A DNA stretch of 64,000 nt from Macrostomum lignano (taxonomy: Eukaryota). Position numbers and translations under genes: made by a program. The notes under the pieces are model-generated. The model did not search any database. It worked only from the letters and a program-made list of their open reading frames with translations, and was not told where the DNA came from. Positions 1-64,000 of the stretch are shown here, piece after piece. Location: NCBI GenBank assembly GCA_002269645.1, contig NIVC01003606.1, positions 1 through 64,000 of the forward strand, written 5' to 3'. Position 1 is the stretch's first letter, and every line of letters starts with the position of its first letter.

Positions 1-441
1 ATTGTTTGTTGTCTTCCTGAACTGTTGGCAGAAGGAAACGATAATCTGGGAAAACCCATATAATTTTTCGTTTCATTATTTAATCCTAAATATTTCTTGC
101 ATATATAATATAACACTGATTTAATTTCAAAAAGAGAGATATCAAATTGGAATTATTTCTAACATTATAATATTAAAGTGGCCTATTTTAGATCAATTTG
201 ATGAAACTTATTGTTTTAATTTATTATGAAACTTAAGATTAAGTATAAAGTCAATAATACTTAAAAGGCAAATTAGCTCATAGAAGTTTGATAATCAAAA
301 GCTTTATTAAACTAGAATAAGATCTGCGAATGAGGTATAAACATGACTATTTATCATATTTATCATACGGTTATTTCAGCCAATTTTTCATTACATGACT
401 ATTCCTAATCCTAGATCTCAAATATTAGATAGAAATTGTGA

Positions 442-626
442 CAGTGGCGATCCTCGGGGGGGGCCAAGGGGGCCATGGCCCCCCTCAGCTGCCTCGAAAA
501 AAATTCTGCTCTTGGCCTTTGCCCCCTTCTAAGTAAAGAAAGGGCTTGGGCCTTGGGGTGGGTTCCTACTCGAGGCAGTATGAAAAAAGTTGGCCCCCCC
601 TCAAGAAATTCCTGGATCCGCGCCTG
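442..626. mobile_element. Possible short MITE with CAG..CTG termini
   Basis: Imperfect terminal inverted repeats CAGTGGCGATCC / GGATCCGCGCCTG around a GC-richer insert in AT-rich DNA. The flanking 8-mers match only 5/8, so a TSD is not established. Confidence 0.4.
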
Positions 627-1319
627 TTATGTGAAAAGATAATATGTGATCCAATATAACGCAGACTCACAGTTTGTCTATTAAATTCTGAATCTAATTT
701 GTTGGTAATAAGTTTCTACTAAACAAGAAAAAGTAGCTACCGTCCTTACGCATAGCACTTCAGTAAGCGGTCAGCAGATCAGATCAGCTGACTAGTTAAT
801 TCGCCGAAAAATGTTGTTTTAAACACTACAGTTTAAACATTAAAACAAAAGCCACTAAATTCCTATAGAAAAACGCCCGATAAATAGTACATATTTCATT
901 TTTAAGATTTTTAACTATTATTTTATTCTAAAACAAGAACATAAGCGAATTTACTAGAAAAAAGGTTTTCTTTCTTTTTATTATCGCGCAGTTTTTTATA
1001 GTGCGAGCACAGTAGCGCTTTTCTTAAGTAAATTTGACTTAAGTTGCTTTTGATAATTTGCTGGCGACGTGTTATTATTAGCGCTTTACAAAAACATTTA
1101 TTTATATTTCCGAAATCGTTTTACATTTCCGTTTACAGCTTAGAAAACTATACATGTTGAGCAATTTTGAGCAATTCAGTTGCGGCTCGGCTCTCGATTA
1201 CTACGAGTAATTTACAAGTTTATTTTTTTAAAGCTTCTGCTTAAGTAAGGAGCTGCGACGGCGGTCCAAAGACGTGCAACGGTACAATTGTTCATCAATT
1301 TTCATTTTTTCGTCTAAAA

Positions 1320-1365
1320 ATATGCCTGAAGATGCTCTGCGGGGAGCGAAAAGAGTCGTTTAATT
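1320..1365 (+). ncRNA. Degenerate minimal hammerhead-like motif (Penelope-type relic)
   Basis: CTGAAGA-T-GCTC(tgcggg)GAGC-GAAA-AGA-GTC matches the core order CUGANGA / stem II / GAAA / GUC. Stems I and III pair poorly. Confidence 0.3.
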
Positions 1366-2930
1366 TACTATAACATATGTGGGGTAATTTGATAATAATG
1401 TGTATTCTTTTAGTTATCGCTAAGCTAACAACTCTGTGAAACTATATGTACTTTATCGTTTATTGCTTGCAAAAATGTTATATTGTCCAGTGGCCGTTTC
1501 AAACATTGTCTTACTGACAACAATTATCTTAATAGCTCGCACAAATTGATTCCAAAGTTAAAACCTGGATGTATGATTTCCCTTACAGTACATTACAAAT
1601 AAATTTAAGAGTTTTATTGAAAGCTGAATATTATTTGCCGATACATACACTCAGAAACAGTCAAAAGTTCCACATGTACAAATCAAGTGAAGTTAGAGAG
1701 AAAACTTCTCATTTAAAATGCATGGTACGAGCGTAAAATGTGCATAAAAATTTCTTTGCTTGGTTGGGTGGAATATTTGACTGTTGTTGGGTGTATATAA
1801 ATCTAATCTTTTCAATGCTCTAACTATGCGCACACATGCTCTAACTACTAACTAAATAAGTAATAAGGCGCCTCAGCCATTGAACAGGTACTTACGCCAC
1901 TAGGAATGAATTAGGATGGCCATGTTGGGAGTGTACTAATGTACACTAGGTTTCTAAGCTAGGCTAAAGAGGACTGTGTGGCCATCAAGCCGAGCAGGCG
2001 ACACAGTCGGGCTGAGGGCGGGCCCTACCCCTAACGTCGGGGCGTCGCACCTACTCCAAACTCAAATCAAAACCTCCCCGGGGCTAGAGGGGGTTGAGTG
2101 AACCAATCAGGAAGTGAGTGAACCACACACATGCTCAAACACACTGTATAATATAATACAGTTACCGTGTACTTCCGAACAATATACTATAATATGTATT
2201 ATGTACAGTTAAAGCAAAATAAATATTTTTTGTTAAACTACCAGTAGTATGCGCTGCGCATGCACAACGCAGAGGCGGCAATTTGAGTACAGATGAGAAG
2301 CAATTAGATCCAGCGTGTTGAATTGTATTTCCGACTTTGAATGGCACATTCCGACTAATAATAAAAACATTATATTGTTCTAACACAGGTACACTGATAT
2401 CAATAGTTCAATATATTGGATTGAAACAAAATACGTTGATGGCAATAAAGCACTCAGAGGCAGATCTCATCTATAGTCTGCAGTCCAGTACAGGTAAGCA
2501 GTTAACAGCGCTGGTACAGGCAACATGTTACATGCAAATGTGGCAGCAATGGAATGCGCATTAAGGGTTCCGGATGGGGATTAAAGCGATATGTTTTGCA
2601 CAAATGTCTGCACGCTTACAGAAGCAACAGTGCATGGCGAACATGTACCAAGGTGGCTCTCCGGCTCAGGATCAGTCGATATAAAAACAGCTTCAACACT
2701 AGCTACATGTATAAACTGTTGGGGACAATAGAAACACTACAGGGAAGAAAAACAAAACTCAAAATTAGAAAAGAAAAATTGCAAAAATGCAAAGCTTTGG
2801 AGTTTTGCTGCTAAGTATAGAAAGTATTTGATTTAAGCACTGGTCTCTTGTGCGAATTCCGTCAAAACCGATATTATTTTCAATCTGCAGTTCTACAATC
2901 TATGGAGTGCAGTAGTTGATAAGGGGCTTT

Positions 2931-3395
2931 CATTTACAATCTGTCAGTGTGCGGTGGGGGAAGGGGTGGGTGCTGTTTACAATCTGCCAGTGTGCAGTGG
3001 GAAGGGTGGGTGTTGTTTACAATCTGCCAGTGTGCGGTGGGGGGGGGTGGGTGTTTTTACAATCTGCCAGTGTGCGGTGGGGAAGGGTGGGTGTTTTTTA
3101 CAATCTGCCAGTGTGCGGTGGGGAAAGGGTGGATGTTGTTTACAATCTGCCAGTGTGCGGTGCGGGAAGGGGTGGGTGTTTTTTACAATCTGCCAGTGTG
3201 CGGTGGGGGAAGGGGTGGGTGTTGTTTACAATCTGTGGGAGAAGGGTTTGGTGTTGTGTACAATCTGCCAGTGTGCAGTGGGGGAAGGGTGGGTGTTGTT
3301 TACAATCTGCCAGTGTGCGGTGGGGAAGGGGTGGTGCTGTTTACAATCTGCCATTGTGCAGTGGAGGAAGAGGTGGGTGTTATTTACAATCTGCT
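2931..3395. repeat. Minisatellite, ~41-bp unit (TTTACAATCTGCCAGTGTGCGGTGGGGAAGGGTGGGTGTTG)
   Basis: Directly visible tandem array; it explains ORFs 2916-3455. Confidence 0.95.
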
Positions 3396-3772
3396 AATAT
3401 AGAGTGGTGGATAATTTCTTTAGATTTCATTAGCTTCCGATATTCAAATAAATAAACGCAAAGGTTGTTCTAATTACTAACAGTAGTTTGTCTTAGACTC
3501 GGCATCGATCACGCACATGAGACGTAGCTGCTAAAAAAAGGAATGTAGGCATTACTGAACTAAGCTGCCTCACTTCACTATTCGTGTATTGCTTCTACCC
3601 CAGGTATGAATAATTCGCAGGAAGTGTGCAGTCTCTGAAAGCTGGTCAATGGAATGTGTTAGCAAATTGAGAATAGTCTACAATTAAAAAGCCTAACTAA
3701 AATGTGACGAACGAACGAACAACCGGAAACACGGCAAGCTCCACCAATCTGGGCTGTCTTCTGGCGTTGTCG

Positions 3773-3863
3773 CTATCCGTCGCAGATTTTTTTCAGATTG
3801 GCAAACTGGTACACCAGCCGCTGACCGTCCACCTTGTTGAGAATGCCTCTGGCATAATAGTAC
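3773..3863 (-). CDS. E74/ELF-like: ETS transcription factor, E74/ELF1-2-4 type, last coding exon
   Basis: Acceptor ttgcag|G, then YYYARGILNKVDGQRLVYQFANLKKICDG*. This completes the ETS domain in phase with the donor at 4675. Confidence 0.92.
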
Positions 3864-4200
3864 CTGCAATGAGGAAGTGTTCTGCGTTTCAATTTTATTC
3901 AACTCGTCAGCCAATAATATGAATAGCATTGACTGGGTTAAATGCCAATTAATGTCCTGTTTTGGATTGAGAAAAGAGAGTCAAAAGTGACTAAAATCGT
4001 CGTGTATTTCGACAGTTCAGATTGCTCTAAAAAAGCCTTTTTGGCACCGAGTACAGCACTACTGCAGGTGCTGCAGGCACCTCTTTACCCCCAAGGACCA
4101 GCGCACACTCGGTGCTTCTACGACTGCCTGACGACTCCCAGAATTGAACAGCCAGAAACTGTTAATCCAATGCTACGAGTATTTGGGTTTCAATTACAAC

Positions 4201-4658
4201 CACGGATACTAGAATAATTAGGATGGGCCACTCAGCACATTTGCTTTTAAGCTACTTTCAGTTCAGTAGTAAGTTAAACAGAAGCATTAAATGTATTTTT
4301 AAAGCCGAGGCTTATTTATTGAATATTACTCCCCCCAGCAAGATTAAACCTTCAAACTCTCCACAGAACCTCTACCAATCCCATCCACCAATTTTTATTA
4401 CATTCCTCGGTTGTTCCAGCCTAAATCTGCCATGTACATTTCAGTGGCGCTGGCTAATGTACATTATGGCTGAACCAATTAGCAAGCTGTTTACACCTCG
4501 CCTGCAAGCTTGGGGTTCTAAACTTATCGAAGTCATTTCAGCTACCTTTATTCTTATAAAATAGCTTACGTATTCTTCTTTGCTACTGAACTGAAAGTAG
4601 AAAGCTGTTTTACTAAGTATATGCCTGAGTGGCCCATCCAGTTATTCTGGTGTCTGTG
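4201..4658. mobile_element. MITE with CAC..GTG termini and 8-bp TSD (copy 1)
   Basis: TIRs CACGGATACTAGAATAATTAGGATGGGCCACTCAG / CTGAGTGGCCCATCCAGTTATTCTGGTGTCTGTG. Flanks ATTACAAC / ATGACAAC match 7/8. A second copy lies at 19889-20350 in opposite orientation. Confidence 0.8.
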
Positions 4659-4675
4659 ATGACAACAGCACTGAC

Positions 4676-5372
4676 CTCAGCGCCCGGCCCATGGTCTCGT
4701 AGGTCATGTCTGGCTTGTTCTTCAGCATGCCCCACAGCCGGGAGACGGCTCGGCTGTCCACCAGCTTGAACACGCCCCTGTCCCGGTCCAGCCAGCGGAT
4801 GAATCGAGGCGAATAGCGCGGATTCTGCAGCAGGTCCAGCAGAAACTCCCACAGGTAGGTCTGGCCGCCGCCTCCGCCGCAGCCGCCACCACCGCTGCCG
4901 TTGCTGCCGTCCCGCCGGCGACGAGTGCACTGGATGAGCTGCAAGTCCTCTGGTAGGAACTCCAGACACGACTGCCGCTGCTGCTGCGCCGGCTGCTGCG
5001 ATTGTCGAGCCGCCGTTGAGGCCGACGCCAAGGACGCTGAGTCGGTCGTGGCGCCGAGAATTTCGATTCGATCGCAGTTCAACGGTCGGTGAGCAGTTTT
5101 GATGCGCGTGTGGGTGTGCCGCCTTTGCTGCGCCTGCGGCTGCCGCTGCTGCTGCGGCTCTGAGCTGTCGGAATTCCGCTGCTGCTGCTGGTGAAGTCCC
5201 TTCAGTGCCAGCTGCATTGGCGGGTCGGTGACCTCGTCCAGGAGGCCGTAGCAGGCGGGCTGATCGGGCAGAGCTGTCGAGGCGGGGACTGCAAACTGCG
5301 GCTGCTGCTGGGCCGGCCACGAGGCGGCGCCTGTAGAGCTGGTGACGCCAGCTTTCTGGGTGCCGCTTTGAT
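4676..5372 (-). CDS. E74/ELF-like: ETS transcription factor, exon with most of the ETS domain
   Basis: Encodes [61 protein letters not shown], which closely matches the ELF1/E74 ETS domain. Acceptor cgcag|AT; donor AG|gtcagt. Confidence 0.92.
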
Positions 5373-6118
5373 CTGCGATTTCAATGGATTTTACACAACA
5401 AAGTTTACTACTGACAGTAGCATGGAAATATCAGGATGGAGCAGTCTTGCTTTTTTAGTTAATTTATAAGGCTTAGCTTTATGAGTAGTCATTTGCTTGA
5501 CGGATTCTATCGCAAATGCATGCCTTGCGATTTCAATTTCATTTCAATTGTTGCGGTAATTTCAGAGAAAATTACTGTAACACAATGTTCTTTCAAAAGT
5601 TGGAGCTGTACTCTGTGCTCAAAATTGTTCCAGTCTTCGCTGAGAGATCTGAATATAATAGCTATAACCGAGTTGATGTGTAAGCAAGCCACTTAATTTA
5701 CAACCAGCTGCAATTCAAAAACGGGTTACGAGTATTGCCCCGAAGCTGCACAGCCTCAGCTTGAGGGGGCAGTGCACAAGCGCTCGAGACAATGCCACAA
5801 TACCAACATCATCTTTCGATTTCTTTCTTTCATTCATCACTTCTATTCCACGGCGGGCGGGTATTACATGAGAAAGCGAGGCCACTTGTGCACAGCTCGA
5901 TAGTTTTGGCTATGCTATGAAAAATAACCCGCTGAAGGCTCTCTTGACGTTGTGAAACTGGACAAAAGGAATTTCGGGGTGATGGTAGCTAGCTTAGGGG
6001 GGGGGGGTAGGCTTAGGCAGGCTCAGACAGGCTGGGTTTCTCGCTCCTACTCTCGTCTCTCCTCTCTCACCCCTGGTAGTTGCTTTGAGACGAAGCCGTC
6101 TAAACAGGCTTTCTTGAC

Positions 6119-6503
6119 CAGATCCGAACTGGTTGCTTCCACTGTTCAGCTGCGACCGCGAGCAGCCGTGCTCCAGGGACTGCTTGATGCGCAGCACTTC
6201 GTAGTCTATGGCCTCGTCCAGATCGTCCCCCTCCACAATGCTGCCCAGGCTACTTGTCTCCGCTGCATCGCTGCAGGCCACTGTCGAAGCTGCCGTCGGG
6301 ATGGCCGATGCTGAGGCGGTTTCAGCCGATGCCGATGTACCGACCGTCTGGGAGAAGTCAGGAGAGCCGGCCGTGGGGCTGCGAAGCCAGTCATCCAGGG
6401 CCTGGTTGACGTCCTCGATCATCAGGGCGTCCGACTGACGGGGTGGGGTTCGATGGACGGATTTGAAAGTCAGTTTACCTTCGGCATAGTGGACATTTGG
6501 GCA
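6119..6503 (-). CDS. E74/ELF-like: ETS transcription factor, internal exon (acidic/Ser-rich)
   Basis: Open frame CPNVHYAEG...NQFGS between ctcacag| and G|gtcaag. Phases (0 in, 1 out) fit both neighbouring exons. Confidence 0.7.
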
Positions 6504-6675
6504 CTGTGAGTGCCACACACGAGTGCGGCAGCCCCGGCTTTCCTACTCATCAGGCATATATACGTTGAACACTAACTGTGCCTGGGAACAAAGAAACGAA
6601 AAGACAAATGTCTCAAAGCCCCTAACAAGGACGCAATTCATGGCCTGACTCTGTACTCTATTAATAGTGGCTCAC

Positions 6676-6879
6676 ATTCTCAATATCGTCCAAGAAGCTT
6701 TCCGTGGAGCTATTCAACAATGAGACGGACACAACGCAGCCGCCGCCGCTGCCGTCACCGCCGCCGCTGCCGACGCTTCCTGGCAGCAGATCCCAGACGT
6801 CATCGTCGCACGAGCCGGCGGACAACAGGTCGGCACCATTGCAGCTGCCTCGCATCGCCAATGAAGCCCTTGCCGCTGT
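6676..6879 (-). CDS. E74/ELF-like: ETS transcription factor, 5'-most exon identified (possible ATG at 6855)
   Basis: Open frame MRGSCNG...LDDIEN ending at AAT|gtgagc (phase 0). Acceptor accacag| at 6880. The true start is uncertain. Confidence 0.55.
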
Positions 6880-7223
6880 CTGTGGTGAAAGAGGATATCA
6901 GCGGCTAAACCTGTCTGTTAATGAATTCTCTGTATGCGCCAAACAGCGATAGAAAACTGGAAATCGGAGTCTCGACTATTTCTGCAGCATTCAGTCTGCC
7001 GTATAGGTTTCAGGTTTCAAGATTTCCGTCTCAAGATAATGAAATTATAGAATTGAAGTTAGCTGCCGCCGCTCGCTTGTGTTGTTGTTTATAGTTGACT
7101 TGTTTTGCCGACTCTGGATTGGCGGGTGTCTGCGGTCAGGGGGGGGGGGGGTTGACTCTACCTAATGCCTTGTTGAGCCTAGTTCGTCTCTTGTTTCCTA
7201 AACAAAAACTGCCCAGATAAACA

Positions 7224-7323
<100 letters not shown>

Positions 7324-8555
7324 AACAGCGAACGTGGGCGTCTCCAGTGAGCATAGAAATGTCTTTTTATGGCACTGACTAAGCTGTTGGTCGTTCGTAC
7401 ACACTTATGGCCCTGAACTAGCTAGCTAATCGTATGTCTGCCTAAATATAGCACAGTACCAAAGTCCTGCCTCAGGCAAGAGAGCTTTTCTACCCAACCC
7501 AGCCAGGCATGGGAAATTGACTCCCCCGCTGCAGTCTCTCTCTCTACCCTTGTGCTTCGGGGGTTGACGAGTGAGCAAGCAGTTTGGCCTCTGAGTGCAG
7601 ATAGGCATTGCTGTGTACCACTGTACGCAGCACCCACCCACCCCTCGGCAACCCAAGAGCTGAAGGCGCTTCTTCTCAGTAGCCAAACCAATAATTCGCC
7701 ACTGAGAGCTTTTGGGGGTGGGGCAATGGCTTGAAGGGTGCCGCCTTGCTCTCCGTGGGAGGTAGGTGAGTCACCCTGCTCTCCCCCCGTGTAAACCGTA
7801 TGGTCGTAGCAAATGAAGCGAAAACGCAGCAAGAAAGAGCTTTTAAAAGAGGTGACAAGCAGAGCATGTTTCAATTTGTTTTGTTTCCTGCCAATGAGTA
7901 TGTAGTAGACCATGCGACCCTTGTTCTATAGCTGTTGCTTGCAATCAACCTCCCTATCCCTCACTATCACCAACTCTGCCACAAACTGCGCCATTTTTTT
8001 TCCTCTGTTCGAGAGAAAATCGCGAAAAGGAGAGTAGAGAGAAAAAATAAAAATACGAATCGAGACTACACAGAGATAAAGCAGAGCAGCAGGGCGCGCA
8101 CCTCCAGTGCTGCGTGCGTTGCTGTTGGTGAAAAACTACGATAGAAAACACACTTATGGCAGAGATTGCCCGGTGTGTCCGCGTCCGTGGGAATAGAAAT
8201 AGCAGTGTAGGCACTGGACAACAGTTTGTGTGTATAAATTTGCGCATTTTAATTGTAATTTTTGGTGCCTGCAAGCGTTCAACAATTGAAACTGCTGAAT
8301 GAATGCCTGTGACTCATCGGGTCAAATCATGCAGAGAATAATGCTGCCAAAGTCAAGCCCTACAGCCACTGTTAAACTGTTACAGTTTACTTTTATTCGG
8401 CTGCTACCCTGAATTAGGTCCTTCTCTGAGACGGTTGCTACCCCAAAGGCTTGTGCAATTCTTGCTCATAAGAGCCAACCCTTCAATTCAAAAAGTTTGT
8501 ACACGGCGAGAACGTCAAGGCTGATGTACAGCCTGCGGGAGTGTGTGCCTGCATA

Positions 8556-8850
8556 GGGGAGCCGTAGCCCAGCGGTCTAGCGCAGGCTCTGATGTGCCAG
8601 CGGCCCAGGCTCGATTCCCAGTGCAGTCACATTAATTTCGGGCTAAACTGGAATCTCGGCTTGGCTCTGCTCGTGCAATTAACGCCTTTGAGGGCCAAAC
8701 CCCCAAGGCACGGTGAAGTGTACATGCCTAACGATAAATAAAGTCAGGGCTGTACACTCCTGTGTGAGAGTGTGTGCCTGTGCATTGAATGAGTACGTAT
8801 CTGCGCGCTAGTGTGCCTGCTCATGGGAGTCGGCGGCGGAATGGAATGGA
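8556..8850 (+). mobile_element. tRNA-derived SINE, head type I (diverged, 3'-truncated)
   Basis: GGGGAGCCGTAGCCCAGCGG (A box) ... GGCTCGATTCC (B box), followed by the core shared with the copies at 20.9, 46.9 and 51.0 kb. Confidence 0.8.
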
Positions 8851-10185
8851 TGAAGCAGGATGCAGGAATAGAATGGATTGCTAATCTAGCCTACATCATG
8901 CCTCTAACTAAAAAATTGTGTCTGTCTGCTTACGTATCCGTGACAGCAAGACAAACTAATTGTCTGTATTTAGCTACAAGGCTACAAACTTGAAAAATGA
9001 CAAAATTACAAATAGAGCTCTGTGCAGCAAGCACTCACCTGTCTCTGTACGTCAAACAAGTGCAGCAGTGTCCCTACAGCAGTCTGTAGATTATAGCGAT
9101 CGAACCAATTTTAAACCAGTCCGTGCATTCACTAAAATGTTAAACCGCGCTTATATGTTGTGTTGCTTTTTAAGAGTCCACCGCTTGCTTGCCGCCCCCT
9201 TGCCACTTTGATTGGCTGCTGTTGGTTGGTGGGACCGAGGCTCTCAGGCTTGGCCAGTGAGGGAGGCTAGCAACTGTTTTACTGAGCCACAAAGGAGGCT
9301 CTTGCAGGCTTCGCTTTTAGTAATATTATTATTAGTAATTTTATTGCGGTAAGAATGGGGGGTCTGTTATGGCTTTATTGGCGAACCCGAAGTCAGGAGT
9401 CGGCAAGGGGAGCTGTCAGAACCCGAGGGGAAATACATTCATTCACTGTGCTTCATTCCCGTTCATTCAAGCAGTTCTCAGGTCAAGCGCCGAGAACAGA
9501 AGGGGCAGGGGTGAAGGGAGAGACCGCACAGCAGGCAATGACTTATATTTTATGTGGCCGGTCCCTGTGCACACGCGGTACACACGGGAGGAACTGGGGC
9601 GGTCCAGGCCAGGGGAGGATAGAGCTATGGGGAGAGGTAGTTCTCTGTAGTCTACTGTGCTGGCGTGGCTTAGGAAAGGCGGGCGGCTGACTCACCTATG
9701 GGATGGGCTTTGACTATGCAGGAAGCAAACGGGGGAAGGCAGCTTGCTGCTAAAAATAGTAACAAAAATCTTCCCCAGGCGAGGCCGGACTAATCCCCCA
9801 GGTGCAAAGAGGAAGAGGGAATCGGGAAGTTGTGGTGTAGGTAGGAATTGATGTGTAGACACAAGGGGAAAAGGGAAAGGAGACGAGAGAGATGGGACAA
9901 TGGGATCTAAAAGCTACACACGTCGTTACAACTCGTATTGTGGACAGATAGTGCAGCCTACCTGAATCTTTTCAGTGCAGAGCTTGGGGCGGTGGCTCCG
10001 GTTACCGTAGTGTAGTGGGCGGTGGCGCTCACGCATGCTCTTAATATGCTCACTTATAACCATATGGGTCACGCCCCCCCCCAAAGCTGGCAATAATTAT
10101 ATGGCACCCTTGGTGCTGGCTAACATATGATATGATCAAATGAATGACGAGCTTTGAAGCTGCCAAACTGTAAATCCCATTGCGC

Positions 10186-10582
10186 GCATGTGTCAGTGTG
10201 TGTCAATCAATCTGCGCGAATGTGTCAGTGCGTGTCAATCAATCTGCGCGCATGTGTCAGTGCGTGTCAATCAATCTGCGCGCATGTGTCAGCGCGTGTC
10301 AATCAATCTGCGCGCATGTGTCAGCGCGTGTCAATCAATCTGCGCGCATGTGTCAGCGCGTGTCAATCAATCTGCGCGCATGTGTCAGCGCGTGTCAATC
10401 AATCTGCGCGCATGTGTCAGCGCGTGTCAATCAATCTGCGCGCATGTGTCAGCGCGTGTCAATCAATCTGCGCGCATGTGTCAGTGTGTGTCAATCAATC
10501 TGCGCGCATGTGTCAGCGCGTGTCAATCAATCTGCGCGCATGTGTCAGTGCGTGTCAATCAATCTGCGCGCATGTGTCAGCG
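10186..10582. repeat. Minisatellite, 30-bp unit (GTGTCAATCAATCTGCGCGCATGTGTCAGC)
   Basis: Tandem array; it explains ORFs 10154-10625. Confidence 0.95.
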
Positions 10583-11126
10583 CCAAAACACTGAACATAG
10601 ATTTACATTAAAATGCCCGCTTTAAATCTGACATTTCAATTTTTCTGCATGCGGATTTTTTCATTGCAATCGAGAATAACAAGGATTTTAATTTCTTGAT
10701 GGTCTCTGACGGTACGGGTAGGAGCCTTCGCGCCTCATATTTTATTTGAAATGATAGTTTTGCGTACACACAAAGCCAAGCTGTCATGTGCTGTCATTCC
10801 ATCATTAAACTCGCTTCATAAGAATATATATTTTTTTAGTTTACAGTCAATCATGATAATGCAGATACAGGTATATTTGACACATGATTTCGCGTTTTTC
10901 TGCTCTTAAAATATTTATGTAAGGGCAAGGCGGGGGGCATTGGCAGACTTCCAATTTCCCCAGTATAGCTTGGCCAACCAGAACAAATTACTTAATCGCT
11001 GAGCGAGAAAGCAGAAGACTCAGTGAGATCGCGCGTCAATCAAATGGTGGCATTTGATTGGCATCACTGGGATATTGCTAGGAGGGATGCAAAACTCCCG
11101 TCACATTTGGCTCATGACAACAATTA

Positions 11127-11137
11127 AAAATTTAATC

Positions 11138-11172
<35 letters not shown>

Positions 11173-11200
11173 AAACAACAACAGCAACAAAAAAACAAAC

Positions 11201-11233
<33 letters not shown>

Positions 11234-11266
11234 GCACAACAACAACAACAACAATAACAACAACAA
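11127..11266. repeat. (CAA)n microsatellite, upstream flank of the ribozyme element
   Basis: Imperfect CAA run. Confidence 0.95.
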
Positions 11267-11383
11267 CCCCCCTGGGATTTACTCCCAGCCTGCTGGGTAA
11301 CCAGCAGGCCCTTTCCGGCGCCGCGTCTTTGTCGCGGGGGGGGAGGCAACGCCCGTTCTTCGGGCGGCGAAGAGCGCCGGGAA
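11266..11383 (+). ncRNA. HDV-like self-cleaving ribozyme (candidate)
   Basis: Manual fold. P1: C6 11267-72 with G-run 11336-43. J1/2: two hairpins (11273-87, 11289-308). P2: (TTCC)GGCGC 11313-21 with GCGCC(GGGAA) 11374-83. P3: GCG/CGC with L3 UCUUUGU. P1.1: C-G plus U-A. Then GCAAC, P4 CGCCCG-uucuu-CGGGCG, and GGCGAA carrying the C75-equivalent at 11368. Confidence 0.75.
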
Positions 11384-11515
11384 TCGGTCACCGCTCCTGG
11401 CTCAGGGGCGGTGAGTGTGGCTCGGTCCGGCCCTCTGTGCTCAGCCTTTGTCGCTGGCTCTGTCAGCGGTAGGGGTTTGGTACCTGGTCCGGTTATTTCG
11501 AGCTCGGTCCGCAGT
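11267..11515 (+). mobile_element. Short non-autonomous retroelement candidate: ribozyme head, structured 3' domain, (CAA)n tail
   Basis: GC-rich, hairpin-dense ~250-bp insert bounded on both sides by (CAA)n. No ORF beyond repeat-derived frames. Confidence 0.55.
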
Positions 11516-11516
11516 C

Positions 11517-11557
<41 letters not shown>

Positions 11558-11563
11558 AAACAA
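11516..11563. repeat. (CAA)n microsatellite / putative tail
   Basis: CAA run directly after ...GGTCCGCAGT. Confidence 0.95.
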
Positions 11564-11894
11564 TAAGATACGCAGTCCCGCATGCAAGGTTAGAGCAGGG
11601 CGCTTCTGATGGCGCGCCGCAGAGCCTGAGAGCGGACGAATTCCGCCCCGATGGCAGAGCGTCGCATAGCAGACAGTTAAAGTTAAATCAAGGACGAACT
11701 AAGTAATAAATTAATAATCATAAAGTACTAAATTATGTCTAAGTAGTAATAGAGACGGCAGACATTGGCCCTAAATTTCTACTTAAAGTAAGGTGAATTG
11801 CCAAAGGACTCCAACACGTCAAATCTATAAAAAAATACACAGACCTGATTTGCATGCACTAAAGGTGTAGGGTGTGAAGAACCCACCCTTAATT

Positions 11895-12580
11895 ATCTGC
11901 TCCCAACCCACTCCTCCTTATCTGCACCCAACCCACCCCTCCTTTTCTGCACCCAACCCACCCCTCCTTTTCTGCACCCAACCCACCCCTCCTTTTCTGC
12001 ACCCAACCCCCTGCTTTTCTGCACCCAACCCCCCTCCTTTTCTGCACCCAACCCCCTGCTTTTCTGCACCCAACCCCCCTCCTTTTCTGCACCCAACCCC
12101 TGCTTTTCTGCACCCAACCCACCCCTCCTTTTCTGCACCCAACCCACCCCTCCTTTTCTGCACCCAACCCCCTGCTTTTCTGCACCCAACCCCCTGCTTT
12201 TCTGCACCCAACCCACCCCTCCTTTTCTGCACCCAACCCCCTGCTTTTCTGCACCCAACCCACCCCTCCTTTTCTGCACCCAACCCACCCCTCCTTTTCT
12301 GCACCCAACCCCCTGCTTTTCTGCACCCAACCCCCCTCCTTTTCTGCACCCAACCCCCTGCTTTTCTGCACCCAACCCCCCTCCTTTTCTGCACCCAACC
12401 CCCTGCTTTTCTGCACCCAACCCCCTCCTTTTCTGCACCCAACCCCCTGCTTTTCTGCACCCAACACACCCCTCCTTTTCTGCACCCAACCCACCCCTCC
12501 TTTTCTGCACCCAACCCCCTGCTTTTCTGCGCCCAACCCCCTGCTTTTCTGCACCCAACCCCCTGCTTTTCTGCGCCCAA
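11895..12580. repeat. Minisatellite, ~24-28-bp unit (TTTTCTGCACCCAACCCACCCCTCC)
   Basis: Tandem array; it explains ORFs 11874-12647. Confidence 0.95.
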
Positions 12581-12873
12581 CCGAACCGCGACACTGAATG
12601 TAAATAAACTTTTTTGGCCTTGTGCCGCAGACACTAGTTCAATTTAAGCAAACTCAACCTAAGTCAAATATTCAACCAGCTCTTTATTATTGTCTCATTT
12701 TCTACAGTATAAGTTTGTGCAGGTTGCGTCACATCAAACGGTTTGGTGACGCAGGCAACTTTTGGAAAAGAACCATCTGTTTCAAAGTTTAGAAGGCCAG
12801 AAAGTTTTAATTGATAGGCATTGTTATTTAGCCGGGCCAAATAACTGAAATTGTTCCGCCCTTGTTACTGCTG

Positions 12874-13313
12874 TCAGATGCACTTGAACATCATCTTCGA
12901 TGTGGAAATCTGTGTCCAGGTGCCGAACAGGTGCACGTGATTAACGTTGTGCCGGTCGTCTGGCACCGGACTGTCGGCAAACAGGCCGTTGAGCAGGATG
13001 GAGAAGCAGGTGTTGAACCACCAGCCAGCACCGGCGTGCTGCCTGGAGCACAGGGTGCCGGCCGGGGAGCCGCCAGCGTCGAAGGTGCTAAACATGGCGT
13101 TGTTCTCGTTGACCAGCGTCCTGCCGGGGTCCAGGCTGCCCGCGCTGTCCGGTCCCGTCACGTTCAGCCTGTAGCTGTCGTTTGCCGGCTGCACTTTAAA
13201 GCCGGACCATTCGCCCCACAGCGGCTGGCCCGACACGGTCAGCACTTCGATTCGGAGTCGGCAGTTTGCGTAGAACAGGCTGCCCACCGTGCGGGCGCTC
13301 AGCTGCTGCAGGC
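12874..13313 (-). CDS. Fibrinogen-related protein (FReD), last exon
   Basis: Encodes LQQLSAR...LRIEV...FKV...YRLNV...NNAMFSTFD...CSRQHAGAGWWFNTCFSILLNG...SKMMFK*, the fibrinogen C-terminal domain. Acceptor cccgcag|GC. Confidence 0.92.
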
Positions 13314-13349
13314 CTGCGGGACGGCCGGGGGACACCCTTTCGCAACGCA

Positions 13350-13612
13350 TTCGGTGACATCGTCTCACAACCAGCGCTGACGTACGCAGGCACGCACTCA
13401 TGCACTCTCGCTCACACAGGGTGTACGGCGGCCCCTGAATTTCTAATCGTTAGGCACAATCGTTCAATAGTCTGACCCTCATGGCTGTGAATCGCATACG
13501 ACAACCCCCAGAGCCAATTTTCATGCACTCAAGCCCCAAATGCATGAGAACCACGGGGTCAGGGCGCGCGATTCAGACGCGTTCACCGCAAAGCCGCCCT
13601 GCTGCTCCCTAA
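13350..13612 (-). mobile_element. tRNA-derived SINE, head type II, filling most of a FReD intron
   Basis: The core is similar to the type I SINE core (CACACAGG..GTGTAC..GCGGCCC..AATCGT..GGCA) but carries a different tRNA-like head. Confidence 0.65.
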
Positions 13613-13632
13613 GAGCACTCAAGCTGACGCAC

Positions 13633-14002
13633 CCATCCAATAGTTGGAGTCCGCATTCCCGAATCCCCGGACGTAGGTGGCCCAGTTCTGCCGGAATGAC
13701 AGGGAACTGTCTCGCCGCTGTTGGAAGACGGTCCAGGTCGGTCCGCAGGCCGTCGCCACGCCTGGCAAGGTGGTGAGCACGCGCACCGGCCTGTGGCCGA
13801 GCGAGACAAGCTTATCGGCCACTCCGCCTACAATGCTCAGCTGTAGGAAATCGGACAGAGCAGCCGGGTCGGCCACCAGAGTCCAGCGGATTTGCTCGCA
13901 GCGCTCCCAGCTCGGACAGAGTAGGCGGAGACGGGCGCCGCTGCCGGCTCCATCCGCCAGGCGGCAAGCCGCGCGCACGTCGCTGCCTTCGATCAGCGTC
14001 GC
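13633..14002 (-). CDS. Fibrinogen-related protein, exon 3 (start of FBG domain)
   Basis: Encodes ...WTVFQQRRDSSLSFRQNWATYVRGFGNADSNYWMG, typical FBG motifs. cacccag| acceptor; G|gtgcgt donor. Confidence 0.88.
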
Positions 14003-14231
14003 CTGGGTGCAGGGGGGGGGAGGATGTGGACGGCTAGATAGCTGGATTCCCAGTGCGCAGCCTATAAATTTACTTGATCAATTGTTGCTTGAGTAACCAG
14101 CGGCGCCCCAAAGCGTGCGGATACTGCACGCAGGCACTCACGCTAACCCGGCATTTCCGGATCCGGCATTTCCCCGGCGTTGATCGACATGGCGATCGAA
14201 CCGAAAGAGCTGGGTGGAATTTCCGGTAGCC

Positions 14232-14430
14232 CGCACTCATACACGCGCTCACACAGGGTGTACACAGCGGCCCTGACTTTCTAATCGTCTGGCATGTACA
14301 CTCTGTGCCTTGGGGTTGGTCCTCATGGGTGCGAATCGCATGGCAACTCCCGGCCAATTTTAATTAGCACAACCTCAAATTACTGTGGCCGCACACAGCG
14401 CGAGAGTCGGACGCGTTTACCGCTGAGTTT
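14232..14430 (-). mobile_element. tRNA-derived SINE, head type II (partial)
   Basis: Shared SINE core plus head AACTCAGCGGTAAACGCG; the B box is deleted. Confidence 0.6.
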
Positions 14431-14454
14431 ACTCTGCCTCGTTTCCACTCGATC

Positions 14455-14880
14455 ACTGCCACCCACTATACCACCCACTACCACCCACTACCACCCACTA
14501 CCACCCACTAACACCCACTACCACTCACTACCACTCACTACCACCCACTAACACCCATACCACCCACTACCACTCACTACCACTCACTACCACCCACTAC
14601 CACTCACTACTACCCACTAACACCCACTACCACCCACTAACACCCACTACCACTCACTACCACCCACTAACACCCATACCACCCACTACCACTCACTACC
14701 ACTCACTACCACCCACTACCACTCACTACTACCCACTAACACCCACTACCACCCACTAACACCCACTACCACTCACTACCACTCACTACCACCCACTAAC
14801 ACCCACTACCATCCACTACCACCCACTACCTCCCACTACCACCCACTACCACCCACTACCACTCACTACCACTCACTATC
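14455..14880. repeat. Minisatellite, 10-bp unit (CACCCACTAC)
   Basis: Tandem array. Confidence 0.95.
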
Positions 14881-15110
14881 ATTAATTAGGTTCGTTGCGC
14901 ACCAGGTGAGAATGCTGTGTGCTTTTCGATCCTTGCTCTGGGGTGGACTTATTACGAGTATTACTTCCTTACGCTCTTATTACCTTCCTTGTTAAATATA
15001 TGATTCGGATGACTCTGACCTCGTGTTTGACCTAAGGTTAAAATAGAACAAACACCTCACCGAAATGCCCCCAGCTCCGTTGCGCATCAGCAAACGCTGC
15101 TCCAGCTCAC

Positions 15111-15394
15111 CTGGATGCGGAGCTCGCGCAGCACAAACGGCGTCGCACCGGGATGTCCGGCTGTTGAGTCAATCACCAGGGGCAGCGTCAGAGAGTAGCC
15201 GCCAGTCAGATAGTCATAGTAGATGGTTGCTAGGCAAGCCCCGTTGGATTCGAAGGCAACTAGAGGCTCAACAAATGTCTGCCCGGAGGCCAGCTGCATC
15301 AGCTGGAGGCTGGCGCCTCTGTACGGAAGGTTCAGCCGTGGAATCGCTTCCTCCGTGTGGCCGAATTTCGCGAACAGAGTGAAAACTATCAGGA
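15111..15394 (-). CDS. Fibrinogen-related protein, exon 2
   Basis: Encodes VLIVFTLFAKFGHTEEAIPRLNLPY...VLRELRIQ. ctcgcag| (phase 1) to CAG|gtgagc (phase 0); phases fit both neighbours. Confidence 0.7.
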
Positions 15395-15454
15395 CTGCGA
15401 GCGCTGATGAGGATTTGAAATTTCAGGGCTGGGAGTAGTGGCTATGATTGATAT

Positions 15455-16408
15455 CAAAATAAGATCAAAGAGTGGCGGTGTCAATCCAAGATCAAAGAGT
15501 GGCGGTATCAAGCCAAGATCAAAGAGTGGCGGTATCAAGCCAAGATCAAAGAGTGGCGGTGTCAATCCAAGATCAAAGAGTGGCGGTATCAAGCCAAGAT
15601 CAAAGAGTGGCGGTATCAAGCAAAGATCAAAGGGTGGCGGCAGCAAGCCAAGATCAAAGAGTGGCGGTATCAAACCAAGATCAAAGGGTGCAGGTGGTGT
15701 CAAGCCAAGATCAAAGAGTGGCGGTGTCAAGCCAAGATCAAAGAGTGGCGGTATCAAGCAAAGATCAAAGGGTGGCGGCAGCAAGCCAAGATCAAAGAGT
15801 GGCGGTATCAAACCAAGATCAAAGGGTGCAGGTGGTGTCAAGCCAAGATCAAAGAGTGGCGGTGTCAAGCCAAGATCAAAGGGTGGCGGTATCAAGCCAA
15901 GATCAAAGGGTGGCGGTATCAAGCCAAGCCAAGATCAAAGGGTGGCGGTATCAAGCCAAGATCAAAGAATGGCGGTATCAAACCAAGATCAAAGAGTGGC
16001 GGTATCAAACCAAGATCAAAGAGTGGCGGTATCAAACCAAGATCAAAGAGTGGCGTTGTCAAGCCAAGATCAAAGAGTGGCGGTATCAAACCAAGATCAA
16101 AGAGTGGCGGTATCAAACCAAGATCAAAGGGTGCAGGCGGTGTCAAGCCAAGATCAAAGAGTGGCGGTATCAAACCAAGATCAAAGAGTGGCGGTATCAA
16201 ACCAAGATCAAAGGGTGCAGGCGGTGTCAAGCCCAGATCAAAGAGTGGCGGTATCAAACCAAGATCAAAGAGTGGCGGTATCAAACCAAGATCAAAGAGT
16301 GGCTGTATCAAGCCAAGATCAAAGAGTGGTGGTATCAAACCAAGATCAAAGAGTGGCGGTATCAAACCAAGATAAAAGAGTGGCGGTATCAAACCAAGAT
16401 CAAAGGGT
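15455..16408. repeat. Minisatellite, 24-bp unit (CCAAGATCAAAGAGTGGCGGTATCAA-like)
   Basis: Tandem array in FReD intron 1; it explains ORFs 15389-16418. Confidence 0.95.
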
Positions 16409-16479
16409 GACAGTATAAAGCCAAGGTGCCCAGCCTGCAGAAGAACTACACAAATAATTATTACGAAGTTACAAGTTAC

Positions 16480-16522
16480 CTGCTTTAAATTCTACCGCTC
16501 GAATGCGCCAAATATTTGTCAT
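16480..16522 (-). CDS. Fibrinogen-related protein, putative first coding exon
   Basis: ATG..MTNIWRIRAVEFKA G|gtaact (phase 1). Joined to exon 2 it gives a signal-peptide-like N-terminus. Confidence 0.5.
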
Positions 16523-17362
16523 TAGCAGTTGAAAAAAAAACTGGAAAAGTTAGTTCTGTCAATAGCTGCAAATGAAATTCTTATGCTTATTATATTTTCG
16601 TCTCGTCTCAGCCTCGTCCCGGAATTTATGCAGAATTTAAATTACCTTCTCGTTGAATTATACGTACGCGTTCGTATATGCTAACTTGAACAAGCTATAC
16701 TGTACGTACTCGGGTGAGGGTACACCGTACTCCGTGCTCAATCTCTTCTCACCCAAGTACTTTTTCTATTCTCTAGACAATGTCCAACTGTAGGCCATCA
16801 CATTGTCCGAGCGCATTGTGTTTAAATTTAGCTTGTACCTAGCAAGTGTTTTTATTCGGCTATTTCGAGACTTTAGCATTGCGGATGGAATGTTTGTCAG
16901 TTTGCTGTTTACACACAGCATTATAGAATGAATAGAGCGAGAACTTTCTCAAAAGTTTACTAGCTGAGTATGTAAATTTTGCGCAGCTAATTGCAAACTT
17001 TATAATTAAGAAGTAGTGTGCAATTTGTTCAGCGCATCAAAATTCAAGTGAGCCAAACAAAGCCTGCAAACTCATTTCTAAAACGCTTATTTTTTTTCCG
17101 TCAATCTCTTGGAATTAAAACCATGCAGAGCTACTTAAAGTAGCAATCATAAAGCGCGCATGCGCGACATCTGTTTTGGGCAGGTAATAGCAGGGACAAA
17201 GGAACACGCATATACTATAGTTGAAAACAAGTCTCGATTACAAAACTCAATCAAAAAACAAAAACAAGACATTTTTGTATTCTTCATCTTTCCCTACTTC
17301 TCGTTAGTAGTATGTGAAAAGTTAAGCTCGATAATCTGCAGTGGAATTATACGATTTGCTGG

Positions 17363-17537
17363 TTAGTTTCCCATCACTTCCGGGCTTTCGCCGGCCGAGT
17401 TTGACGAATCCTCAGACACCTTTGAGGCTTCCTCCTCGTGTACAGAAGCCGCCACCTGCAGCTGCTGTTGTTGCTGCTGCTGTTGTTGCTGCTGCTGCTG
17501 CTGTTTGTGCTTGTTATAGAAGGGCTGCAGAGAGAAG
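17363..17537 (-). CDS. GPR158-like: GPR158/GPR179-like class C GPCR, exon 11 (last)
   Basis: ctgacag|C gives (R)FSLQPFYNKHK-polyQ-...VMGN*. The phase matches the donor at 24169. Confidence 0.72.
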
Positions 17538-19888
17538 CTGTCAGGGAAAGGGGAGAAAATGGGCTAAAGTTAATACGAGTGTTTTTTTAATATTAATAAA
17601 AAATTTGGGACAGAATAAAAATGCATCCCTAAAACTCATTGGGTTTGAAAATAAATTTGCCACGGATTGTTCCAAGAAAAAACTGAAGCCCTGCCTGCGT
17701 TCGGCGAAATCTGCTTGAAAACTGAAGCCTGCTCGAAGCAAATTAACTCTTTTTGGAAATAAAATTTGGCGTCCCATAAAACCATAAAAAGGTAGGTAGG
17801 ACAAAATTAAATCTGATATGTTTGAATTTTAACACCTTTAACGCAATTACGCGAAAAATTATACAAATACTAACAAAATATAATTTAATTAGAGCAAAAT
17901 TTGGTGAAGAATTTTCAGCTTTACATTCATTCACTTAATAGTTTAAAATCCAAGTCAAGTTGCAATCGAACAATCGGCAAAGCACTTTGATTGTCAATTT
18001 CGAACAAGCATTTCAAGGCGCAAATCGTCGCAATCGAACGGGTGGATTTGAAAATTTAAATTATTGGCGGATTGTTAAAAGCTGACAAAATAAAAACTAA
18101 TAAAACCAAAAAATGTCTACTTCGCCTTTTAATTTAATTTGAACGATTTGAGCAAACTTATAAATTAAGTGAATAATTTCTGGGAGTGATTCGATTAATT
18201 ATGATCATAAATATGTTTTTTTTTCACAAAAATTAAGGAACAAATTGGTACATAGTTTTATCTCTGATTTAAAATAATTACATACTTTATATTATGATTT
18301 ATGTAAGCCTATTTAAAACAAACAAATCCTACTACGACCTTCGATTGATTTGAATAAAAATGGTGAGAGCCAAACATTCAAGCAATTAACTTGCTAAATT
18401 TTGCATACAATTCACTGGCCATGGGGATGGGCCATTAGCAGTAAAACAATGGCATGCAGGATAAGCAAACACAGAGTGTATTGTGTAGTATGAGCTAATT
18501 TCGTTGATTCATTTTATGCGCCATTTTAAAAGTGAAAAATCAAACAAGCAAACAAGCAATTTACATGGCCGTTGTGCACGAATTTATAGGGCTTGTAATG
18601 TAATTTACGGTCCTATCGAATAATATGTGAAATTAAATTGAGCGTCATAGCGACGCTTTTTTGCACCGGAGTCTTAACACCGGAAATGTTTTATCGCCTT
18701 TACTACTTCAAACTTTTTTTGTTTAAGTCGTTAATAATTCTTTGCCGTAAACTTTTTACGTCGTTGAAATTCAAAGAAAATATTTTTTTAAATTATTTAA
18801 GATAGTTTTCTTACCACCACCAACCTAAAAATCGAAAAATTTATAAGGCTGAGTAACTGAGTTAAAAAACACTTCAAACTTGTTTAAATGCTAGATTGAT
18901 ATACTATTTCAGCATATCTGCATTTTTTCTATAGCACCGTAAATTACCAATGACTTAATCTAAGTGATTGCTGAAGTGCATAAATTTACCTTTGCACTCG
19001 CCAGGACGGATTTCTGTCAAAAGGGGTTAAATTGAATGTTTGAAAGTTTACACTGGGCGCGCATGATTGTAGCAGAATGCTGCACCCAAGACAGTAGATG
19101 ACGATGATGAAAAAACGGTAAAAATTTGTGACTGCATGGTGACACGGTCGAAAAGTATTTTGAGTCTAGTATAAAATGACGTAAATTTTCAATATCGCTT
19201 AATTTTTGAAGGCCAATTTTCAGGAAAAAATACACCGCGGAGATCCAAAAAAACTTTTCGTCACAAAATAAATAATTGCTTTTGATCTAGGACAGTGAAG
19301 ATTACCATTTCTTTAATTCAGCATGTACAGCAGCATGATACTCTTGTATTTCACGAGTAGTTGCGTAGTGAAAGTTTCATTTTCATATTGCTTTTTTATT
19401 TTATAAGCCAAAGTTGTAGATCCTCACAAGTGGAAATTACGAGCGTAACTTAAATTTTTAATGTGTTCCTTTTTCTGTGCATGCTAAATTACAAGAATGG
19501 TATAATAATCTGCACTACCCCAAATCAAGTGCAGTGATTTTGTGATTGAAAAAATGATTTTTCCAGGAAACTGCAGCCTCCAAAAATTGCACGATCTTTG
19601 ATTTTTGCGTCCAGTTATACTACAGTGGTCCAGTATCTCAACCTTATGAGTATCTAAAAAATTATTATGCATCGATAGTTCAATCGATCTGTGCCCGCTG
19701 TGTCCGAAATGTGCTTCGTGCGTTCACATCGTGCTCAACTCAGAACAGTAAAGTGTACTTGTAGGTCATAGCTGCGTGCGTGCAATTGAGAGAAACACGA
19801 ATTCACATGAGAATAACTTGCTTAAATAAGAATATTAGGCACATCGATGATGAGAAATGAGCAATGAGTCTAGCACCTGGACTTTGCC

Positions 19889-20350
19889 CACAGATACTAA
19901 AATAACTAGATGGGCCACTCAGGCATATGCTTAGTAAAAAGGCTTTCTACTTTCAGTTCAGTAGCAAAGAAGAATACATAAGCTATTTTATAAAAACAAA
20001 GGCAGCTGTAACGGTCTAGAAGCCCAGCTTGCAGGCGTAAACAACTTGCTAATTGGTTCAGCCATAATGTACATTAGCCAGTCCACTGGAATGTACATGG
20101 CAGCTTTAGGGTGGAAGTCCGAGAGAAAGGCAATAAAAATTTGGGCGGGGCCGGGGGTAGTGTGGAAAGGCTCGGTTGGAGGGTTTAAGCTGGGGCCGGG
20201 TAAAAGCCAATAAATGAGCCTTGGCTTTAAAAATACATTTAATGCTTCTGTTTAACTTACTACTGAACTGAAAGTAGCTTACACGCAAATGTGCTGATTG
20301 GCCCATCTACTAATTCTAGTAATTCAGTAATTCTAATTCTAGTATCCGTG
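19889..20350. mobile_element. MITE with CAC..GTG termini and 8-bp TSD (copy 2)
   Basis: Homologous to 4201-4658 in reverse orientation. Flanks ACTTTGCC / ACTTTGGC match 7/8. Confidence 0.8.
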
Positions 20351-20903
20351 ACTTTGGCTTATCTCCTTGTACTTATATAGGTAGCTCAAATTGCTTGCCA
20401 GTAAGTACAGTGTCTGCATGGTTCCTATTTCAAATTCTTGCTGATAATTCATAATTGTAGGATTCGAACTAGCTCACGGATGAATCGAAATGCTTTGAGA
20501 CTAAAAAAATGATCAAGACAAATCCTCAGTGCTCTATAAAAGACAGCATTGTTTAGTTAATATAAGAGCATTGCTTCTTGTCAGTGAAGTTAATAATGAG
20601 CCGATCAATTGCTATTGTCTATGGCCGCGAGTGGCATTGGCTCCTGCTTACGAGTACTTATCGGACGTAATTTATCACTTCACACTGACAAAAGCAAAGC
20701 GAGTTATCAGTTGAACCCCGGTGCACAGGTGTGCAAATCAGTGCACTATTATTTGTTTTACTGAGTGTCCAGTCACTCACAGTTGTTTCACAGGGATAAA
20801 TATTGGTTTAATAGCGCGATTTACCCTTGCTTAGTCGCTGCGAGTTATGGGAAGAGGCATGGAAAGAAGAAATCAGTTATTGCTGCAGCACAATTGGGTT
20901 TAG

Positions 20904-21267
20904 GTTTTTTTTTATTAGAGGCAGGGGGGTTGTGTGCACCCTGGCGCACTTTAGGCGACATTGTCACACAACCGGCGAGAGGCATTACTGCCCATTCCGC
21001 CGACTCCCCTGAGCAGGCATACAAGCGCGAGGATACGTTACGCAGGCACACAATCACACAGGACTGTACAGCGGCCCTAACTTTATCAATTGTTAGGCAT
21101 GTACACTTCACTGCGCCTTGGGGGGTTGGCTCTCAAGGCCGTTAATTGCACAAGCGAGCCAAGCCGAGATTCCAATTCAGCCCCAAATTAATGTGACTGC
21201 ACTTGGAATCGAGCCTGGGTCGCTGGCACACCAGAGCAGCTGCGCTACCGCTGGGCTACGGCCCCCC
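20904..21267 (-). mobile_element. tRNA-derived SINE, head type I, full length
   Basis: Reverse complement of the 46914-47273 copy, including A/B boxes and a poly(A) tail. Confidence 0.88.
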
Positions 21268-21361
21268 TTTTGGGTTTAGGTTGCACTGAGGCTAATCGCT
21301 ATACTCAGCAACAGACAACCCCCTTAGCTCACGCTGTCACGTACCCACCGGTTTGTGATCA

Positions 21362-21645
21362 GGTGCTAAAGCCCCTGGTGCTGGTGCCCCTGGTGCTAAA
21401 GCCCCTGTGCTAAAGCCCCTGTGCTAAAGCCCCTGGTGCTAAAGCCCCTGGTGCTAAAGCCCCTGGTGCTAAAGCCCCTGGTGCTGGTGCCCCTAGTGCT
21501 GGTGCCCCTGGTGCTAAAGCCCCTGGTGCTAAAGCCCCTGGTGCTGGTGCCCCTAGTGCTGGTGCCCCTGGTGCTGGTGCCCCTGGTGCTAAAGCCTCTG
21601 GTGCTAAAGCCCCTGGTGCTAAAGCCTCTGGTGCTAAAGCCCCCT
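21362..21645. repeat. Minisatellite, 15-bp unit (GCCCCTGGTGCTAAA)
   Basis: Tandem array. Confidence 0.95.
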
Positions 21646-22316
21646 CAAAGTAACTGGCGTCTCCCCAAAATGAAAGATTCCGGCTATGCCCCTGATGTCA
21701 CGCCGACTGACATTGCTTCCTTCACACATTATTGACTTAGCAATGAGCATGGGTTAACTTCTGTGCCGCATGTAACAGCGTGAATTGAGGAGGAATTTAT
21801 TTTTTAATATAATATGTTTTTATGTTTTTTTATGTTTTATGTTTTTAATATAATATACGAACGATTTATTTTTAAGGCGTGAATGAAGCAGAGCGTTTCA
21901 CAAGCAAATGAATTAAGACTGTAGCAGCAATAGGAACTGCTTTAAGCAACTTATTTACTCGATTTTAAACCTATTGGGTAGTGGCCTTTTTAACAGATCT
22001 TCTCTCTCTCTTCATGCCGTTCTGGTCTCCCGTGTCTCCCAGTGAGCTATTTTCATTTCCTTAGTTCTCCTCTGCCACTAAAGCGAATTATGGGCGGCAG
22101 CCTCCGAGCAACCAGTTGTTGGCTTCTTCGAGTAGGCGGGCGTTAATTAAGAAGGACATAATCTCCTAATCCGCTTAGACTTTGCGCGCCGCCTTGTTTT
22201 GAGTAATTATTTATGACGCGAGTGCACTTTGCATGGGTTGAGGTCCAGTCGAAGCTTTCTTCTTTGCCATGACTGCAAGAATGCGCTTTGTACTACAGAT
22301 GTTGCGTCTGGCCAAA

Positions 22317-22862
22317 TCTATGAGCTGGGATCTATGATCTGGGATCTATGATCTGGGATCTATGATCTGGGATCTATGATCTGGGATCTATGATCTGGGA
22401 TCTATGATCTGGGATCTATGATCTGGGATCTATGATCTGGGATCTATGATCTGGGATCTATGATCTGGGATCTATGATCTGGGATCTATGATCTGGGATC
22501 TATGATCTGGGATCTATGATCTGGGATCTATGATCTGGGATCTATGATCTGGGATCTATGATCTGGGATCTATGATCTGGGATCTATGATCTGGGATCTA
22601 TGATCTGGGATCTATGATCTGGGATCTATGATCTGGGATCTATGATCTGGGATCTATGATCTGGGATCTATGATCTGGGATCTATGATCTGGGATCTATG
22701 ATCTGGGATCTATGATCTGGGATCTATGATCTGGGATCTATGATCTGGGATCTATGATCTGGGATCTATGATCTGGGATCTATGATCTGGGATCTATGAT
22801 CTGGGATCTATGATCTGGGATCTATGATCTGGGATCTATGATCTGGGATCTATGATCTGAGA
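22317..22862. repeat. Near-perfect minisatellite, 14-bp unit (GATCTATGATCTGG)
   Basis: Homogeneous tandem array. Confidence 0.97.
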
Positions 22863-23596
22863 TGCACTATTGATAGATGAAACTATGAAGAAGTGCGCAT
22901 CGTTTCATTTTGACAGACTTCTGGCAGACTTTTTTATCAGCCTTTATCGGCCGATACCAGGCCAGGAAGTCACGGTTTCAATCGAGCTTTTGGAGTAGTT
23001 GCTGTCAAAGACGGAATTCGCTGCCGAGATAAGCGAATGAAGACGATCGATATGAGTCTAGAGACCATGAGCTGAGCTGCAGTTTCCCCAGAGGCGGCTC
23101 TGCTAGATAATTATTATCAGACGGAACCAGCCCTGGACCCGGTGAGCACAGACTCTAATAAAACACGTGTCATTAATCATTCGAGGAGGCAGAGGACAGG
23201 AAGAAGCAGCGTCATGACATATTCCGGCCCCATGTTTGCCTGAGTCAAGTCATCCCACCCGGAGACGCAGATAAAGTCTGTACTTTTCAACGAATTATTT
23301 CTGAAACTGACACTTTTTCCGCTTTTTCCGTTACAAAAATTGATTGTGATCTACTTCAGTACTTAAGGTGCGCGCCAATTGTATGGATTATCTTCATTCT
23401 GCGAGTAGGACAGGTAGGCATGTAAATTGTACATGCGACTGCTGTGGCCCCTCAGGAACTCTGTCTAATAAATTAGCTAAATTACTAGCGGCGTCATTTC
23501 ACTAGCTAATTAACTAAGCAGTGCAAACTGGAATTTAAAGAACGACAGCTCATTTAGCTTTTTACTGCCTTACCTGCGACCTCTACCTGGTATCCT

Positions 23597-23961
23597 CCTC
23601 ACCTGTGCCACCTCACCTCACCTCTCACCTGTGACCACCTCACCTCACACCTCACCTGTGCAACCTCATCTCACACCTCACCTGTGCCACCTCACCTCAC
23701 ACCTCACCTGTGCCACCTCACCTCACCTCTCACCCGTGACCACCTCACCTGTGAACACCTCACCTCACACCTCACCTGTGAACACCTCACCTGAGACCTC
23801 ACCTGTGACCACCTCACCTGTGACCACCTCACTTGTGACTACATCATCTGTAACCACCTCACTTGTGACTACATCATCTGTGACCACCTCACTTGTGACT
23901 ACATCATCTGTGAACATCTCACCTGTGAACACCTCACCTGTGAACACCTCACCTGTGAACA
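23597..23961. repeat. Degenerate minisatellite (CACCTCACCTGTGA)
   Basis: Tandem array. Confidence 0.9.
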
Positions 23962-24169
23962 CCCTTTCACTTCCTTATCCAGTGGCCAAGCTATGAGAAA
24001 TAAGACGAGCACACAGGCACGTGAAGCGCCACTAAGGTAGTTGTGGAATTTTTTCTAGCGCTACTCAAACACTAACAGGGGGTGATTTGGCAATACAAAG
24101 TAAAATATCTATTAAAAATCTTTCTAACAAATCTATAAGAAAATGGAAAAAAAACCGCAAAGTCCTCAC

Positions 24170-24282
24170 CGCCTGTGCGTCTGCTTTCTGCCGCCTTTCC
24201 GCTTGCTGATGTGCGGGTTCTCCCGGCGCATCACCTTGGTCTTCAGAATCTCCAGCTGGGTGTACAGCCGCTTCAGCTCCGC
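24170..24282 (-). CDS. GPR158-like: GPR158-like, exon 10 (cytoplasmic helical segment)
   Basis: Encodes AELKRLYTQLEILKTKVMRRENPHISKRKGGRKQTHR, which resembles GPR158 DELKKLYAQLEIYKRKKMITNNPHL. cctgacag| and CG|gtgagg. Confidence 0.9.
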
Positions 24283-24304
24283 CTGTCAGGGGAATTCCAT
24301 GGGA

Positions 24305-25327
24305 TTAGAATGGTTCAGAATGGTTCAGGTATTGGTTCAGAATGATTCAGGTATTGGTTCAGAATGGTTCAGGTATTGGTTCAAAATGGTTCAGGTATTG
24401 GTTCAGAATGATTCAGGTATTGGTTCAGAATGGTTCAGGTATTGGTTCAAAATGATTCAGGTATTGGTTTAGAATGATTCAGGTATTGGTTCAGAATGGT
24501 TCAGGTATTGGTTCAAAATGATTCAGGTATTGGTTCAGAATGATTCAGGTATTGGTTCAGAATGATTCAGGTATTGACTCAGAATGATTCAGGTATTGAC
24601 TTAGAATGATTCAGGTATTGGTTCAGAATGATTCAGGTATTGGTTCAGAATGATTCAGGTATTGACTCAGAATGATTCAGGTATTGACTCAGAATGATTC
24701 AGGTATTGGTTCAGAATGATTCAGGTATTGGTTCAGAATGATTCAGGCATTGACTCAGAATGATTCAGGTATTGGTTCAGAATGATTCAGGTATTGACTC
24801 AGAATGATTCAGGTATTGACTCAGAATGATTCAGGTATTGGTTCAGAATGATTCAGGTATTGGTTCAGAATGATTCAGGTATTGGTTCAGAATGGTTCAG
24901 GTATTGGTTCAAAATGATTCAGGTATTGGTTCAGAATGATTCAGGTATTGGTTCAGAATGGTTCAGGTATTGGTTCAGAATGATTCAGGTATTGGTTCAG
25001 AATGATTCAGGTATTGGTTCAGAATGATTCAGGTATTGGTTCAGAATGATTCAGGCATTGACTCAGAATGATTCAGGTATTGACTCAGAATGATTCAGGT
25101 ATTGACTCAGAATGATTCAAATATTGGTTCAGAATGTTTCAAATATTGGTTCAGAATGATTCACATGTTGGTTCAGAATGATTCAGGTATTGGTTCAGAA
25201 TGATTCAGGTATTGGTTCAGAATGATTCAGGTATTGGTTCAGAATGGTTCAGGTATTGGTTCAGAATGGTTCAGGTATTGACTCAGAATGATTCAGGTAT
25301 TGGTTCAGAATGGTTCAGGTATTGGTT
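24305..25327. repeat. Minisatellite, 22-bp unit (AATGATTCAGGTATTGGTTCAG)
   Basis: Tandem array. Confidence 0.96.
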
Positions 25328-25374
25328 AAGAATGATTTATTAACGATTTCAAGGCATGATTCAAGCATGATTAA

Positions 25375-27835
25375 CAGTAGGAATACCAAGCCATTTTTCC
25401 GCCCGTCGAACTACCAAGGGAGGGGGGGAAAATTCCCCCCCCCTGACAAATTTTTTTGCTGCGCCGGAACGGAGCAACGCAGACACACAAAATTCAAGAA
25501 CACGGGCTAACTTTTTGTTGCGCACCTTCTCAAACAAGAATCAAGTCGCCAGCCCTCCGGACCGTCGAGATATTCGACGATTCTGCCAGAAGGTCGGATT
25601 TTTCCCATAAGCGCTAGTGTATTCAGTACACCCCTGTGCGCCAATCAGCACTGCGCCTCAGTGCAGCCTTGCCAAGTCTCCAAATTTCATCAGCACGTCG
25701 ACCACATGTGTCTGCATCAGCTCTGACTTCGTTGGTCACTAGCCTTCACCCAGGCGGAGCTTCTGGACCTTCAACAGGTGGCACCAAGTGACTATGGACA
25801 CTCTGATACGAATTTCTCGAGTTTCGCTGATCAAGCCTCGACAGTGGGCATACCTCAACTGCTAGGTATCCTCAGCTAGTCTCTCGAGCCTTCCATCATC
25901 ACCCCGACGCCGTCGGCACCTTCAACGGATTACACCAGGTGACTATGAACACCCTGATGCAAATTTCTCTAGTTTCGCTGATCAAGCCTTGCCAATGGGC
26001 AAGCCTCAACCGCGGAACATCTTCAGCTAGTCTCTCAAGCATTCAGTCATCACTCGGACGCCGTCGGCACCTTCAACAGATGACACCAGGCGACTATGAA
26101 CACCCTGATGCAAATTTCTCGAGTTTCACCGATCAAGCCTCGACAGTAGGCAAGCCTCAACTGCCGGACACCCTCAGCTAGTCTCTCAAGCATTCCGTCA
26201 TCATCCCGACGTCGTCGGCTCCTTCAACAGATTACACCAGCTGACTATGGACAGCCTGATAATAATTTCTCTAATTTCGCTGATCAAGCCTCGATAGTGG
26301 GCAAAAATCAACTGCTGGACATCCTCAGCTAGTCTCTCAAGCATTCCGTCATCATCCCGACGCCGTCGGCTCCTTCAACAGATTACACCAGCTGACTATG
26401 GACAGCCTGATAATAATTTTTCTAATTTCGCTGATCAAGCTTCAATATTGGGCAAACCTCAACTGCTGGACATCCTCAGCTAGTCAGTCAAGCATTCCGT
26501 CATCACCCCGACGCCGTCGGCACCTTCAACAGGTGGCACCAGGGGAGTAATGACACCTGAGCGTGATTTTTCATCATGCTCTTAACATTTCTGAAGCTCT
26601 CAAAATTTTTCAAGCACGGAAATTGCTATAGTTATGCTTGTTGCTGTATATTTATATTATTATTACACATACTTTTATGCATACGAGCTACATACATATT
26701 TTATTCGAAAAGCTGTTTAGTTTATTCAGCTATAATACTGAACCCAATGCAGAAAGGGTTATGCTTTAAAAAAGCCAGTAAATTCAGTCGGTTTTTTCAT
26801 TTTTTAATTATTATGATTCAGAAATGTTAAGAGCATGATGAAAAATCACGCTCACGTGTCATTACTCCCCTGGTGCCACCTGTTGAAGGTGCCGACGGCG
26901 TCGGGGTGATGACGGAATGCTTGACTGACTAGCTGAGGATGTCCAGCAGTTGATTTTTGCCCACTATCGAGGCTTGATCAGCGAAATTAGAGAAATTATT
27001 ATCAGGCTGTCCATAGTCAGCTGGTGTAATCTGTTGAAGGAGCCGACGGCGTCGGGATGATGACGGAATGCTTGAGAGACTAGCTGAGGGTGTCCGGCAG
27101 TTGAGGCTTGCCTACTGTCGAGGCTTGATCGGTGAAACTCGAGAAATTTGCATCAGGGTGTTCATAGTCGCCTGGTGTCATCTGTTGAAGGTGCCGACGG
27201 CGTCCGAGTGATGACTGAATGCTTGAGAGACTAGCTGAAGATGTTCCGCGGTTGAAGCTTGCCCATTGGCAAGGCTTGATCAGCGAAACTAGAGAAATTT
27301 GCATCAGGGTGTTCATAGTCACCTGGTGTAATCCGTTGAAGGTGCCGACGGCGTCGGGGTGATGATGGAAGGCTCGAGAGACTAGCTGAGGATACCTAGC
27401 AGTTGAGGTATGCCCACTGTCGAGGCTTGATCAGCGAAACTCGAGAAATTCGTATCAGAGTGTCCATAGTCACTTGGTGCCACCTGTTGAAGGTCCAGAA
27501 GCTCCGCCTGGGTGAAGGCTAGTGACCAACGAAGTCAGAGCTGATGCAGACACATGTGGTCGACGTGCTGATGAAATTTGGAGACTTGGCAAGGCTGCAC
27601 TGAGGTGAGTGTACTGAATACACTAGCGCTTATGGGAAAAATCCGACCTTCTGGCAGAATCGTCGAATATCTCGACGGTCCGGAGGGCTGGCGACTTGAT
27701 TCTTGTTTGAGAAGGTGCGCAACAAAAAGTTAGCCCGTGTTCTTGAATTTTGTGTGTCTGCGTTGCTCCGTTCCGGCGCAGCAAAAAAATTTGTCAGGGG
27801 GGGGGGAATTTCCCCCCCCCTTGGTAGTTCTACTG
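25375..27835. mobile_element. Foldback-type element: ~1.0-1.2-kb inverted arms with 151-bp subrepeats and a ~220-bp AT-rich spacer
   Basis: Arm 25375-26595 is the reverse complement of arm 26817-27835. Ends are TTAA-CAGTAG..CTACTG-TTAA. CCTTCAAC recurs at 25768, 25919, 26070, 26221, 26372 and 26523. Confidence 0.88.
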
Positions 27836-27929
27836 TTAAGGTGGGAGTGAGGTATACTTCAGGTGGGACCCAGCTAACTATGTTTTGGACCCTTGAAAAG
27901 ATTTTTAAACAGTTCAGAACGGTTCTCAC

Positions 27930-28100
27930 CCGAATATCCTCGGGATTCATGTCGCTGATGTTGGTTTCCAGAACTTCAACATCCCCGTTAGACGCGATGG
28001 CCATTGGGTTCATTGCCTCGCCCAGGTTGGCGTCCACCTGCGAGTACATCAGGCTGCGACTGTTTACGGTGCTCCTTGGCGGGCTGTGCACGTACCACAG
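27930..28100 (-). CDS. GPR158-like: GPR158-like, exon 9
   Basis: Encodes LWYVHSPPRSTVN...ISDMNPEDIR. ttccag| and CGG|gtgaga, phase 0-0. Confidence 0.85.
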
Positions 28101-28194
28101 CTGGAACAGTCGAGAGGTGGAAGGTGGAAATTACTGGTCAGGCTTGGATTAAATAGGGTCTCCGGTTCCTTGAATTTGTGTTACTGGTTTCTTA

Positions 28195-28500
28195 GAATAA
28201 ATTTACCGATTTCTTAGAATCAACGCACCGATTTCTTAGAAACAAAACACGGATTTCTTAGAATCAAAACACCGATTTCTTAGAATCAAAACACCGATTT
28301 CTTAGAATCAAGTCACCGATTTCTTAGAATCAACTCACTGGTTTCTTTGAATCAATTCACTGATTTCTTAGAATTAAGCCACTGATTTCTTATAAAAATT
28401 GAATCACTTCGGAGCGTACTCGTATCAATGATATCTCTAGAGTAAATTAACTGATTCTCCAAGATTGAGCCACTGATTCTCAGACTACTTACTCACCGAT
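28195..28500. repeat. Degenerate minisatellite (CACCGATTTCTTAGAATCAA-like)
   Basis: Tandem array. Confidence 0.8.
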
Positions 28501-28570
28501 TCCCATTAAATTATCAAACATTCCATAACTTTATGAAGAAATTTTTGTCCACCAATCCAATCGCACTCAC

Positions 28571-28676
28571 CCGCGGCCCCAGGACCAGAGCAGCCGTGAC
28601 AGTGACAGTGGCGTGGCAGCGGCCAAAATACATCAGGTAGACGTAGTCAGGGTGCAGACTGGTCTGTACAAAGTGC
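28571..28676 (-). CDS. GPR158-like: GPR158-like, exon 8 (TM7)
   Basis: Encodes HFVQTSLHPDYVYLMYFGRCHATVTVTAALVLGPR, matching the GPR158 TM7 pattern YF.HTHLTVTVT.GLLL.PK. Confidence 0.9.
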
Positions 28677-28744
28677 CTGTTGCGAAACAGAATCGGGTTT
28701 TTGCTCGGATTGCCGCCAGTCACTTTCCTTCACTTTCTAAGTTT

Positions 28745-28965
28745 CCTAAGACACATTTCGGCGCCATCAAAGACACATTTAACCCCCCCCCCCCCGAGAC
28801 ACATTTCAGCATCATCAAAGACACGATAAAACCTCTCAGAGACACATTTCGGCGCTATCAAAGACACGATAAAACCTCTCAGAGACACATTTCGGCGCCA
28901 TCAAAGACACGATAAAATCTCTAAGCGACACATTTCGGCGCCATCAAAGACACAATTAAAGCCCG
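28745..28965. repeat. Minisatellite, ~40-bp unit (AGACACATTTCGGCGCCATCAAAGACACGATAAAACC)
   Basis: Tandem array. Confidence 0.85.
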
Positions 28966-29028
28966 CAAAGACACAATAACACGCAAGCCACATGATCCGT
29001 GCAAACAGCGGCAGCCGCCCGGACGCAC

Positions 29029-29167
29029 CTGGCCACATGGTAGGCCAAGGACACGCAGAGCTCCAGCGCCAGGGCGGCGGTGATGCAGCGAACCTCGCCG
29101 CAGTCGGACGGCGCCGACCGCACGCAGTAGCAATAAAACAGGCCGAACGCCAGGAAGACCAACTCGC
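29029..29167 (-). CDS. GPR158-like: GPR158-like, exon 7 (TM5-TM6)
   Basis: Encodes ELVFLAFGLFYCYCVRSAPSDCGEVRCITAALALELCVSLAYHVAR. Splice phases are consistent. Confidence 0.9.
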
Positions 29168-29282
29168 CTGAGGCCAAAGGAGAGGGCAATCTCGGATATC
29201 AAAGTATGAAAATCCATACAGGGAATCCCAATTTTGAAATTCCCAAATTTTAAATTCCTAAATCGAAATTATGAATCGGCTT

Positions 29283-29478
29283 CCAGTCCCGAATCACAAG
29301 TCATGAATCCCAAGTACCGAATCCCAAGACCCAAATCCCAAGTCCCGAATCCCAAGTCCCGAATCCCAAGTCCCGAATCCCAAGTCCCGAATCCCAAGTC
29401 CCGAATCCCAAGTCCCGAATCCCAAGTCCCGAATCCCAAGTCCCGAATCCCAAGTCCCGAATCCCAAGTCCCGAATCC
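29283..29478. repeat. Minisatellite, 14-bp unit (TCCCAAGTCCCGAA)
   Basis: Tandem array next to a splice donor. Confidence 0.95.
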
Positions 29479-29493
29479 GGAGCCCGCACCTAC

Positions 29494-29774
29494 CGGCAGC
29501 GCAGACGGCCTCCCAGTAGCCGATGGCGCACACCCGGAAGCTCAAGTCGCTGTCGCTGTCAATCCGGCTGTCCTCCAGCAGCAGCTGTCCGGTGAGGGCC
29601 AACTGTCCGCAGCCGGTCTGTCCGGACAGCCGCCGGCCGTGGTCAAGTGTGGCCGCAGTCCAGGCCGCCATGAAGCCGGTGGCCACCGTGACGATGCCGC
29701 CCAGGTACTTCAACAGGTCGCGATCTCGGACGTGGACTCGGTGGGCCTTGCGAGACTGAAAGCTGCACAGAATG
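29494..29774 (-). CDS. GPR158-like: GPR158-like, exon 6 (ICL2, TM4, ECL2)
   Basis: Encodes (R)ILCSFQSRKAHRVHVRDRDLLKYLGGIVTVATGFMAAWTA...CAIGYWEAVCAA. ttgcag|C and G|gtaggt. Confidence 0.88.
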
Positions 29775-29844
29775 CTGCAACGGGGGCGCGGGTTGACTGT
29801 TGGAAGCAGTGCGGTGAGCGGTAGATGGCCTGTGTCTGCAGCGT

Positions 29845-30600
29845 GACACGACCCGTGTCTATAGAGTGACACGTGAGCTGTGTCTATAGAGTGACATGAG
29901 CGGTGTCTATAGAGTGACATGAGCGGTGTCTATAGAGTGACATGAGCGGTGTCTATAGAGTGACATGAGCGGTGTCTATAGAGTGACATGAGCGGTGTCT
30001 ATAGAGTGACATGAGCGTTGTCTATAGAGTGACATGAGCGGTGTCTATAGAGTGACATGAGCGGTGTCTATAGAGTGACATGAGCGGTGTCTATAGAGTG
30101 ACATGAGCGGTGTCTATAGAGTGACATGAGCGTTGTCTATAGAGTGACATGAGCGGTGTCTATAGAGTGACATGAGCGGTGTCTATAGAGTGACATGAGC
30201 GGTGTCTATAGAGTGACATGAGCGGTGTCTATAGAGTGACATGAGCGTTGTCTATAGAGTGACATGAGCGGTGTCTATAGAGTGACATGAGCGGTGTCTA
30301 TAGAGTGACATGAGCGGTGTCTATAGAGTGACATGAGCGGTGTCTATAGAGTGACATGAGCGGTGTCTATAGAGTGACATGAGCGGTGTCTATAGAGTGA
30401 CATGAGCGGTGTCTATAGAGTGACATGAGCGGTGTCTATAGAGTGACATGAGCGGTGTCTATAGAGTGACATGAGCGGTGTCTATAGAGTGACATGAGCG
30501 GTGTCTATAGTGACATGATCGGTGTCTATAGACTGACACAACCTGTGTCTATAGACTGACACAACCTGTGTCTATAGAGTGACACAACCTGTGTCTATAG
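29845..30600. repeat. Minisatellite, 23-bp unit (TCTATAGAGTGACATGAGCGGTG)
   Basis: Tandem array filling an intron. Confidence 0.96.
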
Positions 30601-30606
30601 ACTTAC

Positions 30607-30785
30607 CGATAAATCTTCACAACCAAAGTGCCGTAGGTAACGGCAAAGCCAATCTCTCTAAACCACGGTATCATAAAGCAGATTTCGTAGCTGGGCTGCA
30701 GGTACATCAGGAACACGGTTGCATACAGCATGGCCACGCCCAGCAAGAACAGCTCCAGCAGAATCCACACGGCAGCTTTTATCAC
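30607..30785 (-). CDS. GPR158-like: GPR158-like, exon 5 (TM2-TM3)
   Basis: Encodes VIKAAVWILLELFLLGVAMLYATVFLMYLQPSYEICFMIPWFREIGFAVTYGTLVVKIYR, matching GPR158 ILLE..L.G..LLY...W.R.LGFA..YGT..LK..R. Confidence 0.93.
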
Positions 30786-30879
30786 CTGAAATTTGACAGT
30801 TCCAGAACTCAATGAGTGATTGACTTTATAGCATCTATGGCTAAATTCGCTAAATTTTACGTCATAGACTAGGGAGGTC

Positions 30880-31490
30880 ACACAAAGACTAGTGATGACT
30901 TGGTCATACAGACCAGGCTGTTGGTCACACAGCCTAGTGAGTTGGTCACAAAAATGAGAGAGCTGGTCACAGATTTTAGACACTGGGTTGATCACAGATG
31001 TTAGACGCTGAGTTAGTCACACATGCTAGCGAGTTGGTCACACATGCTAGCGAGTTGGTCACACAGGCTAGAGATTGAGTTGGTCACACAGGCTAGAGAC
31101 TGAGTTGGTCACACAGGCTAGAGACTGAGTTGGTCACACAGGCTAGAGACTTAGTTGGTCACACAGGCTAGAGATTGAGTTGGTCACTCAGGCTAGCGAG
31201 TTGGTCACTCAGGCTAGCGAGTTGGTCACTCAGGCTAGCGAGTTGGTCACTCAGGCTAGCGAGTTGGTCACTCAGGCTAGCGAGTTGGTCACTCAGGCTA
31301 GCGAGTTGGTCACTCAGGCTAGCGAGTTGGTCACTCAGGCTAGCGAGTTGGTCACTCAGGCTAGCGAGTTGGTCACTCAGGCTAGCGAGTTGGTCACTCA
31401 GGCTAGCGAGTTGGTCACTCATGCTAGCGAGTTGGTCACTCAGGCTAGCGAGTTGGTCACTCAGGCTAGCGAGTTGGTCACACAGGCTGG
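30880..31490. repeat. Minisatellite, 21-bp unit (GAGTTGGTCACTCAGGCTAGC)
   Basis: Tandem array filling an intron. Confidence 0.96.
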
Positions 31491-31518
31491 AGATTGCGTA
31501 CACGCTGTCATCTCTCAC

Positions 31519-31838
31519 CCGGTTCTTCCTGGCCCTGAACACAATCCCCGCGGTCAGCAGGCAGATGGTCATGAAGAAGGTCTGGACGATCAGCGGCACC
31601 GCCCTCAGCTTGTCCAAGTCGTACTTAATGAGACACCGGCCATCTGTGGCGCAGGAGTCCGGACAGGCGGCCGGGCAGGGGCCACACTCCATCCCCGAAT
31701 AGTTTGATGGCCGGCCATTCAGGTGCAGCAGGTACTGCTGCCTCACTTGCTCTCCGTGAAATTGCCATGGTGAAAGTACTTCCTGCACTTGCACATGAAG
31801 TTCTGGTCGGTGAAACCCATGCCTGGAATGTGCGAGCA
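31519..31838 (-). CDS. GPR158-like: GPR158-like, exon 4 (EGF-like/Cys-rich region and TM1), with an apparent 1-nt frameshift
   Basis: Encodes CSHIPGMGFTDQNFMCKCRKYF / SPWQFHG...CGPCPAACPDSCATDGRC...IVFRARKNR. The exon is 320 nt and needs one extra base near 31773-31775 to stay in frame. Confidence 0.85.
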
Positions 31839-31859
31839 CTGGGGGAGGGGTGGGGGAGG

Positions 31860-32422
31860 TGAGACTATCTGATGGGGTGAGACTAGACTATCTGAAGGGG
31901 TGAGACTAGACTATCTGATGGGGTGAGACTAGACTATCTGATGGGTTGAGACTAGACTATCTGATGGGGTGAGACTAGACTATCTGATGGGTTGAGACTA
32001 GACTATCTGATGGGGTGAGACTAGACTATCTGATGGGTTGAGACTAGACTATCTGATGGGGTGAGACTAGACTATCTGATGGGGTGAGACTTTCTGATGA
32101 GGGTGAGACTATCTGATGGGAAGGTGAGACTATCTGATAGGGAGGTGAGACTATCTGATGGGAAGGTGAGACTATCTGATAGGGAGGTGAGACTATCCGA
32201 TGGGGGTGAGACTATCTGATGGGGAGGTGAGACAATCCGATGGGGGTGAGACTATCTGATAGGGAGGTGAGACTATCCGATGGGGGTGAGACTATCTGAT
32301 GGGGAGGTGAGACTATCCGATGGGGTGAGACTATCTGATGGGAGGTGAAACTATCTGATGGGAAGGTGAGACTATCTGATGGGAGGTGAAACTATCTGAT
32401 GGGGGTTGAGACTATCTGATGG
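31860..32422. repeat. Minisatellite, ~20-23-bp unit (GAGACTAGACTATCTGATGGGGT)
   Basis: Tandem array. Confidence 0.93.
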
Positions 32423-32692
32423 GGATAGTATGGGAGTCTTCGGGAATGCAGGATGACGGGTTTAGTGTAAAAGTACACCACAGAGAATGAGGTGCGGTCA
32501 GGACGCTGAAGCGCGTTAATAATCACAGGGAACTGGATTCTTCGGGAAGCCTTTTCCTTTGCAGGGGATTATTGTCATGGGATTTGAAATTGCGGCCTGA
32601 CCAAGCCGCGACAGCAGACAGGATGCCTGTGAGATGATGGCTGGCAAAATTCCTATAGGGAAACTGAGTCAGCTACTCCCGACCCTGGATAC

Positions 32693-32807
32693 CTCGGTAG
32701 TTGCCTGGTTGCACACATCGTTAGCGTAGAATGAGCCGAATGTGCTGTCATTGAGGCACTGGTTCACCTCGAGCTCGTTGATGTCGAACTCCAGCACTAT
32801 CCAGCCT
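32693..32807 (-). CDS. GPR158-like: GPR158-like, exon 3
   Basis: Encodes (K)GWIVLEFDINELEVNQCLNDSTFGSFYANDVCNQATTE, with the D.NQC motif. ttgcag|A and GAG|gtatcc. Confidence 0.85.
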
Positions 32808-32877
32808 CTGCAATGGGCGGTAGTGTTTGAGATCTTACATTTTTTAAATATAGTGCAAAGCAAACAGAGATATAAAC

Positions 32878-33345
32878 GGTGAGGAGAGAGGGAGAAGAGA
32901 GAATCGAAGGAGAGTAGATGAAGAGAGAAGAGAGGGGGAGTAGAGAGGGAGAGAAGAGAGGGAAAGTAGAGAAGGAGAGTAGATAGGGAGAGTAGATAGG
33001 GAGAGAAGAGAGGGAGAGTAGATAGGGAGAGCAGAGAGGGAGAGTAGATAGGGAGAGTAGATAGGGAGAGTAGATAGGGAGAGAAGAGAGGGAGAGTGGA
33101 GAGGGAGAGTAGAGAGGGAGAGTAGAGAGAGAGAGAAGGGGGAGAGTAGAGAGGGAGAGAAGAGAGGGAGAGTAGATAGGGAGAGTAGAGAGGGAGAGTA
33201 GATAGGGAGAGTAGAGAGGGAGAGTAGATAGGGAGAGTAGAGAGGGAGAGTAGATAGGGAGAGAAGTGGGAGAACGGAGGGAGTAGCGAGGGAGAGTAGA
33301 GAGGGAGAGAAGGGGGAGAGTAGAGAGGGAGAGAAGGGAGGAATA
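32878..33345. repeat. AG-rich low-complexity satellite (GGGAGAGTAGA)
   Basis: Tandem purine-rich array. Confidence 0.93.
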
Positions 33346-33909
33346 TTATGGAGAGTTGCAGGGAGCAGACGCACGGGCATCTCAACACCCTGCCATGAAG
33401 CGTGCAGCGGCCGTCACAAGCCATTAGAATCAGGTCGATGCCCATGGTGAGAATGATCAGATAAAGAGCGCAGAGAGCAGCCCAGAGAGCAGTGCAAACA
33501 CAGAAGCGTTCAATCAATGCGCATTGATTTGGCAGCCAGTGGCGGCCAGCCTGTCTGATTGATAATCAGAGCCGCCCTGTGCCAAATCACGTGCACTGGA
33601 AGCCTTCAAAGGGGGGTCCCTGATCGTCTTTGTGTGCGCGCAGGCGTCTTATCTCAGCGCCAGCTGGTGGGTGCTGTTGGGAATTTCTGCGGTTTGAAGA
33701 CTTCTTTTATCTGGGTAAGCACGCTGGGGAGTTCAACCGGGAGAGAGAGAGAGGGAGAAGAAAACTTTGAGAAGTGGGAGAATTCGACCAGGCGCAGTTA
33801 TATGATTGGCATTGGATAAAATTTTGCCTTGATCTTTGCCGCTATGTCGCATGCCGACTTGGAGAGGGGCCAAAGTGGCTTTGGAGATTGCAAAGTTTAG
33901 GAATCCTGA

Positions 33910-34692
33910 ATTTTGGGGATCGTGAATCTAGAGAATGGTGAATCTCGGGGAATCGTAAATCTCGGGGGGTCGTGAATCTCGGGGGATCGTGAATCTCGGG
34001 GATCGTAAATCTCGGGTGGGGATCGTGAATCTCGGGTGGGGATCGTGAATCTCGTGAGATCGTGAATCTAGAGAATAGTGAATCTCGGGGGATCATGAAT
34101 CTCGGGTGGGGATCGTGAATCTAGGGAATAGTGAATCTCGGGGATCGTGAATCTCGGGTGGGGATCGTGAATCTCGGTGGAGATCGTGAATCTAGAGAAT
34201 AGTGAATCTCGGGGGATCATGAATCTCGGGTGGAGATCGTGAATCTAGAGAATAGTGAATCTCGGGGATCGTGAATCTCGGGTGGAGATCGTGAATCTAG
34301 AGAATAGTGAATCTCGGGGGATCGTGAATCTCGTGAGATCGTGAATCTAGAGAATAGTGAATCTCGGGGGATCATGAATCTCGGGTGGGGATCGTGAATC
34401 TAGAGAATAGTGAATCTCGGGGATCGTGAATCTCGGGTGGGGATCGTGAATCTCGAGTGGAGATCGTGAATCTAGAGAATAGTGAATCTCGGGGAATCGT
34501 AAATCTCGGGGGGATCGTGAATCTCGGGTGGGGATCGTGAATCTAGAGAATAGTGAATCTCGGGGATCGTGAATCTCGGGTGGGGATCGTGAATCTCGAG
34601 TGGAGATCGTGAATCTCGGGTGGGGATCGTGAATCTCGAGGGATCGTGAATCCCGGGGGATCGTGAATCCCGGGGGATTGTGAATCTCGGGA
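33910..34692. repeat. Minisatellite (GATCGTGAATCTCGGG variants)
   Basis: Tandem array; the same motif resumes at 35115-35397. Confidence 0.93.
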
Positions 34693-34734
34693 CATTTAAC
34701 CATGTGAACGGAAAGTGTACCCGAGGTGACTCAC

Positions 34735-35069
34735 TTCACAGCCAGCGAGCGGGGCTGGCCGCTGAGGAAGGGCACAGCGTAGGAGAACAGCCAGCGGCCC
34801 AGACGGCACACAAACACGGGCGGGTTCCAGAAGCCCTCGGCCTCTGTCACCACCTTCACCTGACCGCCCAAGCCGCCGTCCTCGCCGCGGGTGTCCAGCA
34901 GCCGCAGCAGGCCGGAAGTAAACGGCTGCAGGTATGTCTGGTCCTTCATCCTCATCCGCTGGCTCGGACGGCTGGCAACCCGCTGGGCAATTTGATGGCT
35001 CTGCTGCCGCCCCAGCCATTCGAACCCGGGCTCCAGCAGGTCGGGGCGCGGCGGGCCCGCTATGGACAC
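34735..35069 (-). CDS. GPR158-like: GPR158-like, exon 2 (Cache-like extracellular domain)
   Basis: Encodes VSIAGPPRPD...GFWNPPVFVCRLGRWLFSYAVPFLSGQPRSLAVK, with the W..P...C...WL..Y..PF Cache-type motif. tcaccag| and AA|gtgagt. Confidence 0.82.
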
Positions 35070-35114
35070 CTGGTGAGAGTCAGGTGGCTCAGGTTACACT
35101 GTCGCCTGTATTAT

Positions 35115-35397
35115 TCGTGAATCTAGAGGGCGGGGGTGTGAATCTATGGGGATCGTGAATCTAGAGGGGATCGTGAATCTCGGGGATCGTGAATCTCGGG
35201 GGATCGTGAATCTCGGGGATCGTGAATCTCGGGGGATCGCGAATCTCGGGGGATCGCGAATCTCGGGGGATCGCGAATCTTGGGGTATCGGGAATCTCGA
35301 GGATCATGAATCTCGGGGATCGTGAATCTCGGGGGATCGCGAATCTTGGGGGATCGTGAATCTCGGGGATCGTGAATCTCGGGGGATCGCGAATCTC
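35115..35397. repeat. Minisatellite (GATCGTGAATCTCGGG variants)
   Basis: Tandem array. Confidence 0.9.
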
Positions 35398-35399
35398 TA

Positions 35400-35650
35400 T
35401 ATTACAATATATCCCTATATTACACTGTGCCTGTATTACACTGTGCTTGTATTACACTGCGCTTGTATTACACTGTGCCTGTATTACACTGTGCCTGCAT
35501 TACACTGTGCCTATATTACACTGTGCCTATATTACACTGTGCCTGTATTACACTGTGCTTGTATTACACTGTGCTTGTATTACACTGTGCTTGTATTACA
35601 CTGTGCTTGTATTACACTGTGCTTGTATTACACTGTGCCTGTATTACACT
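35400..35650. repeat. Minisatellite, 16-bp unit (GTATTACACTGTGCTT)
   Basis: Tandem array. Confidence 0.93.
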
Positions 35651-35670
35651 CCGCCCACGTCGCCCCTCAC

Positions 35671-36227
35671 CCTTTGAGCATAGTTCTCAATCAGCACACT
35701 GCTATTGGCATGCCGGAAGGCGTGCGGTACAGTTTCTAGCACCGAACTGTCATTCAGCAGCACCACGTAGCAGCCAAAGACCCTCGAGTCGCTGGCCACA
35801 ATGGAGCTGGCCACGCTGTACCAGAGCGCGTTGTAGCCATCCGCCTCGTTGATCACCCGGAACCAGGCCTCGAACGGCCGGTTGGCCAGCTGGTAGATGT
35901 AGTTGAACAGGTTGGCTATGCTCAGAACTGACCGCACCGAGCGGTCAAATCCGCGGTAGTGCACCGGCCGCTGCCGCTCCGACTCTTCCTTGCTGAAGGC
36001 TGTCAGCGGGAACCGGCTGCGGTTCTGCGTGCCCAGACAGCGCCTGGCGCCGCCGCCGCTGCTGCTGGCGTTGCTGACGGCCTCCCGGACGAATGCCACT
36101 ACTGTGGAGAACTTGTCCCCGGACTCGAATCGGCGCCTGTAGTGCTCCGGCAGCTCGGCAAAGTAGGAACTCCCGAAGGAGCCGCCAGGGTGGGCAGCAG
36201 CGTCAGACACAGCAACAGCGGCTTCAT
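35671..36227 (-). CDS. GPR158-like: GPR158-like, exon 1 (signal peptide and N-terminal domain), with an apparent 1-nt frameshift
   Basis: ATG at 36227 gives MKPLLLCLTLLPTLAAPS. The long frame GSSYFAELPEHY...ENYAQR|gtgagg is offset by one base near the C3 run at 36172-36174. Confidence 0.72.
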
Positions 36228-37114
36228 CACGCGGGGATGATGGAGAATCTCAGCCGACTAAAGTAACAAAGGAAAATATCAAACTGGTTAATTTTATTGG
36301 AACAATGTGAGCGTAGTTTGCTCTGCCGTCGGCTGGTGGAGAGGCGGCAGCGGGGAGAGAAATGAAGGGAGCAGTGAGTGAGAGAGAGGAGAGCCTGGGG
36401 TTTCCAAGGCTGTGGCGGGATCGATCTGGGGAAGAAAACCAGAGGAGGATTGAATTTGAAAGGAGAAAAGTAGAGAGAGGGGAGCTAGGGCGAGCGTAGA
36501 GGTGGCTCACAAATAAATATTTATTTTCACTGAGAGAGAGAGAGGAGCGGGGAGAGGGGGCCTGTGGGGACACTGACTGAGGGGTCGTGGTTCGCACTGG
36601 GGTTAGAAGAGATTTCGGCGGAGGCGAGTAGGGCAAAGGAGAGGGTAGGGGATGTTGCAGCCTCCCCCTGCCTGGCGGAGAGACAGAGAGAGAGAGCAGG
36701 AATCGCAGTGGGGAAGGCAGGTTTCCCGATCAGTGGAGGGGATCTCTGGAGAGGGACAACTTCGGTCTGAACAGGCTGGAGCGGTTGGGAAGGTCCTATG
36801 CGATTTTGGAACACCCGTGGCGGTCCCCATGTGCAGGGGGAGGGACGGGAAGAGGATTCGCTGGCCAGCGGTTGGCTGCTGGTGGGAGAGGCAGTGCAAA
36901 ACTCGATAGATAAAGCGTCACTTTACAGCGCCTCCCTCTCGCCCTCGCCCACACAGGCGAAATGCTGTGGGTGGTCGCGGTGGCAATGCAAGCGAGTCTT
37001 AGTGCGTCATCAGCTTGACACCTTGCTTAATAAAGAGCAGTTGAAGAGCAGCGCGAAAAACAAAAACAATTCATTCACTGCTGAGAGAAACAGAGAGGGA
37101 ACAGACGAATAGGA

Positions 37115-37790
37115 TAGAGTGGCAGAGAGTCGTAGAGAGTGGCAGAACTCGGAGAGTGGCAGGACTCGGAGAGTGGCAGAACTCAGAGAGTGGCAGAACT
37201 CAGAGAGTGGCAGAACTCGGAGAGTGGCAGAGAGTCGTAGAGAGTGGCAGAACTCGGAGAGTGGCAGAACTCAGAGAGTTGTAGAGAGCGACAGAGTGAC
37301 AAAATATCAGAGAGCGGCAGAGAGTGGCAGGGAGTGGTAGAGAGCGGCAAAGAGTGGCAGAGAGTGGTAGAGAGTGGCAGAGAGCGGCAGAGAGTGGCAG
37401 AGAGTGGTAGAGAGTGGCAGAGAGCGGCAGAGAGTGGCAGAGAGTGGCAGAGAGCGGCAGAGAGTGGCAGAGAGTGGCAGAGAGCGGCAGAGAGCGGCAG
37501 AGAGTGGCAGAGAGTGGCAGAGAGCGGCAGAGAGTGGCAGAGAGCGGCAGAGAGTGGCAGAGAGTGGTAGAGAGTGGTAGAGAGTGGCAGAGAGTGGCAG
37601 AGAGCGGCAGAGAGTGGCAGAGAGTGGTAGAGAGCGGCAGAGAGTGGCAGAGAGTGGTAGAGAGTGGCGAAGAGTGGCAGAGAGTGGCAGAGAGTGGCAG
37701 AGAGTGGCAGAGAGTGGTAGAGAGCGGCAGAGAGTGGCAGAGAGTGGTAGAGAGCGGCAGAGAGTGGCAGAGAGTGGTAGAGAGTGGCAC
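37115..37790. repeat. Minisatellite, 10-bp unit (AGAGTGGCAG)
   Basis: Tandem array; it explains ORFs 37119-38037. Confidence 0.95.
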
Positions 37791-38352
37791 AGCGCATCAC
37801 TCTGAAACGAGAAGGGCAGGAGGCTCAGAGGATAAATTTGAGTCAGATTGGCACAGCGAGCTCCGGAGACGCAAGTCCAACCGTTTCCAAAATTGGTATG
37901 AAATTCCAGTTTGTCCAATTATCTCAACTGACTCAGGGTCGCATCTGTCGATGCATGTTGAGCGCAATTTTCCCCAGTTGAACATGAGCAGACCGGGCCG
38001 GGGCTGCTGTCGAACAGGTGTCCCCAGCTCTCTGTAATTATCTGGGTCTCTGAGCCTTCCTCCTCCAGGCCTTTCTTTATGGAAGCGCCTCAATTAAGCG
38101 GAGTCATTTTCTGCAATTTTTCTAGAATTTTCCGAGAATTTCACTTCCATCTTTGTTAAAAATTCGAAGGATTGCCCTAGCACTGGGGGAGTTGACGCTG
38201 AGGGTGGAGCAAGGCGTGAGCTTAGAAAGCTAAGAGCTGAAAAAGAGAGGATGCTGCGGGGTTTGATGAACTGTCAAAAGTCTTTACAGACAAGACAGCT
38301 GCGTCAGGAGCTGCTGCTGCTTCTGTCTTTCTTTCCTTCCGCACCGTGTCAT

Positions 38353-38840
<488 letters not shown>

Positions 38841-39297
38841 CCCTTAGAGTCCTTTCAAGAAATCTTATCCCTCAGAGTAGTGGAGATCTAACCTTTTAAA
38901 CGTGACATTGATATTAACAAATAAATGGTAGTCAAACAAAATGATTCAAAAAAATCCATTCAGAAACAACGAAAATTCACTGATATCGTATATATTGACT
39001 TTTACAGTTTTTTAAAGCTGATAGTAAAGGACTTTAGCTCATAGCCTGCGTATGCACAAGAAAGTTCCTTGACAATTTTACCAAAACGCGGACAAAAACC
39101 GATAGAAAACTAAGCAAGGCGCTGTGAAGACAGACAGACAGTGGCAGATTTTCTTATGCATTTTTGCTCTATCTAGACACAAAACAGATTTAATGCGATG
39201 ACGCAAGAGCAATTAGCAAACCGGATGTTGCTTACGGCTATTATGAACAGATTGCATGATCAGACTGACGGAAAAAAGCAATGCTGATTTATTTGGG

Positions 39298-41030
39298 TGT
39301 GACTCACTAACTTTGGGAGTAACTCACAAAGTTTGAAAGTGACTCACCAAGTTTGAGAGTGACTCACCAAGTTTGAGAGTGACTCACCCAGTTTGAGAGT
39401 GACTCACCCAGTTTGAGAGTGACTCACCCAGTTTGAGAGTGACTCACCCAGTTTGAGAGTGACTCACCCAGTTTGAGAGTGACTCACCCAGTTTGAGAGT
39501 GACTCACCCAGTTTGAGAGTGACTCACCAAGTTTGAGAGTGACTCACCCAGTTTGAGAGTGACTCACCCAGTTTGGGAGTGACTCACCCAGTTTGAGAGT
39601 GACTCACTAAGTTTGGGAGTGACTCACTAAGTTTGAGAGTGACTGACCCAGTTTGAGAGTGACTCACCTAGTTTGAGAGTGACTCACTAAGTTTGGGAGT
39701 GACTCACCCAGTTTGAGAGTGACTCACCCAGTTTGAGAGTGACTCACCCAGTTTGAGAGTGACTCACCCAGTTTGAGAGTGACTCACTAAGTTTGAGAGT
39801 GACTCACCCAGTTTGAGAGTGACTCACCAAGTTTGAGAGTGACTCACCCAGTTTGAGAGTGACTCACCCAGTTTGGGAGTGACTCACCCAGTTTGAGAGT
39901 GACTCACTAAGTTTGAGAGTGACTCACCCAGTTTGAGAGTGACTCACCCAGTTTGAGAGTGACTCACCCAGTTTGAGAGTGACTCACCTAGTTTGGGAGT
40001 GACTCACTAAGTTTGGGAGTGACTCACCCAGTTTGAGAGTGACTCACCAAGTTTGAGAGTGACTCACCCAGTTTGAGAGTGACTCACCAAGTTTGAGAGT
40101 GACTCACTAAGTTTGAGAGTGACTCACCCAGTTTGAGAGTGACTCACCCAGTTTGAGAGTGACTCACCCAGTTTGAGAGTGACTCACCCAGTTTGAGAGT
40201 GACTCACTAAGTTTGGGAGTGACTCACTAAGTTTGAGAGTGACTCACCCAGTTTGAGAGTGACTCACCTAGTTTGAGAGTGACTCACTAAGTTTGGGAGT
40301 GACTCACCCAGTTTGAGAGTGACTCACCCAGTTTGAGAGTGACTCACCCAGTTTGAGAGTGACTCACCCAGTTTGAGAGTGACTCACCAAGTTTGAGAGT
40401 GACTCACCCAGTTTGAGAGTGACTCACCAAGTTTGAGAGTGACTCACCCAGTTTGAGAGTGACTCACCCAGTTTGGGAGTGACTCACCCAGTTTGAGAGT
40501 GACTCACTAAGTTTGAGAGTGACTCACCCAGTTTGAGAGTGACTCACCCAGTTTGAGAGTGACTCACCCATTTTGAGAGTGACTCACCTAGTTTGGGAGT
40601 GACTCACTAAGTTTGGGAGTGACTCACCCAGTTTGAGAGTGACTCACCAAGTTTGAGAGTGACTCACCCAGTTTGAGAGTGACTCACCAAGTTTGAGAGT
40701 GACTCACCCAGTTTGAGAGTGACTCACCCAGTTTGAGAGTGACTCACCCAGTTTGGGAGTGACTCACCAAGTTTGAGAGTGACTCACCCAGTTTGAGAGT
40801 GACTCACTAAGTTTGAAAGTGACTCACCAAGTTTGAGAGTGACTCATAAAGTTTCAGAGTGACTCACTAAGTTTGGGAGTAACTCACAAAGTTAGAAAGT
40901 GACTCACCAAGTTTGAGAGTGACTCACCAAGTTTGAGAGTGACTCACCCAGTTTGAGAGTGACTCACCCAGTTTGAGAGTGACTCACCCAGTTTGAGAAT
41001 GACTCACTAAGCTTGAGAGTGACTCATTCT
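39298..41030. repeat. Minisatellite, 20-bp unit (GACTCACCCAGTTTGAGAGT), with 600-bp higher-order periodicity
   Basis: Tandem array; variant patterns at 39601-40020 recur at 40201-40620. Confidence 0.97.
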
Positions 41031-41624
41031 CAGCAGAGTGACCCACTTGATTTGCCAGAGTAAATTTTAGTGACTCATTGTATCTGTGACCAAATACAAG
41101 TTAACAGTGCCAGATAAAGTAAAATGGCAATTTTAAGAAGGAGTAATTAAAAATTTTAAAGCGGGTCAGTCGACATTGAAAGTAAAGTAAAGCTGCTGAC
41201 AGAAAATAGTTGCATCATCTGAAGTTGCAGAAGATCAAAGTGACAAAAGATAAAGTTGTCGCCACAATTTTGACAAAAATTTCTAAGAAATAGAAAAAAA
41301 CATTCTCTTGTGATTGACCTGTCTTTCATCGCATCGGATCTACAGACTCGGGAGTAATGTGAAAAAATTCAAGACTCGTATAGATACACAGAAGTAGTCA
41401 CTGGATAATTTCTGTTTAACGAGGAAAATATTTTAAATAAATAAGTTCCGTGCGATTGTGGCATTGACAGGATATTTTAGATATTGCAATTTTTTCAGAC
41501 AGAAAAAAATAACAAACGACAGACAATAAAGTTATTTTATTAATAGATTTGTTATAAGCCATGCCATGCTTTGCGTCAGCTCATCTGCCACATCTCTTAA
41601 AGAGCTCAGAAATACCCAGCTAGA

Positions 41625-42058
41625 TATGCGACTTCTAGAGCTAGATATAGTCTACTTCTAGAGCTAGATATAGTCTACTTCTAGAGCTAGATATAGTCTA
41701 CTTCTAGAGCTAGATATAGTCTACTTCTAGAGCTAGATATAGTCTACTTCTAGAGCTAGATATAGTCTACTTCTACAGCTAGATATACCACTTCTAGAGC
41801 TAGAAATAGTCTACTTCTAGAGCTAGATATAGTCTACTTCTAGAGCTAGAAATAGTCTACTTCTAGAGCTAGATATAGTCTACTTCTAGAGCTAGATATA
41901 CGACTTCTAGAGCTAGAAATAGTCTACTTCTAGAGCTAGATATAGTCTACTTCTAGAGCTAGATATAGTCTACTTCTAGAGCTAGATATAGTCTACTTCT
42001 AGAGATAGAAATAGTCTACTTCTAGAGCTAGATATAGTCTACTTCTAGAGCTAGATTT
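41625..42058. repeat. Minisatellite, 23-bp unit (GCTAGATATAGTCTACTTCTAGA)
   Basis: Tandem array. Confidence 0.95.
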
Positions 42059-42164
42059 CTTCTCCAATATGACCGCAACTTCAAGAGAAAACAGTCGCTT
42101 AAAACAGAATTTTTTTGCTTCGATCTGTCCTCGTCACTCTACTTCATTTCGCAAGCCTCCCAGC

Positions 42165-42493
42165 TCACAGCGGCTCCATATCCTCGCAGTCTACCTCCAC
42201 CTTGATGTACATGGTGTCGTCTTTGATGTAGTCCAGAGTGCCGATCACTTCCAGTTCGGCGAATCGAGCCGCCCCGAAACTGGCGTTTCTCTCGCCAACC
42301 GGACGGCCGAGGAATGGTCGGTTCTCCTTGCACGTGTTGGGCTTCACCACGTACACAATGTTCCTACGGGCGGCCACGTCTTCGCATTGGTCTATCAGGT
42401 GGAAGGTGATCTTGTAGGCGAACGGCCAGGCCAGCAGCGGGTCGTTGTCGCCTTTGCAGATGCACACGAATAGGGACATGTACTTGCCACGGC
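42165..42493 (-). CDS. TRAF4-like: TRAF4-like protein, exon 5 (MATH/TRAF-C domain, stop)
   Basis: Encodes RGKYMSLFVCICKGDNDPLLAWPFAYKITFHLIDQ...YIKDDTMYIKVEVD. ccgcag|GC. Confidence 0.95.
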
Positions 42494-42529
42494 CTGCGGC
42501 GGTTTGGCGAATAGGGGACGGTTAGCGAT

Positions 42530-42825
42530 TGTGTCACTCCCTAGTGAGTGTTGTGTCACTCCCTAGTGATTGTTGTGTCACTCCCTAGTGAGTGTTGTGT
42601 CACTCCCTAGTGAGTGTTGTGTCACTCCCCAGTGAGTGTTGTGTCACTCCCCAGTGAGTGTTGTGTCACTCCCTAGTGAGTGTTGTGTCACTCCCCAGTG
42701 AGTGTTGTGTCACTCCCTAGTGAGTGTTGTGTCACTCCCCATTGAGTGTTGTGTCACTCCCTAGTGTCTGTTGTGTCACTCCCTAGCGTCTGTTGTCACT
42801 CCCTAGTATCTGTTGTGGCGCTCCC
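42530..42825. repeat. Minisatellite, 22-bp unit (GTGTCACTCCCTAGTGAGTGTT)
   Basis: Tandem array. Confidence 0.93.
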
Positions 42826-43224
42826 TATTCTCGAAAGTTCTTCGGTGCGGCATGCTCTTATCCTCAAGTAGTTGACTTCCTAGGAAGACTCCGGTGTGTC
42901 ACTCCTAATTCTCAGGAAAATTGATTTCATCCCATAAATTTTTTGTGCTCTCAGTAGTTCCATGTGCGATCATGCCACCCCCTCACTGCAGTTCTAAAGC
43001 TCCGGGCCTCGATCACCACCGCGCCTCCATCCCACTGATCCATCATTTCCGTGCAGTAATGTTTTGGTCAGGAACGTCTGGGTTATTATTATTATAAATG
43101 CTGCAGCTCTCGGTTGTGACTGATGATGCTGGCAGGCAGCTGGGGGTTGGGGGCCAGACACATCTAGGTAAACTTTTTCTTTTCACTGCACTGACCTGAA
43201 CTAACTTTACTTCACTTCACTTCA

Positions 43225-44510
<1,286 letters not shown>

Positions 44511-44532
44511 CTCCTAGGAGCAGAAGACTCAC

Positions 44533-44866
44533 TCTTGCCATCGCCATAGAGACAGGCGGACATGGCGAGCTTGTATCCGTGCCGGTTGGTGAGGAACGGC
44601 GGGCTGAAGATGGTGGACTTCTTGCCGCTCTTGGCCTCCGCCAGTTTCTCCTCGTAGTTGTCGATCTTCCAGATGAGCTGCGGTCCGTACAAGTTCTCCA
44701 GCCCGTTGATCCGGCGCTCGATGCCCAGCATCTTCTTCTCCATCTCTTGTATGGCTTTGTCTTGATTCTCGCGATTTTTGTCTCCCTGCTTGACTGCGGC
44801 GCACAGAATCTCCATGTGGTTGAGCTGCTTGGCGGCCACGTGCTCCTTCATCGCCTTCTTCTTGCC
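44533..44866 (-). CDS. TRAF4-like: TRAF4-like protein, exon 4 (coiled coil and start of MATH)
   Basis: Encodes GKKKAMKEHV...LIWKIDNYEEKL...IFSPPFLTNRHGYKLAMSACLYGDGK. ccccag| and A|gtgagt. Confidence 0.95.
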
Positions 44867-44899
44867 CTGGGGAGTCGGTTGGGCGTGCAATATGAGCTG

Positions 44900-45800
44900 T
44901 GCAATATCAGATGTAATCAGGTGTGCAATAGCATATAATCAGGTGTGCAATAGCATATAATCAGGTGTGCAATAGCATATAGTCTGGTGTGCAATAGCAT
45001 ATAATCAGGTGGGCAATAGCATATAGTCTGGTGTGCAATAGCATATAATCAGGTGTGCAATAGCATATAATCAGGTGTGCAATAGCATATAGTCAGGTGT
45101 GCAATAGCATCTAGTCAGGTGTGCAATAGCATATAGTCAGGTGTGCAATAGCATCTAGTCTGGTGTGCAATAGCATCTAGTCAGGTGTGCAATAGCATAT
45201 AGTCAGGTGTGCAATAGCATATAGTCAGGTGTGCAATAGCATATAATCAGGTGTGCAATAGCATATAGTCTGGTGTGCAATAGCATATAATCAGGTGTGC
45301 AATAGCATATAATCAGGTGTGCAATAGCATATAATCAGGTGTGCAATAGCATATAGTCTGGTGTGCAATAGCATATAGTCAGGTGTGCAATAGCATATAA
45401 TCAGGTGGGCAATAGCATATAGTCAGGTGTGCAATAGCATATAGTCAGGTGTGCAATAGCATATAATCAGGTGTGCAATAATATATATTCAGGTGTGCAA
45501 TAGCATATAGTCAGGTGTGCAATAGCATATAATCAGGTGTGCAATAGCATATAATCAGGTGTGCAATAGCATATAATCAGGTGTGCAATAGCATATAGTC
45601 TGGTGTGCAATAGCATATAGTCTGGTGTGCAATAGCATCTAGTCTGGTGTGCAATAGCATATAGTCTGGTGTGCAATAGCATCTAGTCTGGTGTGCAATA
45701 GCATCTAGCCAGGTGTGCAATAGCATATAGTCAGGTGTGCAATAGCATATAATCCGGTGTGCAATATAAAATCAGCTGTGCAATCAGGTGTGCAATAGCA
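44900..45800. repeat. Minisatellite, 22-bp unit (CAGGTGTGCAATAGCATATAAT)
   Basis: Tandem array. Confidence 0.96.
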
Positions 45801-46284
45801 TAGCTGATTGCATCAGCAAACTCATATTCCATTGTACTCAATTGTGCTTTTCGATAGTGGATCTTGAGGTACAAGAAATTTATTTTATGAGTCTAGTCCC
45901 CTTTAGTTTCCTCATTTCATTCACCCGTTAACTATTCATACGCAGTAATAACCAGCTTACATCACTGCACCCATTGAAATCTCGCATAAACAGTTCCCTG
46001 TGGCTGTCACAGTCATCAAAGTCTGATTGTTCGACTTGCTCTGTTCTCAATTTTTTCTTGGAGCTCTGTAGCCTGGCTTCCTGCCATGGGATTTTCGATT
46101 TCTTTGCTCAGCTGACAGGTGCTGTCAGGCTGAGGATTGAGTCTGATTGGCTGACTGTATTTGTCTGGGACTGCGGCATTCAGAAAGGCCTGGCTTTGTT
46201 TGCTTTGGGCGTTGGCTTGGGGCTTTCCATTTGCCTTGCTTGCTTCAGCTTTTGAACTGGCGCTGGCAGCTTCTCAGATTGAAG

Positions 46285-46898
46285 AGGGGATGGAGGAGAG
46301 AGGGGAGAGGAAAGGAGAGGGGAGAGAGGGGAGAGGGGAGAGGAGAGGGGAGAGGGGAGAGGGGAGAGGAGAGGGGAGAGAGGAGAGAGGGGAGAGGGGA
46401 AAGGAGAGGGGAGAGAGGGGAGAGAGGAGAGATGAGAGGAGAGAGAGAGTAGAGAGGAGAGGGAAGGGGGGATGGAGGAGAGGGGAGAGAGGAGAGAAGA
46501 GAGGGGGGAGAGGAGAGGGGAGAGGAGAGATGAGAGGAGAAAGAGAGTAGAGAGGAGAGGGAATGGGGATGGAGGAGAGGGGAGAGAGGAGGGAAGAGAG
46601 GGGAGAGAGGAGAGGGGAGAGGAGAGATGAGAGGAGAAAGAGAGTAGAGAGGAGAGGGAATGGGGATGGAGGAGAGGGGAGAGAGGAGGGAAGAGAGGGG
46701 AGAGAGGAGAGGGGAGAGGAGAGATGAGAGGAGAAAGAGAGTAGAGAGGAGAGGGAAGGGGGATGGAGGAGAGGGGAGAGAGGAGGGAAGAGAGAGGAGA
46801 GAGGAGAAAGGAGAGAAGAAAGGGGAGAGGAGGGGGAGAGAGCAGAGGGAGGGTAGAGGAGAGGGGAAAGAGGAGAGGGTAGAGTGGAGAGGAGAGAG
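46285..46898. repeat. AG-rich low-complexity satellite
   Basis: Purine-rich tandem array. Confidence 0.93.
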
Positions 46899-46913
46899 TA
46901 AGCTATACACATT

Positions 46914-47273
46914 GGGGGGCCGTAGCCCAGCGGTAGCGCAGCTGCTCTGGTGTGCCAGCGGCCCAGGCTCGATTCCAAGTGCAGCCACATTAATTTGGGG
47001 CTGAATTGGAATTTCGGCTTGGCTCGCTTGTGCAATTAACGGCCTTGAGAGCCAACCCCCCAAGGCGCAGTGAAGTGTACATGCCTAACAATTGATAAAG
47101 TTAGGGCCGCTGTACACTCCTGTGTGAGTGTGTGCCTGCGTAACGTATCCGCGCGCTTGTATGCCTGCTCAGGGGAGTCGGCGGAATGGGCAGTTAATGC
47201 CTCTCGCCGGTTGTGTGCCTGTCGCCTAAAGTGCGCCAGGGTGCACACAACCCCCCTGCCTCTAAAAAAAAAA
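46914..47273 (+). mobile_element. tRNA-derived SINE, head type I, full length
   Basis: GGGGGGCCGTAGCCCAGCGG (A box), GGCTCGATTCC (B box), shared core, and a 3' CCTGCCTCT(A)n tail. Confidence 0.9.
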
Positions 47274-47370
47274 CTAATCACATTTCAACAAAAAGACGCC
47301 ATAGTTTTGAAGCAGCAATAAAATTTACACAGAGCTGGAACAGTGCGAATGGCGCAAGTCCTGAACTCAC

Positions 47371-47688
47371 AGTGAACTGGCAGCCGTAGCTGGCAAACGG
47401 ACAGTTGAGGTCCTGCTTCATGCACTCATTTTCCAGGTGCTCGGTGAGTCGCTCCCTGGCCACCTCCCTTCGCTTGCACTTATTCGGGCAGGGCACCAGG
47501 AACTTAGGGCAGATCTCCAGGTGCTCGGCCTCGTTCTCAGCAATCAGGCGGATCTCGCAGAACTGGCAGTGAATCTCGCGCTTCGGACAATCGTCGTTGC
47601 GGTGCTTCTCCAGGAAGCGCTTCTCGAATTCCACGCCGCAGCGCATCGGGCAGGTCGTCATCATGCGGTCGCAGCCCTCCATGTGGGC
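47371..47688 (-). CDS. TRAF4-like: TRAF4-like protein, exon 3 (TRAF-type zinc fingers)
   Basis: Encodes AHMEGC...CPMRCG...HRNDDCPKREIHCQFC...HLEICPKFLVPCPNKC...HLENEC...CPFASYGCQFT, phase 0-0. Confidence 0.95.
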
Positions 47689-48145
47689 CTGCGGTTCGCG
47701 GAGGGGTGCTTTGCTTTTCTGGTGGGCTATTTTATTTTACTGTTGCGATTTTTTTGATTTACTGATTTGATATTTTAAGTTTACCTGTGAGGTTTTCTAG
47801 TTTACAAAATCAATCATCAGTTTCTCTAATAGCATTTTTTGTTTTACTAGTTGAATAGTTTCATTTCTTTTTAATGCTGATTTTGTTTTTCTAAATACGT
47901 AGATATAATCGTAGATATAATTAATTGATTCTTGTTCTTTGTATATAGCAGTTAGACTGTTGTTGTTAGCCTACTTTTAGTAGGCCGCATCAAACTATTA
48001 TAGTAAATAATCTTCAGACATAATGAATTTTTCCGTGTTTAATAGCCAGTCTCAATATTCACCCTAATATCAGTGAACTCATTATTCACATAAGTACCCA
48101 CAAACTCATCATTCACAGCAGTACATGTGAACTTCTCAGACTCAC

Positions 48146-48299
48146 CATGAGCTCGAGCAGCAAGCCAGTCCACGGACAGCCCCGGGCGCTGAAGGAGCAT
48201 TTAACACCAAGATTGTCCGTCTCCTTCTGAAAGGCTTTGTCCACGTAGACCTTTTCCTTGTCGATGGCCACCTGGTCCAAGGGACACCTAGGCGCCACT
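48146..48299 (-). CDS. TRAF4-like: TRAF4-like protein, exon 2
   Basis: Encodes VAPRCPLDQ...DKAFQKETDNLGVKCSFSARGCPWTG. tttatag|A and ATG|gtgagt. Confidence 0.93.
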
Positions 48300-48514
48300 C
48301 TATAAAAAGCATTGGCGTTGTCGTTAAGTCCCATACTGTATCAGAAATTCATGTGAGACAATTTTTAAAGACTTTTACTCGTAGAGTCACTCCAGAAAAT
48401 TAAAAAGAAAAGTTTTAGAGACAAGTTTACTGCGTAAACATCGATCAGATTCACATCATTCAGGGTTAAATCTTCCACCGGAACATAATTTCCAAGGACA
48501 AAATTCAAGAGACG

Positions 48515-48880
48515 CATCTCCAAAGGACGTCCTTGTAACTTCCAGGGCCACATCTTCCAAGGACGTATCTTCTAGGGATACATCTTCCAAGGACGTATCT
48601 TCTAGGGATACATCTTCCAAGGACGTATCTTCCAGGGATACATCTTCCAAGGGGTATCTTTCAGGGATACATCTTCCAAGGGGTATCTTTCAGGGATACA
48701 TCTTTCGAGGGGTATCTTTCAGGGATACATCTTCCAAGGGGTATCTTTCAGGGATACATCTTTCGAGGGGTATCTTTCAGGGATACATCTTCCAAGGGGT
48801 ATCTTTCAGGGATACATCTTTCGAGGACGTATCTTCCAAGGATACATCTTCCAAGGAGGTATCATTCAGGAATACATCTT
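48515..48880. repeat. Minisatellite, 30-bp unit made of two 15-bp halves (CCAAGGACGTATCTT/CTAGGGATACATCTT)
   Basis: Tandem array. Confidence 0.9.
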
Positions 48881-48970
48881 CCAGGGAACAAATCTTTCAC
48901 AAACAAATCTTCCGGGAAACACATCGTCAGCTTCAACGAATCCAAATCAAGGAACGAGAAGGACACCCAC

Positions 48971-49314
48971 CGCAGCAGGTCGGGCAGGCAGGAGCTGCAG
49001 CAGCGGTGGCCGCACTCCTCAAACTGGACCGGATAGCGCAGGACCTGGCCGCACACCGGGCACTCGTATTTCTTGTCCAGCTGCTCCAGGAACACCACCT
49101 CGACCTCCTCCGTGATGCCGATACCGCTGCCGACTCCGACACCGCTGCCAACGCCGCCGCCTCCACGGCCGCCATCCGAAGAGGCGGAGTGCGGCAGCGA
49201 GCGGGACTGGCCGCTGGGCCCGCGGACTGGCGGCATCGGAGACCCCGTCCGTTTAGTCGGCGTGGCCGTAGCAGAGGCTGGACCAGACGATGGGGCACCG
49301 TTGGGCTCGGGCAT
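48971..49314 (-). CDS. TRAF4-like: TRAF4-like protein, exon 1 (RING finger)
   Basis: Encodes MPEPNG...KKYECPVCGQVLRYPVQFEECGHRCCSSCLPDLLR. CG|gtgggt. Confidence 0.93.
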
Positions 49315-50654
49315 GGCGTCTTCGCTGTTCAGAAACTATCAGTGCTTCGTTCTCGAGCTCGAGTTAACTGGATTTAGCCGGAGTGACCGCGCTAAGCCAA
49401 GACTGCTCTGCCGCCTCTGATATTGCCAGCTTTCTCTTCCTGCATCGCCACTCCTCAATCCCTGGCCCAGTGAGCAGCCCTCAGCTCTGCGATCCCCCGT
49501 CCCTCCGCCCTCCACCCCATTATTCTCCCGTTTGTCCCAGCGCCACTCGCAATTTCGTTCCTCGCCCGGTCTCCAGTGCAGAGCCTCAGCTTCGCCGCCC
49601 ACCCCAAACTAACGCGCCTACCCACGCCAAGCAGAGTGGTTACCATGACAACCGAGGCCGCGCACGAAATCAGCAGGCTCTGCCCGGTTGCCAACCAAAA
49701 AGTCCTCACTCAAAAAAGCTTGTACCGGGCTAGGCTTTCCTCCGCAGACTGCAGCCCCCCCCCCCCCCTACAAGACCCGCCAGCTGCCCTCGCCCCATCG
49801 TGTGGGTGAGCAGGAACAGCTGAAATAGAGGAACTGCCTATCACCATCTGTTGATCAAGTCAGTTATGCATTTAATTCCCATCAGTTCTGACTTGTGGAA
49901 GCCGACGGCTCCCATCCTGTCCCCACCCACCGGTTGTGCGTGACGCTCAATCTAGTGCCTGAGCCAGCGGACCGCATTGTTTCATGACCAGCAGCAGCAG
50001 CCACTTAGATATAGTGTTTTATCCCAGCTATCTGTTGTACTACACCACCTGTCCTCATCTATCCGACCTCGCTATCCTCATGAGCTCTTCCTCATGCATG
50101 CCGGGAGCAGTTTTTAAACTGTACACTCCCAATTCTTACTCTGCTCAAACAGAGCCTTCTTTCTCCTCCTATTGCTTCGATTTTTGGGATAATAAAAAGG
50201 GCAGAATGGGAGACGGACGAGCCGGCACCTCACCCCATGGTTTCCTGTTTATCCTGCAGCCCAGTCATCCCCCGCAGGCTGCAGTAGCGTGCTGAATTTT
50301 TTAGTTTTCTTACTACGAGTACAATGATTTGTCCCGGCAATTGGCCTGACGCCAGGTCTCCCAGTGACGGTCTGATGCTCGTCAGCGGTTTTGTTTGCTA
50401 CAAGCTTATCTAGCCTAGACCTTCCTCTGAAGTTAGTGACGATACTAGCAATTTTAGCACATTTTCTTAAGAACCAATTTCTTCTTAAGTTTAAAAAATT
50501 TAAATTAAAAAATTCATTTTAAGAATGAACCTTTTTCAAAGTAAAATTGTCGCAGACAAATATGTTTACTATGAATCTCTTTTTTTCTAAAATTAACAAA
50601 GACGACAAAATAAAGCTTTCACAAAGATAACAGACATCCCCCCTAAATAGAAAA

Positions 50655-52000
50655 CATCCCCCAGATAGCAAGCGATTCCCAGATAGCAAGCATCCCCCAG
50701 ATAGCAAGCATCCTGCAGATAGCAAGCATCCCTCAGATAGCAAGCATCTCCCAGATAGCAAGCATCCCCCAGATAGCAAGCACCCCCCAGATAGCAAGCA
50801 TCCCCCAGATAGCAAGCATCCCCCAGATAGCAAGCATCCCGCAGATAGCAAGCATCCCCCAGATAGCAAGCATCCCCCAGATAGCAAGCATCCCCCAGAT
50901 AGCAAGCATCCTGCAGATAGCAAGCACCCCCCAGATAGCAAGCATCCCTCAGATAGCAAGCATCCCCCAGATAGCAAGCATCTCCCAGATAGCAAGCATC
51001 CCTCAGATAGCAAGCATCTTCCAGATAGCAAGCATCCCACAGAGGGGGGCCGTAGCCCAGCGGTAGCGCAGCTGCTCTGGTGTGCCGCGACCCAGGCTCG
51101 ATTCCAAGTGCAGTCACATTAATTTGGGGCTGGATTGGAATCTTGGCTTGGCTCGCTTGTGCAATTAACGGCCTTGAGAGTCAACCCCCCCCCCCAAGGC
51201 GCAGTGAAGTGTACATGCCTAACAATTGATAAAGTTAGGGCCGCTGTACACTCCTGTGTGAGTGTGTGCCTGCGTAACGTATCCGCGCGCTTGTATGCCT
51301 GCTCAGGGGAGTCGGCGGAATGGGCAGTTAATGCCTCTCGCCGGTTGTGTGCCAATGACGCTTAAATTGCGACAGGGTGCACACAACCTCCCTGCCTCTA
51401 AAAAAAATAAAAAAAGCATCCCCCAGATAGCAAGCACCCCCCAGATAGCAAGCATCCCCCAGATAGCAAGCATCCCCCAGATAGCAAGCATCCCCCAGAT
51501 AGCAAGCATCCCCCAGATAGCAAGCACCCCCCAGATAGCAAGCATCCCCCAGATAGCAAGCATCCCCCAGATAGCAAGTACCCCCAGATAGCAAGCATCT
51601 CCCAGATAGCAAGCATCCCTCAGATAGCAAGCATCCCCCAGATAGCAAGCACCCCCAGATAGCAAGCATCCTGCAGATAGCAAGCATCCCCCAGATAGCA
51701 AGCACCCCCCAGATAGCAAGCATCCCCCAGATAGCAAGCATCCCCCAGATAGCAAGCATCCCCCAGATAGCAAGCATCCCCCAGATAGCAAGCATCCTGC
51801 AGATAGCAAACATCCCCCAGATAGCAAGCATCCCTCAGATAGCAAGCATCCCCCAGATAGCAAGCATCCTGCAGATAGCAAACATCCCCCAGATAGCAAG
51901 CATCCCTCAGATAGCAAGCATCCCCCAGATAGCAAGCATCCTGCAGATAGCAAACATCCCCCAGATAGCAAGCATCCCTCAGAGAGCAAGCATCTCCCCG
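50655..52000. repeat. Minisatellite, 18-bp unit (CCCAGATAGCAAGCATCC), interrupted by a SINE
   Basis: The array runs on both sides of 51044-51415. Confidence 0.95.
51044..51415 (+). mobile_element. tRNA-derived SINE, head type I, full length, inserted in a minisatellite
   Basis: Highly similar to 46914-47273, with an A-rich tail at 51400-51415. Confidence 0.9.
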
Positions 52001-52039
52001 ATAGTCTGCCCAATCCGCTGACTCGTGAGCACATACGAG

Positions 52040-52310
52040 CATACAAGCGCCAATACTGTACGCTGACACGCACACGCTCACACAGGGTGTACACAGCGGC
52101 TCTGACTGTCTAATCGTCAGGCATGTACACTCTCCGTGCCTTAGGGAGGGGGGTTGGCCCTCATGAGTGTACATTGCACTACATCCCCCTCCCCGCCCAA
52201 TATTCGTGCACACCAGCCCCAAATGAATGCGTTTGCACGCGGAATCGAACCAGGGGTCCTGTGACGCGATGAGTCTGCCGCGTTAATCTCTGAGCTGCTC
52301 TGCTCCCAGT
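52040..52310 (-). mobile_element. tRNA-derived SINE, head type II
   Basis: Minus strand reads CAGCTCAGAGATTAACGCG...GGTTCGATTCC, followed by the shared core. Confidence 0.7.
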
Positions 52311-52833
52311 AGCTCTGCTAAAAGCTTCTGTTATGCCAGTGCTCGCGCAGGAGCAAAACTGCGGAAACTTTACTGCTTTTGCTATTGCTAATGGCCTGGC
52401 TTTGTCAGGGAGAGAGGGAGACGCGCGTAGAGACAGAGATGCAATACAGATGATGCGATCGCAGATGCTGTCAGGGCTTCTGAATTTCCGGCCTTAACAA
52501 CGCGCTTTCAGAATTTTATAGACCCAGCCGCCGATGCAGCATTGGGTGAGAGTCTGCGGGAGAGATGGAGAGAAAGAGGTTGATGCCGTGTGGGCCAGCA
52601 TCTGCTGCTATCCGCTAGGCACCAAGTCCGTTGTTTATCGCGGCTGAGACCGCTGGCCTGCAAATATTTGCCTTGTATGGAAATGCGCTAGGAAAGACGC
52701 GAAGAGAGAAAGTTGCAAAAGCAAACAGGTCGATTTAGACTGCAACAGCTTGGCAACTGGCATCGGCGACGGGGCCCAACACGGACAGCTTGACGGCTTA
52801 GCAAATCTAAAAAATTAAAGAAGTGGAATTGCG

Positions 52834-52921
52834 ATGCACTGCAGCAGCTGGGCGGCTCTGCTGCGGATGGTCGGCTGCTGCATCTGCCTGCCTCTGCTCA
52901 CCAGCTGTGCCGACTACTCTT
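52834..52921 (+). CDS. Putative orphan secreted/membrane protein, exon 1 (signal peptide)
   Basis: MHCSSWAALLRMVGCCICLPLLTSCADYS followed by T|gtgagt (phase 1). Confidence 0.55.
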
Positions 52922-52944
52922 GTGAGTTTCTGTTGGTCTGCGTG

Positions 52945-52980
52945 TCTGTCTGTCCGTCTGTCTGTCTGCCTGTTCTGTCT

Positions 52981-53043
<63 letters not shown>

Positions 53044-53094
53044 TAGTGTCTGTCTGTCTGTCTATCTGTTTGTCTGTCTGTCTGTCCGTCTTAG

Positions 53095-53156
<62 letters not shown>

Positions 53157-53180
53157 CCTGTCCTGTCTGTCTGTCTGTCT
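52945..53180. repeat. (TCTG)n microsatellite
   Basis: Tetranucleotide run. Confidence 0.96.
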
Positions 53181-53494
53181 GTGGGCCTGTCTGCTAGTGC
53201 CTGTTTCCATGGTAACAAGCTAAGCTCCGCTCACCCGCAGACTCCAGCAGTCGCTATGTCAAACTACCTCTAGCCGCGCTGAGACAGCAACCATGGCAAA
53301 GTTTAAATGCAGATGAAAGCATTAAAAGCGTAAGCGGCACTCTCTGCCGACACTTTGCAGCCACATCACATCGCAGTCAAAGTGCTTTATACTTTTTTCT
53401 CATGGTAGTTCTACCGTCGGACTGGCAGCTGAACGATGTGCAGATCAAGAGTGAGTGCACACTGTCTTCTGCGCCCTTTATTCCTAGAGCCGTC

Positions 53495-56400
53495 TCACTC
53501 CCTCCCAATAGGCACCCCTCATTCCTTCAGCCTCCTCACTCCCCCCAAATGGACACCCCTCATTCCTACAGCCTCACTCCCCCCAAATGGACACCCCTCA
53601 TTCCTACAGCCTCCTCACTCCCCCCAAATAGACGCCCCTCATTCCTACAGCCTCCTCACTCCCCTCAAATAGACGCCCCTCATTCCTACAGCCTCCTCAC
53701 TCCCCCCAAATAGGCACCCCTCATTCCTACAGCCTCCTCACTCCCCCCAAATGGACACCCCTCATTCCTACAGCCTCACTCCCCGCAAATGGACACCCCT
53801 CATTCCTACAGCCTCCTCACTCCCCCCAAATGGACACCCCTCATTCCTACAGCCTCCTCACTCCCCCCAAATAGACGCCCCTCATTCCTACAGCCTCCTC
53901 ACTCCCCCAAATGGACACCCCTCATTCCTACAGCCTCCTCACTCCCCCCAAATAGGCACCCCTTATTCCTACAGCCTCCTCACTCCCCCAAATGGACACC
54001 CCTCATTCCTACAGCCTCACTCCCCGCAAATGGACACCCCTCATTCCTACAGCCTCCTCACTCCCCCCAAATGGACACCCCTCATTCCTACAGCCTCCTC
54101 ACTCCCCCCCAATAGACGCCCCTCATTCCTACAGCCTCACTCCCCCCAAATGGACACCCCTCATTCCTACAGCCTCACTCCCCGCAAATGGACACCCCTC
54201 ATTCCTACAGCCTCCTCACTCCCCCCAAATAGACGCCCCTCATTCCTACAGCCTCCTCACTCCCCCCAAATGGACACCCCTCATTCCTACAGCCTCCTCA
54301 CTCCCCCCAAATGGATACCCCTCATTCCTACAGCCTCACTCCCCGCAAATGGACACCCCTCATTCCTACAGCCTCCTCACTCCCCCCAAATGGACACCCC
54401 TCATTCCTACAGCCTCCTCACTCCCCCCAAATAGACGCCCCTCATTCCTACAGCCTCACTCCCCCCAAATGGACACCCCTCATTCCTACAGCCTCCTCAC
54501 TCCCCCAAATGGACACCCCTCATTCCTACAGCCTCCTCACTCCCCCCAATAGACGCCCCTCATTCCTACAGCCTCACTCCCCCAAATGGACACCCCTCAT
54601 TCCTACAGCCTCACTCCCCGCAAATGGACACCCCTCATTCCTACAGCCTCCTCACTCCCCCCAAATGGACACCCCTCATTCCTACAGCCTCACTCCCCCC
54701 AAATGGACACCCCTCATTGGACACCCCTCATTCCTACAGCCTCCTCACTCCCCCCAAATAGACGCCCATCATTCCTACAGCCTCCTCACTCCCCTCAAAT
54801 AGACGCCCCTCATTCCTACAGCCTCCTCACTCCCCCCAAATAGGCACCCCTCATTCCTACAGCCTCCTCACTCCCCCCAAATGGACACCCCTCATTCCTA
54901 CAGCCTCACTCCCCGCAAATGGACACCCCTCATTCCTACAGCCTCCTCACTCCCCCCAAAATGGACACCCCTCATTCCTGCAGCCTCCTCACTCCCCCCA
55001 AATAGACGCCCCTCATTCCTACAGCCTCCTCACTCCACCCAAATGGACACCCCTCATTCCTACAGCCTCCTCACTCCCCCCAAATAGACGCCCCTCATTC
55101 CTACAGCCTCCTCACTCCCCCCAAATGGACACCCCTCATTCCTACAGCCTCCTCACTCCCCCCAAATGGACACCCCTCATTCCTACAGCCTCACTCCCCC
55201 AAATGGACACCCCTCATTCCTACAGCCTCCTCACTCCCCCCAAATAGACGCCCCTCATTCCTACAGCCTCCTCACTCCCCTCAAATAGACGCCCCTCATT
55301 CCTACAGCCTCCTCACTCCCCCCAAATAGGCACCCCTCATTCCTACAGCCTCCTCACTCCCCCCAAATGGACACCCCTCATTCCTACAGCCTCACTCCCC
55401 GCAAATGGACACCCCTCATTCCTACAGCCTCCTCACTCCCCCCAAATGGACACCCCTCATTCCTACAGCCTCCTCACTCCCCCCAAATAGACGCCCCTCA
55501 TTCCTACAGCCTCCTCACTCCCCCCAAATGGACACCCCTCATTCCTACAGCCTCCTCACTCCCCCCAAATAGGCACCCCTTATTCCTACAGCCTCCTCAC
55601 TCCCCCCAAATGGACACCCCTCATTCCTACAGCCTCACTCCCCGCAAATGGACACCCCTCATTCCTACAGCCTCCTCACTCCCCCCAAATGGACACCCCT
55701 CATTCCTACAGCCTCCTCACTCCCCCCCCCCCAATAGACGCCCCTCATTCCTACAGCCTCACTCCCCCCAAATGGACACCCCTCATTCCTACAGCCTCAC
55801 TCCCCGCAAATGGACACCCCTCATTCCTACAGCCTCCTCACTCCCCCCCCAAATAGACGCCCCTCATTCCTACAGCCTCCTCACTCCCCCCAAATGGACA
55901 CCCCTCATTCCTACAGCCTCCTCACTCCCCCCAAATAGACGCCCCTCATTCCTACAGCCTCCTCACTCCCCCAAATGGACACCCCTCATTCCTACAGCCT
56001 CCTCACTCCCCCCAAATAGGCACCCCTTATTCCTACAGCCTCCTCACTCCCCCAAAATGGACACCCCTCATTCCTACAGCCTCACTCCCCGCAAATGGAC
56101 ACCCCTCATTCCTACAGCCTCCTCACTCCCCCAAATGGACACCCCTCATTCCTACAGCCTCCTCACTCCCCCCCAATAGACGCCCCTCATTCCTACAGCC
56201 TCACTCCCCCCAAATGGACACCCCTCATTCCTACAGCCTCACTCCCCGCAAATGGACACCCCTCATTCCTACAGCCTCCTCACTCCCCCAAATGGACACC
56301 CCTCATTCCTACAGCCTCACTCCCCCCAAATGGACACCCCTCATTCCTACAGCCTCCTCACTCCCCCCAAATAGACGCCCCTCATTCCTACAGCCTCCTC

Positions 56401-59355
56401 ACTCCCCTCAAATAGACGCCCCTCATTCCTACAGCCTCCTCACTCCCCCAAATAGGCACCCCTCATTCCTACAGCCTCCTCACTCCCCCCAAATGGACAC
56501 CCCTCATTCCTACAGCCTCACTCCCCGCAAATGGACACCCCTCATTCCTACAGCCTCCTCACTCCCCCCAAAATGGACACCCCTCATTCCTACAGCCTCC
56601 TCACTCCCCCCAAATGGACACCCCTCATTCCTACAGCCTCCTCACTCCCCCCAAATAGACGCCCCTCATTCCTACAGCCTCCTCACTCCCCCCAAATGGA
56701 CACCCCTCATTCCTACAGCCTCCTCACTCCCCCCAAATAGGCACCCCTTATTCCTACAGCCTCCTCACTCCCCCGAAATGGACACCCCTCATTCCTACAG
56801 CCTCACTCCCCGCAAATGGACACCCCTCATTCCTACAGCCTCCTCACTCCCCCCAAATGGACACCCCTCATTCCTACAGCCTCCTTACTCCCCCCCAATA
56901 GACGCCCCTCATTCCTACAGCCTCACTCCCCCCAAATGGACACCCCTCATTCCTACAGCCTCACTCCCCGCAAATGGACACCCCTCATTCCTACAGCCTC
57001 CTCACTCCCCCCAAATGGACACCCCTCATTCCTACAGCCTCACTCCCCCCAAATGGACACCCCTCATTCCTACAGCCTCCTCACTCCCCCAAATAGACGC
57101 CCCTCATTCCTACAGCCTCCTCACTCCCCTCAAATAGACGCCCCTCATTCCTACAGCCTCCTCACTCCCCCCAAATAGGCACCCCTCATTCCTACAGCCT
57201 CCTCACTCCCCCAAATGGACACCCCTCATTCCTACAGCCTCACTCCCCGCAAATGGACACCCCTCATTCCTACAGCCTCCTCACTCCCCCAAATGGACAC
57301 CCCTCATTCCTACAGCCTCCTCACTCCCCCCAAATAGACGCCCCTCATTCCTACAGCCTCCTCACTCCCCCCAAATGGACACCCCTCATTCCTACAGCCT
57401 CCTCACTCCCCCCAAATAGACGCCCCTCATTCCTACAGCCTCCTCACTCCCCCAAATGGACACCCCTCATTCCTACAGCCTCCTCACTCCCCCAAATGGA
57501 CACCCCTCATTCCTACAGCCTCACTCCCCGCAAATGGACACCCCTCATTCCTACAGCCTCCTCACTCCCCCCAAATGGACACCCCTCATTCCTACAGCCT
57601 CCTCACTCCCCCCCAATAGACGCCCCTCATTCCTACAGCCTCACTCCCCCCAAATGGACACCCCTCATTCCTACAGCCTCACTCCCCGCAAATGGACACC
57701 CCTCATTCCTACAGCCTCCTCACTCCCCCCAAATGGACACCCCTCATTCCTACAGCCTCACTCCCCCCAAATGGACACCCCTCATTCCTACAGCCTCCTC
57801 ACTCCCCCCAAATAGACGCCCCTCATTCCTACAGCCTCCTCACTCCCCCCAAATAGGCACCCCTCATTCCTACAGCCTCCTCACTCCCCCCAAATGGACA
57901 CCCCTCATTCCTACAGCCTCACTCCCCGCAAATGGACACCCCTCATTCCTACAGCCTCCTCACTCCCCCAAAATGGACACCCCTCATTCCTACAGCCTCC
58001 TCACTCCCCCCAAATAGACGCCCCTCATTCCTACAGCCTCCTCACTCCCCCCAAATGGACACCCCTCATTCCTACAGCCTCACTCCCCGCAAATGGACAC
58101 CCCTCATTCCTACAGCCTCCTCACTCCCCCCAAATGGACACCCCTCATTCCTACAGCCTCCTCACTCCCCCCAAATAGGCACCCCTTATTCCTACAGCCT
58201 CCTCACTCCCCCGAAATGGACACCCCTCATTCCTACAGCCTCACTCCCCGAAAATGGACACCCCTCATTCCTACAGCCTCCTCACTCCCCCCAAATGGAC
58301 ACCCCTCATTCCTACAGCCTCCTTACTCCCCCCCCCAATAGACGCCCCTCATTCCTACAGCCTCACTCCCCCCAAATGGACACCCCTCATTCCTACAGCC
58401 TCACTCCCCGCAAATGGACACCCCTCATTCCTACAGCCTCCTCACTCCCCCCAAATGGACACCCCTCATTCCTACAGCCTCACTCCCCCAAATGGACACC
58501 CCTCATTCCTACAGCCTCCTCACTCCCCCCAAATAGACGCCCCTCATTCCTACAGCCTCCTCACTCCCCTCAAATAGACGCCCCTCATTCCTACAGCCTC
58601 CTCACTCCCCCCAAATAGGCACCCCTCATTCCTACAGCCTCCTCACTCCCCCAAATGGACACCCCTCATTCCTACAGCCTCACTCCCCGCAAATGGACAC
58701 CCCTCATTCCTACAGCCTCCTCACTCCCCCAAATGGACACCCCTCATTCCTACAGCCTCCTCACTCCCCCAAATAGACGCCCCTCATTCCTACAGCCTCC
58801 TCACTCCCCCCAAATGGACACCCCTCATTCCTACAGCCTCCTCACTCCCCCAAATAGACGCCCCTCATTCCTACAGCCTCCTCACTCCCCCAAATGGACA
58901 CCCCTCATTCCTACAGCCTCCTCACTCCCCCAAATAGGCACCCCTTATTCCTACAGCCTCCTCACTCCCCCCAAATGGACACCCCTCATTCCTACAGCCT
59001 CACTCCCCGCAAATGGACACCCCTCATTCCTACAGCCTCCTCACTCCCCCCAAATGGACACCCCTCATTCCTACAGCCTCCTCACTCCCCCCAAATAGAC
59101 GCCCCTCATTCCTACAGCCTCACTCCCCGCAAATGGACACCCCTCTTTCCTAAAGTCTCACTCCCTATAGACACCCTCATTTCTACAGCCTCCCCACTCC
59201 TTCCTAATGGAGACCCCGCATTCCTACAGCCTCCCCAGTCCTTCCTAATGGAGAACCCTCATTCCTACAGCCTCCCCAGTCTTTCCTAATGGAGACCCCT
59301 CATTCCTACAGCCTCCTCAGTCCTTCCTAATGGAGACCCCTCATTCCTACAGCCT
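53495..59355. repeat. Large minisatellite, 38-41-bp unit (AAATGGACACCCCTCATTCCTACAGCCTCCTCACTCCCCCC), ~5.9 kb
   Basis: Tandem array; it explains all MDTPHSYS ORFs. Confidence 0.98.
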
Positions 59356-59393
59356 CACTGTCAACCTCAGCTACTCCCTGTTGTTGATTTCAG

Positions 59394-59623
59394 TGACTGA
59401 ACCGCCCAAAGGAAGTATTGATGCAATGGCAGCCATGACAGCCAGAATGACAGATGAGCTGTCTGGGAAACTCGGACAAGGCTGCAGCTGCCCCAGAGAG
59501 GTGCTACCGCAAAGCAACCGAACCCACAGCTGGTTTCCCGCGGAGCCGAACGGATCGCCGTGGGTTCGCATGCAGACGTGGTTCAGCTTGGATCGGCGCA
59601 CATTTCGAGCGTCCGTCCAGCGG
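59394..59623 (+). CDS. Putative orphan protein, exon 2 (3' end uncertain)
   Basis: gatttcag|TG (phase 1, matching exon 1), then TEPPKGSIDAM...GQGCSCPREVLP...TFRASVQR. Candidate donors at 59624 or 59739. Confidence 0.5.
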
Positions 59624-59896
59624 GTGTGGCTCTTTTGCTTGCCATTTTTAGCAATTTTTACGCGACTACTTACAGTAGCTGTATCCTATTTTTTATTCCG
59701 GACATTTTCAGCTCGAACAGATGAGTCACGTGATCATGGTATTCCACAACGATCCGGAAATAGAGGAAGCTGTTTTCGGATTTTTAGTCAACAAGCCCTT
59801 GAAGGGTTGGTCAACTTTTTTGACGATATCTTTTGATTGATTAACTTGCATAGAGAAAAAGTCACTTAACTGATCCTCAATCAACAATCAATTTAG

Positions 59897-60003
59897 GTAT
59901 TGAAATCTTCACTGGCGTGATGTCGGCTCTGGCTGTGTGCTTCTCGCTGACCATCATGGTTATGACGGCCACCTACCTGCGCAGCACAGCAGTCTCCAAA
60001 TCT
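59897..60003 (+). CDS. Putative orphan protein, transmembrane exon
   Basis: atttag|GT, then IEIFTGVMSALAVCFSLTIMVMTATYLRSTAVSKS, then |gtgagc. Confidence 0.55.
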
Positions 60004-60164
60004 GTGAGCTAGCGAATTTGACACAGATATATCTAATAGGGGAATTAGACTGATTGGGTCATGGAATCTAAAAGACGTGTTGTTTTTCACGTGTTGTTTG
60101 TCTGTCTGTGTGTGTCTAAGGATTAGAACAATCTTTAAGGGTATTCGCAAGGCTGGGTTAGAAA

Positions 60165-60450
60165 TACTGAAGTCGGAGATTTGGTGATGGGGAATTAGGG
60201 AGGCTGGTCGGAAAATCTGTGATGGGGAATTAGGGAGGCTGGATTGGAGAATCAGTGATGGGGAATTAGAGAGGCCTGGATCGGAGAATCAGTTATGGTG
60301 AATCAGGGAGGCTGGATTGGAGAATCAGTGAAGGGGAATTAGGGAGGCTGGATTGGAGAATCAGTGAAGGGGAATCAGGGAGGCTGGATTGGAAAATCAG
60401 TGATGGGGAATTAGGGAGGCTGGATTGGAGAATCAGTGATGGGGAATCGG
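60165..60450. repeat. Minisatellite, ~36-bp unit (GGCTGGATTGGAGAATCAGTGATGGGGAATTAGGGA)
   Basis: Tandem array. Confidence 0.92.
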
Positions 60451-60552
60451 CTAGTTGTAATAGTCAATTTCTATAGTGAATTATTTCAATGACAATTGTC
60501 AAAGTAAAGTTCAAAGTTTGAACCCTCGAACAATACGCATGCACCGCAACAG

Positions 60553-60663
60553 TGCTCGGGAGACCGATCGGGCGGACCCAACTCGCGGTGCCTGAACTCC
60601 TACTGCGATACGGGCAGAGAGCGAGAGCAATTCCCGCCGGACACAGGGATCTACATGGGCTGA
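60553..60663 (+). CDS. Putative orphan protein, possible last exon
   Basis: gcaacag|TGC (phase 0), then CSGDRSGGPNSRCLNSYCDTG...IYMG*. Support comes only from phase and GC composition. Confidence 0.3.
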   Translation, partial: CSGDRSGGPNSRCLNSYCDTGREREQFPPDTGIYMG

Positions 60664-60944
60664 AATTCTGTGCTGCGCCACCACTATAGACACTTGGGCC
60701 CGAACGCACCAGGACAATGTACATGTCACTGGCCTGGTACTGACTAAGCAATATATTTTGCTCAAAGTTTACTCCAGAATGAACATATACATGATCTCCT
60801 GTTTATTGTGTCTAATTTTTCTAAAACACTTGCCGCTGAGTAGAATAATAACTTGCAAATTCAGTAATTTTTCAGTAATCCTTTTCACTGCGCTTATCAA
60901 ATAAACGGTGCATCATTTTTCAGTGACTCAACGTCAAAAATGCT

Positions 60945-61490
60945 CTGACTTCGGGCTCATATATGCTCTGACTTGGGGCTCATGCTCTGACTTGGGGCTC
61001 ATACATGCTCTGACTTGGGGCTCATGCTCTGACTTGGGGCTCACACAAGCTCCGACTTGGGGCTCATATATGCTCTAATTTGGGGCTGATATATCCTCTG
61101 ACTTGGGGCTCATATATGCTGACTGAGGGCTCATATATCCTCTGCTTGGGCTCATATATGCTCTGCTTGAGGCTCATAGATGCTGACTTGGGGCTCATAT
61201 ATCCTCTGCTTGGGGCTCATATGCTCAGACCTGGGGCTCATATATGCTGACTTAGGGCTCATATATCCTCTGCTTGGGGCTCATATATGCTCTGCTTGAG
61301 GCTCATAGATGCTGACTTGGGGCTCATATATCCTCTGCTTGAGGCTCATATATCGTCTGACTTGGGGCTCATATATGCTCTAATTTATGGGTCATAGATG
61401 CTCTGACTTGGGGCTCATATATGCTCTAATTTATGGGTCATAGATGCTCTGACTTGGGGCTCATATATGCTCTGACTTGGGGCTCATACG
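60945..61490. repeat. Degenerate minisatellite, ~21-25-bp unit (GCTCTGACTTGGGGCTCATATAT)
   Basis: Tandem array. Confidence 0.92.
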
Positions 61491-62604
61491 GGGCTCTCGA
61501 TTTTTCAGAAACATTAACCAAGAAAATATGGCGTTTGAAAAGGCATGATTTAGGCTACTGATGAACAAAGCGACTTTAATTATCTGAGCTGTTCCATCTC
61601 TGAGCACTAATTGCCCCATTGGTTCCCCAGGGATTGCTAAAAATCATTCAGGAACTCAAGAAATCGCTGGCTGTTTTCAGCTAAGAGTAAGTTAAAACTG
61701 AATGCAGATTCAAAGTGTTTCGAAAGGGCTGAACTGCCTTTCCAACCAAGTCTTAATGGTCAATGATGGAACTGCCACGCAGCATCAAAGTGAATTGTTG
61801 ACCAAAGAGCTGTTGAGAAGCCCTGCTCAGCAGCATCAATCAATCTCTTTGACGGCAAGAGTCCCTCGGGGTCGGCCACTGGACAGTGGGCAAATTCTGC
61901 ATAAAATGGCGAGTGGTTCGACCTCGCCCCCATTGCGTCAACTGCCACAACTTGACAGGGCCTTCTCAATCTAACAGGTGAGAAGAACTCAGCTCTTGTG
62001 TCAATCAATTTACTAAGCCATGCAGCATTTTGTAGGCCATGAAACTCAATGGAAGCAGTCGCTTTTCACCCAACTCAAAACACTGTTATAATTGAATCGG
62101 CGCGTTGGTCTCATTCGCGATTCTGTATACCAGCAGTCCAAAACCCGCTGCCGACACTGTCGATGCCATCTGAGCCCCGGCTGCTGTCCGTTGGGACCTT
62201 GCCGGACTGGGTGGGGCGCTCAATGCTCTTGGAGTCTAGCAGGGGAGTTGCTGAACTGCTCAGGTGGCTCAAGAGCCGATAGCGCCTCAAACTGATGCAA
62301 TTAATACTAGGGTGCCCCATGCTAGCCCCAAAAATGCCGCAGCTGCAGACAAGGGCACTGAATTATTCACAATCACAAGCTGGTAGCTTATAAAGTCCAC
62401 AAGGAAAGCGAGTCGAAGAGGCACCGACCGACCGCTCGCAACCAACCGATCGACAGAGAAGCCATAGCCAGCCTTACCTCAGCTAGTCCATTGTTCGACA
62501 AAATTAATCGGGGAAAAAGGTAGAACAAAACCCATCGGCCGAATCTTTTTATCAACAATCTTGCATAATAATCACCCAACCCTGCAGGATCCAAACTTGA
62601 AGCC

Positions 62605-62862
62605 ATGCAGCCAGTCAGCGCTATCGCCATCTGCACCTTGTGCTTCCTGGTGGCCGCCACCTCCGCGGGGCTCGGGGCCGCCCAGGCCGAGGCCGGCAGC
62701 AGCGACTGCCGCCTTTCGCCAAGGGAGCTGAGCCGCACCGTGACGTCGCTCTACCGCAACTTCCTTATCTACCTGGAGGCGCAGGGTGAGACGGCCCTGG
62801 AGCTCGGTGGCCCGGTGAAACGCGGCCCAGCCAAGCGCAAAGACAAATACGTGTGGAGGTGA
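62605..62862 (+). CDS. Probable neuropeptide/prohormone precursor (may continue in a downstream exon)
   Basis: Signal-peptide-like MQPVSAIAICTLCFLVAATSA, a spacer, then dibasic sites in GGPVKR-GPAKR-KDKYVWR. It ends at TGGAG|GTGAGC, which reads either as a stop (TGA) or as a strong phase-2 donor. Confidence 0.65.
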   Translation: MQPVSAIAICTLCFLVAATSAGLGAAQAEAGSSDCRLSPRELSRTVTSLYRNFLIYLEAQGETALELGGPVKRGPAKRKDKYVWR

Positions 62863-64000
62863 GCCAGCCGCGTTGATGAATGCACCAATTTTAAGACAAT
62901 CCTGAGCACAACTGATCAAAGCAAACCAACTGCCTACTTTCCTACATAACTTCAGGCTTTGAAACTCCGAGCAGCACACAAGGGAAGCAAGGAACCTCGG
63001 ACCGGCAGCGAAGTCACTGATATCTATATCTGTGCCGCTTTGACTGACTGACAACACATTTTGCTTTGATAATAAAACAGTTTTTAGGAAAAAATACAAA
63101 AGCAAATCGCAACAAAGCTGCCCCTTAAAAGCCGATTATTGACATTAAAAATTGAGAAAAAAGGTTCGCTCTGAGCCTAACACAATAAGCTGGTAGTAGT
63201 TGAAGGCCGGCCCTGTAAATATATTGGTTTCAACGTAACACTTACAGTACAGTTACAGTAATATTAATAATAGTAGCAACGATATAATGATTATGAAATT
63301 TAAAAAAAAATTTAAACAGAAAAGTCGATTAGACGCAAAAGTGGCAAAACTGAACACAGCAAATAAAGGAGGCTTGGAGAAGAGTGGGGGGGTCGCAAAA
63401 AACTGGAAGTAGAGAAGCAAATACACAGCAAAAAAGGTACCAAAAAGGTCGAATAAAGGTACAAATACAAACAAGCATATATATAGTCTGTCAGAGGCGA
63501 CAATAATACGACACCTGGGGGAAAAAGGTTGCTAGAAAATTGTTTAACAAACGGAAAGCCACTAAGGAGAGGAGAAAAAACACAATGTGATAGCTAGATT
63601 GAGTTAATGGCTAGGATTCTGTGTCGATGTAAACTCGGGCCAATTCAATTAATCATTTAATAGTTAAAGCAATAAAAAACACAGAGAACGCAAAAAGCAA
63701 GGATTGCAAGAGAGATTTAATTTTTATGGATCAAGTTTCAAATACAAGCAAAACTAAATCCAGCGTATGGTCATAGGCGACAGAGATTTCAAATAGACCG
63801 GAATGAACTGAAGCCCTCAGCTCTTTGATAGTGTAATTATTAATAAATAATTAACAACAAAAAATAACGCTTCAAATTGCACACTTCTTATCCCGCAAAG
63901 CAGACACTAACAGAACTGGTTGGCGGAGCCTTTGTAAAAAATGAAGACAAAAATGAACGGCTTAGCACAGGACTTGTTAGTATTTAGAACATTAATGCAA

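What the first reader, a model, noticed from the sequence alone, without database searches (positions are those of the whole stretch)
11127..11563. Candidate ribozyme-headed, ORF-less retroelement family resident in (CAA)n microsatellites
Seen in sequence: a ~250-bp GC-rich non-coding cassette (11267-11515) is flanked on both sides by (CAA)n. It has no Pol III A/B boxes, unlike the tRNA SINEs in this window. Its architecture is ribozyme, structured 3' domain, then a CAA tail. Established knowledge: R2 SIDEs are short internally deleted elements that keep only the ribozyme and the 3' UTR, and some site-specific non-LTR elements target microsatellites. Inference: this could be a SIDE-like, Pol III-independent SINE that is transcribed passively, self-processes, and is mobilised by a LINE that targets or generates (CAA)n. 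I know of no described example from a genome like this. This is the best candidate for an undescribed system in the window.
Basis: partly seen in the sequence, partly recalled or inferred. Interest (0 to 1): 0.85.

Follow-up and report, generated by a model that had tools for sequence, protein, structure and literature searches.

The report
Ribozyme-headed mini-retroelement in CAA repeat
A 249-base, gene-less insert inside a (CAA)n microsatellite starts with what folds as a complete HDV-like self-cleaving ribozyme and ends in a strongly structured tail region. It is most likely a short non-autonomous retrotransposon of an already known design, but whether it belongs to a multi-copy family could not be tested.

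Summary
Window 11267-11515 is a 249-bp, 67% GC, ORF-less cassette. An imperfect (CAA)43 lies directly upstream and a nearly pure (CAA)16 directly downstream.

The "ribozyme" claim gains real support. Bases 11267-11380 thread onto the full HDV-like double pseudoknot (P1, P1.1, P2, P3/L3, P4, and a J4/2 C at 11368). All helices are intact. The P1 strand starts at the first base after the microsatellite.

- My descriptor finds no other such site in 128 kb. No shuffle of 20,000 reaches its score.
- Rfam's only ribozyme hit is sub-threshold: RF02682, 25.1 bits against a gathering score of 44.
- The 3' 135 nt fold far better than shuffles (z = -4.2).

Best reading: a SIDE-like non-autonomous non-LTR element. 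It would be co-transcribed, self-trimmed at the CAA|C junction, and copied by a partner LINE into (CAA)n.

Not shown: any second copy (the cassette is single-copy in the window, and no external database held this genome), any partner LINE, or cleavage itself.

The concept is not new. Dong carries an active HDV-like ribozyme at a (TAA)n junction. R2 SIDEs and NARTc are ribozyme-headed and non-autonomous. I rate it a new variant of a known kind, of moderate interest.

The parts
11137..11266 (+). Upstream (CAA)n tract. It is imperfect, with AACA, AAAAA, AGC and TAA interruptions. It is the presumed pre-existing target microsatellite.
   Evidence: TRF period 3, 43.3 copies, 88% matches; sequence read.
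11267..11380 (+). Predicted HDV-like self-cleaving ribozyme (114 nt). The predicted cleavage site lies between A11266 and C11267.
   Evidence: Descriptor match is unique in 128 kb. Composite helix score is 25.0, against a maximum of 22.5 in 20,000 shuffles. Rfam RF02682 gives 25.1 bits, below the gathering score of 44. The MFE fold pairs 11267-72 with the G run.
11267..11272 (+). P1 5' strand, CCCCCC. It pairs with G11336-G11341.
   Evidence: duplex energy -15.3 kcal/mol.
11273..11308 (+). J1/2 insertion holding two hairpins: (C)UGGGA-UUUAC-UCCCA(G) at 11272-11288, and CCUGCUGG-GUAA-CCAGCAGG at 11289-11308.
   Evidence: MFE structures. Long J1/2 regions are documented for R2 ribozymes, where P1 and P1' lie 23 to more than 700 nt apart (PMC3774820).
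11309..11315 (+). Alternative, weaker P1 strand CCCUUUC, with three G-U pairs. This is the register used by the Rfam alignment.
   Evidence: -8.4 kcal/mol, against -15.3 for the junction P1.
11315..11321 (+). P2 5' strand, CCGGCGC. It pairs with GCGCCGG at 11374-11380: 7 Watson-Crick pairs, extendable to 9.
   Evidence: -15.6 kcal/mol. The Rfam covariance model does not score this helix, so it counts as independent support.
11323..11335 (+). P3 (GCG/CGC) enclosing L3 (UCUUUGU, 11326-11332).
   Evidence: Compare the conserved R2 motif CCUCCUCGUGG quoted in PMC5035012.
11336..11343 (+). Run of eight G. G11336-41 form the P1 3' strand. G11342 and G11343 form P1.1 with U11328 and C11327.
11350..11366 (+). 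P4 hairpin, CGCCCG-UUCUU-CGGGCG.
   Evidence: -10.7 kcal/mol.
11367..11373 (+). J4/2, GCGAAGA. C11368 sits at the position of the catalytic cytosine.
   Evidence: Aligned to CGGCUAAGA of the RF02682 consensus.
11374..11380 (+). P2 3' strand, GCGCCGG.
11381..11515 (+). Structured 3' domain. It has hairpin H1 (11385-11417, with a 12-bp perfect stem), a long hairpin H2 (11419-11504), and then 11 unpaired nt before the tail. It is the presumed binding site for the partner reverse transcriptase.
   Evidence: MFE -67.9 kcal/mol against a shuffle mean of -52.0; z = -4.2; 0 of 500 shuffles fold as well.
11516..11563 (+). Downstream (CAA)16, nearly pure. It is the presumed element tail and/or the remainder of the target.
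   Evidence: TRF 16 copies, 95% matches.

Best explanation
The cassette is one copy of a short, ORF-less, non-autonomous non-LTR retroelement built like an R2 SIDE: a 5' HDV-like ribozyme joined to a structured 3' end, but sitting in a (CAA)n microsatellite instead of rDNA.

Proposed cycle:
1. The copy has no promoter of its own and is transcribed by read-through from upstream (inferred).
2. The ribozyme (11267-11380) folds and cuts between A11266 and C11267. This removes the upstream repeat and defines the RNA 5' end. The fold is shown in silico; cleavage is inferred.
3. The reverse transcriptase/endonuclease of an autonomous LINE recognises the 3' domain (11381-11515) plus the (CAA)n tail in trans. 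That LINE would either target (CAA)n or end in (CAA)n (inferred).
4. The endonuclease nicks a (CAA)n/(TTG)n tract. The RNA tail anneals to the nicked strand, and target-primed reverse transcription copies the element. This leaves (CAA)n on both sides (inferred from the flanks).

Which LINE clade is the partner (an RLE type such as R4/Dong, HERO or NeSL relatives, or an RTE/RTEX type with a repeat tail) cannot be decided from this window.
For: - Flanks: (CAA)n lies immediately on both sides. The upstream tract is degenerate and the downstream tract is nearly pure, as expected if the downstream tract is younger.
- Complete HDV-like topology on the + strand only: P1 6 bp all G-C, P2 7-9 bp, P3 3 bp, a 7-nt L3 UCUUUGU, P1.1, P4 6 bp, and a C in J4/2.
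- Uniqueness: it is the only descriptor hit in both strands of the window. The loose descriptor is expected 0.27 times per shuffled window. The real site scores 25.0, against a maximum of 22.5 in 20,000 composition-matched shuffles and 21 in 40 window shuffles. The descriptor recovers the RF02682 consensus as a positive control.
- Rfam: the best and only ribozyme hit is RF02682, at 25.1 bits, with AGGCAACG and CGGC.AAGA matching the consensus. The P2 helix, which that model does not score, is perfect.
- Boundary: the P1 strand CCCCCC begins at the first base after the repeat. The 5' boundary of the insert therefore equals the predicted cleavage site, as in Dong, R4 and Drosophila R2 (PMC3774820).
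- Strand asymmetry: fold z = -4.45 on the + strand and -2.82 on the - strand.
- 3' domain: z = -4.2.
- No coding signal, no rRNA, tRNA or other Rfam family.
- Precedents for each step: PMC3414825, PMC3774820, PMC3383444, PMC4640811, PMC3747384.
Against: - Only one copy is visible, and none could be retrieved elsewhere. Mobility and family status are therefore unproven.
- None of the 41 larger ORFs I scanned carried a reverse-transcriptase or endonuclease domain. I did not scan the other 110 of the 151 candidate ORFs.
- The Rfam score is well below the gathering threshold, and no metazoan HDV-like family matched.
- I wrote my descriptor after seeing the sequence.
- The first P1 pair is C-G, not the G-U wobble I recall as typical of HDV-like ribozymes (my own knowledge, not checked here).
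- J1.1/4 is a little longer than the 0-2 nt reported for R2.
- A second possible P1 strand (11309-11315) makes the cleavage site ambiguous in principle.
- The annotated neighbours (an Ets exon and fibrinogen-domain exons) are on the opposite strand, so no co-oriented host transcript is evident for this copy.
Confidence: 0.55

Rival explanations
1. One-off relic. A full-length ribozyme-bearing LINE inserted into this (CAA)n tract and later lost its interior by a local deletion. The cassette would be a dead remnant, not a propagating non-autonomous family.
For: The cassette is single-copy in the window. SIDEs are thought to arise by exactly such deletions (PMC3414825), so every SIDE starts as a one-off. 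No second copy was found anywhere I could search.
Against: All ribozyme helices and both long 3' hairpins are free of mismatches. That fits recent copying or selection better than an old relic. The absence of other copies is uninformative, because the genome was not searchable.
Confidence: 0.2
2. No ribozyme. The HDV-like fit is a chance property of a G+C-rich, hairpin-rich insert of unknown origin (for example a fragment captured during repair) that happens to interrupt a microsatellite.
For: The Rfam hit is below threshold: 25.1 against 44 bits, and it is not reported at E<=1 in the whole-window search. The loose descriptor occurs 0.27 times per shuffled window. The descriptor was designed post hoc.
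Against: None of 20,000 shuffles reaches the real composite score. P2, which the covariance model does not score, is a perfect 7-bp helix at the right place. The P1 strand coincides with the exact insert boundary, and the orientation places the ribozyme at the 5' end and the repeat tail at the 3' end.
Confidence: 0.1
3. A cellular (domesticated or stand-alone) HDV-like ribozyme that acts on a host transcript, in the way the intronic CPEB3 ribozyme does, and that has nothing to do with retrotransposition.
For: HDV-like ribozymes also occur in introns and intergenic regions without recognisable transposon context (PMC6765202).
Against: The precise embedding in a microsatellite, the structured 3' domain and the repeat tail all fit a retroelement. 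The neighbouring genes are on the other strand.
Confidence: 0.07
4. A Pol III-driven SINE, or an ordinary 5'-truncated LINE 3' end with a simple-repeat tail, as described for RTE fragments in Lepidoptera.
For: Truncated RTE 3' ends flanked by simple repeats are common and are often mistaken for SINEs (PMC2887409). There is an A-box-like 11-mer at 11398-11408.
Against: No A/B box pair lies near the 5' end, and the B-like match is at chance level. ARAGORN and Rfam find no tRNA, 5S or 7SL similarity. A random truncation point would not coincide with the start of a complete ribozyme.
Confidence: 0.05
5. A protein-coding exon with poly-Gln flanks. Frame +2 is open from 11258 to 11563.
For: There is a 102-codon stop-to-stop open frame, in which CAA reads as Gln.
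Against: There is no start codon before 11411 in that frame. No homologue appears among 5.8 billion clusters or 1.84 billion representatives, in the frame searched on either strand. At 67% GC, about one of the six frames is expected to stay open over 83 codons by chance. A second frame, on the other strand, is also nearly open.
Confidence: 0.03

Closest known systems
R2 SIDEs (Short Internally Deleted Elements) of Drosophila (PMC3414825)
   Same: Both are ORF-less. A 5' HDV-like ribozyme is joined directly to a 3' end that the partner's reverse transcriptase would recognise. Both have no promoter of their own and are a few hundred bases long.
   Different: SIDEs sit at the R2 (or R1) site of 28S rDNA, are co-transcribed by Pol I, and share both ends with a known autonomous R2. 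Here the flanks are (CAA)n, no partner is known, and only one copy has been seen.
Dong (R4 clade) of Bombyx mori (PMC3774820)
   Same: Both are non-LTR elements resident in a trinucleotide microsatellite, with an HDV-like ribozyme at the 5' end. In Dong the cut is experimentally at the repeat/element junction, which is exactly the geometry predicted here.
   Different: Dong is autonomous (it encodes RT plus a restriction-like endonuclease) and targets (TAA)n. The Dong 5' end quoted in that paper's primer (GCTCCCTAAAATCCTACC) shows no evident similarity to CCCCCCTGGGATTTACTCCC. This cassette has no ORF.
NARTc / Pr77-bearing non-autonomous elements of trypanosomatids (PMC3383444, PMC4035085)
   Same: NARTc, like L1Tc, carries the HDV-like ribozyme L1TcRz at the 5' end of its RNA.
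   Different: In NARTc the same 77 nt also act as an internal promoter. Its partner is the L1Tc/ingi clade, and the host is a protist. It has no microsatellite residence.
Microsatellite-specific or repeat-tailed LINEs: Togen (TG)n, some HERO families, and algal L1/RTEX elements with (CAA)n tails (PMC4640811; PMC3747384 Table 3)
   Same: They show that LINEs can target a simple repeat or end in one, including (CAA)n. This is the activity required of the unseen partner.
   Different: These are autonomous elements. None is reported there with a ribozyme-headed ORF-less derivative.
Rfam RF02682 (HDV ribozyme from F. prausnitzii)
   Same: It has the same fold class. The core strings AGGCAACG and CGGC.AAGA and the L3 pattern UCU..GU align.
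   Different: It is a bacterial family. The score is 25.1 bits against a gathering score of 44. Here J1/2 carries a 36-nt two-hairpin insertion and P1 is a C/G homopolymer helix.

Membership tests
HDV-like self-cleaving ribozyme (fold class) | Nested double pseudoknot: P1 (6-7 bp) directly 3' of P3', P2 (at least 5 bp) closing the fold, a 3-bp P3, a 2-bp P1.1 between L3 and the bases after P1', and a P4 region. | tested here: met
   Every helix is present without a mismatch at 11267-11380. The helix sizes fall within the ranges given for R2 ribozymes (PMC3774820 section 'The R2 ribozyme').
HDV-like self-cleaving ribozyme (fold class) | Conserved core nucleotides: a catalytic C in J4/2 and conserved L3 positions. 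| tested here: met
   C11368 in GCGAAGA aligns with the C of CGGCUAAGA. L3 UCUUUGU aligns with UCUaCGU of RF02682 and resembles the UCCUCGU of R2 (PMC5035012).
HDV-like self-cleaving ribozyme (fold class) | Score at or above a curated Rfam family threshold. | tested here: not met
   There is no gathering-level hit in the window. The best hit is RF02682 at 25.1 bits against 44. No other HDV-like family is reported at E<=10.
HDV-like self-cleaving ribozyme (fold class) | Site-specific self-cleavage at the base of P1. | not testable with these tools
   This needs an in vitro co-transcriptional cleavage assay.
R2 SIDE | A 5' ribozyme joined to a 3' UTR with the ORF deleted. | tested here: inconclusive
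   A ribozyme fold followed by a structured non-coding 3' part is present. Whether the two parts derive from one autonomous element cannot be checked.
R2 SIDE | Insertion at the R2/R1 site of the 28S rRNA gene. | tested here: not met
   The flanks are (CAA)n. No rRNA match occurs anywhere in the window.
R2 SIDE | Multiple copies with TPRT-type 5' junction variation and an autonomous partner sharing the ends. | not testable with these tools
   The cassette is single-copy in the window. The host genome is absent from all searchable collections.
R4/Dong-clade derivative | Residence in a simple repeat with a ribozyme cut at the repeat/element junction. | tested here: met
   (CAA)n lies on both sides, and P1 starts at 11267, the first non-repeat base. 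The cleavage site is predicted only.
R4/Dong-clade derivative | Sequence relationship to an R4-clade RT/RLE element (shared 5' and/or 3' ends). | not testable with these tools
   No R4-clade sequence or host genome was available. The 18-nt Dong 5' end quoted in PMC3774820 is not similar by eye.
tRNA-derived Pol III SINE | A and B boxes in a tRNA-like head at the 5' end. | tested here: not met
   The only matches are a 1-mismatch A-like site at +132 and a chance-level B-like site at +208. ARAGORN finds nothing. The genuine SINE copies in the window do have both boxes in their tRNA-like head, at +31 and +74 of the aligned repeat block.

The most novel reading that the evidence does not exclude
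The cassette represents an undescribed, active family of ribozyme-processed, ORF-less retroelements that live specifically in (CAA)n microsatellites of an invertebrate genome and are mobilised by a still unknown microsatellite-specific LINE. It would be the first SIDE-type parasite documented outside rDNA. Its ribozyme lineage is not captured by any Rfam family.
Probability: 0.35. Interest if true: 0.55.

Novelty: new variant of a known kind. Interest (0 to 1): 0.4.

Why it matters
If a family exists, the SIDE strategy (keep only the self-trimming 5' ribozyme and the 3' recognition module) is not confined to rDNA-specific R2/R1 elements. It would also work for microsatellite-targeting LINEs.

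It would also give a compact natural RNA of about 250 nt that carries everything needed in cis for ribozyme processing and target-primed reverse transcription into a simple repeat. That is of interest to people studying or engineering site-specific non-LTR insertion.

Finally, it adds an HDV-like ribozyme with a homopolymeric P1 and a two-hairpin J1/2 insertion that current Rfam models miss.

If it is only a single relic, it is an ordinary transposon remnant.

Tried and rejected
Searches for further copies (all negative):
- BLASTN of the cassette and both unique flanks against the window gave self-hits only.
- The cassette translated in the open + frame, against 5.8 billion protein clusters, gave nothing.
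- The nearly open - frame, against 1.84 billion representatives with HMMER, gave nothing.
- A 30-mer in IMG/VR gave nothing.
- A 20-mer in JGI metagenomes gave one hit.
- A core pattern in GTDB genomes gave nothing.
- Full-text searches for cassette, satellite and SINE sequence strings gave nothing.

Identifying the organism:
- The TRAF exon had no relative in the protein collection. It matches human TRAF4 only distantly (E 3e-07) in the PDB.
- I conclude only that the host is a metazoan, probably an invertebrate, with an unannotated genome.

Looking for a partner LINE:
- A Pfam scan of 41 of the larger non-repeat ORFs found Ets, fibrinogen-C, 7tm_3 and TRAF domains, but no RT or endonuclease. 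The other 110 ORFs of the set were not scanned.

Other checks:
- Rfam at gathering thresholds found nothing in the window. tRNA/tmRNA search found none.
- I rejected the coding-exon reading, the Pol III SINE reading and the rRNA-fragment reading for the reasons given under the rival explanations.
- Two papers I wanted could not be opened: Webb & Luptak 2011 and Ruminski et al. 2011. The published HDV-like descriptor was therefore not available, and I wrote my own.

Full report
**1. What is there**

The sequence reads as follows: unique AT-rich DNA, then an interrupted (CAA)n tract, then a G+C-rich block, then a clean (CAA)16, then unique DNA.
- TRF reports the two tracts at 11137-11267 (43.3 units, 88% matches) and 11516-11563 (16 units, 95% matches).
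- The block between them, 11267-11515, is 249 bp and 67% GC.
- This is the only (CAA)>=5 or (TTG)>=5 locus in the 64 kb.
- The block has no second copy in the window, and neither do its unique flanks.
The word "family" in the title is not an observation.

**2. Setting**

The window is metazoan nuclear DNA.
- 40% of it (25.7 kb) is tandem repeat.
- A Pfam scan of 41 of the larger non-repeat ORFs finds an Ets exon (about 4.6-5.4 kb), fibrinogen C-terminal domain exons (12.9-14.1 kb), a class C GPCR exon (about 30.6-31.0 kb), and a TRAF gene with RING, TRAF zinc-finger and MATH exons (42-49.3 kb). All are on the minus strand. No reverse transcriptase or endonuclease was seen.
- The cassette lies on the plus strand between the Ets and fibrinogen-domain exons.
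Four copies of a ~370-bp element are 82-97% alike. Each has a head carrying TAGCCCAGCGG (A box) and GGCTCGATTCC (B box) and an A-rich tail. ARAGORN and Rfam do not call them.

**3. The 5' half folds as an HDV-like ribozyme**

Rfam at curated thresholds finds nothing in the window. In permissive mode, the best and only ribozyme match in the region is RF02682, an HDV-like ribozyme family, at 11309-11381 on the plus strand. It scores 25.1 bits against a gathering score of 44. The E-value is 0.028 for a 1-kb search and 0.004 for the 141-nt search. It does not reach E<=1 when the whole window is searched. On its own that would be weak.

The alignment is nevertheless instructive. The core strings AGGCAACG and CGGC.AAGA and the L3 loop align to the consensus. 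The model does not score the pseudoknotted P2 helix, and P2 is perfect here.

By direct reading, every element of the double pseudoknot is present:

| Element | Sequence | Coordinates |
|---|---|---|
| P1 | CCCCCC / GGGGGG | 11267-72 / 11336-41 |
| P2 | CCGGCGC / GCGCCGG | 11315-21 / 11374-80 |
| P3 | GCG / CGC | 11323-25 / 11333-35 |
| L3 | UCUUUGU | 11326-32 |
| P1.1 | C11327-G11343 and U11328-G11342 | |
| P4 | CGCCCG-UUCUU-CGGGCG | 11350-66 |
| J4/2 | GCGAAGA, with C11368 at the catalytic position | 11367-73 |

The L3 loop resembles the UCCUCGU inside the most conserved R2 motif, CCUCCUCGUGG (PMC5035012). The helix sizes fall within those described for R2 ribozymes (PMC3774820).

**4. Is the fit more than chance?**

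I coded a descriptor from these published features.
- It recovers the RF02682 consensus as a positive control.
- It hits only this locus on either strand of the window.
- In its loosest form it is not very specific. It gives 0.27 loci per dinucleotide-shuffled window, and 10 of 5,000 shuffled cassettes match.
- A second script scored the helices by extending each one as far as it pairs. The real site scores 25.0. The best of 20,000 composition-matched shuffles scores 22.5, and the best of 40 shuffled windows scores 21.

The descriptor was written after I had seen the sequence, so these numbers are indicative and not a clean P value. Two further facts are independent of the descriptor.
- The unconstrained MFE fold pairs the first six bases of the cassette with the G run.
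- The plus strand folds better relative to shuffles (z = -4.45) than the minus strand (z = -2.82).

**5. Where would it cut?**

Two C/U-rich strands can pair with the G run.
- CCCCCC(U) at 11267 gives a duplex of -15.3 kcal/mol.
- CCCUUUC at 11309 gives -8.4 kcal/mol and contains three G-U pairs.

The first strand is much the more stable, and it starts at the first base after the microsatellite. If the second were the functional P1, processed RNA would lack bases 11267-11308, and daughter copies would not carry them. Their presence in this genomic copy favours cleavage between A11266 and C11267.

That places two hairpins (11272-11288 and 11289-11308) in J1/2. Such insertions are normal in R2 ribozymes, where P1 and P1' are 23 to more than 700 nt apart. 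Duplicate P1 candidates are also discussed there as a route by which cleavage sites shift (PMC3774820).

**6. The 3' half**

Bases 11381-11515 form a 12-bp perfect hairpin (within 11385-11417) and a long compound hairpin (11419-11504). Eleven unpaired bases precede the (CAA)n tail.
- The MFE is -67.9 kcal/mol against a shuffle mean of -52.0. That gives z = -4.2, and none of 500 shuffles folds as well.
- The domain has no Rfam match and no similarity elsewhere in the window.
- GGTCCG occurs three times. Twice it appears as GCTCGGTCCG (11420-29 and 11502-11); the third occurrence is at 11486-91.
- An A-box-like 11-mer (11398-11408, one mismatch) and a B-like 11-mer (11474-84, two mismatches) are marginal and at chance level respectively, and they are far from the 5' end. 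I therefore agree that there is no Pol III head.

**7. Coding potential**

One plus-strand frame is open through the cassette and reads the flanks as poly-Gln. One minus-strand frame is nearly open. At 67% GC this is expected by chance. Neither translation has any relative among 5.8 billion clusters or 1.84 billion representatives. I treat the cassette as non-coding.

**8. Most likely mechanism**

The architecture is a self-trimming 5' ribozyme, a structured 3' module and a simple-repeat tail, with the same repeat on both sides. This is the architecture of a non-autonomous non-LTR retroelement.

Proposed steps:
1. Read-through transcription.
2. Ribozyme cleavage at the CAA|C junction.
3. Recognition of the 3' module and tail by the protein of a partner LINE.
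4. A nick in a (CAA)n/(TTG)n tract, annealing of the RNA tail, and target-primed reverse transcription.

Shown here: the flanks, the fold, its strand and its position. Inferred: cleavage, trans-mobilisation, and the existence of a partner. The degenerate upstream tract and the clean downstream tract fit an older target and a younger tail, but they do not prove it.

**9. Comparison with what is known**

- Dong, an R4-clade element of Bombyx mori that lives in (TAA)n, has an HDV-like ribozyme shown in vitro to release a 21-nt (TAA)7 upstream product. It therefore cuts at the repeat/element junction (PMC3774820).
- R2 SIDEs are ORF-less fusions of the R2 ribozyme to an R2 or R1 3' end (PMC3414825).
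- NARTc, like L1Tc, carries the HDV-like ribozyme L1TcRz at the 5' end of its RNA (PMC3383444). The Pr77 region that holds this ribozyme is shared by retrotransposons of the whole trypanosomatid L1Tc/ingi clade (PMC4035085).
- Microsatellite-specific RLE LINEs (Togen on (TG)n, and some HERO families) are documented (PMC4640811). So are LINEs with (CAA)n tails (PMC3747384 Table 3).

What my literature searches did not turn up is the combination: a SIDE-like, ORF-less derivative resident in a microsatellite.

It is not an R2 SIDE in the strict sense, because it has no rDNA context. Membership of the R4 clade cannot be tested without the partner.

**10. What could not be done**

The decisive test (copy number and flanks genome-wide, and a long element sharing the ends) was out of reach. 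Neither the TRAF exon nor the cassette translations have any match in the protein collections, which indicates that the host genome is not represented there. The DNA pattern scans returned nothing relevant either. The single metagenome hit is a chance 20-mer on a bacterial contig.

**11. Verdict**

The ribozyme-headed, SIDE-like anatomy is well supported in silico. Family status and mobilisation remain untested. The novelty claim is too strong.
- I put 0.55 on a genuine non-autonomous retroelement of this design and 0.2 on a one-off deletion relic of a ribozyme-bearing LINE. The rest is shared among chance structure, a cellular ribozyme, a Pol III SINE or truncated LINE, and a coding exon.
- Interest is moderate (0.4): a new variant of a known kind.

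Noticed in passing
window 8552-8836 (+), 20905-21274 (-), 46893-47273 (+), 51023-51412 (+): There are four copies (82-97% alike) of a ~370-bp tRNA-derived SINE with clear A and B boxes and an A-rich tail. ARAGORN and Rfam miss them. Three copies directly abut minisatellite arrays (46283-46898; 50647-51043 and 51414-52004; 21362-21643), as if the arrays grew from or next to the SINE ends.
   Followed up: partly
window 25767-26557 and 26869-27494: Two arrays of the same 151-bp unit (5.2 and 4.1 copies) lie in inverted orientation, about 310 bp apart. This is a large palindromic arrangement of unknown origin.
   Followed up: no
window 53480-59356: A 5.9-kb satellite has a 41-bp C-rich unit (146 copies, GC skew about -0.7). 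Overall, 25.7 kb of the 64 kb is tandem repeat, including (AACT)n at 43228-44507, a (TAC)-based array at 38352-38840, and a 20-bp array at 39299-41026.
   Followed up: no
window 4207-4658 and 20321-19889: A ~450-bp dispersed repeat occurs in inverted orientation (82% identity). It is unclassified.
   Followed up: no
window 42168-49335 (- strand): A TRAF-family gene is spread over exons encoding a RING finger (48865-49335), TRAF zinc fingers (47281-47736) and a MATH domain (44501-44938, 42168-42521). Its introns are filled with minisatellites and a SINE. It matches human TRAF4 only distantly (E 3e-07) and has no relative in the protein collection. This suggests an unannotated invertebrate genome.
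   Followed up: partly
window 11575-11685: A single-copy G+C-rich stretch of about 110 nt lies immediately after the downstream (CAA)n. It has no similarity to the cassette or to anything else in the window. Its origin is unexplained.
   Followed up: no
window 11420-11429, 11486-11491, 11502-11511: The motif GGTCCG recurs three times in the cassette's 3' domain, twice as GCTCGGTCCG. It could be a repeated protein-binding site or simply a by-product of the hairpins.
   Followed up: no
window 10181-10583 and 11896-12582: The cassette locus is bracketed within about 1 kb on each side by minisatellites: a 32-bp unit x12.6 upstream and a 22-bp C-rich unit x29.6 downstream. The whole intergenic region is repeat-dense.
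   Followed up: no

What the first reader, a model, noticed from the sequence alone, without database searches (positions are those of the whole stretch)
11266..11383. HDV-like self-cleaving ribozyme whose predicted cut site sits at a (CAA)n boundary
Seen in sequence: every element of the nested double pseudoknot can be assigned in order (P1 C-run/G-run, P2, P3 GCG/CGC, L3 UCUUUGU, P1.1, P4). The joining segments GCAAC and GGCGAA are the same as in the genomic HDV ribozyme and place a C75-equivalent at 11368. P1.1 shows a compensatory change: C22-G38 of HDV becomes U11328-A11344, with C11327-G11345 retained. J1/2 holds two extra hairpins, one with a GUAA tetraloop. Established knowledge: HDV-like ribozymes release the 5' end of several non-LTR retrotransposons (R2, R4, RTE, L1Tc/ingi and others) from host co-transcripts. 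Inference: cleavage near 11266/11267 would trim the transcript exactly at the end of the upstream microsatellite. Caveat: position +1 is A or C opposite G rather than the usual G.U, and the G8 run length may be an assembly error.
Basis: partly seen in the sequence, partly recalled or inferred. Interest (0 to 1): 0.92.

Follow-up and report, generated by a model that had tools for sequence, protein, structure and literature searches.

The report
HDV-like ribozyme heading a microsatellite-flanked element
A 114-base stretch folds on paper into a complete hepatitis-delta-type self-cutting RNA whose cut would fall where a (CAA)n repeat ends; it heads a 250-base structured unit with (CAA)n on both sides, most likely a small retrotransposon of a known kind in a flatworm genome.

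Summary
Window 11267-11380 (+) can form every helix of the HDV-type nested double pseudoknot (P1, P2, P3, P1.1, P4). It has the conserved L3 U/C/G and a J4/2 cytosine (C11368). A structure-plus-L3 descriptor matched 6 of 273,198 composition-preserving shuffles of the element.

Rfam would not call it. Its only ribozyme hit is HDV-F-prausnitzii at 25.1 bits against a gathering score of 44, and that alignment uses a weaker alternative P1.

Two P1 registers exist. The C-run register (cut 11266/11267, at the end of the (CAA)n tract) is about 8-10 kcal/mol better than the CCCUUUC register (cut 11308/11309).

Position +1 is C paired to G rather than the usual G.U. The experimentally active L1Tc ribozyme also starts with C1.

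The ribozyme heads a 250-nt unit (11267-11515). Its 3' half is strongly structured (z = -4.3), and (CAA)n flanks both ends. The closest precedents are Dong, whose ribozyme cuts exactly at a (TAA)n junction, and R2 SIDEs (5' ribozyme plus 3' end).

The host is Macrostomum lignano or a close relative. I could retrieve no other copy, so covariation, mobility and catalysis remain untested. Verdict: a new member of a known kind.

The parts
11137..11266 (+). Upstream imperfect (CAA)n tract, about 43 units. It would be the leader removed by cleavage.
   Evidence: TRF (88% matches). Predicted to be completely unpaired, with mean pairing probability 0.001.
11267..11273 (+). P1 5' strand, CCCCCCU. The predicted scissile bond is 11266/11267 and position +1 is C11267.
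   Evidence: Pairs with G11343-G11337. Duplex energy -14.9 kcal/mol.
11273..11309 (+). J1/2 insertion of two hairpins: 11273-87 (3-4 bp) and 11288-11309 (9 bp, GUAA tetraloop at 11297-11300).
   Evidence: Minimum-energy and centroid folds; pair list.
11309..11315 (+). Alternative P1 5' strand, CCCUUUC. It would cut at 11308/11309.
   Evidence: Used by the Rfam RF02682 alignment. Also found by the descriptor with J1/2 = 0. Duplex energy only -7.1 kcal/mol, and C11309 is the closing pair of hairpin 2.
11315..11321 (+). P2 5' strand, CCGGCGC.
   Evidence: Seven Watson-Crick pairs with 11374-11380; -14.1 kcal/mol.
11322..11336 (+). P3 (GCG/CGC plus an optional C11322-G11336 pair) closing L3 UCUUUGU (11326-32). 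L3 contains U11326, C11327 and G11331, the equivalents of the conserved U, C and G.
   Evidence: Matches the L3 consensus UCUaCGU of RF02682. The conserved U/G reverse wobble is described in PMC4227795 and PMC13635239.
11337..11343 (+). P1 3' strand. These are seven of the eight Gs in the run 11336-11343.
11344..11350 (+). P1.1 3' side, AG (pairs with U11328 and C11327), followed by the joiner GCAAC.
   Evidence: AGGCAACG matches the RF02682 consensus 8 of 8.
11350..11366 (+). P4 hairpin, 5-6 bp, loop UUCUU.
11366..11373 (+). J4/2, GGCGAAGA. C11368 is the candidate general-acid cytosine.
   Evidence: Aligned to CGGCUAAGA of RF02682.
11374..11380 (+). P2 3' strand, GCGCCGG. This is the 3' end of the ribozyme.
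11381..11515 (+). Structured 3' domain of the unit, two long hairpins. Candidate recognition region for a reverse transcriptase.
   Evidence: Minimum free energy -67.9 kcal/mol, z = -4.31, 0 of 200 shuffles as stable. The function is inferred.
11516..11563 (+). Downstream, nearly pure (CAA)16 tract: either a 3' tail or the other half of the target microsatellite.
   Evidence: TRF (95% matches); sequence.

Best explanation
Window 11267-11380 (+) encodes an HDV-like self-cleaving ribozyme. It forms the 5' end of a short, non-coding unit of about 250 nt (11267-11515) that sits in, or carries, a (CAA)n microsatellite. The host genome is Macrostomum lignano or a very close relative.

Proposed mechanism (inferred, not shown):
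1. The unit has no recognised promoter of its own and is transcribed as part of a longer host transcript that reads through the (CAA)n tract.
2. The unstructured (CAA)n leader cannot interfere with folding.
3. The C-run 11267-73 pairs with the G-run 11337-43 to form P1. P2, P3, P1.1 and P4 then close the double pseudoknot.
4. C11368 acts as general acid and cuts between A11266 and C11267.
5. The released RNA has a 5'-OH and starts at the first nucleotide after the microsatellite.
6. The structured 3' domain and the downstream (CAA)n would then allow target-primed reverse transcription into another (CAA)n tract. The enzyme would come from an autonomous partner that is not in this window.

This makes the unit analogous to a SIDE-type derivative (5' ribozyme plus 3' end) of a Dong-like, microsatellite-specific non-LTR element.
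For: Shown by the sequence and tools:
- The full helix set and the conserved nucleotides are present.
- Chance is excluded: 6 of 273,198 local shuffles matched, and 0.077 loose hits per shuffled window.
- The only ribozyme family aligned by Rfam is an HDV family, end to end over model positions 1-74, with exact core matches.
- The P1 register at the microsatellite boundary is 7.8 kcal/mol better as a duplex and 9.9 kcal/mol better in the nested context.
- The leader is unpaired and the C-run is largely free.
- (CAA)n lies on both sides.
- The 3' domain folds with z = -4.3.
- No long ORF lies in or next to the unit.

From the literature:
- Dong's HDV-like ribozyme releases exactly the (TAA)7 leader (PMC3774820).
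- The spacing between P1 and P1' in R2 ribozymes runs from 23 to more than 700 nt, and P1 alone sets the cut site.
- R2 SIDEs consist of a 5' ribozyme plus a 3' end (PMC3414825).
- L1TcRz is active with C1 and a G-C-rich P1 (PMC3185411).
- U:A pairs occur in P1.1 of two crystallised HDV-family ribozymes (PMC13635239).
Against: - Rfam does not reach the gathering score (25.1 versus 44). On the scale of the whole window and all families, E = 1.8.
- Position +1 is C-G, whereas one review lists G1 as invariant and the cleavage-site G.U as essential (PMC8495972).
- One extra G lies between P3' and P1'. Homopolymer length may be an assembly error.
- A nested competitor fold of -66.9 kcal/mol exists.
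- No second copy was found in the window, in protein databases via either open frame, in metagenome or viral contigs, or in phage records.
- Mobility, covariation and an autonomous partner are therefore all unshown.
Confidence: 0.6

Rival explanations
1. The same ribozyme core works as a compact 72-nt form. It uses the alternative P1 (CCCUUUC, 11309-15) and cuts at 11308/11309. The C-run and the two hairpins would then be leader, and the (CAA)n boundary would be a coincidence.
For: This is the register Rfam's RF02682 model aligns, full length over positions 1-74. My descriptor finds it too. The non-pseudoknot minimum-energy fold pairs CCCUUUCC with the G-run.
Against: - Three consecutive U.G pairs sit in mid-P1. 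The duplex is -7.1 versus -14.9 kcal/mol, and the nested set -42.8 versus -52.7.
- J1/2 would be 0 nt, and C11315 would be shared with P2.
- C11309 closes the 9-bp hairpin 2.
- Mid-P1 changes are reported to abolish activity (PMC8495972).
Confidence: 0.1
2. It is a decayed or never-active HDV-like fossil. The fold is homologous to a ribozyme, but this copy no longer cleaves because of C-G at +1, the extra G and its age as a single copy.
For: - G1 and the G.U wobble are called invariant or essential in PMC8495972.
- The upstream (CAA)n is degenerate at 88%, which suggests age.
- There is no other copy in 64 kb.
- Inactive R2 ribozymes with single core changes are documented.
Against: All helices are perfectly paired and no core position is damaged. 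L1TcRz cleaves with C1. The downstream (CAA)16 is still 95% pure.
Confidence: 0.17
3. It is a host-retained, single-copy cis-acting ribozyme of the CPEB3 type. It would process a host transcript (for example one antisense to the 3' end of the neighbouring fibrinogen-domain gene) and would not be part of a mobile element.
For: There is a single copy in the window. It lies 1.5 kb from the last exon of a gene on the other strand. No reverse transcriptase is nearby.
Against: (CAA)n lies on both sides of a compact 250-nt structured unit. That is the signature of microsatellite-specific retroelements, with Dong as precedent. I could obtain no evidence of conservation.
Confidence: 0.1
4. It is a chance resemblance in G+C-rich, repeat-rich DNA.
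For: Rfam's blind E-value is 1.8. The window is 41% tandem repeats. Loose structural hits occur at 0.077 per shuffled window.
Against: - Only 6 of 273,198 local-composition shuffles reach structure plus L3.
- On top of that come the 8/8 and 8/9 core matches to an HDV-family consensus, P2 of 7/7 Watson-Crick pairs and P4 of 5-6 bp.
Confidence: 0.03

Closest known systems
Dong (R4 clade, Bombyx mori) 5' HDV-like ribozyme
   Same: The ribozyme sits at the very 5' end of an element inserted in a trinucleotide microsatellite. Self-cleavage releases exactly the upstream repeat leader: a 21-nt (TAA)7 product (PMC3774820).
   Different: - Dong is autonomous (RT plus restriction-like endonuclease) and targets (TAA)n in an insect. 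Here the unit is 250 nt with no ORF, the repeat is (CAA)n and the host is a flatworm.
- By the published primer, Dong's first nucleotide is G. Here it is C.
- I could not test sequence relatedness.
R2 SIDEs (short internally deleted elements, Drosophila)
   Same: The architecture is a 5' HDV-like ribozyme fused directly to a 3' end that the parent's protein recognises. There is no ORF, and propagation depends on an autonomous partner (PMC3414825).
   Different: SIDEs insert in 28S rDNA and demonstrably derive from R2 or R1. Here no parent element is known, the flanks are microsatellite, and copy number is unknown.
R2 ribozymes with long J1/2
   Same: P1 and P1' are separated by 23 to more than 700 nt. 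P1 pairing alone decides the cut site, and two competing P1 sequences can coexist (PMC3774820).
   Different: Most R2 ribozymes borrow 28S sequence for P1. Here P1 is entirely element sequence, because (CAA)n cannot pair with a G-run.
L1TcRz (Trypanosoma cruzi L1Tc/NARTc)
   Same: It is an experimentally active HDV-like ribozyme whose product starts at C1, with a G-C-rich base of P1. It forms the first nucleotides of both an autonomous and a non-autonomous retroelement (PMC3185411).
   Different: L1TcRz has a single-pair P1.1 and doubles as an internal promoter. It is not associated with a microsatellite and comes from a different clade and host.
drz-Fpra-1 / Rfam RF02682 (HDV ribozyme from F. 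prausnitzii)
   Same: This is the only Rfam family that aligns. The core strings AGGCAACG and CGGC-AAGA, the L3 pattern UCU..GU and the C-G plus U-A P1.1 are shared.
   Different: It is bacterial, compact (74 nt) and starts with G1. The score of 25.1 bits is below the gathering score of 44. The resemblance is probably convergence on a constrained active site, as argued for R2 versus HDV in PMC3774820.

Membership tests
HDV-like self-cleaving ribozymes | Nested double pseudoknot: P1, P2, P3, P1.1 and P4 in the canonical order, with P1' directly after P3'. | tested here: met
   Descriptor hit and pair list. One extra G (11336) lies at the P3'/P1' junction; it can extend P3 to 4 bp.
HDV-like self-cleaving ribozymes | Catalytic cytosine in J4/2 just upstream of P2'. 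| tested here: met
   C11368 lies within GGCGAAGA, and P2' starts at 11374. It is aligned to the corresponding C of RF02682.
HDV-like self-cleaving ribozymes | Conserved L3 nucleotides: the U and G of the reverse wobble, and the C that enters P1.1. | tested here: met
   L3 is UCUUUGU, giving U11326, C11327 and G11331. Their conservation is stated in PMC4227795 and PMC3774820.
HDV-like self-cleaving ribozymes | G at +1 forming a G.U wobble at the cleavage site. | tested here: not met
   Position +1 is C (C11267-G11343, or C11309-G11343 in the other register). PMC8495972 calls G1 invariant. The active L1TcRz has C1, so the feature is usual rather than universal. It does lower the expected activity.
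HDV-like self-cleaving ribozymes | P1 of at least 6 contiguous pairs. | tested here: met
   Six C-G pairs plus one U.G. The requirement is stated in PMC8495972.
HDV-like self-cleaving ribozymes | A score above a curated Rfam HDV-family threshold. | tested here: not met
   There were no gathering-level hits. RF02682 gave 25.1 bits against 44, and no other HDV family appeared at E <= 10. The models ignore P2 and P1.1 and cannot span the 41-nt J1/2.
HDV-like self-cleaving ribozymes | Covariation supporting the helices across homologues. | tested here: inconclusive
   No homologue could be retrieved.
HDV-like self-cleaving ribozymes | Divalent-ion-dependent self-scission that depends on the J4/2 cytosine. 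| not testable with these tools
   This needs an in vitro transcription and cleavage assay.
Microsatellite-specific RLE non-LTR retrotransposons (R4/Dong-like, some HERO and NeSL families) | The same microsatellite abuts both the 5' and the 3' junction. | tested here: met
   (CAA)n lies at 11137-11266 and at 11516-11563.
Microsatellite-specific RLE non-LTR retrotransposons (R4/Dong-like, some HERO and NeSL families) | An ORF encoding reverse transcriptase and a restriction-like endonuclease. | tested here: not met
   The unit is 250 nt. Neither its open frames nor the nearby ORFs gave a Pfam RT hit. It is therefore not an autonomous member.
SIDE-type non-autonomous elements (5' ribozyme plus 3' end) | A 5' ribozyme joined directly to a structured 3' region, with no ORF. 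| tested here: met
   The ribozyme ends at 11380. Region 11381-11516 folds with z = -4.31.
SIDE-type non-autonomous elements (5' ribozyme plus 3' end) | Both ends derived from an identifiable autonomous parent, and multiple copies with junctions typical of target-primed reverse transcription. | not testable with these tools
   No collection available here holds the host genome. Only one copy lies in the 64-kb window.

The most novel reading that the evidence does not exclude
This could be the founding example of an undescribed family of ribozyme-headed, (CAA)n-specific non-autonomous retroelements in a free-living flatworm (Macrostomum). That would extend the SIDE architecture from rDNA to microsatellite targets. 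The ribozyme would naturally work with C-G rather than G.U at the cleavage site, and would carry a two-hairpin J1/2 domain capped by a GNRA tetraloop.
Probability: 0.4. Interest if true: 0.55.

Novelty: new member of a known kind. Interest (0 to 1): 0.42.

Why it matters
If active, this would be the first HDV-like ribozyme I could find reported for Macrostomum; a full-text search for the genus together with "ribozyme" found nothing relevant.

It would be a second, independent case, after Dong, of a ribozyme that trims a retroelement transcript exactly at a microsatellite junction.

It also offers a natural test of how much the cleavage-site G.U matters, because this ribozyme has C-G at that position.

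In practical terms, it would define the 5' end and a diagnostic motif for annotating a repeat family in a genome that is very repeat-rich (41% of this window is tandem repeats). The general principle, 5' processing of non-LTR co-transcripts by HDV-like ribozymes, is already established.

Tried and rejected
1. Rfam at gathering thresholds over the whole window gave nothing. In E-value mode only a sub-threshold RF02682 hit appeared. The CrcZ hits are (CAA)n artefacts.

2. I tried to find other copies through spurious ORFs.
   - The + frame translation in the search for homologous proteins gave no hit.
   - The open - frame in the 1.84-billion-protein representative library gave no hit.

3. A metagenome scan with GGGGAGGCAACN{10,30}CGGCGAAGAG gave 8 loci. 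None has an upstream P3/L3, so all are chance matches. The viral contigs gave 0 hits. A blastn search of phage records gave only noise.

4. blastn of the element and both flanks against the window found no second copy and no similarity between the flanks.

5. I looked for an orthologous locus via the neighbouring fibrinogen-domain exon and found no homologue at 1e-5. The TRAF4 exon search identified the host, but the matching protein is not on any stored contig.

6. I searched for a target-site duplication around the whole unit and found none. The only repeat is a 7-nt CGCAGTC on either side of the downstream (CAA)16.

7. I searched for alternative registers that would restore G at +1. None exists, because every partner position lies in the G-run.

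8. Several key papers are not in the library, so their content is not cited: Webb 2009, Ruminski 2011, Webb and Luptak 2011, and Perrotta and Been 1996.

Full report
**Observation.** The sequence at 11266-11383 is as described.
- A run of six C plus U (11267-73) follows directly on the last CAA of a 130-bp imperfect (CAA)n tract. It is complementary to seven of the eight G at 11336-43.
- CCGGCGC (11315-21) pairs perfectly with GCGCCGG (11374-80).
- GCG/CGC, optionally CGCG/CGCG, closes the 7-nt loop UCUUUGU.
- The AG that follows the G-run can pair with the CU of that loop.
- GCAAC leads into a 5-6 bp hairpin.
- GGCGAAGA then places C11368 five nucleotides (GAAGA) before the P2 3' strand.
- Between P1 and P2 lie two hairpins. 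The second has nine pairs and a GUAA loop.

**More than chance?** Rfam with curated thresholds reports nothing in the window. In E-value mode the only ribozyme family that aligns is HDV-F-prausnitzii (RF02682). It aligns full length at 25.1 bits against a gathering score of 44. The E-value is 0.0026-0.014 for the local region and 1.8 for the whole window across all 4227 families. That model sees only nested pairs and cannot bridge the 41-nt J1/2, so it uses a weaker upstream strand.

I therefore wrote a descriptor for the full pseudoknot. It requires P1 of 7 bp, P2 of 6 bp, P3, P1.1, P4, and C[G/U]AA before P2'.
- It matches once in the window, on the + strand only.
- 300 dinucleotide shuffles of the window gave 23 matches.
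- In 273,198 shuffles of the G+C-rich 250-nt element itself, 91 matched the structure. Only 6 also carried the conserved L3 U, C and G.
- The exact AGGCAACG and CGGC-AAGA agreement with the RF02682 consensus and the longer-than-required P2 and P4 come on top of this.

The fold is not a chance product.

**Where would it cut?** Two P1 registers fit.
- Register a uses CCCCCCU 11267-73 and cuts at 11266/67. Its duplex energy is -14.9 kcal/mol, and the nested set containing it scores -52.7.
- Register b uses CCCUUUC 11309-15 and cuts at 11308/09. Its duplex energy is -7.1 kcal/mol and its nested set -42.8.
- Register b has three consecutive U.G pairs, leaves no J1/2, shares C11315 with P2, and needs C11309, which closes the nine-pair hairpin.
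- Eickbush et al. state that the cut site of HDV-like ribozymes is set by which ~7 nt anneal to P1'. They report that this spacing ranges from 23 to more than 700 nt in R2, and that competing P1 sequences occur.

I therefore favour register a. The boundary itself is ambiguous by one nucleotide, because the next CAA unit would also begin with C. Adding the P1a and P2 contributions to the common hairpins gives about -67 kcal/mol. That is similar to the best non-pseudoknot competitor at -66.9, so misfolding is possible, as is known for this class.

**Deviations from the canonical ribozyme.**
- Position +1 is C paired with G. A review from the field lists G1 as invariant and the G.U as essential. 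However, the L1Tc ribozyme, which cleaves in vitro, yields a product starting at C1 with a G-C-rich P1.
- The U-A pair in P1.1 is not unusual. The RF02682 consensus has the same CU/AG, and two crystallised HDV-family ribozymes have U:A in P1.1.
- The eighth G is one more than the canonical junction needs.
- The host assembly shows homopolymer variation elsewhere: 6 versus 11 G between copies of an interspersed repeat. The run lengths should be verified.

**Context.**
- The window is from an animal genome and 41% of it is tandem repeats. It carries exons of TRAF4, a fibrinogen-domain gene and a class C GPCR.
- The TRAF4 exons match, in several reading frames, the frameshifted UniProt model A0A1I8F7W7 of Macrostomum lignano. 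The host is therefore this flatworm or a very close relative.
- Beyond the ribozyme, 11381-11516 folds into two long hairpins (z = -4.31). It is followed by a nearly pure (CAA)16.
- The unit is thus about 250 nt, non-coding, highly structured, and bounded by the same microsatellite on both sides.
- The leader is predicted to be entirely single-stranded, so it should not disturb folding of the ribozyme.

**Interpretation.** The arrangement copies two documented cases.
- Dong is an R4-clade element that inserts in (TAA)n. Its HDV-like ribozyme released exactly the 21-nt (TAA)7 leader in vitro.
- R2 SIDEs are non-autonomous elements made of a 5' ribozyme and a 3' end used by the parent's protein.

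RLE-encoding clades commonly target microsatellites. I therefore read the locus as a SIDE-like derivative of a (CAA)n-specific non-LTR element. Its ribozyme trims a read-through transcript at the element's first nucleotide. Its 3' domain plus downstream repeat would support target-primed reverse transcription.

The sequence anatomy and its statistical support are shown. Catalysis, the cut site, mobility and the partner element are inferred.

**Limits.** I could not obtain a single related sequence.
- There is no second copy in the window.
- Protein databases gave nothing for either open frame of the unit.
- The metagenome scan returned only chance matches, and viral or phage collections gave nothing.
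- No accessible contig exists for the host.

There is therefore no covariation test and no copy-number evidence. The rivals that remain open are a compact ribozyme cutting at 11309, an inactive fossil, and a host-retained single-copy ribozyme. Their weights are given in the report sections.

**Novelty.** The principle is known, and there is a direct microsatellite precedent in Dong. The new points would be the host lineage, the (CAA)n association, the very short non-autonomous form, and the natural C-G at the cleavage site. I rate it a new member of a known kind, of moderate interest.

Noticed in passing
window 42168-49335 (- strand): Exons of a TRAF4-type gene: RING, zf-TRAF, coiled coil and MATH domains. 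They match, across several reading frames, the frameshifted UniProt model A0A1I8F7W7 of Macrostomum lignano. This identifies the host and suggests that the public gene model is broken by indel errors.
   Followed up: partly
window 12877-13449 (- strand): Terminal exon encoding a fibrinogen C-terminal domain (Pfam E = 9.5e-14). No homologue was found at 1e-5 in the 5.8-billion-protein search. It ends 1.5 kb from the ribozyme, on the opposite strand.
   Followed up: partly
window 20900-21200 (+), 46980-47340 (-), 51060-51420 (-): Three copies, about 95% identical, of an interspersed repeat of roughly 300 bp that starts with a T-run. One internal G-run is 6 G in two copies and 11 G in the third, which shows homopolymer instability or miscalling in this assembly.
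   Followed up: partly
window 25371-28130: Two arrays of the same 151-bp satellite in opposite orientation (25767-26557 and 26869-27494). They are flanked by inverted copies of a segment of about 200 bp (25371-25607 on +, 27633-27830 on -). Together they form a large palindromic arrangement.
   Followed up: no
window 53480-59356: A 5.9-kb array of a 41-bp C-rich minisatellite, about 146 copies, with strong GC skew. Overall 41% of the window is tandem repeats with many different units of 10-43 bp.
   Followed up: no
window 11510-11516 and 11571-11577: The 7-nt string CGCAGTC occurs immediately before the downstream (CAA)16 and again 8 nt after it, and nowhere else in window 10001-12500. It could be a short duplication around a tail-only insertion, or chance.
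   Followed up: partly
window 11218-11330 and 11524-11610: The Rfam CrcZ 'hits' (E = 0.03) are artefacts. The CAA-rich model is matching the (CAA)n tracts.
   Followed up: yes
window 30606-31016 (- strand): Exon with a class C GPCR (7tm_3) transmembrane segment. It lies between minisatellite arrays.
   Followed up: no
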